From sequence record OR805295.1: a stretch of 64,000 nucleotides of DNA; one strand, 5' to 3'. A program made the translations under genes and the position numbers. Numbering within the stretch: position 1 is the first letter of the stretch; each line of letters begins with the position of its first letter. Positions 1 through 64,000 of the stretch are shown here, in pieces. The notes beneath the pieces are model-generated. The model did not search any database. It had not been told where the DNA came from and saw only the letters and a program-made list of their open reading frames with translations.

Positions 1-311
1 ATCATTCTAGCTAAACGTATAATGCTATCCCTACGCTCAGCAGTATCCATAAAGTTTTCTCTAGAATTTAAATCCATTCTGAATGCAAGACTAGTTCCCA
101 GATATGCAAGTAATTCTATAATAGCAATAAATTCAGAGCTTTCTATGTAATCATTAAAATCTTCAGGATAATGGATTTGAACATAATTAACTAACGCAGT
201 CTTTAAGGAATCAAAATCATATGCTTTGAAATCGACGTCCTTGAAACTTTTATATATTTTTCTATAATCTTCCGCTGCGAACAGATTAGATTGTCTTACG
301 TCTTGTGACAT
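1..311 (-). CDS. gp6: Baseplate wedge protein, gp6-like (N-terminal part; runs off window start)
   Basis: Not in ORF track. ATG at 311 translates MSQDVRQSNLFAAEDYRKIYKSFKDVDFKAYDFDSLKTALVNYVQINYPEDFNDYIESSEFIAIIELLAYLGTSLAFRMDLNSRENFMDTAERRDSIIRLARM, typical gp6 N-terminus; directly downstream of gp25. Confidence 0.85.
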   Translation of the reverse strand, partial: MSQDVRQSNLFAAEDYRKIYKSFKDVDFKAYDFDSLKTALVNYVQIHYPEDFNDYIESSEFIAIIELLAYLGTSLAFRMDLNSRENFMDTAERRDSIIRLARM

Positions 312-325
312 GAATTAATTCCTAC

Positions 326-718
326 TTATAATCTATCTATGTTAGAACTATTTTCTTGAGTAAAAATAGCAATAAGCCTTTCTGGTGTTTGGTATGGCAA
401 AAATGTAAGTAATACCTCTATTCTTATTCCGTTGTGAAGTTGTATTACTTTTATATCGTCATCGCTATTTAATTGAACTCTCGGATCAGAACCAATTACG
501 TCCTTGACATCATCTACAACTATTCCTACTGTATATTCGTCTAGGGGATCCATTACATAGTCGTGTATGATACTTCCGAATTCGGGTAACATAACTCGTT
601 CGCCCTTTCTTGTATAGAAATGATTCATTAAATCTACTTTAACTAAATCTATGTCATTTACTTGATACGGTGGCCTAACTTTACCTACCGTAGAAAATCC
701 AATAAACACTTTTGCCAC
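326..718 (-). CDS. gp25: Baseplate wedge subunit gp25 (GPW/gp25 family)
   Basis: Motif DLMNHFYTRKGERVMLPEFGSII...DPRV; baseplate context. Confidence 0.9.
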   Translation of the reverse strand: MAKVFIGFSTVGKVRPPYQVNDIDLVKVDLMNHFYTRKGERVMLPEFGSIIHDYVMDPLDEYTVGIVVDDVKDVIGSDPRVQLNSDDDIKVIQLHNGIRIEVLLTFLPYQTPERLIAIFTQENSSNIDRL

Positions 719-741
719 TTTATTATTCCTGTTTATTTCAA

Positions 742-749
742 TATTTATC
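742..749 (-). promoter_or_regulatory. Putative late promoter GATAAATA for gp25/gp6
   Basis: TATTTATC on + strand, 24 nt upstream of the gp25 start; motif recurs before many structural genes. Confidence 0.65.
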
Positions 750-773
750 TGGATATTTTTCTACATACTTAAC

Positions 774-802
774 TTGACGGATAACAGTAAAATTAGTATA
801 CT
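774..802 (+). promoter_or_regulatory. Sigma70-type promoter
   Basis: TTGACG-17 nt-TATACT upstream of ORF 855. Confidence 0.75.
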
Positions 803-854
803 GTGTACATGTTAAGTAATTCCGCTTAACAGTAACTAAGCAAAGAAAAAGAAA

Positions 855-1097
855 ATGGCAAAAGAAAAAGTAACTTTCCCTATCTATAAATTCAACCGCA
901 TTGCAGAAATGGCTGACAAATATAATTCTAAAACTAAGACACAACGGTTTCAAGTTATGTCTAAGTTTAAAGGAACTCAGCTTATAGAAGTTGGACTGTA
1001 CGATACTAAAGATAAGAAATATGTACTAGTAGATACACGCCATTATACAATGGATGATTGTATAAAAGAAATGGAATCTATGATTTCGGGAAAGTAA
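855..1097 (+). CDS. Hypothetical protein (80 aa)
   Basis: ORF under a sigma70 promoter and followed by a terminator; no recognised motif. Confidence 0.7.
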   Translation: MAKEKVTFPIYKFNRIAEMADKYNSKTKTQRFQVMSKFKGTQLIEVGLYDTKDKKYVLVDTRHYTMDDCIKEMESMISGK

Positions 1098-1111
1098 CTT
1101 AAACAGAAGGG

Positions 1112-1141
1112 AGGGGGTTAAGTAACTAACCCCCTATTTTT
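1112..1141 (+). terminator. Intrinsic terminator
   Basis: AGGGGGTTA-6-TAACCCCCT followed by ATTTTT. Confidence 0.7.
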
Positions 1142-1426
1142 ATGCCCGGAAAATTAAAGTATCATAATAGCTATGACTTTGTATACGGCGTCTATGTTAT
1201 CGCAAAAGATTCCCACAAAGGACAATATGTATGCATAGCTTTATCTGAAGACTTAGACGAAGAATATATATTTAATGAAATCAATTTTTATAGTGTACGC
1301 TATATAAAAGATAATTTCTACGATGTATATTGCAAATTCGATTTATTTACTTTTGCTAGAATGTTGGCAACACATTTAGAATTATTGTACGACAGAAGAT
1401 ACAATTATTTTAATGATGATTTATAA
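1142..1426 (+). CDS. Hypothetical protein (94 aa)
   Basis: ORF fills the gap and converges on the gp5 stop; no recognised motif. Confidence 0.55.
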   Translation: MPGKLKYHNSYDFVYGVYVIAKDSHKGQYVCIALSEDLDEEYIFNEINFYSVRYIKDNFYDVYCKFDLFTFARMLATHLELLYDRRYNYFNDDL

Positions 1427-1433
1427 AGGAGCA

Positions 1434-2867
1434 TTATGCTCCTTTATTTTTGTGCTCAGGACACGGTTCGAATGTATTAAATCTAGATACTATAGTAGTT
1501 ACTCCTGGCTGAGACATTCTATTATATCTATTTGCATCACTAAACTCAGGCAATATATTAGTTTTGCCATTAGTAGTAGGTGTACTTGCTTCAGTAGGAG
1601 AATCAGGTGCCGGCGGCTGCGGACCGTTCATATGTATATTAGCACCTAACTCGATAATATCCCCGCCTGCACTTAATCCATATGTTCCGTTAGTAGCAGT
1701 TGCTATCTGTCCTGCAGCTTGTAAATTATAATTAGAACCTGCTTTTAAAGATATATCAACTCCAGCAGTGTTATGCAAACTGCCTCCTAATTGATTTAGT
1801 AATGTATCTTTTTGCGATTGAATATTTAAATTATTATTAGCTTGTATAAATATATCTCCGCCTTGACCTGTTAGTTCCGGTGCTATGCCTCCGGTAGAAA
1901 CAGTAGTATAATCTTTAGATGCTTTAATGTTTATATTTCTTCCTGCCTCTATATTAATATCTCTATCTGCTCGTATATTGAAATCTTCCATAAAACGTAA
2001 AGATCCGGATTTTGCACCAAACACATCTACGTTACCTGAGTTATCTAATTCTATCCAAGCAGTGCCCAATTTATTAATTATATAAATTATTCCATTAGTT
2101 TCATCTAATCTTATTTGAGCACCAGATCTAGTTCTTAATGTGATATGTTCGGATGTGGGTGCATCATCCATGACGAACTGATGGCCGCCATGCCTTCTTA
2201 CATTTGCACCGTCTATTACTGGACCTGGGGTAAGAATACCGAATACCTGGCTAGGTGCTTCCCTGCGTGCAGATGATGAAGATACACCCCGTATATTATC
2301 GTTAATAAGCCCTTGCGTTTTTAATCCTTGGGCAAGACTAGCAACAGGTTTATTAATAGTTTGTGCATTTACTTTTTCTAGTGTGTTTTTATTATATTCA
2401 CCTACAGGTAAAGATTTTCCTGCTGTCTCATAATTATTAACACTGCCAGCAACTGCAGGAATCATATGATTCATCTGTTGTTGCCATATGCATCCAAACC
2501 AAAATCCCTTTGCAGGGTCGCCGTTAGCAAACATTACAGCTACCTGATTTTCAAGATCTGGCGGAACTGCCCACATACCGTAAGATGTTTGTGTTTCGTG
2601 GAATGCAGATACATCTTGTGAGCCGCCGATTGTCATAGGATTAGTTGCGCCAGCAAATGGCGAACAGTATCCAACTAACAACCAACCAGATTCATCGCTC
2701 GGATCAGTACCAAATTCCGGTACCCAAACCCTAAGTCTTCCCATTCTGTTGCTATCGACATTATCTTTGACAAACCCAATATACATTCCGTAATATTTTT
2801 GTGCTCTGCCTGTCGGTGTTTTGCTAGCAGACGGATTTACACCTACTGTTCTAGAATATGTACTCAT
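1434..2867 (-). CDS. gp5: Baseplate central spike, gp5/VgrG-like (OB-fold plus beta-helix, no lysozyme domain)
   Basis: N-terminal GFVKDNVDSNRMGRLRVWVPE OB-fold, GHQFVMDD / LRTRSGAQI motifs, beta-helix repeats; baseplate context. Confidence 0.85.
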   Translation of the reverse strand: MSTYSRTVGVNPSASKTPTGRAQKYYGMYIGFVKDNVDSNRMGRLRVWVPEFGTDPSDESGWLLVGYCSPFAGATNPMTIGGSQDVSAFHETQTSYGMWAVPPDLENQVAVMFANGDPAKGFWFGCIWQQQMNHMIPAVAGSVNNYETAGKSLPVGEYNKNTLEKVNAQTINKPVASLAQGLKTQGLINDNIRGVSSSSARREAPSQVFGILTPGPVIDGANVRRHGGHQFVMDDAPTSEHITLRTRSGAQIRLDETNGIIYIINKLGTAWIELDNSGNVDVFGAKSGSLRFMEDFNIRADRDINIEAGRNINIKASKDYTTVSTGGIAPELTGQGGDIFIQANNNLNIQSQKDTLLNQLGGSLHNTAGVDISLKAGSNYNLQAAGQIATATNGTYGLSAGGDIIELGANIHMNGPQPPAPDSPTEASTPTTNGKTNILPEFSDANRYNRMSQPGVTTIVSRFNTFEPCPEHKNKGA

Positions 2868-4891
2868 TATTGATTAAACCTTTGGATGTCTATGTCTGTT
2901 ATATCAGTTAATTTATCTCTTACTGCTTGCAATTCTTGGCGGAATATGCCTTTGGAAAAAACATGCTTCACTACTATAACTTGATATATGCCATTTATAA
3001 TAGTATTTTGTTTCATGGAAGATGTTACTGTTCCTTCTATATAATTTAAATTAGGAGTCTGACTAGTAAACAAAAAGAATACCTGAGACGAAGTAGGATT
3101 AACATAAGATGTATTTGTACTGTTTATCCTATCCTCTACTGTACTTATTTTATTAGTTGTGGGCGGACCTAGCCAATAAGGATCTCCTTTTATAGATAAA
3201 TCTATTTTAAGCAATTCGGCATTATCATCATACATTATTTGAGAAAATAATGAAGATAAAAAAGATTTACCTGCATGATAGTTGTCTTCTACACCTATAT
3301 CATCATTTGAAGTATCTGGGGTTTCTATAGTTGTAATAGGAAGTTTACTTAATGAATCTGCAGTAGCATCTTCTATAAATTGTATGGCATTTTGCCTTAC
3401 TTCAGTTTCTTGATCTGTGTCGGGATCTGCATTTGTATTTTCTCTAATCCTTGCTTGCCTTCCTTTTGACACTAGAGACGATTGTTCTGTATTTGTATCT
3501 ACAGTAGATACATTTCTAGGATCCTGGCGATCTGTACCAGGAGTAACTGTTGAATTAAATTTGCTTTTCACAGATGCACTTGTTGACATCTTCTGTTTTA
3601 ATAATAACTGATCAGGAGACATTCTTCTACCTGGATCAACAGATGTATAGGTATCTACTGTTCCTGTTTGCCTAGGTAGCGTAGCATACCACATGAAATT
3701 AAATTTCAAATTAAAATCTAATATTTGATCATTTAATCCAGTAAATAGATAATTATAATGCTTTCTTAGAACACTTCTACCTAAATATTCATTAAATCTG
3801 TTTTCTGAAGACTCGGGTGTAACTCTAGATTCATCCTTCGATGCAACTATTGTCATTGTATCGTACGGTACGATAACATACCTAAAATTCCTAGCATAAT
3901 CCCCTCTTCCTGGGTCATATTCTAGCGTGTCTACTTGAGACAAAACCCTATATAATTTTTTAACCATAGACCTATTCGGATCTGGATTAAATTGGGGGTG
4001 AGCCGGAACATCCGAACCTGCAATTTCCTTTTCAATAACTTCTGTAGAATTTATTATAGTTTCAATTATATACTGAATACTAGTATTATCATAAAATTGA
4101 ACAGTAGTTACTGAGTTATCATCCACTACATAGTCAGATAATCTGTCAATTGTTTGGTCGGAATTAGATATTTTTAACGGAGCATTTATTAATCTCTCAT
4201 CCGAAATTATTATTTCGTACTTATCTGGCTTCAATTGTTTATTAGATGCTCGCTGTGGCTGTCTATCATTGAGTGATTGTTTTAATTTTTCTAACATTTC
4301 GCCTACAGTTTTGCCAGAAAGAGATATACCTTGTTGCATATCGCCGTATTGGTTTGTATATCCTAGTTCACTGTATACTGCTCCTACAAAATCATAAGTT
4401 GTACCCGATCCTGTAACAACCATATCCATTTTAGTTATAGTAATAGGAAATACCCATTTTGCCTTCATAACAGACGGCAACGAAGAAGTTGTTGTTCTAC
4501 CTTTAAAAGTCAATTCCATAAAATATGGTGCTTTTAAGTAATTATCTATACCTAAACTAACAGCAGATGCATATAACTGATCTAACATACTACTGCCATG
4601 AGGTTCTTGAATTTTAAAAGATAATGTTGTAGACTCACCCGTGCCGGTTTCTACTGTCATTCCAGGAACAGTTGTTAATATGAAGTCATCTATACCTAAT
4701 CCAGTAACACCCGATTCTGCAATTGTTATTTGCCTGGACCTGTCTAATACATTATTGTTTACTATATCTTCTATAGAGCACATATATAGTCGCAAATGAT
4801 AAGTAGTGCTAGTTATAGAATCTAATGGATTAGGTAAAAACGGATACATATTTGTATCCGTATTAGTAGGAGTAGGTTTGTTTAATGACAT
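2867..4891 (-). CDS. Baseplate hub protein (gp27-like, putative)
   Basis: Between gp53 and gp5; C-terminal IKGDPYWLG...GIYQVIVVKHVFSKGIFRQEL hub-like motif. Confidence 0.6.
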   Translation of the reverse strand: MSLNKPTPTNTDTNMYPFLPNPLDSITSTTYHLRLYMCSIEDIVNNNVLDRSRQITIAESGVTGLGIDDFILTTVPGMTVETGTGESTTLSFKIQEPHGSSMLDQLYASAVSLGIDNYLKAPYFMELTFKGRTTTSSLPSVMKAKWVFPITITKMDMVVTGSGTTYDFVGAVYSELGYTNQYGDMQQGISLSGKTVGEMLEKLKQSLNDRQPQRASNKQLKPDKYEIIISDERLINAPLKISNSDQTIDRLSDYVVDDNSVTTVQFYDNTSIQYIIETIINSTEVIEKEIAGSDVPAHPQFNPDPNRSMVKKLYRVLSQVDTLEYDPGRGDYARNFRYVIVPYDTMTIVASKDESRVTPESSENRFNEYLGRSVLRKHYNYLFTGLNDQILDFNLKFNFMWYATLPRQTGTVDTYTSVDPGRRMSPDQLLLKQKMSTSASVKSKFNSTVTPGTDRQDPRNVSTVDTNTEQSSLVSKGRQARIRENTNADPDTDQETEVRQNAIQFIEDATADSLSKLPITTIETPDTSNDDIGVEDNYHAGKSFLSSLFSQIMYDDNAELLKIDLSIKGDPYWLGPPTTNKISTVEDRINSTNTSYVNPTSSQVFFLFTSQTPNLNYIEGTVTSSMKQNTIINGIYQVIVVKHVFSKGIFRQELQAVRDKLTDITDIDIQRFNQ

Positions 4892-5190
4892 TAAATTATA
4901 CCTTCTAACGATTCTATAGTGGGTGCATATATAGATTTTCCTGCAGTAAAATCGTATATAGGATCGATTAATTCATCCATATTTCTTACCGCAAATACCC
5001 ACCAAAGTTCTTCTGTTCCGTATAAATCATACGAAAGCAAATCAGGTCTTTGATCATATTTAGGTGCAATAACAATTAATTCATCAGTTATATTAGGTAA
5101 TATTTTCCTAGGAACCCATAAATCTAAATAAAAATCTTTTATAGGTGTATCATAATATCGGCTTTTCGTAGAAGAAATGTTATTTGCCAT
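4891..5190 (-). CDS. gp53: Baseplate wedge protein gp53-like (LysM-like)
   Basis: YDQRPDLLSYDLYGTEELWWVFAVRN motif. Confidence 0.85.
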   Translation of the reverse strand: MANNISSTKSRYYDTPIKDFYLDLWVPRKILPNITDELIVIAPKYDQRPDLLSYDLYGTEELWWVFAVRNMDELIDPIYDFTAGKSIYAPTIESLEGII

Positions 5191-5825
5191 TATATAAATC
5201 CTTTATTATTCTTCAGTAACTCACCTGTCCTAAATTTACTTAGATCAAATGTCTGTCTAACCTCTTGGGGGTTATATTGAGGTTCTAACGTTATCGTCAT
5301 AGTTAATTGAGTAGGAACATCTGTATTTTCACTTATGTTGTTAAATCTTACAGGGACATAATCTACTTTGTTGTCTAAAATAATACTGAAATTTTTAACA
5401 ACTACTGGCACATTTTTGAACATGTATGTTCCTAAGTAATTAAATGATAAAATAGGCGGCGGTGTGCCTGCTCTTACTAAATCTGTTTGTCCAAAGTAAT
5501 TTTTTGTTACTGTTCGCATAAAATGCATTGCTGCTAATGTATACCTTGCCTCTACATCTGTTTGTGATGTAAATATTGCTTCTACTGATATAGGCTGAGG
5601 TGCAGATTTAACATATGCAAGGTATTTGTAGTTAGTATGAGTAAAATGAAAGGATTCATCGTATTCTGCATCTGCTGCTAATGTAACTATCGGTCTGAAC
5701 GGAAATATCAAACCGCCTGTCTTTTTTAGAGGTGCAAGAATGTTAACAAGCTGGTCGTTACTTTCTCCAAATAAATCATTTGCAGCTAACGCATTCTTTG
5801 GTTTTAAAATTGCTCTACTATCCAC
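5190..5825 (-). CDS. Baseplate / tail tube initiator (gp48/gp54-like, putative)
   Basis: GGLIFPFRP, PPPILSFNYLG..MFKNVPVVV..FS motifs of tube-initiator-type proteins; first gene of baseplate operon (GTG start). Confidence 0.55.
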   Translation of the reverse strand: MDSRAILKPKNALAANDLFGESNDQLVNILAPLKKTGGLIFPFRPIVTLAADAEYDESFHFTHTNYKYLAYVKSAPQPISVEAIFTSQTDVEARYTLAAMHFMRTVTKNYFGQTDLVRAGTPPPILSFNYLGTYMFKNVPVVVKNFSIILDNKVDYVPVRFNNISENTDVPTQLTMTITLEPQYNPQEVRQTFDLSKFRTGELLKNNKGFI

Positions 5826-5845
5826 GATATATAATCTCTTTTATA

Positions 5846-5853
5846 TATTTATC
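5846..5853 (-). promoter_or_regulatory. Putative late promoter GATAAATA for baseplate operon
   Basis: TATTTATC on +, 21 nt upstream of the GTG at 5825. Confidence 0.7.
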
Positions 5854-5874
5854 AGTAGGTTTATATGCTAATAT

Positions 5875-5903
5875 TTGACTTTGAAAATATTTTGTTGTAA
5901 AAT
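5875..5903 (+). promoter_or_regulatory. Sigma70-type promoter for gp55-gp47-gp46
   Basis: TTGACT-17 nt-TAAAAT. Confidence 0.75.
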
Positions 5904-5927
5904 AATAATAAAAAGCATGGATGCACA

Positions 5928-6770
5928 ATGAATACAAAAATTGTAGTTAATTATATTAATAATAAAGAAATGTTAAAGGAAATACATCGTAGTAAAAATT
6001 CATTCTGCGAATATATTTCCCCAGAGTATAAAGATTACGATATTATCTTTACTTCAAAAGAAGACTGTCTGAAACAAGAAAATATAAACGCAGCAATACT
6101 TAAACGAGCAGAGCGTTTAACTCAAGTACAGATAGATGAATATGCATTAAGAACAAATACTAGTTCTAAAAAAGCAAAAGCATCTATAACCCAAGTAGAT
6201 CCTGCAACAATAAATAAACATGATGTTGTTTTTCGTGTTATAACATACGAACATATTCCAGAAGATCATGATAGGAAAAAGACAAAAAAATCAATTAAAG
6301 ACTATCATGTTAAGTTAAATTTTACTCCTTTTAAACATTTTATTATAGACGAAAATAATAACTTAGTAGAAGTAGGCAGAAGTCACAGCAAAAAAGGAGA
6401 GTTTTGCTTAACTGGAGGATCTATATCAGATAGATTAGCAAAAATGTTTATGTTGTTAATTGACAAATTCGGTCAAAAAAGCAACTGGCGTGGATATTCA
6501 TATCTAGATGAAATGAAGGGACAAGCTTTACTTCAGTTAGCGTCTATGGGGTTGCAATTCGACGAACATTTAAGCGATAATCCCTTTGCATATTACACTT
6601 CGTCTATAAACAATTCTTTTACTAGGGTATTCAACATAGAAAAACGTAATCAAATAATCAGGGACGATTTATTACAAAATATGGGACAAAATCCTAGCCT
6701 TACTAGACAATTAGAACACGATGAGCAAATTCGGTTGCTCAGAGAATTAAATGATTCTAAAGATGATTAA
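5928..6770 (+). CDS. gp55: Late-transcription sigma factor, gp55-like
   Basis: VNYINNKEML, NWRGYSYLDEMKGQAL, FDEHLSDNPFAYYT motifs; upstream of gp47/46 as in T4. Confidence 0.85.
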   Translation: MNTKIVVNYINNKEMLKEIHRSKNSFCEYISPEYKDYDIIFTSKEDCLKQENINAAILKRAERLTQVQIDEYALRTNTSSKKAKASITQVDPATINKHDVVFRVITYEHIPEDHDRKKTKKSIKDYHVKLNFTPFKHFIIDENNNLVEVGRSHSKKGEFCLTGGSISDRLAKMFMLLIDKFGQKSNWRGYSYLDEMKGQALLQLASMGLQFDEHLSDNPFAYYTSSINNSFTRVFNIEKRNQIIRDDLLQNMGQNPSLTRQLEHDEQIRLLRELNDSKDD

Positions 6771-6781
6771 AAGGATTTAAA

Positions 6782-7795
6782 GTGGGTAATTTATTTAAGA
6801 AAGTTGCATGTTTTAGTGATATTCACTTCGGATTGCATCATAACTCTAAAATTCACAATCAAGACTGTGAAGATTTCATTAAGTGGTTTTGTAAAACTGC
6901 TAAAGAAAAAAATGCAGAAACATGTATATTTTTAGGCGATTGGCATCATACAAGAAACACCATTAATGTATCTACGCTAAACTACACTATGTCTAGTTTA
7001 GAACTACTAAACGATACGTTCGAAAAAGTATATTTTATCACTGGCAATCATGACCTTATGTATAGAGAAAAAAGAGAAGTACATTCTATTCCGATGGGTC
7101 ACAAATATCCTAATATAGTTATGATAGAAGATCCGTTCGAACAAGGAGATGTATCTATTCTACCGTGGTTAGTAGGAGATGAATGGAAAGATGTTCCTAA
7201 AATAAAAGCAAAATATTTGTTCGGGCATTTAGAAATTCCAGGATTTAAACTAAATGCAATGGTAGAAATGCCAGATGTAGGAGAAATAAAATCCGAACAT
7301 TTTGTTAATCAAACATATGTATTTTCTGGACATTTTCATAAGAGACAAGTAAATGGAAAAATTAATTATATCGGCAATCCATTTGGTCACAACTATTCTG
7401 ATGTATGGGATTTTGATAGGGGTGCAATGTTTTTAGAATGGGGAGGGGAGCCTGAATATGTTAATTACGAAGACGGACCTAGATTCATATCCACTACATT
7501 GAAACAAATACTAGAAAATCCAGATTATTATCTTAAGCCAAAAACTCACGTAAAAGCAACTATAGATGTAGATATAACATACGAAGAAGCCAATTTCTTA
7601 CGTGAAACATTCTTGTCTTCATATAAAGTTAGAGAATTTAAATTATTACAGTCTAAATATAGCGAACACGAAATAGAAAGTGATACTGAAACTGAATTCG
7701 AAACTGTAGATGAAATTGTTATTTCCGAACTAACTAATATCCAAAGTGATAACTTTGATAAAAACATACTTATAAGCATTTACACAAACCTATAA
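6782..7795 (+). CDS. gp47: Recombination endonuclease subunit gp47 (Mre11/SbcD-like)
   Basis: Metallophosphoesterase motifs SDIHFG, LGDWHH, GNHD, GHLE, SGHFH. Confidence 0.93.
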   Translation: MGNLFKKVACFSDIHFGLHHNSKIHNQDCEDFIKWFCKTAKEKNAETCIFLGDWHHTRNTINVSTLNYTMSSLELLNDTFEKVYFITGNHDLMYREKREVHSIPMGHKYPNIVMIEDPFEQGDVSILPWLVGDEWKDVPKIKAKYLFGHLEIPGFKLNAMVEMPDVGEIKSEHFVNQTYVFSGHFHKRQVNGKINYIGNPFGHNYSDVWDFDRGAMFLEWGGEPEYVNYEDGPRFISTTLKQILENPDYYLKPKTHVKATIDVDITYEEANFLRETFLSSYKVREFKLLQSKYSEHEIESDTETEFETVDEIVISELTNIQSDNFDKNILISIYTNL

Positions 7796-9549
7796 TGTTA
7801 AAATTTAAATCTATATCAATGCGAAATTTTATGTCTGTCGGTAATAATACACAGACTATATTGCTAGACGAAAACGATCTAACATTAGTTTTAGGAGAAA
7901 ATTTAGATCTCGGTGGCAATGACAGTAAAAACGGAACCGGTAAGACTGCAAAATTAAATGCACTTTCATACGCACTCTTTGGTACAGCATTAACTAATAT
8001 AAGAAAAGAAAATCTAATTAATAAAACAAATGAAAAAAATATGTATGTTAAATTAGAATTTTCGTTGAATAATAAAGAATACAAAATAGAAAGGGGAAGA
8101 AAACCCAATATATTTAAAGTTATAATCAACAACAAAGAATTAGAAACAGACGAAACTGACGAAGCGCAAGGCGACAGCAGACAAACACAACTTGCATTAG
8201 AAAAGGAATTAGGTTTTAGTCATAATATGTTTAAAAACATAATTGCACTAAACACTTATTCCACTCCTTTTCTCTCTATGAAAACTACCGAACAAAGAGA
8301 ATTAATAGAACAACTGCTAGGCATAACTAAACTAAGTGAAAAAGCAGATATTCTAAAAAATTTAGTTAAAGATACTAAAGATAGAATTAAAGAAGAAGAA
8401 TTTAGAATTAAAGCAATCCAAGAAGCAAATAAAAGCATAGAACAAAACATTGCTTCTATGGAACTTAGAAGCAAAGCCTGGGATAAAAGACATTTAGATA
8501 CTTTACAAGAATACAGAGAATCGCTAGAGCATCTAAATAAAATAGATATAGATACTGAAATAGAAATGCATAAAGTTTTAAAAGAGATTTCTATTAAAGA
8601 AAGAGAAAAAAATGATATTTTAAAAGAATATAATATTGTAGAACGAGAAATACAGTCATTATCTACAACAGTATCTCACCTTTCGTCACAATTACTAAAA
8701 ACTACAGAACACAACGAATGTCCTACATGCGGACAAGAATTAAATGATAGTCATACTTCATTAACTGAATCTTTAAAATTAAAGTTAGAATCTGCAACTA
8801 ATTCACTTAAAGAAAAAGAAAATGAAAAAGAATTAATTTTAAATACATTGAATTCTATTTTTATACCGGAAAAACCATCTACGTTTTATTCGTCTTTAGA
8901 TGATGTTTATAATCATAAAACTATGATTAATACACTAGAGCATTCTATAGAAAAAGAAGAAATGCTAACTAACCCTCACGTAGAAAATGTTTCTATTTTA
9001 CGGGATAGTATAAAACCAGTGGATTTCGAAACTATTAATACGTTAGTTTCGCTGCGAGATCATCAAGAATTTTTATTAAAACTACTAACTTCAAAAGACA
9101 GTTTTATAAGAAAAAAGATTATAGATCAAAATTTATCTTATCTAAATACAAGACTTGCACACTACTTAATAAAAATAGGATTGCCACATGAAGTAAAATT
9201 TATGTCTGACCTAGAAGTTCAGATTACAGAACACGGCAGAGAATTAGATTTTGATAATTTAAGTAGAGGTGAACGCACCCGTTTAATTCTTTCACTAAGT
9301 TGGGCATTCAGGGATGTATTTGAAAGTCTTAACTATAAAATAAATCTGCTGTATATAGACGAATTAATAGACAATGGATTAGATACCAGAGGTGTAGAAT
9401 CTGCTTTAAGCATTCTAAAACAAATGTCAAGGGATTCTAGCAGAAAAGTATTTTTAGTGTCACACAGAGAAGAATTAATTGGACGAGTTGATGTTCAACT
9501 AAAAGCAGTAAAAGAAGGTGGATTTACTTCCTATACAATTGAAGGATAA
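7795..9549 (+). CDS. gp46: Recombination ATPase subunit gp46 (Rad50/SbcC-like)
   Basis: Walker A GENLD..NGTGKT, zinc hook CPTCGQ, signature LSRGE, Walker B LYIDE, H-loop VSH. Confidence 0.95.
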   Translation: MLKFKSISMRNFMSVGNNTQTILLDENDLTLVLGENLDLGGNDSKNGTGKTAKLNALSYALFGTALTNIRKENLINKTNEKNMYVKLEFSLNNKEYKIERGRKPNIFKVIINNKELETDETDEAQGDSRQTQLALEKELGFSHNMFKNIIALNTYSTPFLSMKTTEQRELIEQLLGITKLSEKADILKNLVKDTKDRIKEEEFRIKAIQEANKSIEQNIASMELRSKAWDKRHLDTLQEYRESLEHLNKIDIDTEIEMHKVLKEISIKEREKNDILKEYNIVEREIQSLSTTVSHLSSQLLKTTEHNECPTCGQELNDSHTSLTESLKLKLESATNSLKEKENEKELILNTLNSIFIPEKPSTFYSSLDDVYNHKTMINTLEHSIEKEEMLTNPHVENVSILRDSIKPVDFETINTLVSLRDHQEFLLKLLTSKDSFIRKKIIDQNLSYLNTRLAHYLIKIGLPHEVKFMSDLEVQITEHGRELDFDNLSRGERTRLILSLSWAFRDVFESLNYKINLLYIDELIDNGLDTRGVESALSILKQMSRDSSRKVFLVSHREELIGRVDVQLKAVKEGGFTSYTIEG

Positions 9550-9550
9550 T

Positions 9551-9576
9551 AAAAAAGAGGCTTAAGCCTCTTTTTT
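9551..9576. terminator. Bidirectional intrinsic terminator
   Basis: AAAAAAGAGGC-TTAA-GCCTCTTTTTT between convergent genes. Confidence 0.85.
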
Positions 9577-10311
9577 ATTAGTTTCTATTTTTGCTTTATC
9601 TAGTTGCTGTTTACTAATATATTTCGCATTAATTGTTATATTTTTGTTATCTTTTGCTTTAGTTAACCTATGAGCACCGTCTATTACATATAGTTTACCG
9701 TTGTCTTTATACACTATTATAGGGATGCTCACATCGGCAGCTTTTACTCTCGACGGCGCTAATTTGGTATATCGTAATATCCATGTTAAGTCTTTTATTT
9801 TAACACTTTCTACAGGAGCATGCTCTGTACTTCTAAAAATATCATCTAATCTATATTCATTACCATTATGCGTTAATGTACTATGTTTACCTTCTGTATA
9901 AGATTCAGAAATAGTATTAATGTTGTTGCCTATGTTAGATATTCTTGTTAAACTAGATTCAGTATCAGAAGCTATTATGTCTCTACTATCTCCTGATCCT
10001 TTAAAATCGTAAACAATTATTCTTACTACATTAGGGAATATAGAAGATTTATTTACTTTAAGTCTTTTTATACGGTTACCCTGGGTGTCGTATAATGTTT
10101 CGTCAATTATATTAATATTAAAAGATTTTGCTAAATCCTTTGCAGTAATACCTACCTCTGCGGGCGATTCTTTAGAATATCTAGCCCTATTATCTATTAC
10201 TAACTCGGTATTGTTAAAAAATGGATATTTATTCAATACATTGTTTAGTATTTTTTTAAATTTTGTATCTATAGGCTTAAACGGTAAAATCTCACCTTCT
10301 ATAAATCTCAT
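9562..10311 (-). CDS. Protein with C-terminal ParB/sulfiredoxin-like domain
   Basis: PIIVYKDNGKLYVIDGAHRL motif near the C-terminus; N-terminal half unrecognised. Confidence 0.6.
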   Translation of the reverse strand: MRFIEGEILPFKPIDTKFKKILNNVLNKYPFFNNTELVIDNRARYSKESPAEVGITAKDLAKSFNINIIDETLYDTQGNRIKRLKVNKSSIFPNVVRIIVYDFKGSGDSRDIIASDTESSLTRISNIGNNINTISESYTEGKHSTLTHNGNEYRLDDIFRSTEHAPVESVKIKDLTWILRYTKLAPSRVKAADVSIPIIVYKDNGKLYVIDGAHRLTKAKDNKNITINAKYISKQQLDKAKIETNKKEA

Positions 10312-10313
10312 TA

Positions 10314-10811
10314 TTATTTACTCAGCTGTTTTACTTTCTCTTTATTCTCTTCTGTCCAGAAATTATTCCAACTACAGAATACCCAACCCTTATAATCTAT
10401 ACTATTATTTACTTTAATACCGGTTTTTTCTTCAAATACTACCCATTTGCCTTGCCGCGTTATTTTTATAAAAATAATATTAAAATCACCCTCGCTAGCA
10501 GTATCGCGTACCTGTGATATCCATGTATCTAACTGTTTGCACTCTCCTTCGAACAACGAAGTAAATGAAAATTTTGCATACGATTTACATTCAGAATTAA
10601 AATGTTCCCATGTATCCGGAGGGAAAATATCACCTTTATAGGATTTGATTTGATTATTACCTAGTGATGTTTTTCTGACAGAATTTTGTCCTCCTATAAA
10701 GGCACCTGAATGTGCTGTTCTGGTAAAGGGTTCGTTGTAAAATGAGGTAAGATCTTTTGCTACATCTCGTTCCCAGCTACTACCTTTAATTTTACTTTTC
10801 GATCCAGACAT
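10314..10811 (-). CDS. Holliday junction resolvase-like PD-(D/E)XK nuclease (Hjc type)
   Basis: SKIKGSSWERDVAK...GDI...ECKSY motif pattern. Confidence 0.75.
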   Translation of the reverse strand: MSGSKSKIKGSSWERDVAKDLTSFYNEPFTRTAHSGAFIGGQNSVRKTSLGNNQIKSYKGDIFPPDTWEHFNSECKSYAKFSFTSLFEGECKQLDTWISQVRDTASEGDFNIIFIKITRQGKWVVFEEKTGIKVNNSIDYKGWVFCSWNNFWTEENKEKVKQLSK

Positions 10812-10885
10812 GTTTTGTTAACCTTTTATATACCTGTTAAATTTTACATTATTTAGTTAATTTTATACCCATATAATACTGTCGA

Positions 10886-10893
10886 GATAAATA
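10886..10893 (+). promoter_or_regulatory. Putative late promoter GATAAATA upstream of ORF-free region
   Basis: Exact motif match, pointing into the non-coding region. Confidence 0.5.
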
Positions 10894-10942
10894 TGTGTGT
10901 AGATAACTTATAGCATTATTTTTAACGATTTTAGTACAATGG

Positions 10943-10971
10943 TTGACAGTATTAATGTCGTATGCTATAAT
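10943..10971 (+). promoter_or_regulatory. Perfect consensus sigma70 promoter
   Basis: TTGACA (10943-48), 17 nt spacer, TATAAT (10966-71); no ORF of 60 aa or more for >1.3 kb downstream. Confidence 0.88.
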
Positions 10972-10977
10972 CCGCAA

Positions 10978-11880
10978 CATAATAAAACTAAAGGACGTAT
11001 GTAACAAAACAGACGTTCTCCTAAGTGTTTTAAAGTTTTTGCTTAGGAAGACCCAGTTGTATGTTTAAAGGGTGAACGGTAACGGGCATTCTTGTTTAAG
11101 ACTAGTTCTTATGAAGACATTGGCAACTAACATAGCAGCTTTGTTCCATCATTGGATATTGGTAGTAGAAACTATCCCCATCGTGCCTTTACTGTAGTAC
11201 CGTTAGAGACGGAGATAACGCAGGAAAAAAGGTTATTTAAATTATGATTTTGGGTGCTGCAGAACACTTTCGTAAACAAAAGGAATATAGTTTACGTATA
11301 CACAACGGGAACGGGAAAAAGCTTTTTAAGCAAAAACGAGTCCCTGGTAATTGGTGTTTAACGGGAGTGACGTCCCAAATGTTATTCATTGATTAACACT
11401 GTAAGAAGGTTGTAAGGGTTATTGTGTTCGAAGTGGTTTACACAACTGTTCTTCCTACATTTATGTACAGAAGTGTAAACGAAAGGATGTTGCTCTGGTA
11501 GAAAAAGATCAACGTACTTTATGACACTATCCTTGTGACATATGTACTTGTACCAACAACAGCCGCAGGTTACGGATATGGTATTACAAACTGTACTGCG
11601 GTTCCGGGAGTTGAAAGTGGATGTTAGCTTAGGTGGCTGTTTGCTTAATTATAATGTTTAATTTAGGCAATATAAGCGTCGGGTGAGGCTTTCGTAGGTT
11701 GCGTGTTTATGCTACGGTGTAAATGGGCTAGACTACTGGCGCATACATGAGTATTGTAGGATTGGCGCTTTAATAAAGAAATTTGTTAAAGTTTGAGTTT
11801 AGCTCCCCGCTCATTAGCAATAAACGTTGCTAGTCGATAGTATACCCACGCCTAAATAATGCCGTCATTGTTTAGTTTTT
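10978..11880 (+). ncRNA. Candidate large structured non-coding RNA (~900 nt), family unassigned
   Basis: ORF-free, GC-enriched (43-47% in two 60-nt lines counted, inside an AT-rich genome), many stems with G-U pairs on the + strand, perfect promoter at the 5' end. 3' end uncertain (11880-11942). Confidence 0.65.
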
Positions 11881-11887
11881 TTAAAAA

Positions 11888-12172
11888 ATATAATTGTCAA
11901 TTATATGTCGTACGCATCTACCCCGAAAAGGGGTAGATGTTTATGACTTTCGTTTACACTCATGTCATAATCAGTACACGCCATTTTAGGCCATTCTACA
12001 TCAATACACTGCTTCTAGCAGTGTATTGGACATACAAAATAATCTTAAATTATATCAAATTTGTTTAATTACTTTAATTTTGTTACTTTAGTAACTTGTA
12101 TTTTGTTTATATGAGTTGTAGTTTACGAAAACGAATATAAACAAAATACATATGTGAACTGTAGTTCACATA
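11888..12172. repeat. Cluster of perfect inverted repeats
   Basis: Arms 11888-96/11898-906 (9 bp), 11915-24/11930-39 (10 bp), 11941-47/11964-70 (7 bp), 12002-12/12018-28 (11 bp), 12097-112/12135-150 (16 bp), 12151-60/12163-72 (10 bp). Confidence 0.9.
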
Positions 12173-12284
12173 CTTACTAACGTTGTATATTACGGTAATT
12201 CTATAAAATATCTCTATATAATTATAAACGTTTTATGGCATACTACGACTAAACGAAATTGAAAATTAACTAGAGATTTAATTA

Positions 12285-12292
12285 GATAAATA
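12285..12292 (+). promoter_or_regulatory. Putative late promoter GATAAATA
   Basis: Exact motif ending 32 nt upstream of ORF 12325. Confidence 0.55.
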
Positions 12293-12324
12293 ATATTGTA
12301 AAAATTGTATAGAGGTATACATCA

Positions 12325-12777
12325 ATGAACGATTACACACATTACACAGAGGAAGATTTCATATTTTTAGCATATGATTTAAATACTCAGCTTATAAATG
12401 ATGGATATCCTGACGCTGCTGTAAAATTTATTACTAATCAGTTTATTTTAGAGCATAGACATCCTGACGAAATAAAACGTTGTATAGGATGTAATTCTAA
12501 AATGTATGAAGATGTTATTGCTACTAAGAGAAATTTATCTGGTAAATCGCATTGCAGACATTGCGAATCGAAACTTAGTATGTATAAGGAAGTTGTTAAG
12601 GAAGTAGCAAATACAACACAAATACTTCGCATACCAGAAAAACATTTAAATTCAGTTAAACGATTAATTAGAATATATAATGAGCAAAACAAAACTGGTG
12701 CATATCAGAGTATATTAGTTAAAACAAAGAAACTTAACACAGGAGTTTCTAAAAAGTCAAAAAGAAAGGGACGTTAA
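12325..12777 (+). CDS. Putative zinc-binding, basic nucleic-acid-binding protein
   Basis: CIGC...CRHC pairs, K/R-rich C-terminus (KKSKRKGR); GAGG RBS. Confidence 0.6.
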   Translation: MNDYTHYTEEDFIFLAYDLNTQLINDGYPDAAVKFITNQFILEHRHPDEIKRCIGCNSKMYEDVIATKRNLSGKSHCRHCESKLSMYKEVVKEVANTTQILRIPEKHLNSVKRLIRIYNEQNKTGAYQSILVKTKKLNTGVSKKSKRKGR

Positions 12778-12793
12778 TTGTCCCTTTCTTTTT
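12759..12793. terminator. Bidirectional intrinsic terminator
   Basis: AAAGAAAGGGAC-7-GTCCCTTTCTTT; lies between the stop of ORF 12325 and the stop of the start-less minus-strand ORF ending at 12792. Confidence 0.85.
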
Positions 12794-13013
12794 ATAGGAA
12801 GCTTCTACCTGTTTCTGCTTCAATTTTTTGTTTAATAAATTCTCCTAAACGTACCCGCTCTTGATATGATAAAGACCAAGCAGTGTGCCAGTCAAATCCA
12901 TTAATTTTATCACATATTTGGACTATTTCGCCTTCTAATCCCAGTGATTCTTGTTCATATTCTTGTATAACGTTCCTAATATCATCTGGGGTTCCCGATA
13001 CTAGGATTCTCTG
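12792..13013 (-). CDS. Start-less 73-codon ORF, C-terminal extension of the gp26-like protein via -1 frameshift (gp51/gpT-like)
   Basis: QRILVSGTPDDIRNVIQEYEQESLGLEGEIVQICDKINGFDWHTAWSLSYQERVRLGEFIKQKIEAETGRSFL*; no ATG/GTG/TTG at its 5' end after the in-frame upstream TAA; entered by a -1 slip at 13013-13019. Confidence 0.72.
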   Translation of the reverse strand, partial: QRILVSGTPDDIRNVIQEYEQESLGLEGEIVQICDKINGFDWHTAWSLSYQERVRLGEFIKQKIEAETGRSFL

Positions 13014-13019
13014 AAAAAA
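12974..13019 (-). promoter_or_regulatory. -1 programmed ribosomal frameshift signal
   Basis: Slippery heptamer T TTT TTC (13019-13013), 6-nt spacer AGAGAA, 10-bp stem TCCTAGTATC/GATATTAGGA (13006-12997 / 12983-12974). Confidence 0.72.
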
Positions 13020-13855
13020 CTTACTGGATTAAAATCTACAGGTACTACAAAACTTTTATTACAGTTGTCACATACTGCATCAAAGTCGCCATTAACTCCT
13101 ACTTGATTTATTTCTTTTAAAAGACTATCTATTTTATTAACATCTGCTCTATCTATATTTGCTATAAATTCTTTTATATCAGCCAGTGTCTGAGGAGTAT
13201 TATTAACTATATCTATACCGTTAGTTTCATCTACAATACGAACTATTGTTTTTGCAATTAATTCGAAATTTAATGATGACAGTTCATTTATTGTGTTAGA
13301 AAATGCAGAAAGTTTTTCTTCATCTGAATACATATCGCTTTGCATTATTCTAATAAATTTTGCTTGTTCTAATGCAGTTTTTGCAACTGTCATATTATCT
13401 GAAAAATCATATGGTCTAATAAATATAGATAGACCGTTATCGAGGTTCACGACGTATTGATCTTCTAAATAAGTGGACGTATTAATAACATTTAATAAGT
13501 CTATTCCATATAAATTTTTATGATTACAATGCGGGCACGTAGAAGAAATATCTATTGTGTTACCGTATGATGCTGCTTTTATAGCAACACATATCATATG
13601 AATGTCATTAATTAAGAGTTTATTTACATCTTTAATTCCCGGTACACAACTCTTAATTACTTCTTTTAAGCCTTCACCGTTCACTAATGCATCAGGATTT
13701 TTTATTAATACTTCATCTTTTCCTGTCATAGCATATACCCCTAGTTCTCCGGAATCGGTGTATTCTACAACATTTGATGGATAAAATGAATTTCCGCTGG
13801 GCAAACGAATATAAGATTTGAATGTTCTGTAATATTGATGTAATTTGTTGCTCAT
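13001..13855 (-). CDS. gp26: Baseplate hub / tail assembly chaperone, gp26-like
   Basis: YIRLPSG..Y, YAMTGKDE..IKNPDAL, SCVP, CPHC and CDNC zinc pairs, ends FF like T4-type gp26; divergent from tape measure. Confidence 0.8.
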   Translation of the reverse strand: MSNKLHQYYRTFKSYIRLPSGNSFYPSNVVEYTDSGELGVYAMTGKDEVLIKNPDALVNGEGLKEVIKSCVPGIKDVNKLLINDIHMICVAIKAASYGNTIDISSTCPHCNHKNLYGIDLLNVINTSTYLEDQYVVNLDNGLSIFIRPYDFSDNMTVAKTALEQAKFIRIMQSDMYSDEEKLSAFSNTINELSSLNFELIAKTIVRIVDETNGIDIVNNTPQTLADIKEFIANIDRADVNKIDSLLKEINQVGVNGDFDAVCDNCNKSFVVPVDFNPVSFFRES

Positions 13856-13874
13856 AATGTGTATATGCTCTTTT

Positions 13875-13902
13875 GATAAATATGCTATATACCGTATTTA
13901 TC
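13875..13902. promoter_or_regulatory. Pair of oppositely oriented late promoters (GATAAATA + at 13875-82; - at 13895-902)
   Basis: Two exact motif copies in the 69-nt gap between gp26-like and tape measure genes. Confidence 0.65.
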
Positions 13903-13924
13903 ATAGCATTTTATAGAGGTTCTT

Positions 13925-16321
13925 GTGGCAGAAGATATTAGAATTGTTGGCGTTGATCCTAGTGTCCCTGGCTGGGCTCGAGAAGAAACTCTTAATAAAA
14001 TAGTATCTGAGTTAAAAAAACTCAATGGATCTAATACAAGAGAAAACGACGAACTAAAAGATGCAGTAGATGAACTAGTTAGGGTAACCCGTAGATCTAA
14101 CGAAGATACATCTAGAACAGATAATAACACTGAAATAAAAGAAGCATTAAATAGATTATCTTCTTCGTTAAAACAACAGAAAAAATCTGATAATTCTTTA
14201 TCTGCAAAGCAAGGGGGAAACAAACCTCCCGTATTGCCGCCTGACAATAAGAAATCTAAATTAGATACAGATACTATAGGCGCATTTATTACTGCCGTCG
14301 GTACTGCTTCAAAGGCAGTAGCAAAATTTACTTTAAGTATGGCATCTTTTGCAGTTGGCGGAAGTATATATGCTGCATTAAAGCAAGCTGCATCGTCGCA
14401 ACTTACTTTATCTAGAGATTTATATAAATCAGGTTGGAACTTCGGAACGGTATTAGACGATGCATCTGGTATTATTAAATCTACCAACTTAGACGGTATT
14501 TCGTATGCCATAAAAGGTTTAGGTATAAATTCATCTGCACTATCTGAAGTATTAAAAGGCAATGAATTAGCAATACAAAAATACGGAATAAAATCGTTTG
14601 TAGATTTGTCTTCTAGCTTAAAAAGACAAGGCAATAGCTTAGGTATGTCTTTAAAAGAAACAGCAGATTATGTAGGAGAATATTTAGAATCTCAACGTTT
14701 AATGGGTACATTTGATAAAATGCGCCAAGTAAACATGACTGCCCTTGCATCTAAAGCACTTAAAGATACCCAAGCATTTGCTACTGCGTTAAGAATGTCT
14801 ACAGAAGACCTACAGGCAAAAATGAATGAAAGTTTAAAAGATGTAGACTTTCGTGTAGCAATAGAATCAGTTAACGCAAATTCTAAAGAAGCCGCTGCCC
14901 AAATTTATGCTGCTTTGCCAGAACAATTGCAAACTATGTTTAAGGTAGCTCTTAAAGATACTCCGTCTTTTATGGCATCTAAAGAATACGCCGATTTGAT
15001 AAAATCCGGGCAAGGAGAATTAGCTAGACAAATAATTGCAGTATCATCTGGACTGAAATCTGGTAATATAACTAACGGTCAGGCAGATGATGCAATGAAA
15101 CGACTTATAAAATCTACTAGTTTTGCAGAAAGTACAATGCGTAGACTTGCTATGCTAGATGCTCGTGGACTAATAGATAGTAATGTTGCTGCTGCTGCGT
15201 ATGGATTAAAAGACCTTAGAGATAAAATGGATGGTCATTATGAAGGAATCCAAAATACAGAAGCTACAAATTTAGCAAAAGTTGAAGATGTAAGAAATAG
15301 AGCATTAGCTGTATTAGATACGTTTGTATCATCTATAATGAGAGCAGGATTCGAATCTGACGAATTTGCTAAATTATTAGATAATGCAAATGAAATGTTA
15401 AAAACAATTCATAATACAGCAGAAGACTTAGGTAAACAATTAGGTCCGGAATTATTTAAATTTGTTAACAATGCTATGGAATATCTAAATGGTTTATTTA
15501 GTAAAGATGTAGCAGGAAATATAAATGTAAATTATTCTAAAATAATAGGAGATATTTTAACAAGTTCCGGTGCTGCTATAGTAGTTGGCGTTCTTGCTAT
15601 TATGACTACATTTAAAGGTGTTGTTATTTCTTCGTTATCGTCGTGGCTTAAAGGTGCATCAGGACCTATGTCATCATTAGGTGGCACAGTAAAAACTATA
15701 GCAGGAAGATTAGGGGCATTTGCAGCACTAGCAGTATCGTTTACGAATGGAATAGGTAGATTAAGTCAATCAATTTCAGAAGGCGGCGATGCAATAGAAT
15801 CTGCATTGAATTTTTTATCGGGCGCAGGCGAAGGTATAATAGATCCTGTGTTTAAATCCCTTACATGGGCAGCTAACAAATTAGGTATAGTATCTGATGA
15901 AGCAGCAGATGGATTTAGTAAATACATCAGTGATACTAATTTGCAACAGTTCTTGGGTCTACAAGATATACCTATAAAAGTAGAAACTACTAATAAACCT
16001 GCATATACACCGCCTGGACCTACTGCTACTAAAACATCTGCATACGGTAAAATAGAAACTCCGAAAGCTCCTGCTATAATTCCTACAGCTCAGCCAGATG
16101 TAGCAGATGCAGCAAAACAAAGTCCTACTCCTGTAGATCCTACTAGCAATATAAAGCCTATAGAAAATACAGGAATGAGTTCTCAAGACATGCTAAATAG
16201 AAGTACAGATAAACTTATACGTTTACAAGAAGAACAAATACGACAGTTACAAGAGCTTGTAGATATTCAGCGCAGAGCATTAGCTGCTACTAGAGAAACT
16301 GGATTTACAAGAACTAGGTAA
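13925..16321 (+). CDS. Tape measure / gp29-like baseplate hub protein
   Basis: 798 aa, helical Ala/Ser/Leu-rich with hydrophobic segments (GAAIVVGVLAIMTTF); N-terminal WAREETL; next to chaperone and portal. Confidence 0.7.
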   Translation: MAEDIRIVGVDPSVPGWAREETLNKIVSELKKLNGSNTRENDELKDAVDELVRVTRRSNEDTSRTDNNTEIKEALNRLSSSLKQQKKSDNSLSAKQGGNKPPVLPPDNKKSKLDTDTIGAFITAVGTASKAVAKFTLSMASFAVGGSIYAALKQAASSQLTLSRDLYKSGWNFGTVLDDASGIIKSTNLDGISYAIKGLGINSSALSEVLKGNELAIQKYGIKSFVDLSSSLKRQGNSLGMSLKETADYVGEYLESQRLMGTFDKMRQVNMTALASKALKDTQAFATALRMSTEDLQAKMNESLKDVDFRVAIESVNANSKEAAAQIYAALPEQLQTMFKVALKDTPSFMASKEYADLIKSGQGELARQIIAVSSGLKSGNITNGQADDAMKRLIKSTSFAESTMRRLAMLDARGLIDSNVAAAAYGLKDLRDKMDGHYEGIQNTEATNLAKVEDVRNRALAVLDTFVSSIMRAGFESDEFAKLLDNANEMLKTIHNTAEDLGKQLGPELFKFVNNAMEYLNGLFSKDVAGNINVNYSKIIGDILTSSGAAIVVGVLAIMTTFKGVVISSLSSWLKGASGPMSSLGGTVKTIAGRLGAFAALAVSFTNGIGRLSQSISEGGDAIESALNFLSGAGEGIIDPVFKSLTWAANKLGIVSDEAADGFSKYISDTNLQQFLGLQDIPIKVETTNKPAYTPPGPTATKTSAYGKIETPKAPAIIPTAQPDVADAAKQSPTPVDPTSNIKPIENTGMSSQDMLNRSTDKLIRLQEEQIRQLQELVDIQRRALAATRETGFTRTR

Positions 16322-16350
16322 TAAACACAATATATATTGAGATAGAGTAC

Positions 16351-18066
16351 ATGTCTAGTTGGAAAAAACATTTTAAGCCTGCATCAAATTCAGCGCTGCC
16401 TATACAAACTAAAAATACATCTGGTTATGCTTCTGCTGTTTCAAAATATAACACATGGCTTCCTGAAGTTTATATGGGTCCGCCTAACAGATTGGAGCGG
16501 TACATTCAGTATGAACAAATGGATCTAGATCACGAAGTAAACACTGCATTAGATACTATAGCAGAGTTTTCCACACAACCGGACGGTGTAACCGGGTTGC
16601 CATTAAATATAAAATTTACAGAAGAACCTACTGAAACAGAATTAAAAATTTTAACAAAAAGCTTAAAAAGATGGATACATCTTAATAAGTTTGAAGATAG
16701 GCTTTTCGGTATTTTTAGATCTACAATAATGTATGGAGATCAATTCTTTATAAGAGATCCGGAAACTTACGAATTATATTGGGTAGACCCGCACAAAGTA
16801 GAAAAAATAATTGTTAACGAAAGTAAAGGAAAAGAAATAGAGACCTATTTCATTAAAGATGTCGATTTAAATACTGCAGAGTTAGTAGGATCTAATGTAA
16901 CTAATAAAATACAAATAGGATACGGAAACACAGCATCTGCTTTCCCCCAAGCAACTATGGGAATAAATCCTGCAGGACCATACGCATCTGCAAATAATCC
17001 TAGTCAGAATGGCTCATTAGCTAACAGCGAAGCTATGCCGATAAATGCAAAGCATATAGTTCATTTTTCTATGACGGAAGGTATGAATTCTGCGTGGCCG
17101 TTTGGTACTAGTGAATTAGAGACTATATTTAAAGTATATAAGCAAAAAGAAATGCTTGAAGATGCAATGCTTATATATAGAATTCATCGCGCACCAGAAA
17201 GACGTGTGTTTATTATTGACACAGGTAACTTACCTCCTAACAAAGCTCAGCAAGTGTTAGAGCGCGTTAAATATGAAGTACAACAAAAAAGGATTCCTAA
17301 TAAAACCGGCGGCGGAAGTAACATTCTAGACTCGTCATATAACCCTCTTTCTACTCTTGAAGATTATTATTTTGCTCAGTCAGCAGACGGCAGAGGATCG
17401 AAAGTAGATGTTTTACCGGGAGGTTCTAATCTAGGCGAAATAGATGATATGCGTTATTTTAATAATAAAATGATGCGTGCGTTAGGAGTTCCTAGTTCGT
17501 ATCTGCCTACAGGACCCGATGATGGTACAGCAGGGTATAATGACGGAAGAGTAGGAACTGCATATATACAAGAATTTAGATTTAGTGAAAGATGCAAAAG
17601 ACATCAACGCCAAATAGTAAAAACATTAGATAAAGAATTTAAACTATATCTTAAGTTTAGTGGTATTACTATAGACAATAGTATATTTAATATAACATTT
17701 GTAGAGCCACAAAATTTTGCTAAATATCGACAAATAGATATGGATTCTGCTCAAGTTGCAGTTTTCAATGGGATTGCCGATGTCCCCTACATAAGTAAGC
17801 GGTTTGCATTGAAACGTTATTTAGGTTGGGGAGAAGCTGAAATTCTAGAAAACGAAAAGATGTATGCAGAAGAGCAGAGTCTTAAAAACAAACGTGGTAA
17901 AAAAGCTGATGCTGGTATGAGACAAGTGGGTATTTCGCCAGCTGCGCTAGCTGGTGTTGGGGAGTTTGATACCAGTGCAGTTAGTGATAGTTCTGACTTC
18001 GGTGATGACGATATAGTCGATGATATCGATTTAGATCAAACAGTAGAAGACTTTGGGAAAGAATAA
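16351..18066 (+). CDS. gp20: Portal protein gp20
   Basis: EQMDLDHEVNTALD, MLEDAMLIYRIHRAPERRVFIIDTGNLP, EDYYF, LPGGSNLGEIDD motifs. Confidence 0.95.
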   Translation: MSSWKKHFKPASNSALPIQTKNTSGYASAVSKYNTWLPEVYMGPPNRLERYIQYEQMDLDHEVNTALDTIAEFSTQPDGVTGLPLNIKFTEEPTETELKILTKSLKRWIHLNKFEDRLFGIFRSTIMYGDQFFIRDPETYELYWVDPHKVEKIIVNESKGKEIETYFIKDVDLNTAELVGSNVTNKIQIGYGNTASAFPQATMGINPAGPYASANNPSQNGSLANSEAMPINAKHIVHFSMTEGMNSAWPFGTSELETIFKVYKQKEMLEDAMLIYRIHRAPERRVFIIDTGNLPPNKAQQVLERVKYEVQQKRIPNKTGGGSNILDSSYNPLSTLEDYYFAQSADGRGSKVDVLPGGSNLGEIDDMRYFNNKMMRALGVPSSYLPTGPDDGTAGYNDGRVGTAYIQEFRFSERCKRHQRQIVKTLDKEFKLYLKFSGITIDNSIFNITFVEPQNFAKYRQIDMDSAQVAVFNGIADVPYISKRFALKRYLGWGEAEILENEKMYAEEQSLKNKRGKKADAGMRQVGISPAALAGVGEFDTSAVSDSSDFGDDDIVDDIDLDQTVEDFGKE

Positions 18067-18287
18067 TGAAAATTAATGATATTATAACAGAAGGTTATTA
18101 TAATCCTGCAGACGATTCTAGTGCAATTGCACATAAGTCAGATACACGTAGACCTAGACTAACATTTTCTCATTTAAATAAGCTTAGAAAAATGAGAGAA
18201 TTGCGTAAAGTAGAAACAGAAGAACATTTAGTGTTGGTTAGACAAATGTATAGCCAACCGACACAATCAGACGATACATTTGGATAA
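18066..18287 (+). CDS. Small head-morphogenesis protein (putative prohead core component)
   Basis: Coupled to portal stop; TRRPRLTFSHLNKLRKMRE...QMY; position equivalent to gp67/68. Confidence 0.6.
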   Translation: MKINDIITEGYYNPADDSSAIAHKSDTRRPRLTFSHLNKLRKMRELRKVETEEHLVLVRQMYSQPTQSDDTFG

Positions 18288-18310
18288 AATTTCTAAAAAT
18301 GTTAGTTTTT

Positions 18311-18332
18311 GGGGCATAAATGCCCCTTTTTT
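18311..18332 (+). terminator. Intrinsic terminator
   Basis: GGGGCA-TAAA-TGCCCC-TTTTTT. Confidence 0.75.
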
Positions 18333-18353
18333 AATATTAAGTGTAAATACCGA

Positions 18354-18361
18354 TATAAATA
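18354..18361 (+). promoter_or_regulatory. T4-consensus late promoter TATAAATA
   Basis: Exact T4 late consensus ending 31 nt upstream of ORF 18393 (AAGGAG RBS). Confidence 0.6.
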
Positions 18362-18392
18362 ATATACAACGTTTTCCTAAAGGAGTAAAAAC

Positions 18393-19205
18393 ATGTCTCA
18401 TCGTAAGGAACTAGAAAAAGTTCTAGATCTTCTACTAAATGAAAATGCAGAACAAGCTTCGGCATTATTACATCAGATTGTTGTAGCTAAAGCTCGCGAT
18501 ATTTACGAACAAGAATCTGCAGATTTTGAAGAAGATTTTGTAAATGAAGAAGTAGGTGGCGACAGCCGCGAATCGTTTATTGACGACATTAAATCTGACG
18601 AAGAAGAAATCGATGCAGATGAAATGTTTGATGATCAGTCTAGCGAATTAAATTCTGAAGATGAAGAAGAAGCTGATGCTGATCAAGATATAGAAGATAA
18701 AGTAGAAGATCTAGAAGCTCAGTTAGCTGCATTAAAAGCAGAATTTGAGACTCTAGTAAGTCAAGAGGAAGATGAACCGTATCATCCTAATTTAGAACAA
18801 GATTTAGATGATGCTGCCGCTGATGCCCTAGAAAAATTTGAAAGTTTAGAAGAAGCAACTAAGTTTAGTGATTCTGTAAACGTAGATATGAAACAAGAAG
18901 GTAAATTAGCAGGAACAGGTAATAAAAGTAAAACTGGTTCTGTAGATAAAGAATCACCTTTTAGTAAACCTACTCAAAAGAAAAATTACGGAGTAGATCC
19001 TGTTAAATTTGCTAAATCTACTAATCAAGGCGCTGAAGCTTCAAAGAAAGCAGACGAATCGTGTGATTTGAATACAGAAGCTACTCCTGAAAAAGTTAGC
19101 GATCCTGCAATGAAACAAGAAGGTAAATTAGCAGGAACAGGTAATAAAAGTAAAACTGGTTCTGTAGATAAAGAATCACCCCTATCTAAAGCACCTAAGA
19201 AGTAA
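18393..19205 (+). CDS. Acidic prohead core / scaffold-like protein
   Basis: Very D/E-rich, coiled coil VEDLEAQLAALKAEFE, between portal and protease. Confidence 0.7.
   Translation: MSHRKELEKVLDLLLNENAEQASALLHQIVVAKARDIYEQESADFEEDFVNEEVGGDSRESFIDDIKSDEEEIDADEMFDDQSSELNSEDEEEADADQDIEDKVEDLEAQLAALKAEFETLVSQEEDEPYHPNLEQDLDDAAADALEKFESLEEATKFSDSVNVDMKQEGKLAGTGNKSKTGSVDKESPFSKPTQKKNYGVDPVKFAKSTNQGAEASKKADESCDLNTEATPEKVSDPAMKQEGKLAGTGNKSKTGSVDKESPLSKAPKK
18888..19180 (+). repeat. Identical 71-nt direct repeat (18888-18958 and 19110-19180)
   Basis: Both copies encode MKQEGKLAGTGNKSKTGSVDKESP. Confidence 0.95.
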
Positions 19206-19223
19206 TTTAGGATAAGTATAAGT

Positions 19224-19856
19224 ATGGCTAGACAGCTTTACGAATATATGTCCCAATCTAAGGGATCGATAATAATAGAACACGGCACCGGACCTGACGG
19301 TGCCCGTGATCTATTTATGCGCGGAATATTTATTCAAGGTGATGTAAAAAATCATAATCAGCGCATCTATCCCCTACATGAAATATCTCATGCAGTTGAA
19401 TCAGTAAAAGCAAAAATACAGGAAGGGTTTTCTGTTTTAGGAGAACTCGATCATCCAGAAGAATTAACTATTAATTTAGACAGAGTGTCTCATATAATCA
19501 CAGAAATGTGGATGGAAGGCAACTGCGGCTACGGCAAATTAAAATTATTAGATACTCCTACTGGAATTATTGCTAAAAGCTTATTAACTGCCGGAGCCAA
19601 ATTGGGCGTAAGTTCTCGCGGCTCAGGTAATGTAGGTTATGACGGTGTAGTGAGCGACTTTGATATTGTAACAGTTGACATTGTTGCACAACCGAGCGCG
19701 CCTAATGCATATCCTAAACCTATATATGAAAGTTTATACAACATGAAAGGCGGCGAAATCATTATGGATTTAGCCCGTAACACACCACAGGATCCTAGTG
19801 CAGATAAATATCTCAGTAGGGAAATAATAAAACTTATATCCGAATTGAAAAAATAG
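19224..19856 (+). CDS. gp21: Prohead protease gp21
   Basis: GIFIQGDVKNHNQRIYP, GELDHP, LGVSSRGSG, DIVAQPSAPNAY motifs. Confidence 0.95.
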   Translation: MARQLYEYMSQSKGSIIIEHGTGPDGARDLFMRGIFIQGDVKNHNQRIYPLHEISHAVESVKAKIQEGFSVLGELDHPEELTINLDRVSHIITEMWMEGNCGYGKLKLLDTPTGIIAKSLLTAGAKLGVSSRGSGNVGYDGVVSDFDIVTVDIVAQPSAPNAYPKPIYESLYNMKGGEIIMDLARNTPQDPSADKYLSREIIKLISELKK

Positions 19857-19868
19857 TAGGAGATTTAA

Positions 19869-20975
19869 ATGACAGTGAAGTTCGAACATATCCTAAACGA
19901 ACAAACTTCTTTAAGTGCAGAAGTAAAATCTGCTATTACAGAAGCATGGGAAGCTCGTATAGGACAAGTAAAAGAAGAACTCACTGCTGAGCTTCGTGAA
20001 GAATTTGCTCGTAAGTTTGCACACGACAAAGAACAACTTGTCGAAGCAATGGACAAATTCTTAGAAGAAAAAATCCGCAGTGAAATCGAAGAATTTGCTC
20101 AAGACAAACGAGAACTAGCTGCCGAACGAGTTCAAGCTAAAATGCAAGTAAAAGAACATATCGAAATGCTCGATAAGTTCTTAATAGATGCAGTTTCTAA
20201 AGAAGTCAAAGAACTTCGTGAAGATCGCCGTGCAATTAAAGGCAATCTAGAGAAACTAGAAGAGTTTGCACTCACTAATCTTGCAACCGAAGTTAAAGAG
20301 CTTCGGGAAGAAAAGCAAGCATTAGTTCGTCAGAAAGTTAAATTAATTAGTGAAGCAAAAAAACAACTAGCAGAAACTAAAAAGCAGTTCATAAAGAAAG
20401 CGTCGCAAATAGTAGACACAAACATTAATAGCGTATTGCAAGAAGAAATAAAGCAATATAAAGAAGATATTGATGCTGCTCGTCGAAATGACTTTGGACG
20501 TCGTTTATTTGAAGCTTTTGCTGCAGAGTACATGACTTCGCATCTAAACGAAGGTAGTGAACTTAAGAAACTCAAAAATATTCTTATACAAAAAGAAGAA
20601 GCCCTTAATGAAGCTTTATCTCATGTAGAAGAACGTGAAGCACTTGCAGAAAATCTACGCACTCGCATTTCTGTATTAGAAGAGCGTGTTAAACGTAGCT
20701 CTGTAATGTCTGAATTGTTAGCTCCGCTAAATAAAGAAAAGCGTAGTGTAATGCAAGATCTTTTAGAGTCTGTAAAAACAGAACATTTAAAAGTTGCATA
20801 TAACAAATATTTGCCAGCAGTGCTAGATTGTAGTGCAGCACCGGCAAGTAAAAAAGAAGCTCTAACTGAGTCAGCAAGAGCTGTAAAAACTGGTAACAGG
20901 GCGTCTAGCGTTGCCCAGCAAGATGACTCATCTGTAGGCGTTGAAGAATTAAGACGCCTAGCAGGCATTAAGTAA
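19869..20975 (+). CDS. gp22: Prohead scaffold protein gp22
   Basis: Long coiled coil between protease and capsid genes; GATAAATA at 19803-10 upstream. Confidence 0.85.
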   Translation: MTVKFEHILNEQTSLSAEVKSAITEAWEARIGQVKEELTAELREEFARKFAHDKEQLVEAMDKFLEEKIRSEIEEFAQDKRELAAERVQAKMQVKEHIEMLDKFLIDAVSKEVKELREDRRAIKGNLEKLEEFALTNLATEVKELREEKQALVRQKVKLISEAKKQLAETKKQFIKKASQIVDTNINSVLQEEIKQYKEDIDAARRNDFGRRLFEAFAAEYMTSHLNEGSELKKLKNILIQKEEALNEALSHVEEREALAENLRTRISVLEERVKRSSVMSELLAPLNKEKRSVMQDLLESVKTEHLKVAYNKYLPAVLDCSAAPASKKEALTESARAVKTGNRASSVAQQDDSSVGVEELRRLAGIK

Positions 20976-20994
20976 TTAGGAGAATAACTTAAAA

Positions 20995-22182
20995 ATGTCT
21001 AATCGTCTATTTGAAAGCAACTGGGCTGCTACTAAAAGCGCCCTCACTGAAGGTCTAAAAGGTCAACGTAAGTCGACTATGGACGCAGTAATGGAAAACA
21101 CTAAGCGTTTCTTAGTTGAAAATGCTTCCGCCGGTGCTACCCAAGCCGGTAACATAGCTACTATCAACAAAGTAATGCTACCCCTAATCCGTCGTGTTAT
21201 GCCTTCCGTTATTGCTAACGAAATTATGGGTGTACAGCCTATGACTGGTCCCGTAGGTCAGATACATACCCTACGTGTTCGTTATGCTGATACTGCATCT
21301 GGTGTTCAAGCTGGCACTGAAGCACTAAGCCCGTTCGATATTGCAAAAGCATATTCTGGTAACGAAGCTTTAAACAACAGCACTAACCCAGTTCCAGGCG
21401 CTGCCAACACTTCTCGTATGGAAGGTTTTGCCGGTAATCGCATGAACATTCAAATTCTAAAAGAAACCGTAGAAGCACGTACTCGTCGTCTAAGCGCTCG
21501 CTGGACCTTCGAATCTGCACAGGATGCTAATGCTCTTCACGGTATAGATATAGAAGCTGAAATCATGCAAGCTTTAGCTCAAGAAATTACCGTCGAAATC
21601 GACCAAGAAATGCTAAATCGTCTACGTATTTTAGCTGGTCCGGCTCCTGTAACTTATAACCAAGCTGCTGTATCTGGTACTGCTACTTATGTTGGTGATG
21701 AACATGCTGCATTAGCTGTAATGATCAACCAACAGGCTAACTTAGTTGCTGCTCGTACTCGTCGCGGCGCTGCTAACTGGGCTGTTATTTCGCCTAACGC
21801 ACTAACTGTTCTACAGTCTGCAACTACTTCGACTTTTGCTCGTACTACTGAAGGTGTATTTGAAGCGCCTACTAACGTTAAATTTGCAGGTACCTTAAAC
21901 GGAACTATGCGCATTTATGTAGATACTTATGCTGCTGAAGATGAAAAAGTTTTAATCGGTTATAAAGGTTCGACCGAAACTGATGCTGCTGCATTCTTCT
22001 GCCCGTATATTCCGTTAATGAGCACTGGTCCGGTAATTGATCCTACTACTTTCGAGCCTGTAGTATCATTTATGTCCAGATACGGTTACTTAGAACTCAC
22101 CAATACTGCTAACTCGCTGGGTAACGGTGCTGACTATCTAAGTTCGATTGCTATAGATGCATCCACTCTTAAATTCTTCTAA
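20995..22182 (+). CDS. gp23: Major capsid protein gp23
   Basis: LIRRVMPSVIANEIMGVQPMTGPVG, ARTRRLSARWT, EITVEIDQE, RTRRGAANW, FCPYIPL; strong codon bias. Confidence 0.97.
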   Translation: MSNRLFESNWAATKSALTEGLKGQRKSTMDAVMENTKRFLVENASAGATQAGNIATINKVMLPLIRRVMPSVIANEIMGVQPMTGPVGQIHTLRVRYADTASGVQAGTEALSPFDIAKAYSGNEALNNSTNPVPGAANTSRMEGFAGNRMNIQILKETVEARTRRLSARWTFESAQDANALHGIDIEAEIMQALAQEITVEIDQEMLNRLRILAGPAPVTYNQAAVSGTATYVGDEHAALAVMINQQANLVAARTRRGAANWAVISPNALTVLQSATTSTFARTTEGVFEAPTNVKFAGTLNGTMRIYVDTYAAEDEKVLIGYKGSTETDAAAFFCPYIPLMSTGPVIDPTTFEPVVSFMSRYGYLELTNTANSLGNGADYLSSIAIDASTLKFF

Positions 22183-22218
22183 TAATAACAAGTTATACTT
22201 GTTATTCGAAGAATACCA

Positions 22219-22250
22219 AAAAAAGTGTAGTAGAAATACTACACTTTTTT
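22219..22250 (+). terminator. Intrinsic terminator after gp23
   Basis: AAAAAAGTGTAGTA-GAAA-TACTACACTTTTTT. Confidence 0.9.
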
Positions 22251-22251
22251 A

Positions 22252-22280
22252 TTGACTAGAAAAAAATAATTTGTTAGTAT
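22252..22280 (+). promoter_or_regulatory. Sigma70-type promoter for Hef-like gene 1
   Basis: TTGACT-17 nt-TAGTAT directly after the terminator. Confidence 0.65.
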
Positions 22281-22300
22281 TATAAAAAACTATTTTATAT

Positions 22301-23878
22301 ATGTCAGACTTAATAATACAAATAAAAGAATTGATAAAAAGTAAACCAAAGCATTTCAGTGTTTTGATTAAAAAAGATTTAAAATTAGCAGAATTTGTAG
22401 AGCAACACTGCACTAATCCCTATAATACTGTGTATGCTGCTAAAGTGTATACTGCTATAACCGGCGAAAAAGAAGAATGCAAATACGGAAACACAAAAAA
22501 ATTTAATTCAATAAATGACGGGTTTAGATTTTGTGGTACTGCATCCTCGTGCAAGTGTTGTAAAGAAAGTGTATCTAATAACTTAGTGCAATCAAAAAAG
22601 ATAGAAAATAAAGAAATATCAAAGAAAAAGCGTGAAAAAACTAATCTAAAAAAATACGGAGTATCAAATACTGGGCAATCTGCTATTGCTCTACAAAATC
22701 ATGCAAAATTTTACGAAAATAAACAAAATGTAGACAAAGTAACGTCTAAGATAAAGCACACTAAGTCAATAAAATACGGTAACAAAAATTTTAATGGTAA
22801 TAAATGGTATTCTAAAATATCGGAAAAACTAAAAGAAAATAATTTATCTTTTACTATACAAGAACATGAATATAAAGGTATGGCAGAAACATATTGCATA
22901 AAATGTGGAACCTGTAATACCACTTTTATGTCTAAGGTTAGATATAGTAGTATACCGACTTGTGCAATATGTATGCCAGAATTGACAGTATGTAATTCAA
23001 CACAAGAACAAGAATTATTTAATTTTATAAGACAACATTATTCTGGAGAAATAATAACTGGATCTAGAAAAATATTAGATTCTGGAAAAAGTTTAGATAT
23101 ATACCTTCCTGAAAAAAATCTTGCGATAGAATATAATGAGCTTTATTGGCATGTAATGGATAACGATCGTTTACCGCACATAACCAAAACGTATCATTAT
23201 GACAAATATATAGGTTGTAAAGAAAAGGGAATATCGTTAATTACTATATATGGACATTTGTATAACTCTAAAAAAACTATAATAGAAAACAGATTACTTC
23301 ATAAATTAGGCTATACACAAGAGACGGTATATGCTAGAAAATGTATTATTAAAGATGTGCCTTCTGCAGAAGAAAAAGAATTTTTGAATAAAACGCATAT
23401 ACAAGGTTATGTTCCGTCATCTATAAAATACGGATTGTATTTTAATGATGTATTAGTTGCATTAATGAGTTTTATAAAATCATCTAACAGAAACATTTCG
23501 GGAAATAACAGATACGACTACGAATTGCTTAGATATGCAACATCTTGTTCGGTACTAGGCGGTGCATCTAAATTGTTTTCTCATTTTGTAAAGAATAATA
23601 TTCCTAATTCTATAGTTTCATATTCACAAAACGAATGGAATACAGGCAATGTTTACCGTATATTAGGGTTCAAACAAGAACCTAAAATAAACATAGGATA
23701 TTGGTATGTAAGTCCGGATTTTTGTAAAGTATATCATAGGACTAATTATACTAAAAAGAAATTAATAGAACATGGCTTTAATTCAAATAAGTCAGAACAC
23801 CAGATAATGGAAGAGCGTGGATTTAGACGACTATATGATTGTGGTAATACCAAATGGGTGTGGGAAAACAAAATATAA
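22301..23878 (+). CDS. Hef-like free-standing homing endonuclease (Zn ribbons, Vsr/DUF559-like nuclease, Mom-like GNAT domain)
   Basis: STQEQEL...LDIYLPEKNLAIEYNELYWH nuclease motif; C-terminal YARKC...THIQG...YELLRYA...GGASKLF...IVSYS...YDCG..KWVW. Confidence 0.75.
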   Translation: MSDLIIQIKELIKSKPKHFSVLIKKDLKLAEFVEQHCTNPYNTVYAAKVYTAITGEKEECKYGNTKKFNSINDGFRFCGTASSCKCCKESVSNNLVQSKKIENKEISKKKREKTNLKKYGVSNTGQSAIALQNHAKFYENKQNVDKVTSKIKHTKSIKYGNKNFNGNKWYSKISEKLKENNLSFTIQEHEYKGMAETYCIKCGTCNTTFMSKVRYSSIPTCAICMPELTVCNSTQEQELFNFIRQHYSGEIITGSRKILDSGKSLDIYLPEKNLAIEYNELYWHVMDNDRLPHITKTYHYDKYIGCKEKGISLITIYGHLYNSKKTIIENRLLHKLGYTQETVYARKCIIKDVPSAEEKEFLNKTHIQGYVPSSIKYGLYFNDVLVALMSFIKSSNRNISGNNRYDYELLRYATSCSVLGGASKLFSHFVKNNIPNSIVSYSQNEWNTGNVYRILGFKQEPKINIGYWYVSPDFCKVYHRTNYTKKKLIEHGFNSNKSEHQIMEERGFRRLYDCGNTKWVWENKI

Positions 23879-23929
23879 GTTTTTAAAATACAGAGTTGTG
23901 TTATACTTTAAAAATAAAAGGGGTTTTTA

Positions 23930-24394
23930 GTGTCAGACATAGTTGATATACGTTTTGAGTTTGTAGGATACGATTCAGACATAAAATACGTAAATAATTG
24001 CGAAAATAGTGGATGTTATGATGAGGGTATATGTCGTTGTGGACATTTTGAAGATACAGATATAAATGGTATACCAGATGATCCCGAATATATTTTTCCA
24101 ACTAAAATGTCTGTATGGAGACGAGTAGGATATAATGGAATATATGATGATTACAAACATAGTTACTATGAAATCACTGAATCCGATAGAAAATATTTTG
24201 CAAAAATAATGCATTTTATCGGTTATACACTAGATTCTTTTTATTTTGATATCGAATCGGGGTACTATGGCGAAGAAGGCGGAGATCTAGTACACGATAA
24301 ACAGGGCTTGTTAAAATCTGCCATGATTGACATTTTAAACAGACCCGACGAAGAAGACAGATTGGTGTATTTATTATCTAAAACTTGGGAATAA
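23930..24394 (+). CDS. Cys-cluster hypothetical protein, paralogue of next ORF
   Basis: NCENSGCYDEGICRC and GYYGEE motifs shared with 24396..25094. Confidence 0.75.
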   Translation: MSDIVDIRFEFVGYDSDIKYVNNCENSGCYDEGICRCGHFEDTDINGIPDDPEYIFPTKMSVWRRVGYNGIYDDYKHSYYEITESDRKYFAKIMHFIGYTLDSFYFDIESGYYGEEGGDLVHDKQGLLKSAMIDILNRPDEEDRLVYLLSKTWE

Positions 24395-24395
24395 T

Positions 24396-25094
24396 ATGGA
24401 TACATTCATTACATTTTATGGCAGATACTATGCAACTTTAGATTACGAACTGCAACACAATTGTAATAACGATTGTATAGAAAGCGGAATATGCAGATGT
24501 TCTGTAATAACATCCCCTGTAGTGGTATCTATCAATAACTATAAAGTGTATGATATGGTCGAGGTGTTAGTAAATAAACCCGATTTAAACGGAACACCTA
24601 GATGTGTTAGATATATGTATAGTCAAATAGAGCAATATTGTGTAGAAAGAATCATAACAAAACATAAAATTTTAGACGGTTCACTATATTATGTAACTGT
24701 AGAACGTGGTTATTACGGTGATGAAATCGGTGACATAATCCATGAAAATGAACAAAATGCAATGGATGATATATTAACGATGATTTCATTAAAAACCGAT
24801 ATAGAAAAACTACATTATGTTTTAATGTTAGAATACGGGTATATTGCTCCTATAATTTCTGAGTGTAAAAACTTGGCTATTAAAAAAGTATGTATAAACG
24901 ATATAGTTCCTACTATTGCATATAAAAGTATGGAACCTCAGCATACCTATCATTTAGATGTATATGATGATATGATAATGGGTGTGCTAAAGGGAAATAA
25001 ATTGATTGATGGTAATCATAGATATTCATTTTATATGAATAAAATGAGAGATAAAAATAAAGATAACTTTGTATATTATATAGAATTATCTTAA
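24396..25094 (+). CDS. Cys-cluster protein with C-terminal ParB-like motif
   Basis: NCNNDCIESGICRC, GYYGDE, and LIDGNHRY. Confidence 0.7.
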   Translation: MDTFITFYGRYYATLDYELQHNCNNDCIESGICRCSVITSPVVVSINNYKVYDMVEVLVNKPDLNGTPRCVRYMYSQIEQYCVERIITKHKILDGSLYYVTVERGYYGDEIGDIIHENEQNAMDDILTMISLKTDIEKLHYVLMLEYGYIAPIISECKNLAIKKVCINDIVPTIAYKSMEPQHTYHLDVYDDMIMGVLKGNKLIDGNHRYSFYMNKMRDKNKDNFVYYIELS

Positions 25095-25104
25095 CGGTGT
25101 ATAT

Positions 25105-25410
25105 ATGAAAACAATAGGCGTGGATTATGATGACACTATATCACAAGATGATAACGGATGGTTATCTGTATTACTTGCACTTGAGCACATTGGATACAGG
25201 GTTGTTATTGTTACTTACCGTAATCCTACCTGCTATCCAGAAGATCTTCAATTTTTAATAGATAAAGGATATAAGGTATACTTTACAAGTCAACATGCTA
25301 AAAGAACGTATATGGAAAATCTTGGCATAGATATAGATATTTGGATAGACGATAGTCCCGAATCTATATTATATAATTATGATTCATATTTAGGTAAGTA
25401 TATAAAATAA
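25105..25410 (+). CDS. Minimal HAD-superfamily phosphatase
   Basis: IGVDYDDT (motif I), IVTYR (motif II), IWIDD (motif IV). Confidence 0.8.
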   Translation: MKTIGVDYDDTISQDDNGWLSVLLALEHIGYRVVIVTYRNPTCYPEDLQFLIDKGYKVYFTSQHAKRTYMENLGIDIDIWIDDSPESILYNYDSYLGKYIK

Positions 25411-25435
25411 AAAAGGAGCATAATGCTCCTTTTTT
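25409..25435 (+). terminator. Intrinsic terminator
   Basis: AAAAAAGGAGCA-TAA-TGCTCCTTTTTT. Confidence 0.85.
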
Positions 25436-25438
25436 ATT

Positions 25439-25446
25439 GATAAATA
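25439..25446 (+). promoter_or_regulatory. Putative late promoter GATAAATA for fibre gene
   Basis: Exact motif 24 nt upstream of start 25471. Confidence 0.7.
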
Positions 25447-25470
25447 TATGCATCTTAAGGAATAAGGTGT

Positions 25471-28400
25471 ATGTCGAGTAAAATTAAATTCACGGATCAA
25501 TATATCCTATCTAGTGTTGGGCAAACTTCTAATAATATAGTATATTTGCAAGTAAATGATGATCAGCAATTAGTTGTTACTCATCCTATGTATGCAACTG
25601 AATGGTCTACATTAGGTGGGCTTAGAGTAACAGGTGATCAGTCTAAATTTGATGGATCATTAGAAGTTGGATATGAATTGCTAGTAGGACAAACATCTAC
25701 CTTTAACAACGACATGGTAGTAAACGGTTTAGTTACAGTAAACAGAGATTCTCTAGATGCAATGCTCATTCACGGGAATGTTACATTACATGGCAACTTA
25801 ACTGTAGTAGGTAGCAGCTCAGGGACTACACCCGGGCAAGTAACTATTTCCGACAACATTATGGTCGTGAATACAGATGACGTAGGTCCGGGCGTCACTG
25901 CAACATATTCTGGTTTTGAAGTCCAGCGTGGAATTCCCGTAGGCGAAACTAATAGTCACGGTGAACCTGGCCAAGGTAAATTGCCTTCTGCTGGATTAGT
26001 TTGGAATGAAGTGCAAAAATCCTGGGATCTTAATTATAACCCTATTCTTTCTGAAAAATTACCACAAAATCCTAGAATAATTAACTTAGGGCAGCCAGTT
26101 GCTGACAACGATGCTTCTACAAAAAAATATGTGAATGATAGCATAACTGCTGCACTTGACGATGATATTTATTTAGATAGACTTACTGATGTAACAATTT
26201 CTTCTCCGGCTAATAAAAATATACTACAGTACGATTCTTCTACATCGCAATGGAGAAATTTACCATATTCGTTTATACGATTAACGGATGTAACTGGTGT
26301 ATCTGTCCCGAGAGGATATGTAAGATGGAATGCAGCAGGAACACAGTTAGTATATGAAACCACTATAGATTATGCACAGTTAACTGGATTGTCTGATGTA
26401 GCTAAAGCAGGACAAGGGGCTCTAAGTTTTCTTAGTGATGTAACGTTATCATCGTTATCTAATACACAGGCATTATTTTATAATGGAACCTCTTGGGTTA
26501 ATAGACTAATTAATTACTCCGACATTCAAAATACTCCTACTAACAATTCGTATAGTTTTATTGGATTAAATGATACAAATAATACAGTTGTTAATAACGG
26601 ATATGTAAGATGGAATGCAGCAGGAACACAGTTAGTATATGAAACCACTATAGATTATGCACAGTTAACTGGATTGTCTGATGTAGCTAAAGCAGGACAA
26701 GGATCGTTAGATTATTTAACAGATGTTAGTATAGGAACTGCTAGCTCCGGTAATGTACTAAGATATAACGGAACTGATTGGGTAAACCAAGTATTATCAT
26801 ATACTGATCTTTCTAATACCCCTACTAACAATTCGTATAGTTTTATTGGGTTAAATGATACTAATGATACTGCACTTTCGGGTGGTTATTTACGATGGAA
26901 TCCCACCGGAACACAGATAGTATATCAATCCACTATAGATTATGCACAGTTAACTGGGTTATCTTCTGTTGCTAAAGCAGGTCAAGGGGCTCTAAGTTTT
27001 CTTAGTGATGTAACTATATCGTCACCTGGCGCTAGTAATACATTGCGATACGATACTACTTCATCTAAATGGGTAAACACTAGACTTGCTTATTCCGATT
27101 TAACAGGTCAACCAACCTCTGCTAATTATCAACTAGTTGGGTTAAGCGATACTGCAAGCACATCTGTACCATTGGGATATCTTAGATGGAACGCCGCTGG
27201 AACTCAAGTAACATATGCTACTACGATAGATATATCAGTTATATCTGGTAAATCTACTGTAGCTTCTGCTGGTTCAGCAACACTATCTAATCTAGAAGAT
27301 GCTGCTGTTACAACGCCTGCTGCTGGGAATACTTTAATATGGAATGCGTCTACAAATAAATGGACAAACGGCATATTGGATGTATCTAATATTACTAATG
27401 CTGTACCTGTTAGTAGAACAGTATCTGCAGGAACTGGTCTATCTGGCGGAGGAAATTTATCTAGTAATATTACGTTGTCGGTTAATAGAACATTAACTGA
27501 TACATGGTATGCTGCTGCATCACATACACATGATGCATCTAATATTACGTCTGGTGTTATTGCGAATGCTAGACTGCCAGTTGGAAGCACAACAGCACAA
27601 GGTATTTTACAGTTAACAGATGGTGTTGCTAGCACATCTACAACTACTGCCGCTACACCTAATTCGGTAAAAACTGCATATGACTTAGCAACGACAAAAG
27701 CTAATATATCACATACTCATGATGCATCTAATATTACTACTGGTACTATTGCTGTAGCCAGACTTCCAGTTTCGTCTACTACTGCACAAGGTATAGTTCA
27801 GCTTACTGACGGTGTTGCTAGTACATCTACAACTACTGCTGCTACACCTAATTCAGTAAAAACTGCATATGATTTAGCAACGACAAAAGCTAATGCTTCT
27901 CACACCCACGATGCATCTAATATTACGTCTGGTGTTATTGCGAATGCTAGATTACCGTTTGCCTCAACTACTGTATATGGTATAGTAACTCTGTTAGATT
28001 CAGTTGCCAGTACATCTATATCTACTGCTGCTACACCGAATTCGGTGAAAACTGCATATGACTTAGCAACGACAAAAGCTAATATATCACATACACATAC
28101 TCCTGCTCAAGTAGGTTTATCGAATATTTCTAATAACGGAAATACTATAACGGGAAATACAACTATATCCGGTGCATTGTCAGTAACAGGAAATGCTGTT
28201 TTTAATACATCTGATATAAAATTAAAAGATAATATACAGCCTATTAAAAATCCAGTAGAACTTCTTAGCAAAATTTCAGGATATACCTATACTAGAAATG
28301 ATTGCAATAACGAAAAACAAACCGGTATTATTGCGCAGGAAGTTGAAACGATACAACCTGAAAGTGTAAGAGAGGTAGACGGTATAAAAACTGTAAACCA

Positions 28401-28497
28401 TAATGGAATAATTGCACTGTTAGTTAGTGCAGTTAATGAACTTTCTAAAGAAATAGAAGAATTAAAACAACAACTTTCTTACAAAAAAAGGGACTAA
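25471..28497 (+). CDS. Tail fibre protein with internal repeats and C-terminal intramolecular chaperone (peptidase S74) domain
   Basis: ~95-aa and ~60-aa repeats (GIVQLTD..ASTSTTTAATPNSVKTAYD, HTH motifs); C-terminal SDIKLKDNIQPI...GIIAQEV. Confidence 0.88.
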   Translation: MSSKIKFTDQYILSSVGQTSNNIVYLQVNDDQQLVVTHPMYATEWSTLGGLRVTGDQSKFDGSLEVGYELLVGQTSTFNNDMVVNGLVTVNRDSLDAMLIHGNVTLHGNLTVVGSSSGTTPGQVTISDNIMVVNTDDVGPGVTATYSGFEVQRGIPVGETNSHGEPGQGKLPSAGLVWNEVQKSWDLNYNPILSEKLPQNPRIINLGQPVADNDASTKKYVNDSITAALDDDIYLDRLTDVTISSPANKNILQYDSSTSQWRNLPYSFIRLTDVTGVSVPRGYVRWNAAGTQLVYETTIDYAQLTGLSDVAKAGQGALSFLSDVTLSSLSNTQALFYNGTSWVNRLINYSDIQNTPTNNSYSFIGLNDTNNTVVNNGYVRWNAAGTQLVYETTIDYAQLTGLSDVAKAGQGSLDYLTDVSIGTASSGNVLRYNGTDWVNQVLSYTDLSNTPTNNSYSFIGLNDTNDTALSGGYLRWNPTGTQIVYQSTIDYAQLTGLSSVAKAGQGALSFLSDVTISSPGASNTLRYDTTSSKWVNTRLAYSDLTGQPTSANYQLVGLSDTASTSVPLGYLRWNAAGTQVTYATTIDISVISGKSTVASAGSATLSNLEDAAVTTPAAGNTLIWNASTNKWTNGILDVSNITNAVPVSRTVSAGTGLSGGGNLSSNITLSVNRTLTDTWYAAASHTHDASNITSGVIANARLPVGSTTAQGILQLTDGVASTSTTTAATPNSVKTAYDLATTKANISHTHDASNITTGTIAVARLPVSSTTAQGIVQLTDGVASTSTTTAATPNSVKTAYDLATTKANASHTHDASNITSGVIANARLPFASTTVYGIVTLLDSVASTSISTAATPNSVKTAYDLATTKANISHTHTPAQVGLSNISNNGNTITGNTTISGALSVTGNAVFNTSDIKLKDNIQPIKNPVELLSKISGYTYTRNDCNNEKQTGIIAQEVETIQPESVREVDGIKTVNHNGIIALLVSAVNELSKEIEELKQQLSYKKRD
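26314..26702 (+). repeat. Identical 104-nt direct repeat (26314-26417 and 26599-26702), with degenerate copies near 26884 and 27175
   Basis: 285-nt period; encodes GYVRWNAAGTQLVYETTIDYAQLTGLSDVAKAGQG. Confidence 0.9.
27520..28100 (+). repeat. Three tandem ~180-nt fibre repeats
   Basis: HTHDASNIT.G.I..ARLP...TT..G...L.D.VASTS..TAATPNSVKTAYDLATTKAN repeated three times. Confidence 0.88.
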
Positions 28498-28513
28498 CCT
28501 AAGTCCCTTTTTT
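28483..28513. terminator. Bidirectional intrinsic terminator
   Basis: AAAAAAAGGGACT-6-AGTCCCTTTTTT between convergent genes. Confidence 0.85.
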
Positions 28514-29102
28514 CTGAAATTCCTAATAGCATTAAGCTAAAATCATTTAAGCAGTATTCTAGTTTATCTCTTATTTTATTTAATTCTTTTATATTTTTAT
28601 TAAAATATTTGTAATCTTTATTATATTTTGATTTAAAAATACATATTTTATTTAAATCGCAGTTTATATCTGAAATTACAGATAATAAAAAATATTCTGT
28701 ATAGAATGTGGATATAATCCACGATGTTTTTAGAGTAACTAAATCAGACAACAATGCTGCCTGTAACTCTTGATGTATACTATAAACGGGATTTATATTC
28801 TTTTTATAATTAGCAAGTATGGCAGGGTATTTATATTTAGATGTTTCTGTTTCTAGCGTGTTATATAATGTACATAATTCTGAATCGAATTTTATAGTTT
28901 CGTTATAATAATTTAACGCAATTTTAGTTGCTATATCTAATTCTAATTTTTTATATAATTCTTTTGTGCAAAGATTTTTTATATTAGAATTAATACCTTT
29001 ATTATTATATAATTCTTTGTTTATTATACCGGTTTTATTATATATGTTTAAATATTTTTTATATTTAAATTCAATTAAATTAGTTACTTCATTGTGTACC
29101 AT
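28494..29102 (-). CDS. Hypothetical protein (N/K/Y-rich)
   Basis: Fills the gap downstream of Nudix in the same operon. Confidence 0.7.
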   Translation of the reverse strand: MVHNEVTNLIEFKYKKYLNIYNKTGIINKELYNNKGINSNIKNLCTKELYKKLELDIATKIALNYYNETIKFDSELCTLYNTLETETSKYKYPAILANYKKNINPVYSIHQELQAALLSDLVTLKTSWIISTFYTEYFLLSVISDINCDLNKICIFKSKYNKDYKYFNKNIKELNKIRDKLEYCLNDFSLMLLGISEKRDLG

Positions 29103-29104
29103 TT

Positions 29105-29596
29105 TTATACTTCTTTATGGTTTGACAATATTAATTTAAGTTTATCGATACTTTTAGCAGATTTAAAACTTTGCTTTGCACCATAGTGCATAGGATTCGG
29201 CCAAGTACCTAATGAAACCCAAGCATATCCTGACGATTCCGAATTAAGTATAGGAATGAATTCGTCTTCTACAACACAAACAAAACTGTAATATCTAAAA
29301 TTTTTATCTTTACTTTCGTAAATATCAAACGGATATATTTTATCTATATTGGGTACAAAACCCATTTCTTCTTGAAGTTCTCTTAGAAGCCCATCCTTCG
29401 GTAATTCGTTATTTTCTAACATACCTCCCCATAAACTCCATGTAAGACTATATGTCTTGTGCTCTGCACGCAAATTATATAGAATTCTATTAGTTTTGCA
29501 TGAAATAAAAAGAGTCCCCACAGCTATCTTTTTAGCTAATTGAGCAGATGTTATCGACGCGCCAATATCCTGCTTTATAATCCCCTGCGTATCCAT
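29105..29596 (-). CDS. Nudix hydrolase
   Basis: Nudix box WGGMLENNELPKDGLLRELQEEMG. Start uncertain (29653, 29596 or downstream). Confidence 0.88.
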   Translation of the reverse strand: MDTQGIIKQDIGASITSAQLAKKIAVGTLFISCKTNRILYNLRAEHKTYSLTWSLWGGMLENNELPKDGLLRELQEEMGFVPNIDKIYPFDIYESKDKNFRYYSFVCVVEDEFIPILNSESSGYAWVSLGTWPNPMHYGAKQSFKSAKSIDKLKLILSNHKEV

Positions 29597-30902
29597 ATTG
29601 CCATTCTCTATCTTTAAATTTGTATAATTCTTTATCGTATAAATTTCTAACATACACAGGACTATTATTTGTTACTCTTGCATTAAATGTAACTACCCAT
29701 TGTGTTCCTGTATATTCTATTATATCAGAATCGTATGCAACAAAACTATTACCCCATGGGTATGAATTTTTTATTGCAGGTTCTTCTCCTTTAGTTAACG
29801 AATTTAGTACCATGTATCTTTGGCCTATTTGTGCTTCTGGTAATTTATTTCCAGGAAACATTTTAGATGGATCTATAATTCTATTTATAGGCGGAATAGT
29901 AGCAGAAGGCAAAGTTTCGTCTATTGGGGTAAATGTAGTTGTATTTGTAGACGAAGGTTCTATATATCCTATTATTTCTATATCGGGATTATCTATATTT
30001 CCCTGAATGAGTTTAACTGTAGTAACATTTTGTTCAACTGAACCGTATATATTAAGTAATTTGTCCCACGAATCGGATGATACATCTCCGTATGTATTAA
30101 GTAATGTTAGTTTGTTATCAATTACTCTTAGACCATAGTTTCCGGGTGTCACACATAACTGTTCTTTAACTGTACCGGGAGTTACATTAAAGAAATCGGT
30201 CGTACTTTTTATATCAGAAAAACTATCTGTATAAATGTTACTTATGATTGTATTGATTATCTTTTGTTTTTTAACTTTAGCTGGCGGATTTATATATACA
30301 ATCATTTGAAATATAAGAGACGATATATCGTAGTCAGTAGATGTTCCTACAGGTATAGTCCTGTTAGACCATTGTGTTTCTTTTAATTCTAATTCAAATA
30401 TTCTAGACCAATCTAAGGGGTTTTGATTTTGTTCTAGCTGTATACTAGGGTTAAATAATACTAATATTTGTTCTAAAATTTGTAATTTATTATCTGTATT
30501 AGAAGTCAATATATCTAATCGTGTTGTTAGTTTATAAGGCACAGGCATATATGCTTCAACTGTGTATCTATTTCCAGGTTTGTTAATATAACTACCATTT
30601 GCATCTGTAGCTAATTCCGTAACACTAGATACTTTTACCCCTTGTGTATCAACCCGATAATCTGGTGCCAAATCTAAACCAGTGATATAACCTGCCATAA
30701 TAGGCACAGGTATTACTGTATTTTGATTATTTCCGTTAATAATAGATGCAACTTGTCTGGACATATCTCCGTATATAACTGGGACTCTTTTTTGAATAGA
30801 TACGCCGTTATCGTCAGGTGCAGTTCTTATGTTTATATCTGAAAAAACTCGTAGAAACTGTAAAAGATATCGTCTTAACTGCTCGTCGTAAAAATAGTTC
30901 AT
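29532..30902 (-). CDS. gp15: Tail terminator / sheath stabiliser gp15-like with C-terminal extension
   Basis: YFYDEQLRRYLLQF..VFS, VPVIYG, PVPY, QILEQILVLFNP motifs. Confidence 0.85.
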   Translation of the reverse strand: MNYFYDEQLRRYLLQFLRVFSDINIRTAPDDNGVSIQKRVPVIYGDMSRQVASIINGNNQNTVIPVPIMAGYITGLDLAPDYRVDTQGVKVSSVTELATDANGSYINKPGNRYTVEAYMPVPYKLTTRLDILTSNTDNKLQILEQILVLFNPSIQLEQNQNPLDWSRIFELELKETQWSNRTIPVGTSTDYDISSLIFQMIVYINPPAKVKKQKIINTIISNIYTDSFSDIKSTTDFFNVTPGTVKEQLCVTPGNYGLRVIDNKLTLLNTYGDVSSDSWDKLLNIYGSVEQNVTTVKLIQGNIDNPDIEIIGYIEPSSTNTTTFTPIDETLPSATIPPINRIIDPSKMFPGNKLPEAQIGQRYMVLNSLTKGEEPAIKNSYPWGNSFVAYDSDIIEYTGTQWVVTFNARVTNNSPVYVRNLYDKELYKFKDREWQYGYAGDYKAGYWRVDNICSIS

Positions 30903-31993
30903 TATTTTTTACCGTATATTTCGTTGAGTTTATCTTCGTTTAGATTTACTCTGGCTTTTACTGCTTTAGATAGTGCTTGTTTTTCTGGTGCTGTAGTACA
31001 ATCATTATTTGTAACAATGTTTGTGTTATCGATGAATGTATCTAATAGCATATTTACTGGAGTCCATTTTCTCCTAGCATCATCTTCTATTTTTATATAG
31101 CGATTTCCTACTTTTCTAAATAATCTGTCTGGCTTAAAGTCTGTTCTTAAAAAGAATTCTCCCTCTTGCATATCATCTGGAAATTCTGTACCAGACCCTT
31201 TTAGTTTGTATGCATTTGGCGGCACACCAGTTCCAGTCCATAGTAATAATTCGAACGAACCGTTTTCTTTTTCTGCCATCCAGAGATGTGCAGCATCTGA
31301 CCATGTAGGATCGAACATAACATTTTTTCTTGCTTCTTCTATTATACCGTCTGTTATGTCTTGATATTTGTCGTCGTTTGTTATAGGGCATTTATTATCA
31401 TCATAACATCCGGCAGGACCTATTTCTTCTCCGTTGGGACCTATTGCTGTTCCGTCAGTTCCTATAATATCTTCGTATTCTTGACCGCCTTTTAGTTGTT
31501 GAGCTTTTACTCTCCATAAATGAGACCACCAGCCCGGACCATATCCTTCTGCAGAATGAGTAGCATCTTGAATTACATAATATCTATTTAATATAGGATC
31601 GTTAATATCTAGTGTATCGGGATCTCTTAAATGAGGTAATTCTAATACATCACCGGACATTAATTTTCTACCTATTTGATTTAGCATAGAATTATAATGA
31701 AATGTTATGAAAATGATATCGTTTGTTAAAAATATACCGAACTGTGATAAATCGAATTCAGAATTTTGCGGCTGATAACACCCCCTCAAGTCAAACAAAC
31801 TACTATCATATTTTCTATTTCTATTTTCTAAAAATAAAATATCTTCTATTGTAGTTTCGTCGCCTTTACCTGTCCCTACATATTTGTGAACTATAATTCC
31901 AGTACCGCCCATTTCTACAAAATCTTTTACAGTTCTGTCTACGAAACTATAGTCTTTTCCTTTGTTAGGATTCCAAAGTGATAACCGTGCCAT
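30902..31993 (-). CDS. gp14: Neck protein gp14-like
   Basis: DLSQFGIFL, GRKLMSGDVLELPHL context, upstream of gp15; GATAAATA on - at 32013-20. Confidence 0.75.
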   Translation of the reverse strand: MARLSLWNPNKGKDYSFVDRTVKDFVEMGGTGIIVHKYVGTGKGDETTIEDILFLENRNRKYDSSLFDLRGCYQPQNSEFDLSQFGIFLTNDIIFITFHYNSMLNQIGRKLMSGDVLELPHLRDPDTLDINDPILNRYYVIQDATHSAEGYGPGWWSHLWRVKAQQLKGGQEYEDIIGTDGTAIGPNGEEIGPAGCYDDNKCPITNDDKYQDITDGIIEEARKNVMFDPTWSDAAHLWMAEKENGSFELLLWTGTGVPPNAYKLKGSGTEFPDDMQEGEFFLRTDFKPDRLFRKVGNRYIKIEDDARRKWTPVNMLLDTFIDNTNIVTNNDCTTAPEKQALSKAVKARVNLNEDKLNEIYGKK

Positions 31994-32047
31994 ATAAACT
32001 CCTAGTTATAGGTATTTATCTGATAAAATAAACAAAAATATCTCAAT

Positions 32048-32074
32048 AAAAAAGCAACCTTAGGTTGCTTTTTT
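32048..32074 (-). terminator. Intrinsic terminator
   Basis: AAAAAAGCAACC-TTA-GGTTGCTTTTTT at the end of the fibre operon. Confidence 0.8.
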
Positions 32075-32557
32075 TTCTCTTTGCTTTTTTCTTAAATCGT
32101 TGTATTTTTTTTCATAATTAACTGATAGTTCGGGGAATTCTATTTTTAATAAATCTTGTGCTTTTTTTATTTTAGAAAAATCTACTTTTTCTGGTAAGTC
32201 TCGTAAAATATCTTTATCTTTTTCTATAATAGATAATATATCGGGGTTAGTTATATACTTAACTGCTTCTCTGTCAAGGGAAGCCAAAACCATATTTCTT
32301 TCAGTTCTTATATTTTTTAATGTTTTATTTGCAGCAGAATCTAAATCTATTACTACTTTAGTTGGATTTTGTATTTTATCAAATTTTAATGAATCGAAAA
32401 ATTGTTGTTCTAAAGTGTCGGGAAGTTTATCGTATATAACATATTGGGTATTTTCGTTAAATATACCCAGCGTATATAATTCTTCTGTAGATTTGTCTGT
32501 TATTAATTTAGCAACCCTTGTTTCGTCGATAGGGTTTGTATAAAAGATGGTTTTCAT
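32060..32557 (-). CDS. Putative tail fibre assembly chaperone
   Basis: IRTERNMVLASLD...KDILRDLP motif of tail-fibre assembly chaperones; last gene after three fibre paralogues. Confidence 0.6.
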   Translation of the reverse strand: MKTIFYTNPIDETRVAKLITDKSTEELYTLGIFNENTQYVIYDKLPDTLEQQFFDSLKFDKIQNPTKVVIDLDSAANKTLKNIRTERNMVLASLDREAVKYITNPDILSIIEKDKDILRDLPEKVDFSKIKKAQDLLKIEFPELSVNYEKKYNDLRKKQREKKAT

Positions 32558-32570
32558 GTGTATCTATCCT

Positions 32571-34106
32571 TTAGTAGTATATTACAAGTGAGAAGAACGG
32601 TGCATCGAAATAATCTTCGCCGAATCTGTTAGTCCAACCCGATGGATTGTAATTTATTATGTGATCTGCTTTTGTTATTTTACAGTTAACATCAAAATAT
32701 GTGGTAGTTTTTGTTGTTACCCATTGTTCAGTTATATTTAGTTGATTATTCCATACCATTGCATCGGCGTTTCCTAATACAACTACATAATTTGTATCTG
32801 GCGCAGGCACAGATAGATATACTCTATAGCGACCCGATGCTAATTTACTAACTGTTAAATTCCAGGAATCTAGTCTACTGCCAGTAGGACCGGACCAAGA
32901 TATCCATCCTTTTGATTTTTTTATTAAAGTGTTATATCCGGCCCATTCATTTAATGATTGCGCCGGAGTAAATCTCATAGTATTGTTTGAATTACTTCTT
33001 ACAAAACCTATTTTGCTATTTCTAGTAAATTGATCACTAGTATTGTTGCCCGTAGATCTTAACAATCTACCAGTGATAGAACCTGAGGAATCTCGCTCTA
33101 CTACAGTGCCTGGAGTAGCAAGCGTAGAGTTTATTCTACCGTCTAATGCAGCAGAATCTGATGCTTTACCGTTAACAGGAAGAGCCCCTATTTGTGCAGG
33201 CGTCGGTCTATATCCCAAATGAAATACTTGATTATTGCCAATGTATAGTTGATTTGGAGATAATCTATATTGTAATGCTAGAACAGGAGCTGTATTAAGT
33301 GAGCCTCTATTATATAGTTTAATAAAAACAGATGACGTACTAAGAGTAGTATTATTTAATTCTAATATAGTAGCTGATGAATTGTTAGTAGCTATTGTAT
33401 TATTAATAGATAGACCGTTAGAAATACCCCTAGATTCTAAGTATGATTTTCCTGATCTAAACGACATTAATCCGTCAGATGGTGTTACATTAATGGCTGC
33501 ATTTGCTACAGGAGCAGCAACCTTCATAAATTTTGCAGCAGGTATTCCGTTTAAATTATTCGAGTTTGCTGCTTTATCTGTTTTCTTTAGAAATAAAGCA
33601 TCTGCTTCTGCTTTAGTGTAAGTAACATCCTTACCGAAAACACCTAAATTTGTTCTAGCAGAACTTGCGTTTAATACGTCTGCAAAATTTTTAGATTTAT
33701 CGAATATAGGGTAATTTTCTAATTTATCTAGTTTTACTGAATATTTGTCTACTAAGTGAGGGTTATTATAGTTAGTAATATGAGCCCATACTGCATCTTC
33801 TTCGAATTTAGTAATAGGAACCCAGTTATTTATATTTGTACTATCTAATCCATTTGGTCCAGGGAATATGTACATTTGCCTTGTATTTTCTTTCCACCAT
33901 AACTGCCCCGTTACGGCAGATACCGGTGGAAGATGATATGAGAAATTATTTAGTATATTAATTAAATTCTCACCAACATCTTGTACATATGATTTTACAT
34001 AAGTTCCTGTGAATACTAATGAAGTTTCTGTATTTTTTTTTAAATCTTTGACTAAATAACCGCCGTCGATTAGTCTATATCGATAATGTTTTACTCTGTA
34101 ATTCAT
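32571..34106 (-). CDS. Virion fibre protein, paralogue 3
   Basis: ENLINILNNFS..PP....GQLWW anchor, H..NYNNPH.V motif, C-terminal KGWISWSG..SKLASGRYRVY domain. Confidence 0.75.
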   Translation of the reverse strand: MNYRVKHYRYRLIDGGYLVKDLKKNTETSLVFTGTYVKSYVQDVGENLINILNNFSYHLPPVSAVTGQLWWKENTRQMYIFPGPNGLDSTNINNWVPITKFEEDAVWAHITNYNNPHLVDKYSVKLDKLENYPIFDKSKNFADVLNASSARTNLGVFGKDVTYTKAEADALFLKKTDKAANSNNLNGIPAAKFMKVAAPVANAAINVTPSDGLMSFRSGKSYLESRGISNGLSINNTIATNNSSATILELNNTTLSTSSVFIKLYNRGSLNTAPVLALQYRLSPNQLYIGNNQVFHLGYRPTPAQIGALPVNGKASDSAALDGRINSTLATPGTVVERDSSGSITGRLLRSTGNNTSDQFTRNSKIGFVRSNSNNTMRFTPAQSLNEWAGYNTLIKKSKGWISWSGPTGSRLDSWNLTVSKLASGRYRVYLSVPAPDTNYVVVLGNADAMVWNNQLNITEQWVTTKTTTYFDVNCKITKADHIINYNPSGWTNRFGEDYFDAPFFSLVIYY

Positions 34107-34107
34107 A

Positions 34108-35706
34108 TTAGAAGAACCATGTAAATGTTATGTTGTTAGCGTCTGCGTATACATTAGTAAACGAATCTAAAGAATAGTTATTATAATTAATATTGTATGT
34201 TCTGAAGAATTCTAAATCTGTATAAGTAGTGCTTCTTAAATATACCAATGATGAATTGTAGCTAAGTCTCCCAGTGCCAGCAGCCATACCGGTAGATATT
34301 TGACCGTCACTAGTAACTCCTACAAACGGAACAACAGAACCCACAGCAGGCGTAGAAAATGAATTGTAATATATTCTATATTTCCCTGTACCTAGTTTAG
34401 TTAGTGTACAGTTATGTGACTTATAAGTAGAACCTGTTATTCCGTTAAATTGTATCCAAGCTTTAACTACACCTTTCGGTTCGTTAGCCCTAAACCACGA
34501 CTGGAATGAAGAGACATTTGCTCGTCTAACATAGTTATCGCTTGTATTTGAATTTCTAAATAGAATTAAATTTCCTGTTTCTATATTTTCGTCTGGATTA
34601 GAAACTTGAATGTGTCTAACATGTACATCTCCTGCACCATCTCTTAATACAACTGCATTGTCATTTGGACTGCTAGATTGATAAATGCCATTTAATAATA
34701 ATGTATTGACAGCCTTTCCGTTTAGTGGAAGTGAGCCGACAGCAGCGTTAGACGGTATTCTTCCTGTATGATACATTTCACTAGGATTAGTATCGTAGTC
34801 TATTATTAAATTAGTTTTTGTAAATCTATATGATTTTACTGGTTGTGCTGTTTGATTGTTTGCAGTAGCACGATTAAATACAACCATAGTAACTATAGGA
34901 TCACTATTATCGTTAATAAACGATAACATAGCACCGGTATCGTTTGCAGATGCAATTCTTCCGTCTGATCTTATTCCGGACAACAACTCTATATTTCCTG
35001 CACCTGTGTTAACTACTATAGAACCTTTAGAGTTATTATACGTTAACGCAGTATTAGTGATTATACTAGTTGTATCAAATGTTCTATAAACAACAGGGTT
35101 GTCTACAAGGACAAAATCAGCACTAGTTAAGCCATCTAATCTGTCAGTATTATTTACTGTACCACCTTTTGTCATAAAAAGATTGTTTACAGTAGTTTTA
35201 TTGTAAGTTTCTGAAGTCCCGTATACTTCTAAATTAGATCTGCATATAGATGCATCTAATACATCTGCAAGATTTAATGTTTTATTGAATGTGTAAACAT
35301 TAGGAACATTTCCCAATCCCACTTGTTCTTTTGTTGTCTCGTGGGGATCGTTAATACCTGTTCTTGATTCGTGATCTGTTAGCTCATTTAAAATAGTAGA
35401 TCCTAGATTTTTCCAATCGGAAGAAACAGACGTAGGTTTATCATTACTTATGTAAACTTTAACACTTTTTTCATCTGGATTAAACCATAATTGACCTTCT
35501 ATCGGATTTAACGGAGCAATAGTATGACTAAAATTTTCCATCTTCCATAGCATATTTTGGAAGAACTGACTTTTGTAAGATTCATTATACGATCCTATTA
35601 GTCCAATAGAAGAGTACGTATTGTCTATTTGTATATCGTTAACGGTTTTATTTGGTTTAGAAGAGCCGCCGTTGACAGATGAATAACGTTTAATAGTGTA
35701 AGGCAT
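34108..35706 (-). CDS. Virion fibre protein, paralogue 2
   Basis: QNMLWKMENFS..APLNPIEGQLWFN, NDPHETTKEQVGLGNV, VKAWIQFNG..TKLGTGKYRIY. Confidence 0.78.
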   Translation of the reverse strand: MPYTIKRYSSVNGGSSKPNKTVNDIQIDNTYSSIGLIGSYNESYKSQFFQNMLWKMENFSHTIAPLNPIEGQLWFNPDEKSVKVYISNDKPTSVSSDWKNLGSTILNELTDHESRTGINDPHETTKEQVGLGNVPNVYTFNKTLNLADVLDASICRSNLEVYGTSETYNKTTVNNLFMTKGGTVNNTDRLDGLTSADFVLVDNPVVYRTFDTTSIITNTALTYNNSKGSIVVNTGAGNIELLSGIRSDGRIASANDTGAMLSFINDNSDPIVTMVVFNRATANNQTAQPVKSYRFTKTNLIIDYDTNPSEMYHTGRIPSNAAVGSLPLNGKAVNTLLLNGIYQSSSPNDNAVVLRDGAGDVHVRHIQVSNPDENIETGNLILFRNSNTSDNYVRRANVSSFQSWFRANEPKGVVKAWIQFNGITGSTYKSHNCTLTKLGTGKYRIYYNSFSTPAVGSVVPFVGVTSDGQISTGMAAGTGRLSYNSSLVYLRSTTYTDLEFFRTYNINYNNYSLDSFTNVYADANNITFTWFF

Positions 35707-38069
35707 TATAGATTTACCCAGGATGAAAAATATACTTGTAATGATGCTAATCCCGGATCGTCATATTCCCTCGAATAATCCTGATAACCGGTTCCGTCGT
35801 TGTTATTAAAGTTACTGTTTAATGTACTAGCAACGTCAAAGTATGATAATGTTTTGTTATAGCAATATATAGACACTGCTCTAAATGCTTTAGAATAGTT
35901 AACAATATCTCCCTCTATGGCACCTACGTGCCCCTCTGACATACATTGTGTCATAACAGCATAATTTGTATTTGTTGGACGCAAAGTAGTAAAATAGAAT
36001 CTATATAATCCTGTTCCTAATTTTGTTATAGATAAGTTTAAAGTGTTTATTACAAAGAAGGAACCGCCCGTAAGATTTGTGTCTGAGAATGATGCCAGAC
36101 CTTTTGGCATATCTATTTCTACTTTCCAGTCATATCCTAAATAAGTTACTAATTGGTCCCTGCTAGCAAAACGAACATAATTGTCATTAGTATTATTATT
36201 TCTAAATGTTACTTGGGCATTTACTGACATAGGGTCTGCATTAGTGTATGTCATAATAAATGAAGATGCAGATAGATACCCGCCGTTTGCATCAGGAAGA
36301 TTAGAAGGTGTATATCTTACTGCTATTGTGTTGGCACCCGGACTAGTTGAATTTATTTTACCGTTAAGTAAATATGAATCTACGGCAGTACCGTTCCAAG
36401 CCAATGCTCCTACTTCGGCAGCGGTCGGCGGCCGTCTGTCGTGGAATGCTAAATTACCAGAACCTATATATAGATTGTCTGCTTTAAATGATATGATACT
36501 ATTTGCTACTAATGGTGTATTTATTGCACCAGTATCATAGAAGACAAACTGTATTCCGTTATCTAATGTATTGTTAGTAACCATATTCATACTAACAGCA
36601 GTAGTATTATTTTGAGAATGAATATCTGTAACAGTACCGCCTAGTATTAGACTAGTTCCATAATTGGGTTTATATGCTAATCTGAAACTATTATCATTCA
36701 TTACTATTACATCTCCTGATGTAACAGATGAAGTTATAGACGAAGTAACAAACGGTGTTTGTTTTTTAACGTAAGCTGTGCTATCTAACCCGCCTAGTAA
36801 TTCTGAATCTGGAGAAGAACTATTTGATTTATCTACGAATAGATTATTATATTCTTGGGAATTGTATGTTTCGTTTTTACCATATATAGATAAATTATTT
36901 CTAGCGGCTGCCTTATTTAAAACATCTGCTAGGTTCAGTGTTTTATCGAATGTATTTACGTTATCTACTAACCCTAGCCCTATCTGTTCTTTTGTAACTT
37001 GATGAGGGTCGTTTTTATCATTAATGTGAGCACTAAGTAAATCTAATGTGCCCTGAGTTAATGGATGCCATTTTGCTAGATTTGTAAATTCGCCAGGTTC
37101 TCCTACATATACATAAAATGATCCTTGTGTACCGGGTCCTTCTGTTTTATACCATAGTTGTCCTTTTATAGCATTTTGGGGAGGAGAAGAACTAGCAAAG
37201 TTTTCTACCATCCATATCATGGATTCACTAAATGCTTTTTCGTAACCTGCCGAATTATATCCTGGCATAGATATAGAAAGTAAGTTAGAAGAAATATAGT
37301 TATCAGGTACATTTAATCCTGGAATCTTGTTATAGCACTTTGCAGAAAAAGATAATACCTCGAAAGTACATAAATCCTGATTACCTGATACAAATCCAAA
37401 TAATGCAGATGTTTTAAAATCAGTTAGTATATCATCGTTTAGATCTATAGTAAACACTGAGTTATCTAATATTACGTTAGAATTCCAGTCGGAACACTTA
37501 GCTGTTATTTTATTATTTTCTCTAATTACATTGATAATTGTATATCTATTTGACCAACCGAGATATCCTGTAGATGATGTAGAAGTAGCCCCAGCAGGAC
37601 TATTAATTCCTATTGTTTTACTAGAAAGAATCGTTCTAGTTTTATTGTTATCTAAAATTAGTTCCCAATTCCTTCCGGATCCGCTGCTAGATGTGTTACC
37701 TAATGACCGGACAGCAGATATATATTTTCCTTTTTGTCCAGCAACACACAAACCTAACCTGTTATTTCTTATAGAATTGCTAGATATTTTTATTGTAATA
37801 TTAAAATCACTAACTTGATCCATGTATAACGCATAGCTATATAACGATGCTGCATTAGTTGATATAGGATCGGGAGTTCTTGTGTAAGAAAGAATAGAAG
37901 TAGCTGACCATCCTGCAGTGACGCCGCCTATTGCTTTTCCTTCCCATGCATCATACAAGTTAACTGATGTAGCTTTTGACCAATCAGAAACAACTTCTTG
38001 GTAACTAGGAAAAGAAGTTAGTTCTCTATTTTGGTAATAATTATTTGATAAACGTAATTCGTAACCCAT
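35706..38069 (-). CDS. Virion fibre protein, paralogue 1, with an extra ~240-aa beta-rich domain
   Basis: ESMIWMVENFA..PPQNAIKGQLWYK, NDPHQVTKEQIGLGLV, PKGLASF..TKLGTGLYRFY; GATAAATA on - at 38094-101. Confidence 0.78.
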   Translation of the reverse strand: MGYELRLSNNYYQNRELTSFPSYQEVVSDWSKATSVNLYDAWEGKAIGGVTAGWSATSILSYTRTPDPISTNAASLYSYALYMDQVSDFNITIKISSNSIRNNRLGLCVAGQKGKYISAVRSLGNTSSSGSGRNWELILDNNKTRTILSSKTIGINSPAGATSTSSTGYLGWSNRYTIINVIRENNKITAKCSDWNSNVILDNSVFTIDLNDDILTDFKTSALFGFVSGNQDLCTFEVLSFSAKCYNKIPGLNVPDNYISSNLLSISMPGYNSAGYEKAFSESMIWMVENFASSSPPQNAIKGQLWYKTEGPGTQGSFYVYVGEPGEFTNLAKWHPLTQGTLDLLSAHINDKNDPHQVTKEQIGLGLVDNVNTFDKTLNLADVLNKAAARNNLSIYGKNETYNSQEYNNLFVDKSNSSSPDSELLGGLDSTAYVKKQTPFVTSSITSSVTSGDVIVMNDNSFRLAYKPNYGTSLILGGTVTDIHSQNNTTAVSMNMVTNNTLDNGIQFVFYDTGAINTPLVANSIISFKADNLYIGSGNLAFHDRRPPTAAEVGALAWNGTAVDSYLLNGKINSTSPGANTIAVRYTPSNLPDANGGYLSASSFIMTYTNADPMSVNAQVTFRNNNTNDNYVRFASRDQLVTYLGYDWKVEIDMPKGLASFSDTNLTGGSFFVINTLNLSITKLGTGLYRFYFTTLRPTNTNYAVMTQCMSEGHVGAIEGDIVNYSKAFRAVSIYCYNKTLSYFDVASTLNSNFNNNDGTGYQDYSREYDDPGLASLQVYFSSWVNL

Positions 38070-38176
38070 GACAATGCTCGATATTCTTTATGATATTTAT
38101 CATAGTAATTTTAGGTAAATTTATGAAATTATATTTATTTTCTTTTATAAAACATAAAATATAGTTGTTTAATTTA

Positions 38177-38503
38177 ACTGGGTGTAATATAATTTGTAGT
38201 GTATGCAATACATTTGCATATATACCAAGCACTGTATGGTGAGTTGCATACAGCGATGGGCAATCGTAGTGCCGACATTGATCTAGTATGATCTGAAATA
38301 GGTCCCTTACGCCGAGGTAAGGCTATCTGGCACGGATAGTAGTGGATGTGTATGTTCGAAATAACGATATCATATTTTAGACATACGCCGCCGTCAGCAT
38401 TTTTAGTTTGCAACTGCTGATATCTTTAAGTTTTGTTGATGGCCGGGGGTGGTGCCCAGTGCATTTTTATTGTAGAGTTAATGTGTAAAAGAAATAAATG
38501 TGC
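38177..38503 (+). ncRNA. Candidate structured ncRNA (~285-330 nt), family unassigned
   Basis: Closing stem ACTGGGTG (38177-84)/TGCCCAGT (38453-60) enclosing at least six hairpins with G-U pairs on +; GC-rich island in AT-rich intergenic DNA. Confidence 0.6.
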
Positions 38504-38664
38504 TTAAAGACGAGGTTCTTTTCTAAAACTGTTTCTAAAAATAATTGCGTTAAAACCTTGGGTTTAATTAATGTATTATATATGCTATATAATTAGCCCT
38601 ACATAAACATGTATGTTTAACTTGTTTAGTTAACAATAAAATATGCAAATTAAGGAATTAACTG

Positions 38665-38832
38665 ATGACCAAATTTAATAAAAAATCGTTAGATACATAT
38701 GAAGATAGAGAAGATTATAGAGATGAAGAAACTGGTGACAGGTTAAATAATAAGAAATCTGAACCTAAAAAAAATAATACTGATTATAAGCCGTTTGGTA
38801 AAATTACCAACCGCTATAATAATGATAATTAA
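38665..38832 (+). CDS. Small charged hypothetical protein (55 aa), below ORF-track cutoff
   Basis: TAAGGA RBS; MTKFNKKSLDTYEDREDYRDEETGDRLNNKKSEPKKNNTDYKPFGKITNRYNNDN*. Confidence 0.6.
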   Translation: MTKFNKKSLDTYEDREDYRDEETGDRLNNKKSEPKKNNTDYKPFGKITNRYNNDN

Positions 38833-38860
38833 ATAGTAAATATTATTATCATTTACTACG

Positions 38861-39280
38861 GTGATAATAATGATAGAAACTATTTTAACCTCGAGAGTAT
38901 TTGCTTATGTAGTTTGCATAGGTATAATATCGTTAGCAATAACGCTCTCATATCAAAAATATCAAAAGCTTATTAGTGTAAATAAATCTCTTGAACAATC
39001 TATAGAAACGTTAACTAATGATAATAATTCATTGCAGTTAACTATTTCTGAACAAAATAAAAAGATTGAAACATATATTCAACTTAGATTATATGAAGAA
39101 TCTATAGCCAAACAAAAAGCAGAATCACATGCTGCTTTAGAAAAACAATTACAAGATACTAAATCTCAGTTAAATGAATTAATAGAACGTAGAAAGAATG
39201 AGGCACCAAATGATCAAAGTGTGTTATGCTCTACTGTCAGGATTGATCCTGCTTTACGCAACTGGATGCTCGCAAACTAA
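38861..39280 (+). CDS. i-spanin (Rz-like)
   Basis: N-terminal TM helix, long coiled coil, C-terminal LCSTVRIDPAL; overlaps a lipoprotein gene. Confidence 0.8.
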   Translation: MIIMIETILTSRVFAYVVCIGIISLAITLSYQKYQKLISVNKSLEQSIETLTNDNNSLQLTISEQNKKIETYIQLRLYEESIAKQKAESHAALEKQLQDTKSQLNELIERRKNEAPNDQSVLCSTVRIDPALRNWMLAN

Positions 39281-39527
39281 ACCAGTTAAATCTGTAGTGA
39301 TAGAAAAGGAAATAGTTCCTGTTCTTCCGCCAGATTCTCTTATAGTATATTGTTACGAAAATGAAAATCCCGATACGTATGGCGAAGCGGTAGGTTCGGT
39401 TAAAAAACTAAAATCTATAATTAAAAATTCTTGTAATAAAAATATGAAAGATATAGAACTTTGGAAATCTGAAGTTAAAAAACTATATCCTACTGCGAAT
39501 GACTTAGAAACAAAAAAGCAGCCTTAA
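39198..39527 (+). CDS. o-spanin (Rz1-like lipoprotein)
   Basis: Signal peptide with lipobox LLYATG-C, Pro-rich VPVLPPDSLIVYC; start may be Met5 (39210). Confidence 0.8.
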   Translation: MRHQMIKVCYALLSGLILLYATGCSQTKPVKSVVIEKEIVPVLPPDSLIVYCYENENPDTYGEAVGSVKKLKSIIKNSCNKNMKDIELWKSEVKKLYPTANDLETKKQP

Positions 39528-39787
39528 GCTGCTTTTTTATTGTCCGAGTCGCATGGGTTTATTTTATCTTTTATATTCTGTTTTATATAACTTCCTGCAA
39601 TACCTAGTATACTAAACAAACATACTAATCCTATAAATACGTGAGTTTCTATCAAAGAACTAAATCCAATAATTGCTGGAACACCGTATTGTGCAATAGC
39701 CATTAATAAATTCACTACATGGAAAATATAAGAATATCTTTTATATATTTTAGTCCAATTATCTGTTAATTTAAGTTTCCTAAACAT
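39524..39787 (-). CDS. Putative holin (2 TM)
   Basis: LTDNWTKIYKRYS start, two hydrophobic segments, YIKQ; adjacent to endolysin. Confidence 0.7.
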   Translation of the reverse strand: MFRKLKLTDNWTKIYKRYSYIFHVVNLLMAIAQYGVPAIIGFSSLIETHVFIGLVCLFSILGIAGSYIKQNIKDKINPCDSDNKKAA

Positions 39788-40281
39788 ACATTCCTCTCTT
39801 CAGTTCTTCGTTTTACTAATCCTTTTAAAACAACTCCTCCTGCTTTAGTCCATTTTAGCAATTCGTTGCATGCTCCTACTTTATCGCCTGCATTTAATTT
39901 TCTAAGCATTGTGGATTGATTTCCATTTTTTAATGTGACAAATCCGTCTTTAACCCCTTTTTTCCCCGGTCCTACGTTATATAAGAACGAAAGAAATGCA
40001 GCATGTTCGTATGGCGTTAATTCTACCTTTACTACATTTGTTAAGATTTTATTATGTTCTAAAAGATCTTTTGCTAATTGATCCAAACATTGGTCGTCTG
40101 TAAATTGTTGTCCTTTTTTTAGCTCAGGTCCAGTGTGACCGTAGCAAGATGTTAAAATTCCTACTGGATCTACATATACCTTGTTTACTTTACCTTCAAA
40201 CGGAGCTAATAGTGCTCCTCCTAGTGCAATTGCACCGGATAATCCCATTGCAATTAATTTTTTTCTAATATTATTATCCAT
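39766..40281 (-). CDS. SAR endolysin, T4-lysozyme-like muramidase (GH24)
   Basis: Gly/Ala-rich N-terminal SAR segment; catalytic E-8-D-5-T triad (FEGKVNKVYVDPVGILT); GLVKRRTEERNVC. Confidence 0.92.
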   Translation of the reverse strand: MDNNIRKKLIAMGLSGAIALGGALLAPFEGKVNKVYVDPVGILTSCYGHTGPELKKGQQFTDDQCLDQLAKDLLEHNKILTNVVKVELTPYEHAAFLSFLYNVGPGKKGVKDGFVTLKNGNQSTMLRKLNAGDKVGACNELLKWTKAGGVVLKGLVKRRTEERNVCLGNLN

Positions 40282-40401
40282 ACTAATCCTTTATAAAATA
40301 AAACGTGTTAACATATATGTCAACTATATGTATAACGGCAGCTTTGCAATAGTAGCATTATGCTATATACTGTTTTTATAACATAAACCGTTGGAGTATA
40401 T

Positions 40402-40833
40402 ATGACACTTATTTCGCAAATAAAAGCAGATCAACTTTCTGCTCGTAAATGTAAAAATAAAATAGCTACATCTCTCCTTACTACACTACTTTCAGAAGCA
40501 TCTCAACCCGGCATAAATGACGGAAAGAGAGAATCTACAGATAACGAAGTAATAAGTGTAATTAATTCGTTTATCAAGAATAACAAAATAGCACAAGAAA
40601 ATGCTAGCAAAGATATTCTTTGCGTATTACAAGAAGAATTAGCTATCTTAGTTTCTTATCTACCCGAACAATATACAAAAGATAAATTAACTGAGATTAT
40701 ATCTAAATATATAAATAATAATCCTGATTTTACTATTTCGTCTGTTATGCAGTATTTACGACAAAATCATTCAGGAAAATATGAAGGTAGAATGGCAAAA
40801 GAAATAATTGATACTTGTATGCAGGGAGTTTAG
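40402..40833 (+). CDS. GatB/YqeY-domain protein
   Basis: QIKADQLSARK...LLTTLLSEA...STDNEVISVI...ELAILVSYLPEQ...VMQYL...YEG pattern. Confidence 0.85.
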   Translation: MTLISQIKADQLSARKCKNKIATSLLTTLLSEASQPGINDGKRESTDNEVISVINSFIKNNKIAQENASKDILCVLQEELAILVSYLPEQYTKDKLTEIISKYINNNPDFTISSVMQYLRQNHSGKYEGRMAKEIIDTCMQGV

Positions 40834-40834
40834 T

Positions 40835-41047
40835 GTGAAAATTTTAGAAATGGCAGAATCTAGTTGGATAGAATTTGTAGAAAGAAAAGACAATGATGTT
40901 ATATTGCAGACAAAGTCTGGATATACATATCTTATAAAACGAGTTCCAGATGACGTATGGCTCGAATGGAATATAGCTCCTTCCGCAGGGGCGTATTTTG
41001 TTGCAAATATAAGAAACAAATATCAAATTAATAAAGTTGTAGGATAA
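40835..41047 (+). CDS. KTSC-domain protein
   Basis: SSWI...GYTY....VPDDVW......PSAGAYF..NIRNKY; GTG start after GGGAG RBS. Confidence 0.75.
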   Translation: MKILEMAESSWIEFVERKDNDVILQTKSGYTYLIKRVPDDVWLEWNIAPSAGAYFVANIRNKYQINKVVG

Positions 41048-41517
41048 TGATAGAAATAATAGCAGCAATTGGACCCAAATTAGAAATAGGACTCAATGGA
41101 CGATTGCCATGGAATTACATATCGGAGGATATGGCTCATTTTAAAAAACACACAATAGGGAAATGTGTTATAATGGGTAAGACGACGTTCGAGAGTTTAA
41201 ATAAAATACCTCTGTCTGGTCGTACTAACATTGTGATGTCTACTAATGAAATTTACACAGGCGTATGCAACGTAAGATCGGTCAAAGATGCGTTAGATAC
41301 AGCAATGATAAAAGACAAAGGAATTGCAGTGATAGGCGGCGCCAGCATCTATAAACAATTTGAAGGTATAGCAACTAAACTTGTAATAACACATATACCG
41401 GATAAGTATATATCGTCTGCAGATACTTATTTTCCAATAGATCTAAATAATTGGAATGTTTTTAACGAATATAATATAACATCTGATATAATTGTTAAGG
41501 AATATGTTAAAAAATGA
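41047..41517 (+). CDS. frd: Dihydrofolate reductase
   Basis: IG..G.LPW...EDMAHFK, VIMGKTTFESL..PL.GRTNIV, IGGA.IY, ADTYFP. Confidence 0.95.
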   Translation: MIEIIAAIGPKLEIGLNGRLPWNYISEDMAHFKKHTIGKCVIMGKTTFESLNKIPLSGRTNIVMSTNEIYTGVCNVRSVKDALDTAMIKDKGIAVIGGASIYKQFEGIATKLVITHIPDKYISSADTYFPIDLNNWNVFNEYNITSDIIVKEYVKK

Positions 41518-41759
41518 TATTTTTTCATATTTTAGGGGTTGTAGGTACAGTATGTGTATTATTCTGTTATTGGATGATAGCAGAAGGTAAATGGACAAAT
41601 AAAACTAAAAAATATTATTTAATTAATGGAATCGGCGCGTTATTTTTGTTAGCTAGTTTAGTTGTTAATTTTAATTTAGGATCTGTAATTCTAGAGATAT
41701 TCTTTTTGATTATTACTGTTCGTGGATATTTAAAGGCAATAAAAGAAAACGATGTATAA
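41514..41759 (+). CDS. Small membrane protein (CBU_0592-like)
   Basis: Three hydrophobic segments; LGVVG....L..Y, Y.LINGIGA..L..SL...FN...V.LE pattern. Confidence 0.7.
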   Translation: MIFFHILGVVGTVCVLFCYWMIAEGKWTNKTKKYYLINGIGALFLLASLVVNFNLGSVILEIFFLIITVRGYLKAIKENDV

Positions 41760-42021
41760 CGAAATAATAAACCGTATAAATTCTGAACAAGAATTTAAGA
41801 GATTATTAAAGGCGTCTGATACTAATTTTCCTGTAAAAATATCTAAACATTTTATATTTGATAAATCTTCTAATGTTTCTCTAAATATGAAAGATATAAT
41901 TTATCCTGTTGTATGTATAACTGTGTTTTCATTTGTGCAAAATACAGATATAGGTGTATGCAATCACCATGTATATCCATTAGAGTGCATTAAAGCTAAA
42001 TTGTTTACTGAGGAAAATTAA
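41752..42021 (+). CDS. Hypothetical protein
   Basis: Overlapping start/stop in tightly packed operon. Confidence 0.65.
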   Translation: MYNEIINRINSEQEFKRLLKASDTNFPVKISKHFIFDKSSNVSLNMKDIIYPVVCITVFSFVQNTDIGVCNHHVYPLECIKAKLFTEEN

Positions 42022-42576
42022 ATGGGATCTCATTTAATAAAAACTGGTGTAAAAAATATAAAAAATAATTCTCAACAGATAGAATTTGACGATATAGTTA
42101 AGTTAGTATCTGATTCGTATAACAGATGTGTAAATGAAATAAACAAATCAAAAATAGAATCCGATCTGTTATTAGAAACAACGTACTCTGAAGAAATAGA
42201 ATACGTCGAACGGATAATTAATTTTTATAGGAAAAAAAATACAAAATTATTGTTAAATGCAATGAAAATTACTAAAACAAAACATTTACTTTTTTCTATT
42301 AAGTCTGCAACTGCTCGCCCTGCTCACGGCGAAGTGCTATGTATTGGTAGATATAAAGGTTGGCCATCTGCTTGGGCTATACTTGAAAATGTAATAGGTA
42401 TACACACATCTTGTGGTAATTCTAATCAACAACAATTTCAACTATTAAATATAAACTTAATAGACAAAAAATTTATTAATAACGTAGTGGATGAAAATGG
42501 AAATATAGTTATTGATTCCGAAATTCGTAAGGAATTAGAAAAATACGCTGTAGTAACTAGGAAAAGTTGGTATTAA
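42022..42576 (+). CDS. Hypothetical protein
   Basis: Abuts previous stop; GAGG RBS. Confidence 0.7.
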   Translation: MGSHLIKTGVKNIKNNSQQIEFDDIVKLVSDSYNRCVNEINKSKIESDLLLETTYSEEIEYVERIINFYRKKNTKLLLNAMKITKTKHLLFSIKSATARPAHGEVLCIGRYKGWPSAWAILENVIGIHTSCGNSNQQQFQLLNINLIDKKFINNVVDENGNIVIDSEIRKELEKYAVVTRKSWY

Positions 42577-42591
42577 TAATAGGGGTAAAAC

Positions 42592-43155
42592 ATGAATATT
42601 TCCTTGCGCCGCGCCAGAAAATTAGAAATTAAATTAAAGAATTTTTTAAATGAATCTGCAAATTATAAAGCACAGATTAGGGTAAATTCTAATAGTGAAC
42701 AAATCATAGAAACACTACATGTATCTAGGGTAAAATTTGAAACTGAATTAGAAAATAAAAGAAAACTAATATCTGCTAGATTTAAAATAAGAGAACTAAT
42801 TGGTAAAAATAATCACAACGTAGGCATCGATAATCTTATTACCCAAAGAGAGCACATAAAAGAACAAATAGTTCTTCTGCAAACTATGTTACTTAATGAT
42901 ACTGTAGAAGATTGTATTGCATGTGATATAATAGAAGCAGAACGAAAACTCAATGAATCTATGGGTAAGAAAACTACTGTAGTTCCTGTTTCTATTATAA
43001 ATTCTAATTTAAAATCAAAATACTTATTAGAAAAAAATTCATTAAAAGCACGTTTAGACGAAATTGATGAAAAGATTTTATCGTTAAACAATTCTACTAC
43101 TATAACAATTGATGACGATATAAAAGAATTATTGTTAGATAATAGACTTATTTAA
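42592..43155 (+). CDS. Hypothetical coiled-coil protein
   Basis: AGGGG RBS; helical composition. Confidence 0.75.
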   Translation: MNISLRRARKLEIKLKNFLNESANYKAQIRVNSNSEQIIETLHVSRVKFETELENKRKLISARFKIRELIGKNNHNVGIDNLITQREHIKEQIVLLQTMLLNDTVEDCIACDIIEAERKLNESMGKKTTVVPVSIINSNLKSKYLLEKNSLKARLDEIDEKILSLNNSTTITIDDDIKELLLDNRLI

Positions 43156-43226
43156 TAATCATATATAACTATTGACGTTATATTTTAATTGTGTTTTACT
43201 ATGTAAAAATTTTAAGGAATAAAAAT

Positions 43227-43478
43227 ATGAAAGTAGAAATTTACGGTAAAGAAAATTGTCCGCATTGTAAAAATGCAGTTCAGTTATGTGAAATGAGGGG
43301 ATTAGAATACTATTATTATGATGTTAGTGATCAAGAAACCGGAATGGAATTAATAACAGAATTAACTAATCGTATAGGAACTAGGCCGAAATCTGTTCCT
43401 CAAATTTTTATCGATAATCAACATGTGGGAGGATATACTCAGTTTCATTGTGCATTAGATGCAGCAAGGAATATGTAA
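43227..43478 (+). CDS. Glutaredoxin
   Basis: IYGKENCPHC, SVPQIFID..HVGGY; start moved to ATG 43227 after TAAGGA RBS. Confidence 0.93.
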   Translation: MKVEIYGKENCPHCKNAVQLCEMRGLEYYYYDVSDQETGMELITELTNRIGTRPKSVPQIFIDNQHVGGYTQFHCALDAARNM

Positions 43479-43628
43479 ATAAAACTATTGTATGTTTTTG
43501 TGTAAAGATGTAATACTTCGTTTTATCGGTTAAATTTTAAAAATTTTCTAATTCAGTAAACAAAAAGGTCGTGTTAGAAACATTTTGTAAAAATTTCTTT
43601 AAAACTTATATAGATATTTGGTTATTAC

Positions 43629-44159
43629 ATGTCTAGCATATATAGTAAGTTAAAAGATATAATAATTATCGATGTGGAAGCTAGTGGATCGTATCCTATT
43701 GAGATTGGATTTATAACTAGTTCGGGCAAAATAGAATCTAATTTAATAAGAAGACACCATTCTTGGTTATCTTGGGACTATAGAGCAGAAAGAAAAGTCC
43801 ATAAAATTTCTAAGAGTATGCTTAGCTCGCACGGAATAAGTGTTAGGAATGCTTGCACATGGTTAAATGAGTCATTATGCGGAAAGACTGTATATTCTGA
43901 TTGCGCACAAAATGATAATAAGTGGTTACGTGCATTATTTTCTGCAGGAAACTGCGGGCAGAATTTTAGAGTATTAGATACTAACAATCTAATGCCGCAG
44001 TATCCGAAACGGTTTTATAATGAAAAATTTTTAGAATTTAAGAGAAAGAATTATAAATTAACTCAACAACACAGAGTAGATTCAGATGTTTTAGTAATTA
44101 AAGATTCTTTATTGGAACTAGCAGAATTGGAAGAGTTTATTAATGAGCAGTTTAACTGA
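43629..44159 (+). CDS. DEDDh 3'-5' exonuclease-like protein
   Basis: IIDVEASG..YPIEIG, SD...ND, HRVDSDV motifs. Confidence 0.78.
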   Translation: MSSIYSKLKDIIIIDVEASGSYPIEIGFITSSGKIESNLIRRHHSWLSWDYRAERKVHKISKSMLSSHGISVRNACTWLNESLCGKTVYSDCAQNDNKWLRALFSAGNCGQNFRVLDTNNLMPQYPKRFYNEKFLEFKRKNYKLTQQHRVDSDVLVIKDSLLELAELEEFINEQFN

Positions 44160-44322
44160 TATAAAAGAATTGATAGAAAAGAAGAGCATTAATATAGCCA
44201 TACTAGAATTTTCTGGCTGGTACTTAAAGACTAATATTGGTATTTTTACATTAATAGGAGACCAGTATTATAAAGATGGAACACCTATTTCTAAAAAAGA
44301 AATTGAGGAACTTCTAAAATGA
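44143..44322 (+). CDS. Small hypothetical protein (59 aa), below ORF-track cutoff
   Basis: MSSLTDIKELIEKKSINIAILEFSGWYLKTNIGIFTLIGDQYYKDGTPISKKEIEELLK*; overlaps both neighbours. Confidence 0.65.
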   Translation: MSSLTDIKELIEKKSINIAILEFSGWYLKTNIGIFTLIGDQYYKDGTPISKKEIEELLK

Positions 44323-44606
44323 AACGAGTTGCATTATTGATACCATTGTGTGTTTTATATGGTTGCAGTTCTAATCCATATGAAAACAATATAGTCAATA
44401 ATGCAACTCGTTATGTAACAGTAGAAACACCAGAAACAATAAGCAGAAACATTGCAAACCGATATGTATTAAATACCGATGAATTTCCTGCAAAACCCCA
44501 CGACACATATAAAATGTATGGCGAACAAATTAAATCTACCTTTAGGGGAAATGCAAGAAGATTAATAGAATCTACTATTATTTCTATATTTAGAAATAAT
44601 AGATAA
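44319..44606 (+). CDS. Putative lipoprotein
   Basis: MKRVALLIPLCVLYG-C signal peptide with lipobox. Confidence 0.7.
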   Translation: MKRVALLIPLCVLYGCSSNPYENNIVNNATRYVTVETPETISRNIANRYVLNTDEFPAKPHDTYKMYGEQIKSTFRGNARRLIESTIISIFRNNR

Positions 44607-44608
44607 TA

Positions 44609-45037
44609 TTATTTCTTTCTTTTCTTAGATGCTACAGGTTTTATTTCGTCTGCTGCATGTTCTGTTTTAGATTCGTTATTAACTGTAGTTTCATTAGAAA
44701 CAATTGCTTTATTTGTCGGTTTCTCTTCTATTTTAGAAAAATCCTTACATGCATCCCATTCAAACTCTTTAAAATGTGCAGGACCATCGTATACAACTAC
44801 TCTTACTTCTTCGATTTTTAAAGTAGGATATACTACACCATCTATTTCTACTAAGCCGCAAATTTCAAACTCCTTTAAGAGCGAAGGATCGGTTTGATTA
44901 GTTAACACACATCTTCCGGTGCATTTACCTACCTCTACATTAAATTTTCTATTGCTTATTTGGGATAATATTGTTGCTTTTCCTGCAGGTTCATAAGGAA
45001 CTTTGGCAAAAAATTTTACTTTATTAAGAAATATCAT
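44609..45037 (-). CDS. Hypothetical late protein
   Basis: AGGAG RBS; GATAAATA on - at 45061-68; basic C-terminus. Confidence 0.7.
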   Translation of the reverse strand: MIFLNKVKFFAKVPYEPAGKATILSQISNRKFNVEVGKCTGRCVLTNQTDPSLLKEFEICGLVEIDGVVYPTLKIEEVRVVVYDGPAHFKEFEWDACKDFSKIEEKPTNKAIVSNETTVNNESKTEHAADEIKPVASKKRKK

Positions 45038-45079
45038 AATCTTCTCCTAAGTTTATTTAATATTTATCTGCTAATACAT

Positions 45080-45108
45080 TTGACGAAATACATTGAATAT
45101 TTTAAAAT
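45080..45108 (+). promoter_or_regulatory. Sigma70-type promoter for rIIA/rIIB
   Basis: TTGACG-17 nt-TAAAAT; the ORF-track TTG start at 45080 is this -35 box. Confidence 0.7.
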
Positions 45109-45148
45109 ATTGCAAATAAACACGTATAATTCAGTTTGGGAGTGTAGC

Positions 45149-47332
45149 GTGAAATTAGAATCGGATAATTCTGTAACAATAGAATCTACAAACATGGTAG
45201 GTGGAAAATCTTTCACTATTAAAAATAGTCCGAAAGCCTTTTCTATTCTATCTAACGGGTTATATAAAGATAAAATTCGTGCAATTGTAAGAGAAATTGG
45301 GTGTAATGCACGAGATAGTCATGTTGCAGCAAATAAATGTGATGTTCCTTTTGAATATCATGTTCCTACTGATTTAGAGCCGTTTTTTAGCATAAAAGAC
45401 TTCGGTGTAGGTTTAGATTACAACGAAGTAATGAATATTTATACTACTTATTTTGATTCTACAAAAACACAATCAAATGATTTTATTGGTGCTTTTGGGC
45501 TCGGATCAAAGTCACCGTTTTCCTATGTAGATAATTTTTCTATAATTTCTACAAAAGATGGAATAACAAGAACTTTCGCTGCATTTATAAGTGAATCTGG
45601 TGTTCCGGATATGCTTATGCTAAGCGAAATGAAAACAAATGAGCCCAACGGAGTTGAAGTAAAGATTCCTGTATCAAATCGGGCTGATTACAAAATTTTT
45701 GATAAAAACTGTGTAGATGTATATTCGTGGATGAATGTGTTGCCAGTAGAAGTAAATGGCCACCATGTATTAAAAACCCCAGAAGTTTTTCTATCTGTAA
45801 CAAACAGAGCTACAATATATAAAGGCACTAATGAATCACATAAACTATACGCAAGACAGGGCGGAGTATTATATCCAATTGATATAGAATCTATATCCGA
45901 AGAATATCTTGATGATAGCTATGTCCGTAAATTAGATAATAGAAACTTTTATTCATATTTTGTTGTAATAGATTTTAGTATAGGAGAATTAGATGTATCT
46001 GCATCTAGAGAAGAATTATCTTATATTCCGTTAACTCAGAAAAATTTATCTACTGCATTAATTGATTTCGTATGTTCCTTTACTAAAGCTATCACAGATG
46101 ATATAAATTCTAATATAGACGCAGTAACGAAAACAAAAGTGTTATATGAATATAAACAGAAATCATTTAATATATTTGTTCCTGATATAAAAACATTAAC
46201 CAATATCATATATGCCAATATTTCGGATTCTGTAGAGATAGGTCAAGTATATATACCGATATCTGAAGTAAAAGCATTGTTTACCAATGTTAACTATTAT
46301 ACACTGGATTATGGTATTTTTAGGAAGGCAAGATTTTTAGTTACATACTATAAACATCTAAGTACAGGTGAAATAAAAAGATATAGAAATTATACTTCCA
46401 GTGCCTCATACGAAGGTATAACATATATTTCTGATAATATAGCAATTGACGATAGTAATACTGTAAAATATTTTATAATAGATGATAATACATCGACAAG
46501 AGCAATAAGAGACTATATATCGAATATTTACAGAGCACGGTGTAAAGTTATAATTTGTAAAAATAAAAATGGAAAAATAAAAAGAAACGATATATATAAT
46601 TTCGCAAGAAAATATTATATTTCTAAATCGCAAATTATATTTTCGTCTGATCTAAATATTCCTGTTATTCCTAAGCAAAATAACAGAATCAAAAAAGAAG
46701 ATGAAGAATGTATTTTGTTATGCAGAAGTTTTAATATATGGAAAGAATCGATAGTAAAGCTGTCTGATATAAAGGATGATTGCTATTATGTAGAATTTTC
46801 TGGATGGAATATGACTACTGATTTGTCTGATTCGGATATTACTGCACTTACATTATATCATTCTAAACCGATATACGGGGTAAGAAAGATAACCTTAGAA
46901 CAAGTCAAGAAAAATAAACATTTTATTCCTATTACTGATCATGTAATAGATGAAATGTATAATAATGTTAAGGATGTTATAAAACAGTGTAGACCAGATT
47001 CTACTTATTCCGATGTAGACAAATTGCTTTATTATATAAATTCTGCAAACTTAAAGGACTCATTAACAAATACTGAAATAAAAGAATATGAAAAATACAA
47101 AAATACTTATAAACCGATTAGTGAGTCGTCGATTAAAAATATCATACGACATTTAGATACAGAAAAACTAGCTAATCAATTAAAAATAATACATAAACGC
47201 GCCAGCCGGTATGAAAATATTCTATCTAAGTATCCGCTTATTGAACACATCAATTTAAGTAAAGTAGGTATAGTACACGTAGTGAATTATATGAATATGA
47301 TAGATAACAACGGAGAATCTAAAAATGACTAA
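45149..47332 (+). CDS. rIIA: rIIA protein (GHKL ATPase N-terminus)
   Basis: FSILSNGLYKDKIRAIVREIGCNARDSH, IKDFGVGL, STKTQSNDFIGAFGLGSKSPFSY; GTG start after GGGAG. Confidence 0.92.
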   Translation: MKLESDNSVTIESTNMVGGKSFTIKNSPKAFSILSNGLYKDKIRAIVREIGCNARDSHVAANKCDVPFEYHVPTDLEPFFSIKDFGVGLDYNEVMNIYTTYFDSTKTQSNDFIGAFGLGSKSPFSYVDNFSIISTKDGITRTFAAFISESGVPDMLMLSEMKTNEPNGVEVKIPVSNRADYKIFDKNCVDVYSWMNVLPVEVNGHHVLKTPEVFLSVTNRATIYKGTNESHKLYARQGGVLYPIDIESISEEYLDDSYVRKLDNRNFYSYFVVIDFSIGELDVSASREELSYIPLTQKNLSTALIDFVCSFTKAITDDINSNIDAVTKTKVLYEYKQKSFNIFVPDIKTLTNIIYANISDSVEIGQVYIPISEVKALFTNVNYYTLDYGIFRKARFLVTYYKHLSTGEIKRYRNYTSSASYEGITYISDNIAIDDSNTVKYFIIDDNTSTRAIRDYISNIYRARCKVIICKNKNGKIKRNDIYNFARKYYISKSQIIFSSDLNIPVIPKQNNRIKKEDEECILLCRSFNIWKESIVKLSDIKDDCYYVEFSGWNMTTDLSDSDITALTLYHSKPIYGVRKITLEQVKKNKHFIPITDHVIDEMYNNVKDVIKQCRPDSTYSDVDKLLYYINSANLKDSLTNTEIKEYEKYKNTYKPISESSIKNIIRHLDTEKLANQLKIIHKRASRYENILSKYPLIEHINLSKVGIVHVVNYMNMIDNNGESKND

Positions 47333-48068
47333 TGCAATTCCATATATTATTAGAAAAGATAGTGTAACGGTGGTATTAACTGATACTCCGTATATCATAA
47401 GGGAATCTGATAAAAAATATAAAAAAGCAATTAAATTTATAAAAGCCGAACAGTGGGATGAATTAAAGAAACTAATTGATGTTAAAAATCATATTTCTGA
47501 ATTCCTGAATGGTAAAATTAAAGTAGTCCGGGGTCGGTTTGAGTATAATGGTCAGGTAATTCATAATTCCTTAACTAAACGGATTATGCAAATGCATTCT
47601 GACGGTTTTCCAGTAGACCCGATGATTAATTTCCTTGTAAATTTAATGGAAAATCCTAGTTTTACTGCGGTTAATGGTTTGTATGATTTCTTAGAAACAA
47701 ATAATCTTCCTATTACTACTGACGGATTCTTTTTAGCATACAAACGAATTCGTGAAGATTATACTGATGTAAGAACTGGCACAATAGATAACAGCGTAGG
47801 TAAAGTTGTTTCTATGCCAAGAAATGAAGTACAAGATAACAGCAATATTACTTGCGCTCCTGGATTGCATGTATGTTCGCGCGAATATCTACAACATTTT
47901 AGTGGTGAAAAGGTAATATTAGTAAAAGTAAATCCTAAAGATGTAGTGTCTGTTCCTAAGGATTATAATTTTTCTAAAATGCGTACTTGTAAATACGAAG
48001 TAATATCCGAGCTGTCGTTAGAAGATGCGTTTGAAGATATTGCATCTAACAAGCCAGTTCACAGTTAA
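47325..48068 (+). CDS. rIIB: rIIB protein
   Basis: NFLVNLMENPS, LYDFL....LPITTDG.FLAYK, DNS.G..V.MPR..V, C..GLHVCS..Y, VKVNPKDVVSVP.DY..KMR.C.YEV. Confidence 0.92.
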   Translation: MTNAIPYIIRKDSVTVVLTDTPYIIRESDKKYKKAIKFIKAEQWDELKKLIDVKNHISEFLNGKIKVVRGRFEYNGQVIHNSLTKRIMQMHSDGFPVDPMINFLVNLMENPSFTAVNGLYDFLETNNLPITTDGFFLAYKRIREDYTDVRTGTIDNSVGKVVSMPRNEVQDNSNITCAPGLHVCSREYLQHFSGEKVILVKVNPKDVVSVPKDYNFSKMRTCKYEVISELSLEDAFEDIASNKPVHS

Positions 48069-48081
48069 TAAAACTGTACAT

Positions 48082-48108
48082 AAAAAGGGATGCATTGCAT
48101 CCCTTTTT
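48082..48108 (+). terminator. Intrinsic terminator
   Basis: AAAAAGGGATGC-ATT-GCATCCCTTTTT. Confidence 0.85.
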
Positions 48109-48151
48109 ATTTTATTATAAAATATGTTACTATCCTTTAATGGTATAAAAT

Positions 48152-50173
48152 ATGAAAAATTATTTGTTAACTGTACCTGTCAATTCTAATGTAGATTATA
48201 CTAAACTAGATATACACGATTTTGTTCCTGCAATAAAAGAATTAACAACTAGATTATTTTATAACACAGGTGTAACACTTCAAAAAGAAACTATTTTGTT
48301 TAATGATTTGGTAGTATCCGAAGATGCTAGTCGATTAGCATTTATTAATAGCATTTTGCATAATCTATTGAATACTTGCTCTACTACTGAGTTAGAAAAT
48401 ATTGCAGATGAGTGTGATACTATTTGCACAGAATACTATAATAATTCTAGAATCGCATATTCTGAAAGAGAATACAATGCATATAAAAATATAAAAAATA
48501 ATGAATCGTATTTTTCAAGTCTAAAATATTATGAACAAAAATATGTAATTGATGCTATAGAATATTACGAAGAAGAATCTGATATTAATTTCTCGCATGA
48601 TACAAAAATATACCTATCATCTTTATATTCGAAACTTAATAAAGCACAGCAGAATTTTTCTAATAATATAATAAAACATACTGCAAAAAACAGGTATTAT
48701 TTTGAACACGATTTCCAAGTTGAAGGTATACCAGATAACATAAAAGATATAATGCGGGAGAATGCAAGGGCAGACGGCCATGAATCCGGATATGTAGCTA
48801 CAACTGAACACTACATCTACACAGCTATAATGCAATATTGTTCGTACGAGTATACTAGAAAAACAATGTTAGAAGCTTTTTATGTAGCTAGTAACGGCGA
48901 ATATAGCAATACAACTAATATAACAGATATTGTATCTATTAAATCTGAAATAGCAAAATTGTTTGGGTTTAGTACGTTTGCAGAAAAATCATTAAAGCAT
49001 AAAATGGCAAAAACACCCAATAATGTATTTTCTGTATTAAATAAATTGAAAGACTTAGTAGTAGATAAAGCATTAGAAGAAGAAAAAGAACTTTTAACTT
49101 TCGCTAAATCTAAAGGATACCAACGACCTTCTGTCCGCGCCGCTGACAGAAATTATTATTCTACTATGAGATTAAAAGAAGAATATAATTTAGACAAAAA
49201 AGTTATAGAAGAGTATTATACATATGCCGGTGTTCTTCCTTGTATATATGGTGTTATAAAAAAACTTTTTGATGTTACATTTGTAGAAGACCCCGATGCA
49301 TCTGTGTGGCATGAAGATGTTAAATGCTATAAGGTATTCGAAGATAGCAAGCATATTGCATATATTTTTATAGATCCGTTTTCTAGGAACGGAAAACAAT
49401 CCGGTGCATGGATGAATGGTATTATTAAAAGGGATTTTGCTTATAATACTACTCTACCGGTTGCAGTAATAGTGACTAATCTGTCAAAAACATCTATTAC
49501 GTTAGATGATGTACGTACACTCTTGCATGAATTTGGTCATGCATTACACCATGTACTTACTAAAATAGAATTTCCTAATTATAATGGAATTTCTGTAGAA
49601 TGGGATGCAGTAGAATTGCCGAGCCAATTATTGGAAAATTGGATTAATGATAAAGAGCTTTTAATTGAAATGTCGTCTCATTATTCTACAAAAGAAAAAA
49701 TTCCAGAATATATAATTGATAACTGGTTGGCTATAGATAATTATATGGCTGCGTCTTCGTTAAGAACACAGTTATTATATTCATTAGTAGATATGAAAAT
49801 TTTTAATAGCAATGCAAAGACAGATAAAGATTGTATAGAAATTTTTAATGAAGTAGCAAAAGATTTAAAATTAAACACAGAAGATAATCCGTTTATGCAT
49901 TTGTTTTTATATTCGTTTTCTCATATATTTTCCGGAGGATATACAGCAGGTTATTATAGCTATTTGTGGGCAGAAATTATGTCAAGTGATGTTTATTTAG
50001 AATTTAAAAATAAAGGAATGTATAATATAGAATTTGCTAATAAAATTAAAAAAGATATTCTATATGCAGGTTCTATTAATGACTTTGATGTAATGTATAG
50101 AACATTAATGGGTAGAGATCCTGACCCAGAATCTCTGCTAATAGTTAGGGGATTGCAGAATAGCAAAAAATAA
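48152..50173 (+). CDS. M3-family metallopeptidase, oligopeptidase A (OpdA/PrlC)-like
   Basis: LLHEFGHALHH zinc motif, VEWDAVELPSQLLENW, FSHIFSGGYTAGYYSYLWAE, GKQSGAWM. Confidence 0.93.
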   Translation: MKNYLLTVPVNSNVDYTKLDIHDFVPAIKELTTRLFYNTGVTLQKETILFNDLVVSEDASRLAFINSILHNLLNTCSTTELENIADECDTICTEYYNNSRIAYSEREYNAYKNIKNNESYFSSLKYYEQKYVIDAIEYYEEESDINFSHDTKIYLSSLYSKLNKAQQNFSNNIIKHTAKNRYYFEHDFQVEGIPDNIKDIMRENARADGHESGYVATTEHYIYTAIMQYCSYEYTRKTMLEAFYVASNGEYSNTTNITDIVSIKSEIAKLFGFSTFAEKSLKHKMAKTPNNVFSVLNKLKDLVVDKALEEEKELLTFAKSKGYQRPSVRAADRNYYSTMRLKEEYNLDKKVIEEYYTYAGVLPCIYGVIKKLFDVTFVEDPDASVWHEDVKCYKVFEDSKHIAYIFIDPFSRNGKQSGAWMNGIIKRDFAYNTTLPVAVIVTNLSKTSITLDDVRTLLHEFGHALHHVLTKIEFPNYNGISVEWDAVELPSQLLENWINDKELLIEMSSHYSTKEKIPEYIIDNWLAIDNYMAASSLRTQLLYSLVDMKIFNSNAKTDKDCIEIFNEVAKDLKLNTEDNPFMHLFLYSFSHIFSGGYTAGYYSYLWAEIMSSDVYLEFKNKGMYNIEFANKIKKDILYAGSINDFDVMYRTLMGRDPDPESLLIVRGLQNSKK

Positions 50174-50264
50174 TAAATTTTGCTACATATATAAAAAGCT
50201 ATGTAACGCTATGCTATTTGGCTTTTGTTGCATTTTATAGCACAAAAACACCATAAAAATAGCC

Positions 50265-50293
50265 TAGACAAGCAACTGTAAACACTGTATAAT
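50265..50293 (+). promoter_or_regulatory. Sigma70-type promoter
   Basis: TAGACA-17 nt-TATAAT upstream of ORF 50321. Confidence 0.75.
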
Positions 50294-50320
50294 TGCTTTA
50301 TTATAGTAAGGGATAAAATA

Positions 50321-50617
50321 ATGAACATTCATTTATCTTTTAAGGAACAACTTTCTAAGCTAATTGATGAAAACATAAATAAATACCCCGATGCTATAGA
50401 TTGGATAGTATCTCAAATGGCTTTAATAGATATTGAATCTAAAAAGACAAAAGCAGAATCTATTATGGAAGCTCTTATAGGTGATACTGAATTTTTTAAT
50501 AACCCTATAGAACAGGGTGGAAGTAATAAAGATTTTATAGTGTGGTATGTAACTAAATATAATTGTACTACTAAATACGCTATAGAACGGTTACTTCATT
50601 ATTGTAAACAGAATTAG
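50321..50617 (+). CDS. Hypothetical protein
   Basis: AAGGGA RBS, under a sigma70 promoter. Confidence 0.7.
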   Translation: MNIHLSFKEQLSKLIDENINKYPDAIDWIVSQMALIDIESKKTKAESIMEALIGDTEFFNNPIEQGGSNKDFIVWYVTKYNCTTKYAIERLLHYCKQN

Positions 50618-50704
50618 CCCTTAGGACCGCCAAATGTTTTGGCTTAAGGCGCACCGGTGCTGTATCGGAGCTTAGTGATTCGCTACCACAAAAGCATAAG
50701 CAGC

Positions 50705-50732
50705 TAGGAGACTTAAAACGTCTCCTATTTTT
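50705..50732 (+). terminator. Intrinsic terminator
   Basis: TAGGAGAC-7-GTCTCCTA-TTTTT. Confidence 0.75.
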
Positions 50733-50755
50733 ATATATATACAGGAGTAAAGTAT

Positions 50756-50947
50756 ATGAATAGCGATTATGCCTCTATGTTTATAGTAATATTTGCTATA
50801 TTAGTTGTGTTTATTTGTAGACCGACAACATTTAATGAGCCTAAAAACACTATCGATACAAACAAAAGCAATGTAGCGAACGACAGTATTCCACTTACAG
50901 GAAACATTTCTAGAACACCGGGTATAGGTACAGGTATAGGATTATGA
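50756..50947 (+). CDS. Small single-pass membrane protein
   Basis: AGGAG RBS; hydrophobic MFIVIFAILVVFIC; ATGA overlap with next ORF. Confidence 0.7.
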   Translation: MNSDYASMFIVIFAILVVFICRPTTFNEPKNTIDTNKSNVANDSIPLTGNISRTPGIGTGIGL

Positions 50948-51096
50948 AAAAGAAAAACCCAATCGAACGCAATCCAGTTGCACATCATGTAAACACATTT
51001 AACAAACCTAAAGTAGAAAAAGACAAGACAAAATACTCTAGGAAACAAAAACACAGGACTAGGAATAGTCCTGATTTTTTATGTATAATATATTGA
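50944..51096 (+). CDS. ArfA-like alternative ribosome-rescue factor (50 aa), below ORF-track cutoff
   Basis: MKKKNPIERNPVAHHVNTFNKPKVEKDKTKYSRKQKHRTRNSPDFLCIIY*; N-P-V..F..K-V-E-K-D-K..Y-x-R-K-x-K-H aligns by eye with the ArfA core; coupled start. Confidence 0.65.
   Translation: MKKKNPIERNPVAHHVNTFNKPKVEKDKTKYSRKQKHRTRNSPDFLCIIY
51054..51080 (+). terminator. Intrinsic terminator inside the ArfA-like ORF, upstream of its stop codon
   Basis: CAGGACTA-GGAA-TAGTCCTG-A-TTTTTT; stop codon TGA is at 51094-96. Confidence 0.85.
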
Positions 51097-51122
51097 CAGA
51101 TATTGTATTTGGAATATACAAT
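51093..51122 (+). promoter_or_regulatory. Sigma70-type promoter
   Basis: TTGACA-18 nt-TACAAT; the -35 box contains the TGA stop of the ArfA-like ORF. Confidence 0.65.
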
Positions 51123-51144
51123 ATGCATAACAAGGAGTGTTATT

Positions 51145-52263
51145 GTGGCAAAAACGAAACATATTTTTAAAGTTCCAGATTATTCTCTTTTAAAATTAGA
51201 TTCTAAGACATATACTAAGGATTATAGGAATGCAATTTGGTATTTGCATTACGAAGCATCTGCTGCTACTCTTAAATCTGCAACACTAAAATGGATTAAA
51301 AATAATACATCTTATGATGTAAAAGATTTATCTTCGTTGAGTGATTCTGATTTTTCTATTATCGGAAAATATTGTACTATACTAAATGCCGGCGGACAAC
51401 TTCCTAGTCATGCTAATTTCGTCGAATCACACATAGACAAGATATTTCAATCTATCAAAAAAGAAGAAATTACAGAAATTGTCGAAGAACCAGAACCTAA
51501 AATAGAGCATGATAGTTGCAAAGTTAAAAAAATAAGTATACAGGATAGAATTAAGAGCCAGGCATATAAAGCTTGCGGAGAAATTGAAGGATTAATAGAT
51601 CAATTTTATAGTAATCCTAGTGAGTTTGTAGTATCCCAGCAAGAAATAGAATCCTTATTTAAAAAATCAGAAATAAAATCCCATCATGTAAAATATATTA
51701 CCGAAATATATAGCACTAATAAAAAAGAATTAGAGGAGCTTTCGGCAGGAAAATCCGAACAGTTAAACGAAGGTTATAATTTTTTAACTAAACGGGATAT
51801 AAACAAAGCCATAAAGCTATTTAATTTAATTATAGAAACTGCGTCTAGTAGTAAAATAATTACTGTTAAAAAACGAGCTAAAAAACAAAAGCCATTGGAT
51901 ATTTCTAAATTAGTTAAATCATTTAAATATTTAGAAAAAAGCACAGATCTTAACTTAGAAAGTATTAATCCTGTCCATATTGTTGGTGCAAAAGAAGTAT
52001 GGGTGTTTAATACAAAAAGTAGAAAGTTAGGAAAATATATTGCTTTAGACACTACAGGTCTATCAATAAAAGGAACTACTATAACTAATTTTTCTGAAAA
52101 AAGTATAGAAAAAACTATTCGTAAACCAGAAGAATATTTTAAAAATATTAAGAAAATTTCTAAAAAGGCAAAAGAAAAATTATTTGTAGATACTAAATCT
52201 GTCGAAACTAAACTAAAAGGAAGAACAAACGAGCATTGTATCATTCTTGAGGTTATAAAATAA
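51145..52263 (+). CDS. Conserved hypothetical protein of T4-like phages
   Basis: C-terminal INPVHIVGAKEVWVFNTKSRKLGKY...LSIKGTTI..F..S..KTIRKP; GTG start after AAGGAG. Confidence 0.75.
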   Translation: MAKTKHIFKVPDYSLLKLDSKTYTKDYRNAIWYLHYEASAATLKSATLKWIKNNTSYDVKDLSSLSDSDFSIIGKYCTILNAGGQLPSHANFVESHIDKIFQSIKKEEITEIVEEPEPKIEHDSCKVKKISIQDRIKSQAYKACGEIEGLIDQFYSNPSEFVVSQQEIESLFKKSEIKSHHVKYITEIYSTNKKELEELSAGKSEQLNEGYNFLTKRDINKAIKLFNLIIETASSSKIITVKKRAKKQKPLDISKLVKSFKYLEKSTDLNLESINPVHIVGAKEVWVFNTKSRKLGKYIALDTTGLSIKGTTITNFSEKSIEKTIRKPEEYFKNIKKISKKAKEKLFVDTKSVETKLKGRTNEHCIILEVIK

Positions 52264-52298
52264 ATAGTGTTATCTATATATAGAGGCACTTTATAAAA

Positions 52299-53051
52299 AT
52301 GGCTACAAGTACAGCAAGAACAGAAATAAAGAAACAAATAATGCGAAGACTGGGAAATAGTATGACTGATGTAGAACTAGATCCAGAAGATTTAGATTTA
52401 GCAATAGATTTTGCAATAGATAGATACCGCCAGCGCGCCGAAAATGCTTGCATGGAAAGTATGCTGTTTATAACTCTGCAAAGAGATGAAACTGAATACA
52501 CTTTACCTACTGAAGTTCAAGAAGTAAGACGACTATATCGTAGATCTGTTGGATCGGGAACATCTGGCGGTACTAACTTTGATCCGTTTGAATCTGCATT
52601 TTCGAATATATTCTTTTTACAAGCAGGTCGAACCGGCGGTCTAGCAACATGGCATCTATTTTCCGAATACCAAGAAACCTTAGGAAGAATATTTGGATCT
52701 GAAATAAACTTTACATGGAACTATGCAGATAGAAAACTTACTATCATGCGAAAATTCCAAGGTGCCGAAACAGTATTGGTAGTTGTGTGGGTAGCAAAAT
52801 CTGAAGATGTGCTTTTGACTGATGTATATAGTAGACCGTGGTTAAGAGATTATGCTATTGCCCAGTCTAAATATATGTTAGGTGAAGCACGTAGTAAATT
52901 TACTAATGGCTTACCAGGACCGAACGGTAGTGTTACTTTAAACGGCGATCAGTTAAAACAAGAAGCATTTGCTGAAATGGAACGTTTAGAAAACGAAATT
53001 ATAAATTATACAACCGGGACATCGTTTGGTATGCCATTCATTATTGGATAA
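52299..53051 (+). CDS. gp13: Neck protein gp13
   Basis: RRLG.....VEL, WLRDYAIAQSKYMLGEARSKF...LPGP.G.VTLNG..L..EA..E...LE. Confidence 0.9.
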   Translation: MATSTARTEIKKQIMRRLGNSMTDVELDPEDLDLAIDFAIDRYRQRAENACMESMLFITLQRDETEYTLPTEVQEVRRLYRRSVGSGTSGGTNFDPFESAFSNIFFLQAGRTGGLATWHLFSEYQETLGRIFGSEINFTWNYADRKLTIMRKFQGAETVLVVVWVAKSEDVLLTDVYSRPWLRDYAIAQSKYMLGEARSKFTNGLPGPNGSVTLNGDQLKQEAFAEMERLENEIINYTTGTSFGMPFIIG

Positions 53052-53055
53052 ATGG

Positions 53056-53697
53056 ATGATTATAGGGACGTTAGGATTTATTGGGTCAGGAAAAAATACT
53101 GTAGCAAAATATTTAGTTGAAAATCATAATTTTATACAGGATAGTTTTGCGGCAGCGTTAAAGGATTTACTGTCATCTACTTTTAGTTGGGATAGAACGT
53201 TATTAGAAGGTACTACACCGGAATCTAGGCGTTGGAGAGAAACTACAGATACATGGTGGGCGACAAAGTTAGGTATACCTAATTTTACTCCTAGGTATGC
53301 AATGCAATATATAGGAACTGATGTATTACGGATGCATTTTAATGATAATTTATGGATATTAACATTAGAAAAGCGATTAGAATCATTTATACAAAATAAT
53401 AAGAATGTAGTAGTATCAGATGTAAGATTTAAAAATGAATATAATATGCTAAAGCAATATGGTACAAAGTTCATATATGTAGAAAACATTATCCCGGAAT
53501 GGTATAATATTGCATTAGACTTAAATACATCAGATTATACTGATAAAGAAAAACAAAATATTATCGAGAATTCGTCATTAAACGGTGTCCATATATCTGA
53601 ATGGGACTGGGTAGGATTGGGTTACGATGAAAAAATTATTAATAATAGTACACTGGAAGAACTGTTTCTAACTGTAGATAGTATTATTAATAAATAA
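53056..53697 (+). CDS. gp1: Deoxynucleoside monophosphate kinase
   Basis: IIGTLGFIGSGKNT P-loop, SFAAALKD, TPRYAMQYIGTDV, VVSDVRF.NE, HISE. Confidence 0.93.
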   Translation: MIIGTLGFIGSGKNTVAKYLVENHNFIQDSFAAALKDLLSSTFSWDRTLLEGTTPESRRWRETTDTWWATKLGIPNFTPRYAMQYIGTDVLRMHFNDNLWILTLEKRLESFIQNNKNVVVSDVRFKNEYNMLKQYGTKFIYVENIIPEWYNIALDLNTSDYTDKEKQNIIENSSLNGVHISEWDWVGLGYDEKIINNSTLEELFLTVDSIINK

Positions 53698-53700
53698 TAT

Positions 53701-53724
53701 AAATAGGGGCAATGCCCCTATTTT
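53701..53724 (+). terminator. Intrinsic terminator
   Basis: AAATAGGGGC-AAT-GCCCCTATTTT. Confidence 0.8.
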
Positions 53725-53760
53725 ATTGAGTGTTATATCTGCAATGATTATTAAGTATGC

Positions 53761-53768
53761 GATAAATA
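53761..53768 (+). promoter_or_regulatory. Putative late promoter GATAAATA for tail sheath
   Basis: Exact motif 46 nt upstream of the sheath start. Confidence 0.72.
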
Positions 53769-53814
53769 CTGATATCGTAATACTGTATAATTCATAAAGG
53801 GAGATTATAACACA

Positions 53815-56454
53815 ATGGCAACTCTCATTTCTCCGGGTGTAAGTGTAACTATAACAGACGAATCTTTTTATGCATCGTCTGGTCCGGGAACTGTACCGCT
53901 TATAATCATAGCAACTGCTCAAGATAAAACTGATAGTGCCGGTACTGGAATTGCACCGGGAACCACTAGACAAAATGCAGGTAGACTATGGCTAATTAGT
54001 TCTCAAAGAGAACTACTACAAACGTTTGGTGTCCCGACTTTTAAAACAGTCGGCGGAACTGCATTACACGGATATGAACTAAATGAATATGGATTGTTAG
54101 CAGCACATTCGTATTTAGGAATATCTAATAGAGCATATGTTGTGCGGGCAGATGTAGACACATCTCAGTTAGAACCGTCTGATACTGAGCCCACTGCTAA
54201 TCCTGCAGACAACACCTATTGGTTAAACCCTACAAAAGTTGTGTCGGGGTTGTATGAATCTAACGGCACTGACTGGGTAAAAGCAAATGTATTCTATGCA
54301 ACTGAATTTGACGCAGCTGGTCGCCCAGCAAATGTTCCGTCTAGTTACAAATATGCAATGTCAGTAGGACAAGCTGCTCCTAACGTAGAAAATGCAATAT
54401 ATAGACGCAACATATCCGGCGCATGGGTTTTAATTACTGCCAACGATAATACAGTTGTATATAATAAGGTATATCCTGTAGTAGGTGCTGTAGGGAATCT
54501 ATGGGTAAACCTAAGGGAAACTTCATATGCATTGTCTAGATTCGATGCAAATGTAGGAAGTTTTGTATCCGTATCTACTCCTTTGTACAAAACAAGCGAT
54601 GATGCTACCGACGGTTTCGGAACTACACTACGCCAGGGCTCGGTGTTTGTGCAATATAATGCAAAAGGAACATTATCTAGTGCAGTTAATCCTGCAGTAA
54701 CTGAACTACAACATAAGGTAAAAATACACAACGGTAACACTTTCACTGCTGTTTCTGTAACATTAGCAGCAACTGGTCCTTATAGCGATACATTAGTATT
54801 AGGACGCTATAACGGAACATCAGTGACAGTTAACGCATCTGGTTCTAGCGTAGAGGCATTTGCTCAATCGTTAGGACAAGCTTTAGTTTCTAACGGTGTT
54901 ACTGATATTTCAGTTAATTACAATACTGCCTCTAGAATGGTAGCGTTAGTTAACGATAGTGGAAAAGATATAATAGTTACATCATCTACTATGTTTAGTG
55001 CCGGCATATATTCTAATTGGGTTCCACTAGAATATAGTTCTGCTGTAAAACAACCATCCGGTCAATTAGATAACGGTACATTGTGGTACAGCACAGATTA
55101 TAAGGTTGACATTCTAGTTAACGATGGCGTAGGAGCATGGACTGATTTAGCTGGCAGTTTATTTGTACAAAGTGCTGAACCTACTACTAACGTAGCTGAC
55201 GGCGATGTATGGGTAAGCACTTCGTCTGCAGGCAATTATCCGGTTATATATCGTAGGGTAAATAACCAGTGGAGATTAGTAGATAATACTGATCAAACAA
55301 CACCTAACGGTGTAATATTTGCTGATGCAAGACCTGTAAATTCCGGAGCATTAGATGCAGACGCACCGGACGCACTTGCATATCCGCAGGGAATCTTGCT
55401 ATTTAATACTCGCTATTCCACACGTAACGTTAAACAATGGCAAAATAATTATACCTTTGAAGGTAACGTTATAGGAGATAGATGGGTATCTGTTAGTGGT
55501 TTAAGATCGGATGGTTCTTTATACACCGGGGGTGAAGCAGTTAAACAAGTAGTCGTTCGTTCTATTGCTAGCACAATACAGGCTAATGAAGATATTCGTT
55601 CTGAAAACGTGTTTTATAACCTAATTGCTGCGCCTGGTTATCCTGAACTAATAGACGAGTTAGTAGCATTAAACGTTGATAGAAAACAAACTGCATTTGT
55701 TATAGGCGATTCGCCATTTACTTTGAGTGCAACTGGTACTAATTTACAAGAATGGTCTTCTAATTCTAAATTAGCAACAGAAAACGGTTCAGATGGATTA
55801 GTTACTGCTGATCCGTATTTAGGTGTATATTATCCGTCCGGTCTAAGTACAGATCTAAATGGTAACAATGTAGTTGTTCCTCCTAGCCATATGTTACTTC
55901 GTACTATTGCGTATAATGACCAGGTTGCATATCCGTGGTTCGCTCCGGCAGGATATCAACGTGGTATAGTGTCTAACGCAACTTCGGTAGGTTATATAAA
56001 CAGCGAAGGTGAATTCGTTGCAGTTTCGTTAAATGAAGGGCAGCGGGATACTCTGTATACTAATAATGTTAACCCGATATCGCAAGTGCCTAATAGAGGT
56101 ATAGTAGTATGGGGTCAAAAATCTAGAAATCCAGTTACTTCGTCATTGGATAGAGTTAACGTAGCAAGATTGGTAAACTATGTTAGATATCAATTAGATT
56201 TGTTACTAAAACCGTTTGTATTCGAGCCAAATGATTCACGTACTCGTCAAGCAGTGCAGGTAGCAGTAGAAGCTTTCTTAAGCGAAATAGTAACATTACG
56301 CGGTATCACTGATTTCGTTGTAGACTGTTCTGATTCTAATAATACTCCGGATCGTATAGACAGAAACGAATTGTGGGTTGACGTTGCAATAGTGCCCACC
56401 CGTGCAGTTGAATTTATTTATGTTCCGATTCGTTTGCAAAATACTGGATCTTAA
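53815..56454 (+). CDS. gp18: Tail sheath protein gp18
   Basis: MATLISPGVSVTITDES, PWFAPAGYQRG, RDTLYTNNVNP, WGQK, LDRVNVARL, FVFEPND, IDRNEL.VDVAIVP.RAVEFIY. Confidence 0.96.
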   Translation: MATLISPGVSVTITDESFYASSGPGTVPLIIIATAQDKTDSAGTGIAPGTTRQNAGRLWLISSQRELLQTFGVPTFKTVGGTALHGYELNEYGLLAAHSYLGISNRAYVVRADVDTSQLEPSDTEPTANPADNTYWLNPTKVVSGLYESNGTDWVKANVFYATEFDAAGRPANVPSSYKYAMSVGQAAPNVENAIYRRNISGAWVLITANDNTVVYNKVYPVVGAVGNLWVNLRETSYALSRFDANVGSFVSVSTPLYKTSDDATDGFGTTLRQGSVFVQYNAKGTLSSAVNPAVTELQHKVKIHNGNTFTAVSVTLAATGPYSDTLVLGRYNGTSVTVNASGSSVEAFAQSLGQALVSNGVTDISVNYNTASRMVALVNDSGKDIIVTSSTMFSAGIYSNWVPLEYSSAVKQPSGQLDNGTLWYSTDYKVDILVNDGVGAWTDLAGSLFVQSAEPTTNVADGDVWVSTSSAGNYPVIYRRVNNQWRLVDNTDQTTPNGVIFADARPVNSGALDADAPDALAYPQGILLFNTRYSTRNVKQWQNNYTFEGNVIGDRWVSVSGLRSDGSLYTGGEAVKQVVVRSIASTIQANEDIRSENVFYNLIAAPGYPELIDELVALNVDRKQTAFVIGDSPFTLSATGTNLQEWSSNSKLATENGSDGLVTADPYLGVYYPSGLSTDLNGNNVVVPPSHMLLRTIAYNDQVAYPWFAPAGYQRGIVSNATSVGYINSEGEFVAVSLNEGQRDTLYTNNVNPISQVPNRGIVVWGQKSRNPVTSSLDRVNVARLVNYVRYQLDLLLKPFVFEPNDSRTRQAVQVAVEAFLSEIVTLRGITDFVVDCSDSNNTPDRIDRNELWVDVAIVPTRAVEFIYVPIRLQNTGS

Positions 56455-56471
56455 CATAAATTAGTAATGCA

Positions 56472-56502
56472 AAATAAAAAGGCACTTAGTGCCTTTTTAT
56501 TT
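56472..56502 (+). terminator. Intrinsic terminator after sheath
   Basis: AAATAAAAAGGCAC-TTA-GTGCCTTTTTATTT. Confidence 0.85.
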
Positions 56503-56529
56503 GACTATAAATTATATCTATAGTATACT
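56501..56529 (+). promoter_or_regulatory. Sigma70-type promoter for Hef-like gene 2
   Basis: TTGACT-17 nt-TATACT abutting the terminator. Confidence 0.75.
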
Positions 56530-56555
56530 ATTGTTTAAAACTAAGGATTGCTTTT

Positions 56556-58172
56556 ATGTCTATTGTATGTAAAATTTGTAATAAATCATTTCCTAGTATG
56601 ATTACAAGTACACATCTAAAAACACATAACATCACTACTGCAGAATACAAAGATCTTTATGGAAAATATTCTCTTGTATCGGATGAATATAGATCAAAGC
56701 GGTCAGAACAGTCATCTGGCATTAATAATCCTAATTATGGAAATAAATGGTCAGACAGCATGAAAGAATCTATGTCTAATAAAAAATCCGGAACTATTCC
56801 GTGGAATAAAGGCATAGAGTTACACGATACTACTATGTACGTGAAATCTGCAGAACAGAGAGAACTAAAGTACAAAGAAGGGATACTAACTAGGAAATCG
56901 TATGTTAGAACTGTAGAAATAAATAAAAAAATTTCTGATAGTGTGAAGAAGTATGCTGCAGAAAATAAAGAAGAAGTAAAACAGAGAAGTGCTAAAGCAA
57001 AAGATACATATGGTACAAAGAAAACGTTAGGGTTAGTGCAAATACGAAAAGGATATAAGTTAACAAAATCACATAAAGAAATAGCTATACAAACATTAAA
57101 CAATTATAGGGCTTCTAAAATAGCTGAATCTAATAAACAAATAGAAAGTAATATATTTCTTGCAAATCTAACATTATTAAATGACATAAATGAAAACAGC
57201 TTAGTGTTAAGGTGTAATATATGTAATAATGAATGTTCTTTTACAAAACAATATTTTAGAGCTAGTAAATTTAAAATAGAATTATGTCCTGTGTGTTATC
57301 CTAGAAATAGTAATAGATCTGAAAAAGAAAAAGAATTAGAATATTTTATAACAAGTTTAGGTATTTCATGTATAAATTCTGCACGTATAAACAATAAAGA
57401 AATAGATATATTTTGTAAAGAATTAAATATTGGATTTGAATTTAACGGATTATACTGGCATAGTGAGGATGTGTTAGAGTATTCTGGGTACAGTAAAACA
57501 AAAGATTACGAAAAGAAAATATTTTTTAGAGATAAAGGAATTAGATTAATTCAAATATTTGAAGATGAGTGGGACTTAAAGCAGGATATAGTAAAGAGTA
57601 GAATAAGAGCTATATTAGGAAAAACAGAACACAAAATATATGCAAGGAAATGTACTGTTAAAGAAATAAATTCTAAAGTTGCAAATGATTTTGTAGAAAA
57701 AACACATTTACAAGGTAAAGGTAGAGCAAATGTAAGATTAGGGTTGTATTATAACAATGAACTAGTTTCTGTAATGACATTTTTAAATAAAGATATTACT
57801 AATAAAACATCGAGCTGTCAGATAAATCGTTTTAGTGTAAAACATAATACATCTATCCCCGGCGCCGCTGGAAAATTATTTGCTTACTATATAAATAACT
57901 ATAATCCATCTAGTGTTATTTCGTATGCAGATTCTCGCTGGTCTGACGGTAATTTATATGAACAGCTAGGATTTAAATTAGATAAACAGACACTCCCTAA
58001 TTACTGGTATATAAAAGATAATGATCTTAAAAGATATCATAGATACAATTTTAGAAAAGATAAGTTGCCCGAAACTTTACTAACAGAAAAAGAATATATG
58101 GGTAGTTTGGGATGGAATAGAATATGGGATTCGGGATCTACTAAATGGGTTTGGACAAATAAAGGGGCATAA
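56556..58172 (+). CDS. Hef-like free-standing homing endonuclease (Zn finger, NUMOD3-like, Vsr/DUF559-like nuclease, Mom-like GNAT domain)
   Basis: CKIC..HLKTH, NNPNYG/PWNKG, SEKEKEL...EIDIFCKELNIGFEFNGLYWH, IQIFEDEW, YARKC..THLQG..ISYAD.RW..G..Y..LGF..WDSG..KWVW. Confidence 0.78.
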   Translation: MSIVCKICNKSFPSMITSTHLKTHNITTAEYKDLYGKYSLVSDEYRSKRSEQSSGINNPNYGNKWSDSMKESMSNKKSGTIPWNKGIELHDTTMYVKSAEQRELKYKEGILTRKSYVRTVEINKKISDSVKKYAAENKEEVKQRSAKAKDTYGTKKTLGLVQIRKGYKLTKSHKEIAIQTLNNYRASKIAESNKQIESNIFLANLTLLNDINENSLVLRCNICNNECSFTKQYFRASKFKIELCPVCYPRNSNRSEKEKELEYFITSLGISCINSARINNKEIDIFCKELNIGFEFNGLYWHSEDVLEYSGYSKTKDYEKKIFFRDKGIRLIQIFEDEWDLKQDIVKSRIRAILGKTEHKIYARKCTVKEINSKVANDFVEKTHLQGKGRANVRLGLYYNNELVSVMTFLNKDITNKTSSCQINRFSVKHNTSIPGAAGKLFAYYINNYNPSSVISYADSRWSDGNLYEQLGFKLDKQTLPNYWYIKDNDLKRYHRYNFRKDKLPETLLTEKEYMGSLGWNRIWDSGSTKWVWTNKGA

Positions 58173-58187
58173 TGCCCCTTTATTTGT
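58155..58187 (+). terminator. Intrinsic terminator
   Basis: 15-bp arms ACAAATAAAGGGGCA-TAA-TGCCCCTTTATTTGT. Confidence 0.8.
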
Positions 58188-58215
58188 ATCCTATAATGAA
58201 AAATTGTTAGTTACT

Positions 58216-58223
58216 GATAAATA
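58216..58223 (+). promoter_or_regulatory. Putative late promoter GATAAATA for tail tube
   Basis: Exact motif 37 nt upstream of ATG 58261; implies the ORF-track start at 58204 is too early. Confidence 0.72.
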
Positions 58224-58260
58224 TGTTTATCGTAATAACGAGACATTAATAGGAGAATGT

Positions 58261-58881
58261 ATGGCAACATTAGACAAATTTGGGGTACCAAGTTCGGCAG
58301 GTTCAGAACGCGGTATTTTGCAACCCAAGCTCCAGTACAAGTTTCGCGTGAGTTTTGATGGTTTTGGCGATGGATCTAATTCTCGCCAGTTAACCCAGAG
58401 CGTAGTTTCTGTCGAAAGACCGAAAATAAACCATGCGTCGACTGCTGTTCATTCGTATAACTCTGTAGCATATGCTATGGGGAAACACGAATGGCAAACT
58501 ATCGAAATTGTATTGCGTGACGATATTCAAAACTCAGTTGTTAATGTAGTTGGTAAACAATTGCAGAAACAAATGAACCATTTTGAACAATCTAGCCCAG
58601 TAGCTGGTAGAAACTATAAATTTACTATGAGAATAGAATCTCTAGACGGAAACAACAATACTGCACCATTAGAATACTGGGATGCAGAAGGTTGTTTTTT
58701 ACTTGATGTAAACTATGGTTCTCGTGCATATGATAGCTCTGAACTTACCTTAATAACCCTTACTGTTCGTGCAGATAACTATACTCATCATGCAGGCGGC
58801 AACGAAGTTGCACTCGGCGGCGATCCGTTTACTGACGACGATGCCGGATTACGCGGTGCACCTGGTGCTCGTGTAAACTAA
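58261..58881 (+). CDS. gp19: Tail tube protein gp19-like
   Basis: LQPKLQYKFRV, SVERPKI, GKHEWQTIEIVLRDD, ITLTVRADN; AGGAGA RBS; follows sheath. Confidence 0.88.
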   Translation: MATLDKFGVPSSAGSERGILQPKLQYKFRVSFDGFGDGSNSRQLTQSVVSVERPKINHASTAVHSYNSVAYAMGKHEWQTIEIVLRDDIQNSVVNVVGKQLQKQMNHFEQSSPVAGRNYKFTMRIESLDGNNNTAPLEYWDAEGCFLLDVNYGSRAYDSSELTLITLTVRADNYTHHAGGNEVALGGDPFTDDDAGLRGAPGARVN

Positions 58882-58940
58882 TAAGAAATCTGCAAGCTAT
58901 TTTACTTAGCTTGCAGTTATTCTTTTTATTGGATTTATAT

Positions 58941-60419
58941 ATGGCATTTGATGATATATTCGGTACAATAGCCGGCGCTGCTGGTGATATATTTGGGGCA
59001 ACAGTGGGAGAAGCAGGAAATATTTTGTCTTCTGTTGCTACCCGGTCTGCTAAGAAATTTTTAGGCGGTTTAATTGGCGACGGGCATGGCGCATATCTAA
59101 GAGATAGTAGACATGCAACATATAATTTTGGTCTTAGGGGTTCGTATATACAACAGAACTATCCTAGGTCTAAGTTTCAATATCTTGTAAAAATAAACTA
59201 TAATACTATAGATCCGGTAAAATCGTTTGTTGATACTTATTTAAATAGAGATGAACAAGATATGATAGTTCCTCTAATAAAACGTATCGATATGCCATCT
59301 ATGCAAATAGATACAGAAAAATTAAATCAATATAATAAATGGCGTATTTCTCAAACAAAGATAAAATTCCAGCCTATTACAATGGTGTTACACGATGTAG
59401 TAGATGGAAAAACATTACGTTTTTGGGAAATGTATTATGAATATTATTTTAATGATGGTGTTTACGCCAAGAAAACATCAGATTCTATAAGTAATTTTGA
59501 TCCCATTAGAAATACATTAAGAAGGGGCGAGTTAAACGTATCTGAGTTTTATAATGATATTATCTCTAAAGAAGGTGTTTTTAAACGAGATTTTGGATTT
59601 AGGTTAGATACTCAAGTGTTTAATACAACTTCGTTTATAGGAAAATATAGTAGATATTTGTTTGACTCTATTGATATATATCAGGTTCACGGACAATCAT
59701 ATTCTAGAGCAAGATTAGTAAATCCCAGAATAACAGATTTTAGACATGATGCATTAGCATATGACAATTCTAGCGATTTAATGGAATTAACATTTACATT
59801 TGAATACGAAGATGTAGTGTATGATAACTTTGTTAGGCCATTGGCTGAAACTGAACTTGAATTTTATGATAATGCTAATAATTTAGAATTAGATTATCAA
59901 CCTGCCCGTCCGCCAGTTAGTGTTAGGGTAAGAAACGACAGTACTGAGGGTGGTTTCGGCAGATCTTCGTCTGGATTAGGTAATGTATTGGGTGATATTA
60001 CGGGGGATATATTCGGCGGAATTCGGTCTGGTGTATCTACAGTTTTAGATGCAACTGGTGTAAATGGTGTGTTAGATAATATAGGAGTAGGCGCAGTATT
60101 AGGAAGCGCTGCTAATAGCGTATTAGGAAATATTGAGCGAAACGTAACAGACTATGTTACTACTTTTCCTGAAAATGCAGCCAGGGCAGTAGGTGAAAGT
60201 ATATTTACAGGAGAAGTAGAATTCCCGGTAGATCCGAAAGGTTCTATGAGAAAAATACTAGATCAAGCAAAATCAGAAACTACTGGAACTATACGAAGAA
60301 CATTTGAAACTGGTGTAAATACTGCTATAACTGGTGTTTTAAATGGCGCAGGAAAAATTATAGATAATCCCAGGGGATCTAGAAATACAAATGTATCTAA
60401 CAGGAGTGTTGGATTATAA
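58941..60419 (+). CDS. Tube-fold baseplate/tail protein (gp48/gp54-like) with Gly-rich C-terminal extension
   Basis: PRSKFQYLV, IKRIDMPS, NQYN, FQPITMVLHD, LVNPRITDFRHD.L.Y...MELTFTFEYE tube-like motifs. Confidence 0.65.
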   Translation: MAFDDIFGTIAGAAGDIFGATVGEAGNILSSVATRSAKKFLGGLIGDGHGAYLRDSRHATYNFGLRGSYIQQNYPRSKFQYLVKINYNTIDPVKSFVDTYLNRDEQDMIVPLIKRIDMPSMQIDTEKLNQYNKWRISQTKIKFQPITMVLHDVVDGKTLRFWEMYYEYYFNDGVYAKKTSDSISNFDPIRNTLRRGELNVSEFYNDIISKEGVFKRDFGFRLDTQVFNTTSFIGKYSRYLFDSIDIYQVHGQSYSRARLVNPRITDFRHDALAYDNSSDLMELTFTFEYEDVVYDNFVRPLAETELEFYDNANNLELDYQPARPPVSVRVRNDSTEGGFGRSSSGLGNVLGDITGDIFGGIRSGVSTVLDATGVNGVLDNIGVGAVLGSAANSVLGNIERNVTDYVTTFPENAARAVGESIFTGEVEFPVDPKGSMRKILDQAKSETTGTIRRTFETGVNTAITGVLNGAGKIIDNPRGSRNTNVSNRSVGL

Positions 60420-60874
60420 TGGCACTTGATAGATTTAGTATAGACATGTTGAAGCGTAGAGGAGCTTCTAAGAAAGTAATACAAACGGGTTCGTCTTTAG
60501 TTAACACATTTGAAAATGGATCTGGCTTTGATAATGCTTTGGATGCTACTAGTCTTATTCTAGACAATTACGGAAATTCTTCAGTTGGCGCCGTTAATTC
60601 GAATATGTTTTTTGCTCTACGATCATTCTTTGTAAGTAAACATACTTCTTTACCTAACGCAGAAACCCTAGCATTGATGATGTTAGATGCAGCCAAGTTA
60701 CTAAATAAACCGCCGATGACATTAGCAGAAGAAGTGGCAAGTACGGGACAATTAATGTTAGGAAATGACACATATACTGTATTAAATTTTTTAAGACCTG
60801 CCGGCGAAAAGCAAAATCTATTAATAATAAACGATAATTCTGGGAAATTCAGAGGAAGGAATGTCAAGTTATAA
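60419..60874 (+). CDS. Hypothetical virion-operon protein
   Basis: Coupled stop/start on both sides. Confidence 0.7.
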   Translation: MALDRFSIDMLKRRGASKKVIQTGSSLVNTFENGSGFDNALDATSLILDNYGNSSVGAVNSNMFFALRSFFVSKHTSLPNAETLALMMLDAAKLLNKPPMTLAEEVASTGQLMLGNDTYTVLNFLRPAGEKQNLLIINDNSGKFRGRNVKL

Positions 60875-61302
60875 TGGGTAGTTACAAGCAAGGAACATAT
60901 ATTCCGAAGAATCCTGGAAAATATATAGGAAAAAAATTACCATATTATAGATCTGCATGGGAATATAAATTTATGCAGACAGTTGACGAAAATATGGCTG
61001 TAATTGAATGGGCTAGCGAACCTATTTCTATTCCTTATTTTAATCCGGTTACAAACAAACAATCGTTATATGTGCCAGATTTTTTGATGGTATACGTTGA
61101 TAGTAAGGGCAATAAACATACCGAAATAGTCGAAATAAAACCGAGAAAAGAAACATTTTTAGAACATGCTAAAACTAAACAAGATAAATATCGGTTAGCA
61201 ATGAATGCAGCAAAATGGCAAGCAGCCGCCAAGTTTTGCTCTGCACGGGGTATAAGATTTAGAGTAATTAACGAAGACCATATTTATAGGAATCCTAAAT
61301 AA
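60874..61302 (+). CDS. gp4: Head completion nuclease gp4 (TnsA-like)
   Basis: YKQGTY.PKNP.KYIG, YRSAWE, WASE...IPY, YVPDF, EIKP, N.AKW.AA. Confidence 0.92.
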   Translation: MGSYKQGTYIPKNPGKYIGKKLPYYRSAWEYKFMQTVDENMAVIEWASEPISIPYFNPVTNKQSLYVPDFLMVYVDSKGNKHTEIVEIKPRKETFLEHAKTKQDKYRLAMNAAKWQAAAKFCSARGIRFRVINEDHIYRNPK

Positions 61303-61303
61303 C

Positions 61304-61810
61304 ATGACTAAAAGATTAGAAGAAGTATTTGATTTTGCTTCGTTTGACGAAGAAGCGCCGGCAGAAATTATAGAAACTGCTAACGAAGAGGATGTTTCTG
61401 GCCAAATAGTAGACATAAATTCTCAATCGGATAAAATTGATGCAGCATTAGTTGGTGTAACTCAATTAGATAGTCATGACAGAGATATGGATGAAATTGC
61501 AAAAACTGCAATGGATGCATACCGCGATTTGTGGGATATAAGTCAAAACATACATGATGCCCAGGTAGGTAAAGTGTTAGAAGTGGCACATAATATGCTT
61601 AAAACTGCCCAGGACGCCAAGGAAGCAAAAAATTATAGAAAATTAAAAATGGTAGAGTTACAAATTAAAAAAGCAAGATTGGATTGGGAAATGACTCATA
61701 AAAAAACGTCCACTGATGCCCCTGCCGGATCTAATGGTGTATATTTTGATAGAAATGAGCTAATCGGTCTTCTTTTAAATAAGGATAATGATAACTCTGC
61801 AGATAAATAA
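61304..61810 (+). CDS. Putative small terminase subunit (gp16-like)
   Basis: Helical 168-aa protein after gp4 with EVA..MLKTA and LKMVELQIKK; sequence support is weak. Confidence 0.45.
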   Translation: MTKRLEEVFDFASFDEEAPAEIIETANEEDVSGQIVDINSQSDKIDAALVGVTQLDSHDRDMDEIAKTAMDAYRDLWDISQNIHDAQVGKVLEVAHNMLKTAQDAKEAKNYRKLKMVELQIKKARLDWEMTHKKTSTDAPAGSNGVYFDRNELIGLLLNKDNDNSADK

Positions 61811-61834
61811 AATAAATTATAAAGGAAGATATAA

Positions 61835-62437
61835 ATGAAATCTTTCAGAGATTATTACGATGCGTCAAAACGCAAATATTCGTTTGTAATTAAAATAGCT
61901 ACAGACGAAATAAATTCTGAACAAAAATCTGTATTAGAATCTAGTTTAGTAAAATATGATATACTTTCGTTTTCTAATTTTAAAGAAACTCCTTATCAAT
62001 TAAATCCGTTAGATTTTCCTAATATACCTTGTTCTAAAGTATTCATAGCAGAAATAGAGATGGTATATCCGGCTACACCGGATTTATTAAGAAATTATAT
62101 ATCTAAAGCACTCTGTATAAAAGAAAGCAATGTTCTGGTATTTACTTCTGAAGATCCTAGATTAGAAGACGCAAAAGAATTCGTGTACAGACAAAGTAAA
62201 GAATATAAAGATAATTATAAACAAGTATTAGGTTCGGAAGAAATATGGAAAACTGAAGCACCATATGGCGACGAATCAGTTAAAGAAGCACTAGCGGCAG
62301 CTCCTGCAAAAGAAGATAGTTATGTAACTAACAATCTAATTCCGGCGCAAAAACTAGATAAAATAAACAATAAAGAAGTTGTAGTTCCTAATAACAATGC
62401 TGTTATAGGTACTAATGATTATAGAAATAAAAGATAA
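61835..62437 (+). CDS. Hypothetical late protein
   Basis: GATAAATA at 61802-09; MKSFRDYY start typical of head-associated proteins. Confidence 0.7.
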   Translation: MKSFRDYYDASKRKYSFVIKIATDEINSEQKSVLESSLVKYDILSFSNFKETPYQLNPLDFPNIPCSKVFIAEIEMVYPATPDLLRNYISKALCIKESNVLVFTSEDPRLEDAKEFVYRQSKEYKDNYKQVLGSEEIWKTEAPYGDESVKEALAAAPAKEDSYVTNNLIPAQKLDKINNKEVVVPNNNAVIGTNDYRNKR

Positions 62438-62466
62438 AGGGCCCAGGGTCCTAGATAGGAGAAATC

Positions 62467-63972
62467 ATGTTTAATATTAATGACATTCTGCGTCTAGCAG
62501 GAGTTCAGGCAGTTAAAGAATCAGAAATATGCGATGATAAAGACTGCACTGATGCCGAATGCCCTGTGCATGGCAAAGACAAAGTAGAAGAAACTGCATC
62601 TGCAGGAGCATCATCAGCAGGCGGAATAGCTTCTGTTGCAAAACCATTTACTGAAGATGACGACGATAATTATGATTGGTTGGCAGCCCAACAACGTCGT
62701 TCTCGTCAATATCGCCCAGGCGAATTTGAATTTGATGAGGTCAGTAAATTAGATGAAGAAAAGGATGAAGATGGAAATAGAATTTTCCACACATTTAAAT
62801 CTTGGGTCCGCGCATGTAAAGCATTAAAACCCGGTGTTAGATTTGAGGGTGACGAAGACATATGCCAGGCGTTCGGCTGCGGGGAATGGGACGGAGAAAC
62901 CGGATATATTTCTAAAGATGCACCGTATCCTACTAAATGGGATAATTCAGTTAATGAAGATTCTGCGTTTGATGAATTAGCAGGAACTGCAGATGATTAT
63001 TCTGATGATATTTCATTTGGCATAGATGATACCGATGACGTTACACATTACAGAAATAACTTTGAAGTAACTGATGTCGATGATATGATACAAGATATAC
63101 TTGCATATAGTGATATATATAGGGATCAGGCAAAACTAGAAACTTTACCATATGCAGTTATAAAGCGAATTCACGATAAAGTTATGGGTGAAACATTTGA
63201 ATCTACTTTAGATGAAATATCTAAATTGGCTGGAATATCTAATGTAGAAGAAAGTGTGCATGATATGGATATTCCTAAGACCGGATATGCATTTAATGAT
63301 CCTAAAAAAGACCCGACATTAGATGATGATTACAAAGCTGTTTCTTTAGAAGAATTAGAGAATGCATATAGAATTCTTAAAAACGCAGGTCTTAATGTAT
63401 CTGCAGAAGAAATAAAAGCAGTAATAGATAGAAGAAAAAATGTGTCAGAAGCATCGCCCAATTTAGATAAAGCAGCTAGTGATTATACTTTAAAAAATTT
63501 CGGTGACTTCGATAACGACGACGAAGACGACGAAGACGACGAAGACCTAAATGATTTAGAAAATTCGGAAGATTTTGAAGATATACCTGTAGATTTCGAT
63601 ATAGATCTTGGACCCGGAACAGTCGGAAGCGAAGTTGCTAATTCAGTAGATGATATTGCAGAAATTATAGCAGATATATTGATGACTAGTAACAAGTATA
63701 ATAGCGAGCAAGAATTAGTCAATATGCCAATTCAGAGACTCCGTGCTATACATAAATCATTAATGGACGAAGGTGCAGTCACTTCAATAAATACTAATAC
63801 AGTAGATGCTAACGACTATTTCCCTAACGGATATGATGGAAATGTAGTAGGCGCCGCTGGACCGTCTAGTGCAAAATCTGGCGATAATGCTTTACAAAAA
63901 GCATTTGCATCCGAGAGTATAGATGATATAAGAGCGTCGTTGCATGAAGCCCTTAATAAATTTAAAGGTTAA
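62467..63972 (+). CDS. Highly acidic, modular head-associated protein (putative internal/core protein)
   Basis: AGGAG RBS; D/E-rich; LAG(V/I) motifs shared with scaffold; GACGACGAA tandem repeat near 63516-63546. Confidence 0.7.
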   Translation: MFNINDILRLAGVQAVKESEICDDKDCTDAECPVHGKDKVEETASAGASSAGGIASVAKPFTEDDDDNYDWLAAQQRRSRQYRPGEFEFDEVSKLDEEKDEDGNRIFHTFKSWVRACKALKPGVRFEGDEDICQAFGCGEWDGETGYISKDAPYPTKWDNSVNEDSAFDELAGTADDYSDDISFGIDDTDDVTHYRNNFEVTDVDDMIQDILAYSDIYRDQAKLETLPYAVIKRIHDKVMGETFESTLDEISKLAGISNVEESVHDMDIPKTGYAFNDPKKDPTLDDDYKAVSLEELENAYRILKNAGLNVSAEEIKAVIDRRKNVSEASPNLDKAASDYTLKNFGDFDNDDEDDEDDEDLNDLENSEDFEDIPVDFDIDLGPGTVGSEVANSVDDIAEIIADILMTSNKYNSEQELVNMPIQRLRAIHKSLMDEGAVTSINTNTVDANDYFPNGYDGNVVGAAGPSSAKSGDNALQKAFASESIDDIRASLHEALNKFKG

Positions 63973-64000
63973 TATTATGTTAAGGAAATAAAAGGGTGTT

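Follow-up and report, generated by a model that had tools for sequence, protein, structure and literature searches.

The question raised by this locus is what a GC-rich island next to the lysis genes of a jumbo phage is there for. The window analysed, 64,000 nucleotides of sequence record OR805295.1, comes from a jumbo phage that infects Pseudomonas aeruginosa and is a member of Wroclawvirus (PA5oct/Paride-type). Jumbo phages of the PA5oct type are candidate agents for phage therapy, and one of them, Paride, is a noted killer of dormant P. aeruginosa. No function is known for about 70% of the genes in these phages, nor for any of the four ncRNAs defined by RNA-seq. The GC content of the island reaches 0.49 in 100-nt windows, compared to 0.33 for the whole window. 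It had been picked out in a sequence-only reading as a structured ncRNA candidate at 38177-38503, between the fibre operon and the lysis genes, and the island indeed coincides with ncRNA003 of PA5oct, which was defined by RNA-seq. The RNA itself is thus already known and published. Our main reading, to which we give a probability of about 0.55, is that the island specifies a constrained and functional non-coding RNA on the + strand.

The transcript and its genomic context

In PA5oct, ncRNA003 was annotated as a + strand transcript from stranded RNA-seq, by read coverage alone (Lood et al., 2020, PMC7318152). The PA5oct locus and the window are 99.2% identical over 501 nt and have the same strand. 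When the published coordinates (MK797984 103065..103368; Table 1 in Lood et al., 2020, PMC7318152) are projected via alignment, ncRNA003 spans 38212-38515 on the + strand, and these bounds nearly match the ones proposed from the sequence. The GenBank record of MK797984 carries it as 'putative lncRNA, ncRNA003' with the locus tag EST35_0168. The 3' end differs between the two sources, being 103368 (38515 in the window) in the paper and 103668 (38816 in the window) in GenBank. The reads of ncRNA003 make up 0.01-0.05% of the phage reads for about 0.1% of the genome length, which is a density below the genome average (PMC7318152). The RNA was published without an analysis of its structure, promoter or conservation, and without a function (PMC7318152). 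Among the later records of the genus, several annotate an antisense ORF at this locus and others annotate nothing.

The island lies in a 595-nt gap at which the gene orientation switches. To the left is the minus-strand gene for a YomR-like virion or tail-fibre-related structural protein (35706-38069), which heads the leftward fibre operon. To the right is a plus-strand gene encoding the 55-aa gp169 (38665-38832), which has the Shine-Dalgarno sequence AAGGA and resembles other genes in its codon usage (codon score 0.69). This is followed by a spanin pair at 38870-39527 on the + strand, in which an Rz-like gene (38870-39280) is overlapped by one that is Rz1/LysC-like (39198-39527). The spanin genes have PHROG Rz-like spanin matches, and the match to Pfam LysC, at 49.6 bits, exceeds the cut-off of 27.

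Conservation and coding potential

The element is found at a single place per genome and is 97.4-100% identical to 11 Wroclawvirus GenBank genomes. Together with five Logan/ENA contigs, which were obtained through cluster members of a neighbouring protein, 16 copies are known, all of them from one genus and all at least 97% identical in the element. ncRNA003 is thus genus-restricted. A search of IMG/VR with a 35-mer and three 18-19-mers gave 25 matches, all due to chance; 22 of these fall at the beginning of a single conserved gene on high-GC contigs, and none of the 25 is accompanied by similarity in the flanks. In JGI metagenomes and GTDB genomes, patterns back-translated from the antisense ORF led to no relative that could be confirmed. 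For the neighbouring YomR-like protein, 5.8 billion proteins include no relative in the range of 35% to 99% identity and IMG/VR includes none, and its matches in other phages are only partial. No paralogue of the element was found by blastn-short or nhmmer in the window or in ncRNA001, ncRNA002 and ncRNA004 of PA5oct. A target-site duplication was considered on account of a 14-nt flanking repeat, and was rejected as one copy of the repeat is partly deleted in two contigs.

The variation among eight genomes delimits a core at 38200-38427, in which 0 of 228 sites vary. The neighbouring third codon positions vary at 77 of 978 sites (7.9%), while the first and second positions vary at 20 of 1956. 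The core differs from the third positions (Fisher p = 8e-8) as well as from the adjacent spacer (p = 9e-7), and its conservation equals that of first and second codon positions, which shows that ncRNA003 is not transcriptional noise. The AT-rich spacer that separates the core from the 55-aa gene (38461-38664) varies in the same genomes at 18 of 204 sites (8.8%), which is about the rate of third codon positions (p = 0.67); it also contains several indels, one of which is a deletion of 12 nt in two contigs. In the G-rich segment between core and spacer (38428-38460) 5 of 33 sites vary, every one of them in MIJ3. When 12 sequences are compared the core has three substitutions, namely two changes in hairpin loops and one from G.U to A-U. 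All of these are compatible with the predicted fold, and there is no double change. The five Logan/ENA contigs add one indel, in a predicted loop, and no substitution. This pattern points to strong constraint, with nearly every base of the core apparently being under purifying selection. The conservation includes the loops and exceeds what a structure alone needs, and would also fit constraint at the DNA level or a dual constraint.

It may be asked if the island has any function of its own. It could be a relic of acquired sequence in a region where a recent recombination sweep has lowered the diversity locally, and pervasive low-level transcription could then account for its annotation as an ncRNA. 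The very low expression agrees with this, and so do a fold stability that is unexceptional for the genome and the uneven diversity of the region, where the Rz-like gene (gp170) has only 3 of 136 third positions variable. The invariant run at the island, 250 nt long, also has one counterpart in a stretch of 3.6 kb, a run of 264 nt over the 3' half of the Rz-like gene. However, the last 83 nt of this other run are part of the overlapping spanin genes Rz-like and Rz1, by which it is partly explained. The variation moreover goes from 0/228 via 5/33 to 18/204 within a few bases, in lineages that differ on both flanks, and an unconstrained GC-rich island in an AT-rich intergenic region should decay. 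A locus without function is consequently the least credible of the explanations considered.

The constraint might instead belong to a small protein on the minus strand, in which case the + strand reads would come from incidental antisense transcription. The ORF in question (ORF79) has 79 codons from a TTG (38174-38413, - strand) or 96 codons from an ATG, the longer form being found in two relatives. It had been pointed out in the sequence-only reading that a translated and conserved ORF79 would speak against the RNA. Automatic annotation has called the ORF in Paride, Cassandra, Ettore and PAC2, as a hypothetical protein. Five sites of ORF79 vary among the 12 sequences, and four of them are synonymous third-position changes while one is non-synonymous; this resembles the ratio of third-position to other changes in real genes of the region (216:53). 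In the core, though, the third positions of ORF79 are as frozen as the others: none of about 71 varies among the eight genomes, where about 5.6 would be expected (P about 0.003). The TTG start lacks a Shine-Dalgarno sequence, the codon score is -0.045, whereas genes score 0.45 +/- 0.10 and the likely small genes in the window no less than 0.26, and the GC3 is 0.36 versus 0.21. A stop-free run of this length occurs in 12.5% of shuffles of the island. One of the 12 sequences has a frameshifting single-base insertion in ORF79, and the longer ATG form contains one in-frame stop in 10 of the 12. Gene callers leave ORF79 uncalled on all five Logan/ENA contigs.

HMMER, run exhaustively against 1.84 billion representatives, found only ORF79 itself and repeat-protein artefacts. 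The latter are matches to giant repeat proteins (E = 1e-13) whose scores add up from many weak matches to repeats, each worth about 22 bits, and were discarded. The cluster of ORF79 has two members, both from NCBI phage records, there is no PHROG or Pfam family for it, and the mean pLDDT of its AlphaFold2 model is 44.9. The RNA-seq-guided annotation of PA5oct has a + strand ncRNA here and no minus-strand CDS. A type I toxin-antitoxin arrangement was also considered, and rejected because the translation of ORF79 has no hydrophobic membrane-type segment and is in itself unlikely to take place. Taken together, the conservation at every position, the foreign codon usage, the lack of homologues and the frameshift make it very improbable that ORF79 is the constrained gene, and the antisense ORF annotated in several GenBank records is probably wrong. 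ncRNA003 is taken to be non-coding.

Predicted fold, promoter and ends

All the helices quoted in the sequence-only reading could be located, that is ACTGGGTG/TGCCCAGT, TATGCAA/TTGCATA, CTGTATG/CATACAG, CGAT/ATCG, CCTTAC/GTAAGG, CTATCT/GGATAG, GTGTATGTT/GACATACGC, TCAGCA/TGCTGA and the AU-rich stem at 38461-38503, but the outer closing helix and the AU-rich 3' stem are probably outside the functional unit. The 5' arm of the closing helix (38177-38184) lies between the -35 and -10 elements of a candidate promoter and upstream of the published 5' end at 38212; it is therefore probably not in the RNA, and the helix probably does not form. The AU-rich stem-loop, predicted at 38461-38503 on the + strand, is poorly conserved, with six variable columns and with its closing G-C pair missing in 10 of the 12 sequences. 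No U-run follows it, and it is not terminator-like.

The core is hairpin-rich. On the + strand it is predicted to form six consecutive hairpins, which we call H1 (38200-38222), H2 (38232-38253), H2b (38254-38280), H3 (38281-38347), H4 (38348-38388), and H5' (38393-38421). The mean pair probabilities are 0.93 for H1, 0.82-0.99 for H3 and 0.96-0.99 for H4, and 0.5-0.6 for H2, H2b, and H5'. The G-rich segment that follows the core is predicted to provide the 3' arms of alternative long-range helices, in which 38434-38443 pairs with 38390-38399 and 38453-38458 with 38257-38262. In the first of these, position 38440 (U/C) is opposite G38393, and a G.U pair is changed to G-C in four sequences. The pseudoknots that had been proposed are short complementarities in competition with local helices. 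The 16 known copies, none of them below 97% identity, are too similar to show covariation in the helices, and no homologue outside the genus was found in IMG/VR, JGI metagenomes, GTDB genomes or the protein collections.

The fold of 38177-38503 is only moderately more stable than expected by chance, with z = -2.81 on the + strand (0 of 100 shuffles as good) and z = -2.29 on the - strand. Among 112 random 284-nt windows and strands of the genome (56 windows, both strands) the element ranks 8th and 10th. It had been suggested that the G-U pairs favour the + strand. This holds for the conserved core (38200-38430), which has z = -2.78 on the + strand (1 of 200 shuffles) compared to -1.82 on the - strand (11 of 200) and 11 G.U pairs in the + strand fold compared to five in the - strand fold, while the full span is about equally stable on both strands.

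These figures also bear on the possibility that the constraint acts on the DNA, as in a protein-binding or architectural element at divergent promoters, or in a site of replication or recombination, with the hairpins and the low transcription as by-products. The similar z-scores of the two strands over the full span agree with such an element, as does its position at the switch of gene orientation. The invariant block furthermore runs unbroken from the promoter region into the core, with only one variable site at 38081-38427 among the eight genomes, predicted loops included. On the other hand, no iterons and no repeated binding motif are found inside the core, the asymmetry in G.U pairs and the better z-score of the + strand core point to RNA, none of the known substitutions disturbs the + strand fold, and the transcript is documented. 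A DNA element is thus considered improbable, and a + strand RNA preferred.

A candidate sigma-70-type promoter for this RNA is found at 38165-38193 on the + strand (TTGTTT, a 17-nt spacer and TATAAT), with a predicted start at about 38200. The promoter motif reported for PA5oct is TTGAC / TATAATA. From the end of the candidate it is 6 nt to H1 and 18 nt to the published 5' end, which itself lies 12 nt downstream of the predicted start. TTG-N20-TATAAT has two matches in the 64-kb window where 3.5 are expected by chance, so the pattern is not enriched, and promoter-like hexamers generally occur at chance frequency in this AT-rich genome. From the sequence the RNA would be expected to start near 38200. 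Promoter-like hexamers are also found on the minus strand, at 38127-38099 and 38119-38090, within an AT-rich block (38070-38199) between the leftward fibre operon and the rightward RNA. This block, a putative divergent promoter region, has two variable sites in 130 nt among the eight genomes.

There are no terminator-like sites in 37900-39000, while the same scan gives 12 in 28000-47900. H5' with the U-rich stretch after it is at best a weak terminator candidate. The published 3' end (38515, or 38816 in GenBank) matches neither the end of the core at 38427 nor any terminator. The spacer may contain a promoter of its own for gp169.

Possible modes of action and comparison with known RNAs

The sequence-only reading had described the RNA as unassigned, and this is still the case. 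Using Rfam 15 there is no match at the gathering thresholds in the whole window, and a search of 37900-38800 at E <= 10 with permissive filters gives a chance snoRNA outside the element. ARAGORN was run with default, relaxed, intron-allowing, and mitochondrial settings and finds no tRNA or tmRNA in the window; the relaxed settings give nothing credible, and an 80% threshold yields two implausible cloverleaves, one of them with 14% GC. The GTTCGAA segment, which had been likened to a T-loop, lies across the stem and bulge of H4, outside any T-loop and without the context of a T-arm.

An independent molecule of about 230-300 nt acting in trans on host or phage factors, be it a ribozyme, a tRNA-like mimic, or a scaffold or decoy that binds proteins, would be consistent with the discrete feature that the PA5oct authors annotated from RNA-seq, since this ends before gp169. 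The near-absolute conservation of loops and stems would fit a surface read by partners, and a 5'-terminal hairpin with a compact array of hairpins is typical of stable RNAs. However, ncRNA001 and ncRNA002 account for 1-5% of the phage reads (PMC7318152), a share far above that of ncRNA003. The element has neither a terminator of its own nor a repeated loop motif, is not significantly complementary to any other part of the window, and matches no Rfam family even at E <= 10. The specific functions that had been proposed fare no better: the RNA matches no ribozyme family, it has neither cloverleaf nor T-arm as expected for a tRNA mimic, and a protein sponge is at odds with both the low read density and the lack of a repeated loop motif. 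A sponge of the Rsm/CsrA type, with GGA in loops, was rejected. A trans-acting RNA is on the whole unlikely.

Of a cis-acting leader and an abundant sponge, the leader is the likelier. Action in cis is preferred over action in trans because the read density is low, there is no repeated protein-binding motif and no intrinsic terminator before gp169, and gp169 and the spanin genes are directly downstream. That the RNA works specifically as a cis leader or attenuator is still a tentative suggestion. We propose the following scheme, in which the exact start, the 3' end and any effect on the downstream genes are inferred. Host RNA polymerase would start near 38200 at the sigma-70-type promoter, back-to-back with the promoter of the fibre operon, and the first ~230 nt would fold into six adjacent hairpins, one of them right at the 5' end. 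The RNA would then head a rightward unit consisting of the spacer, gp169 and the spanin genes Rz/Rz1. A 5' domain built from the terminal hairpin and the compact hairpins could resist nucleases. The last hairpin (38393-38421), which is followed by the U-rich stretch, may alternate with the longer helix 38390-38399/38434-43, and this alternation could set the amount of transcription, or of intact mRNA, that reaches the lysis genes. The discrete 'ncRNA' seen in RNA-seq would be the stable 5' product of the leader.

The core forms a conserved domain, and alternative pairings are predicted for 38390-38399. Against an attenuator or riboswitch, the spacer changes at about the third-position rate and has indels, unlike an expression platform, and no canonical terminator is present. 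H1 is complementary over 10 nt to the sequence just upstream of the gp169 ribosome-binding site, but this pairing is regarded as due to chance, because it is broken in MIJ3.

It is rather unlikely, but would be more novel, that the core represents a new class of genus-specific riboregulator, a hairpin array of ~230 nt that gates expression of the spanin unit upon sensing a factor of the phage or the host, or that it has a catalytic or decoy activity of its own. An odder variant of this would be an RNA overlapping a translated micro-protein on the minus strand. Such a doubly constrained locus would explain both the frozen positions and that the changes seen are synonymous as well as neutral for the fold.

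While the ncRNA003 transcript was known before, the constraint on the core, as opposed to a spacer changing at the third-position rate, is new. The vague label 'lncRNA' can thereby be replaced by a defined, bounded, and testable element adjoining the lysis genes. As an orphan of one genus it is of limited general significance until a function is found.

One comparison is with ncRNA001, ncRNA002, and ncRNA004 of PA5oct, which come from the same study and the same genome, rest on the same kind of evidence and are orphans as well. They have no sequence similarity to ncRNA003, and ncRNA001 and ncRNA002 are about 25 to 500 times more abundant. In phage lambda, the '6S' RNA from pR' to tR' is a short leader from the late promoter that is extended by Q antitermination into the lysis genes. 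ncRNA003 resembles it by position only, as a short non-coding RNA upstream of lysis genes with a sigma-70 promoter, which here is a candidate. It differs from the lambda RNA in having no intrinsic terminator, in being longer and far more structured, and in being parted from the genes by a spacer that varies at the third-position rate and possibly holds promoters of its own, and the relation is one of analogy and not of membership. Other phage-borne RNAs to be considered are GOLLD, ROOL, HEARO, the pRNA of phi29 and the stable RNAs C and D of T4. Compared to these orphan RNAs, ncRNA003 matches no Rfam model, is smaller than GOLLD and ROOL, has no adjoining tRNA genes and is confined to one genus; like them it is carried by a phage, consists of multiple hairpins, is GC-rich relative to its surroundings and has an unknown or non-canonical function.

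Identity and genomic setting of the transcript

The PA5oct record holds an ncRNA feature at 103065..103668 (+), annotated as 'putative lncRNA; ncRNA003; annotation based on RNA-Seq data', while the corresponding paper (Lood et al., 2020; PMC7318152) gives the + strand coordinates of ncRNA003 as 103065...103368. Mapped by alignment to the window, the transcript covers 38212-38816 (GenBank) or 38212-38515 (paper). The GC-rich island at 38177-38503, flagged by a sequence-only reading as a structured ncRNA candidate, is therefore the published ncRNA003, rediscovered from sequence alone and hence already known. Table 1 of the paper and the GenBank feature differ by 300 nt at the 3' end, and since the two sources agree for the other three PA5oct ncRNAs, one figure is presumably a misprint. 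That reading had allowed for there being no transcript; the published stranded RNA-seq shows that the + strand of the element is transcribed. ncRNA003 made up 0.01, 0.05, and 0.03% of the phage reads at 5, 15, and 25 min, and ncRNA001 and ncRNA002 1-5% (Lood et al., 2020; PMC7318152). As ncRNA003 corresponds to about 0.1% of the genome length, its read density is below average. A 2018 preprint describes an 'ncRNA003' running off the scale, but used another assembly with five ncRNAs, so its numbering is not transferable to the final set. Compared with the published ncRNA003, the bounds, a predicted fold, the assignment of a candidate promoter, and the arguments against annotating the antisense ORF are new.

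The 501 bases around the element are 97.4-100% identical to 11 GenBank records, with one matching place in each. All are Pseudomonas aeruginosa jumbo phages of Wroclawvirus, the single genus of the family Arenbergviridae, and include PA5oct, MIJ3, Paride, Ettore, Cassandra, Deifobo, Callisto, PAC2, 30-2, and 30-3. Five extra copies were taken from Logan and ENA assemblies via cluster members of the neighbouring 787-aa protein, which is 100% identical to that of Paride only; a set of 5.8 billion proteins included no relative of it at intermediate identity. All 16 known copies of the element are near-identical. Neither IMG/VR, where short exact matches are due to chance, nor the JGI metagenomes or GTDB genomes contain a copy; these searches found no relatives outside Wroclawvirus, which is the sole genus with the element. 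In IMG/VR, 22 viral contigs of high GC (0.57-0.61) share one 18-mer of the core exactly, in each case where the same conserved gene begins. Homology was rejected, since similarity is zero past those 18 bases, and the match is a chance one multiplied by one gene family.

The element was correctly placed between the fibre operon and the lysis genes. The fibre/YomR-like structural operon is found to the left on the - strand, and to the right follow, on the + strand, gp169 (38665-38832; 55 aa, with good codon usage and a Shine-Dalgarno sequence), the Rz-like gene gp170 (38870-39280), and the overlapping Rz1/LysC-like gene (39198-39527; Pfam LysC 49.6 bits, cut-off 27). The RNA thus heads the rightward unit leading to the spanins. 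A weakly holin-like 87-aa gene (39524-39787) and a lysozyme gene (39766-40281), both on the - strand, are convergent with the rightward genes. The PA5oct annotation lists gp170 and gp171 as 'structural proteins', but they look like an overlapping-frame Rz/Rz1 (LysC) spanin pair, and together with the holin-like gene and the lysozyme they appear to form a lysis cassette. Spanins or a holin are not mentioned in the PA5oct paper.

Sequence constraint and the antisense reading frame

Variable positions were counted in eight full-flank sequences (the window, PA5oct, MIJ3, and five Logan/ENA contigs). None of the 228 positions of the core (38200-38427) varies, compared to 77 of 978 third codon positions (7.9%) and 20 of 1956 first and second positions (1.0%) in the YomR-like gene (35706-38069, -), gp169, and gp170. 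The divergent promoter block (38070-38199) has 2 of 130 variable positions (1.5%), the 3' G-rich segment (38428-38460) 5 of 33 (15%; all changes in MIJ3), and the spacer (38461-38664) 18 of 204 (8.8%). The core differs from third positions (Fisher test, p = 8e-8) and from the spacer (p = 9e-7), while the spacer varies like third positions (p = 0.67). Within this 3.6-kb stretch, the invariant run of 250 nt has its only match in a second one of 264 nt, which covers the 3' half of gp170, the Rz-like gene, and whose final 83 nt also encode Rz1. As judged from these alignments, every core position is under extreme constraint, and it is newly demonstrated here that purifying selection on the core is strong and ends sharply on the 3' side. 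That the element has no function of its own is barely credible, and a DNA-level element is improbable. In MIJ3, five substitutions are found within 23 nt right after the invariant core (38428-38450), three of them U/C opposite G in the predicted fold; this cluster could be a small recombination patch or reflect relaxed selection.

The 79-codon antisense ORF (38174-38413, -) might instead be a real protein gene. It was called automatically in four records, and four of its five variable sites are synonymous third positions, the same ratio as in real genes here. However, none of its approximately 71 third positions within the core varies in the eight genomes, against about 5.6 expected (P ~0.003), and the constraint is therefore not codon-shaped. 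Its codon usage is of the non-coding-frame type (-0.045 per codon, compared to 0.45 +/- 0.10 for long genes and 0.26-0.69 for likely small genes), and GC3 is 0.36 versus 0.21. The ORF starts with TTG without a Shine-Dalgarno sequence, and 12.5% of island shuffles contain a stop-free run as long. In an exhaustive profile search, 1.84 billion representatives yielded nothing but the ORF itself and artefacts from repeat proteins; the 90% cluster of the ORF consists of two sequences from NCBI phage records, no PHROG or Pfam family matches it, and the mean AlphaFold2 pLDDT is 44.9. One of 12 sequences carries a frameshift, and a longer ATG-initiated form is open in two and has one in-frame stop in ten. 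None of the five Logan/ENA contigs had a gene called in this region. The sequence-only reading would have yielded to a translated and conserved ORF; codon usage, invariant third positions, and the lack of homologues all go against one. A protein gene is thus very improbable, and the element is non-coding.

Predicted fold and bounds

The helices quoted in the earlier reading were all found in the sequence. GC reaches 0.49 in 100-nt windows of the island versus 0.33 for the whole window, but as coding regions reach 0.51 this is unusual only among intergenic DNA. The minimum free energy of 38177-38503 is -98.9 kcal/mol on the + strand (z = -2.81) and -70.1 kcal/mol on the - strand (z = -2.29), ranking 8th and 10th, respectively, among 112 randomly placed 284-nt windows and strands of the same genome (mean z = -0.67, sd 1.55). 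The fold beats chance, yet is not exceptional. Sampled windows at 22151-22434, 901-1184, and 49951-50234 have stronger folds (z -4 to -4.9), and the strongest signal sampled (z = -7.6, minus strand) is a near-perfect hairpin of about 100 nt at ~44315-44413, which includes an 18-bp perfect stem and overlaps the start of a 95-aa + strand ORF.

When folding is restricted to the conserved core (38200-38430) the models favour the + strand, with z = -2.78 (1 of 200 shuffles as good) versus z = -1.82 (11 of 200) and 11 G.U pairs versus five. The core is predicted to form an array of six adjacent hairpins, where H1 (38200-38222), H3 (38281-38347), and H4 (38348-38388) have pair probabilities of 0.82-0.99, and H2 (38232-38253), H2b (38254-38280), and H5' (38393-38421) of 0.5-0.6. 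The element belongs to no Rfam family and is neither tRNA nor tmRNA. With four more GenBank genomes added (12 sequences), the core shows three substitutions, namely loop changes at 38210 and 38245 and G.U to A-U at 38393, and one indel, a single-base insertion in a predicted loop. Position 38440, the partner of 38393 in a longer helix, is U in eight sequences and C in four, i.e., G.U or G-C. All observed changes are neutral for the predicted + strand fold, but they are so few that this carries little weight, and roughly one in eight random sets of changes is estimated to do as well.

Of the candidate promoters, TTGTTT-N17-TATAAT at 38165-38193 (+) is the best. The reported form of PA5oct promoters is TTGAC / TATAATA. 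TTG-N20-TATAAT occurs twice in 64 kb with 3.5 expected by chance, so the match is a fit, not proof. It would predict a start near 38200, the first base of H1 and 12 nt ahead of the published 5' end. The closing helix proposed earlier fares poorly, since its 5' arm (38177-38184) lies within the candidate promoter spacer and is therefore probably not transcribed. In a fold started at 38200, the domain is predicted to be closed by 38257-38262 paired with 38453-38458, a complementarity previously listed as a possible pseudoknot. A scan for terminator-like sites was negative in 37900-39000, while giving 12 elsewhere in 28000-47900. The AU-rich stem at 38461-38503 is present, but poorly conserved. 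In Logan SRR24309835 and SRR30213626 a 12-nt spacer deletion (equivalent to 38520-38531) removes part of a 14-nt direct repeat flanking the island, and the repeat is therefore not a conserved target-site duplication. Elsewhere, a gene-poor 1.5 kb (10811-12325), with only 38-50-aa ORFs in the PA5oct annotation, contains TTGACA-N17-TATAAT (10943-10971), a promoter that fits the consensus perfectly, and at 12051-12334 the z-scores of the fold are strongly negative on both strands; it may be the 'first' ncRNA candidate of the sequence-only reading.

Possible mode of action

We put the probability of a functional + strand ncRNA, by any mechanism, at roughly 55%. Hairpins at the 5' terminus are well known to stabilise bacterial RNAs, and transcription would start at ~38200. 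The RNA may then be a structured domain at the 5' end of the gp169/spanin unit that acts in cis. The segment 38390-38399 has two predicted pairing options, either within hairpin H5', followed by a U-rich stretch, or in a longer helix with 38434-38443, and the choice could tune the amount of RNA continuing downstream. The spacer, which varies as much as third codon positions and may contain promoters of its own, counts against tight riboswitch-like coupling, and a cis leader or attenuator specifically is a tentative proposal. A trans-acting RNA is considered unlikely; the RNA is scarce and has no terminator of its own, which is more in line with action in cis. As the element has no terminator and no antiterminator is known, it is by analogy only that it resembles, in its position, the short late-promoter leader RNA of lambdoid phages, which is also found upstream of the lysis genes.
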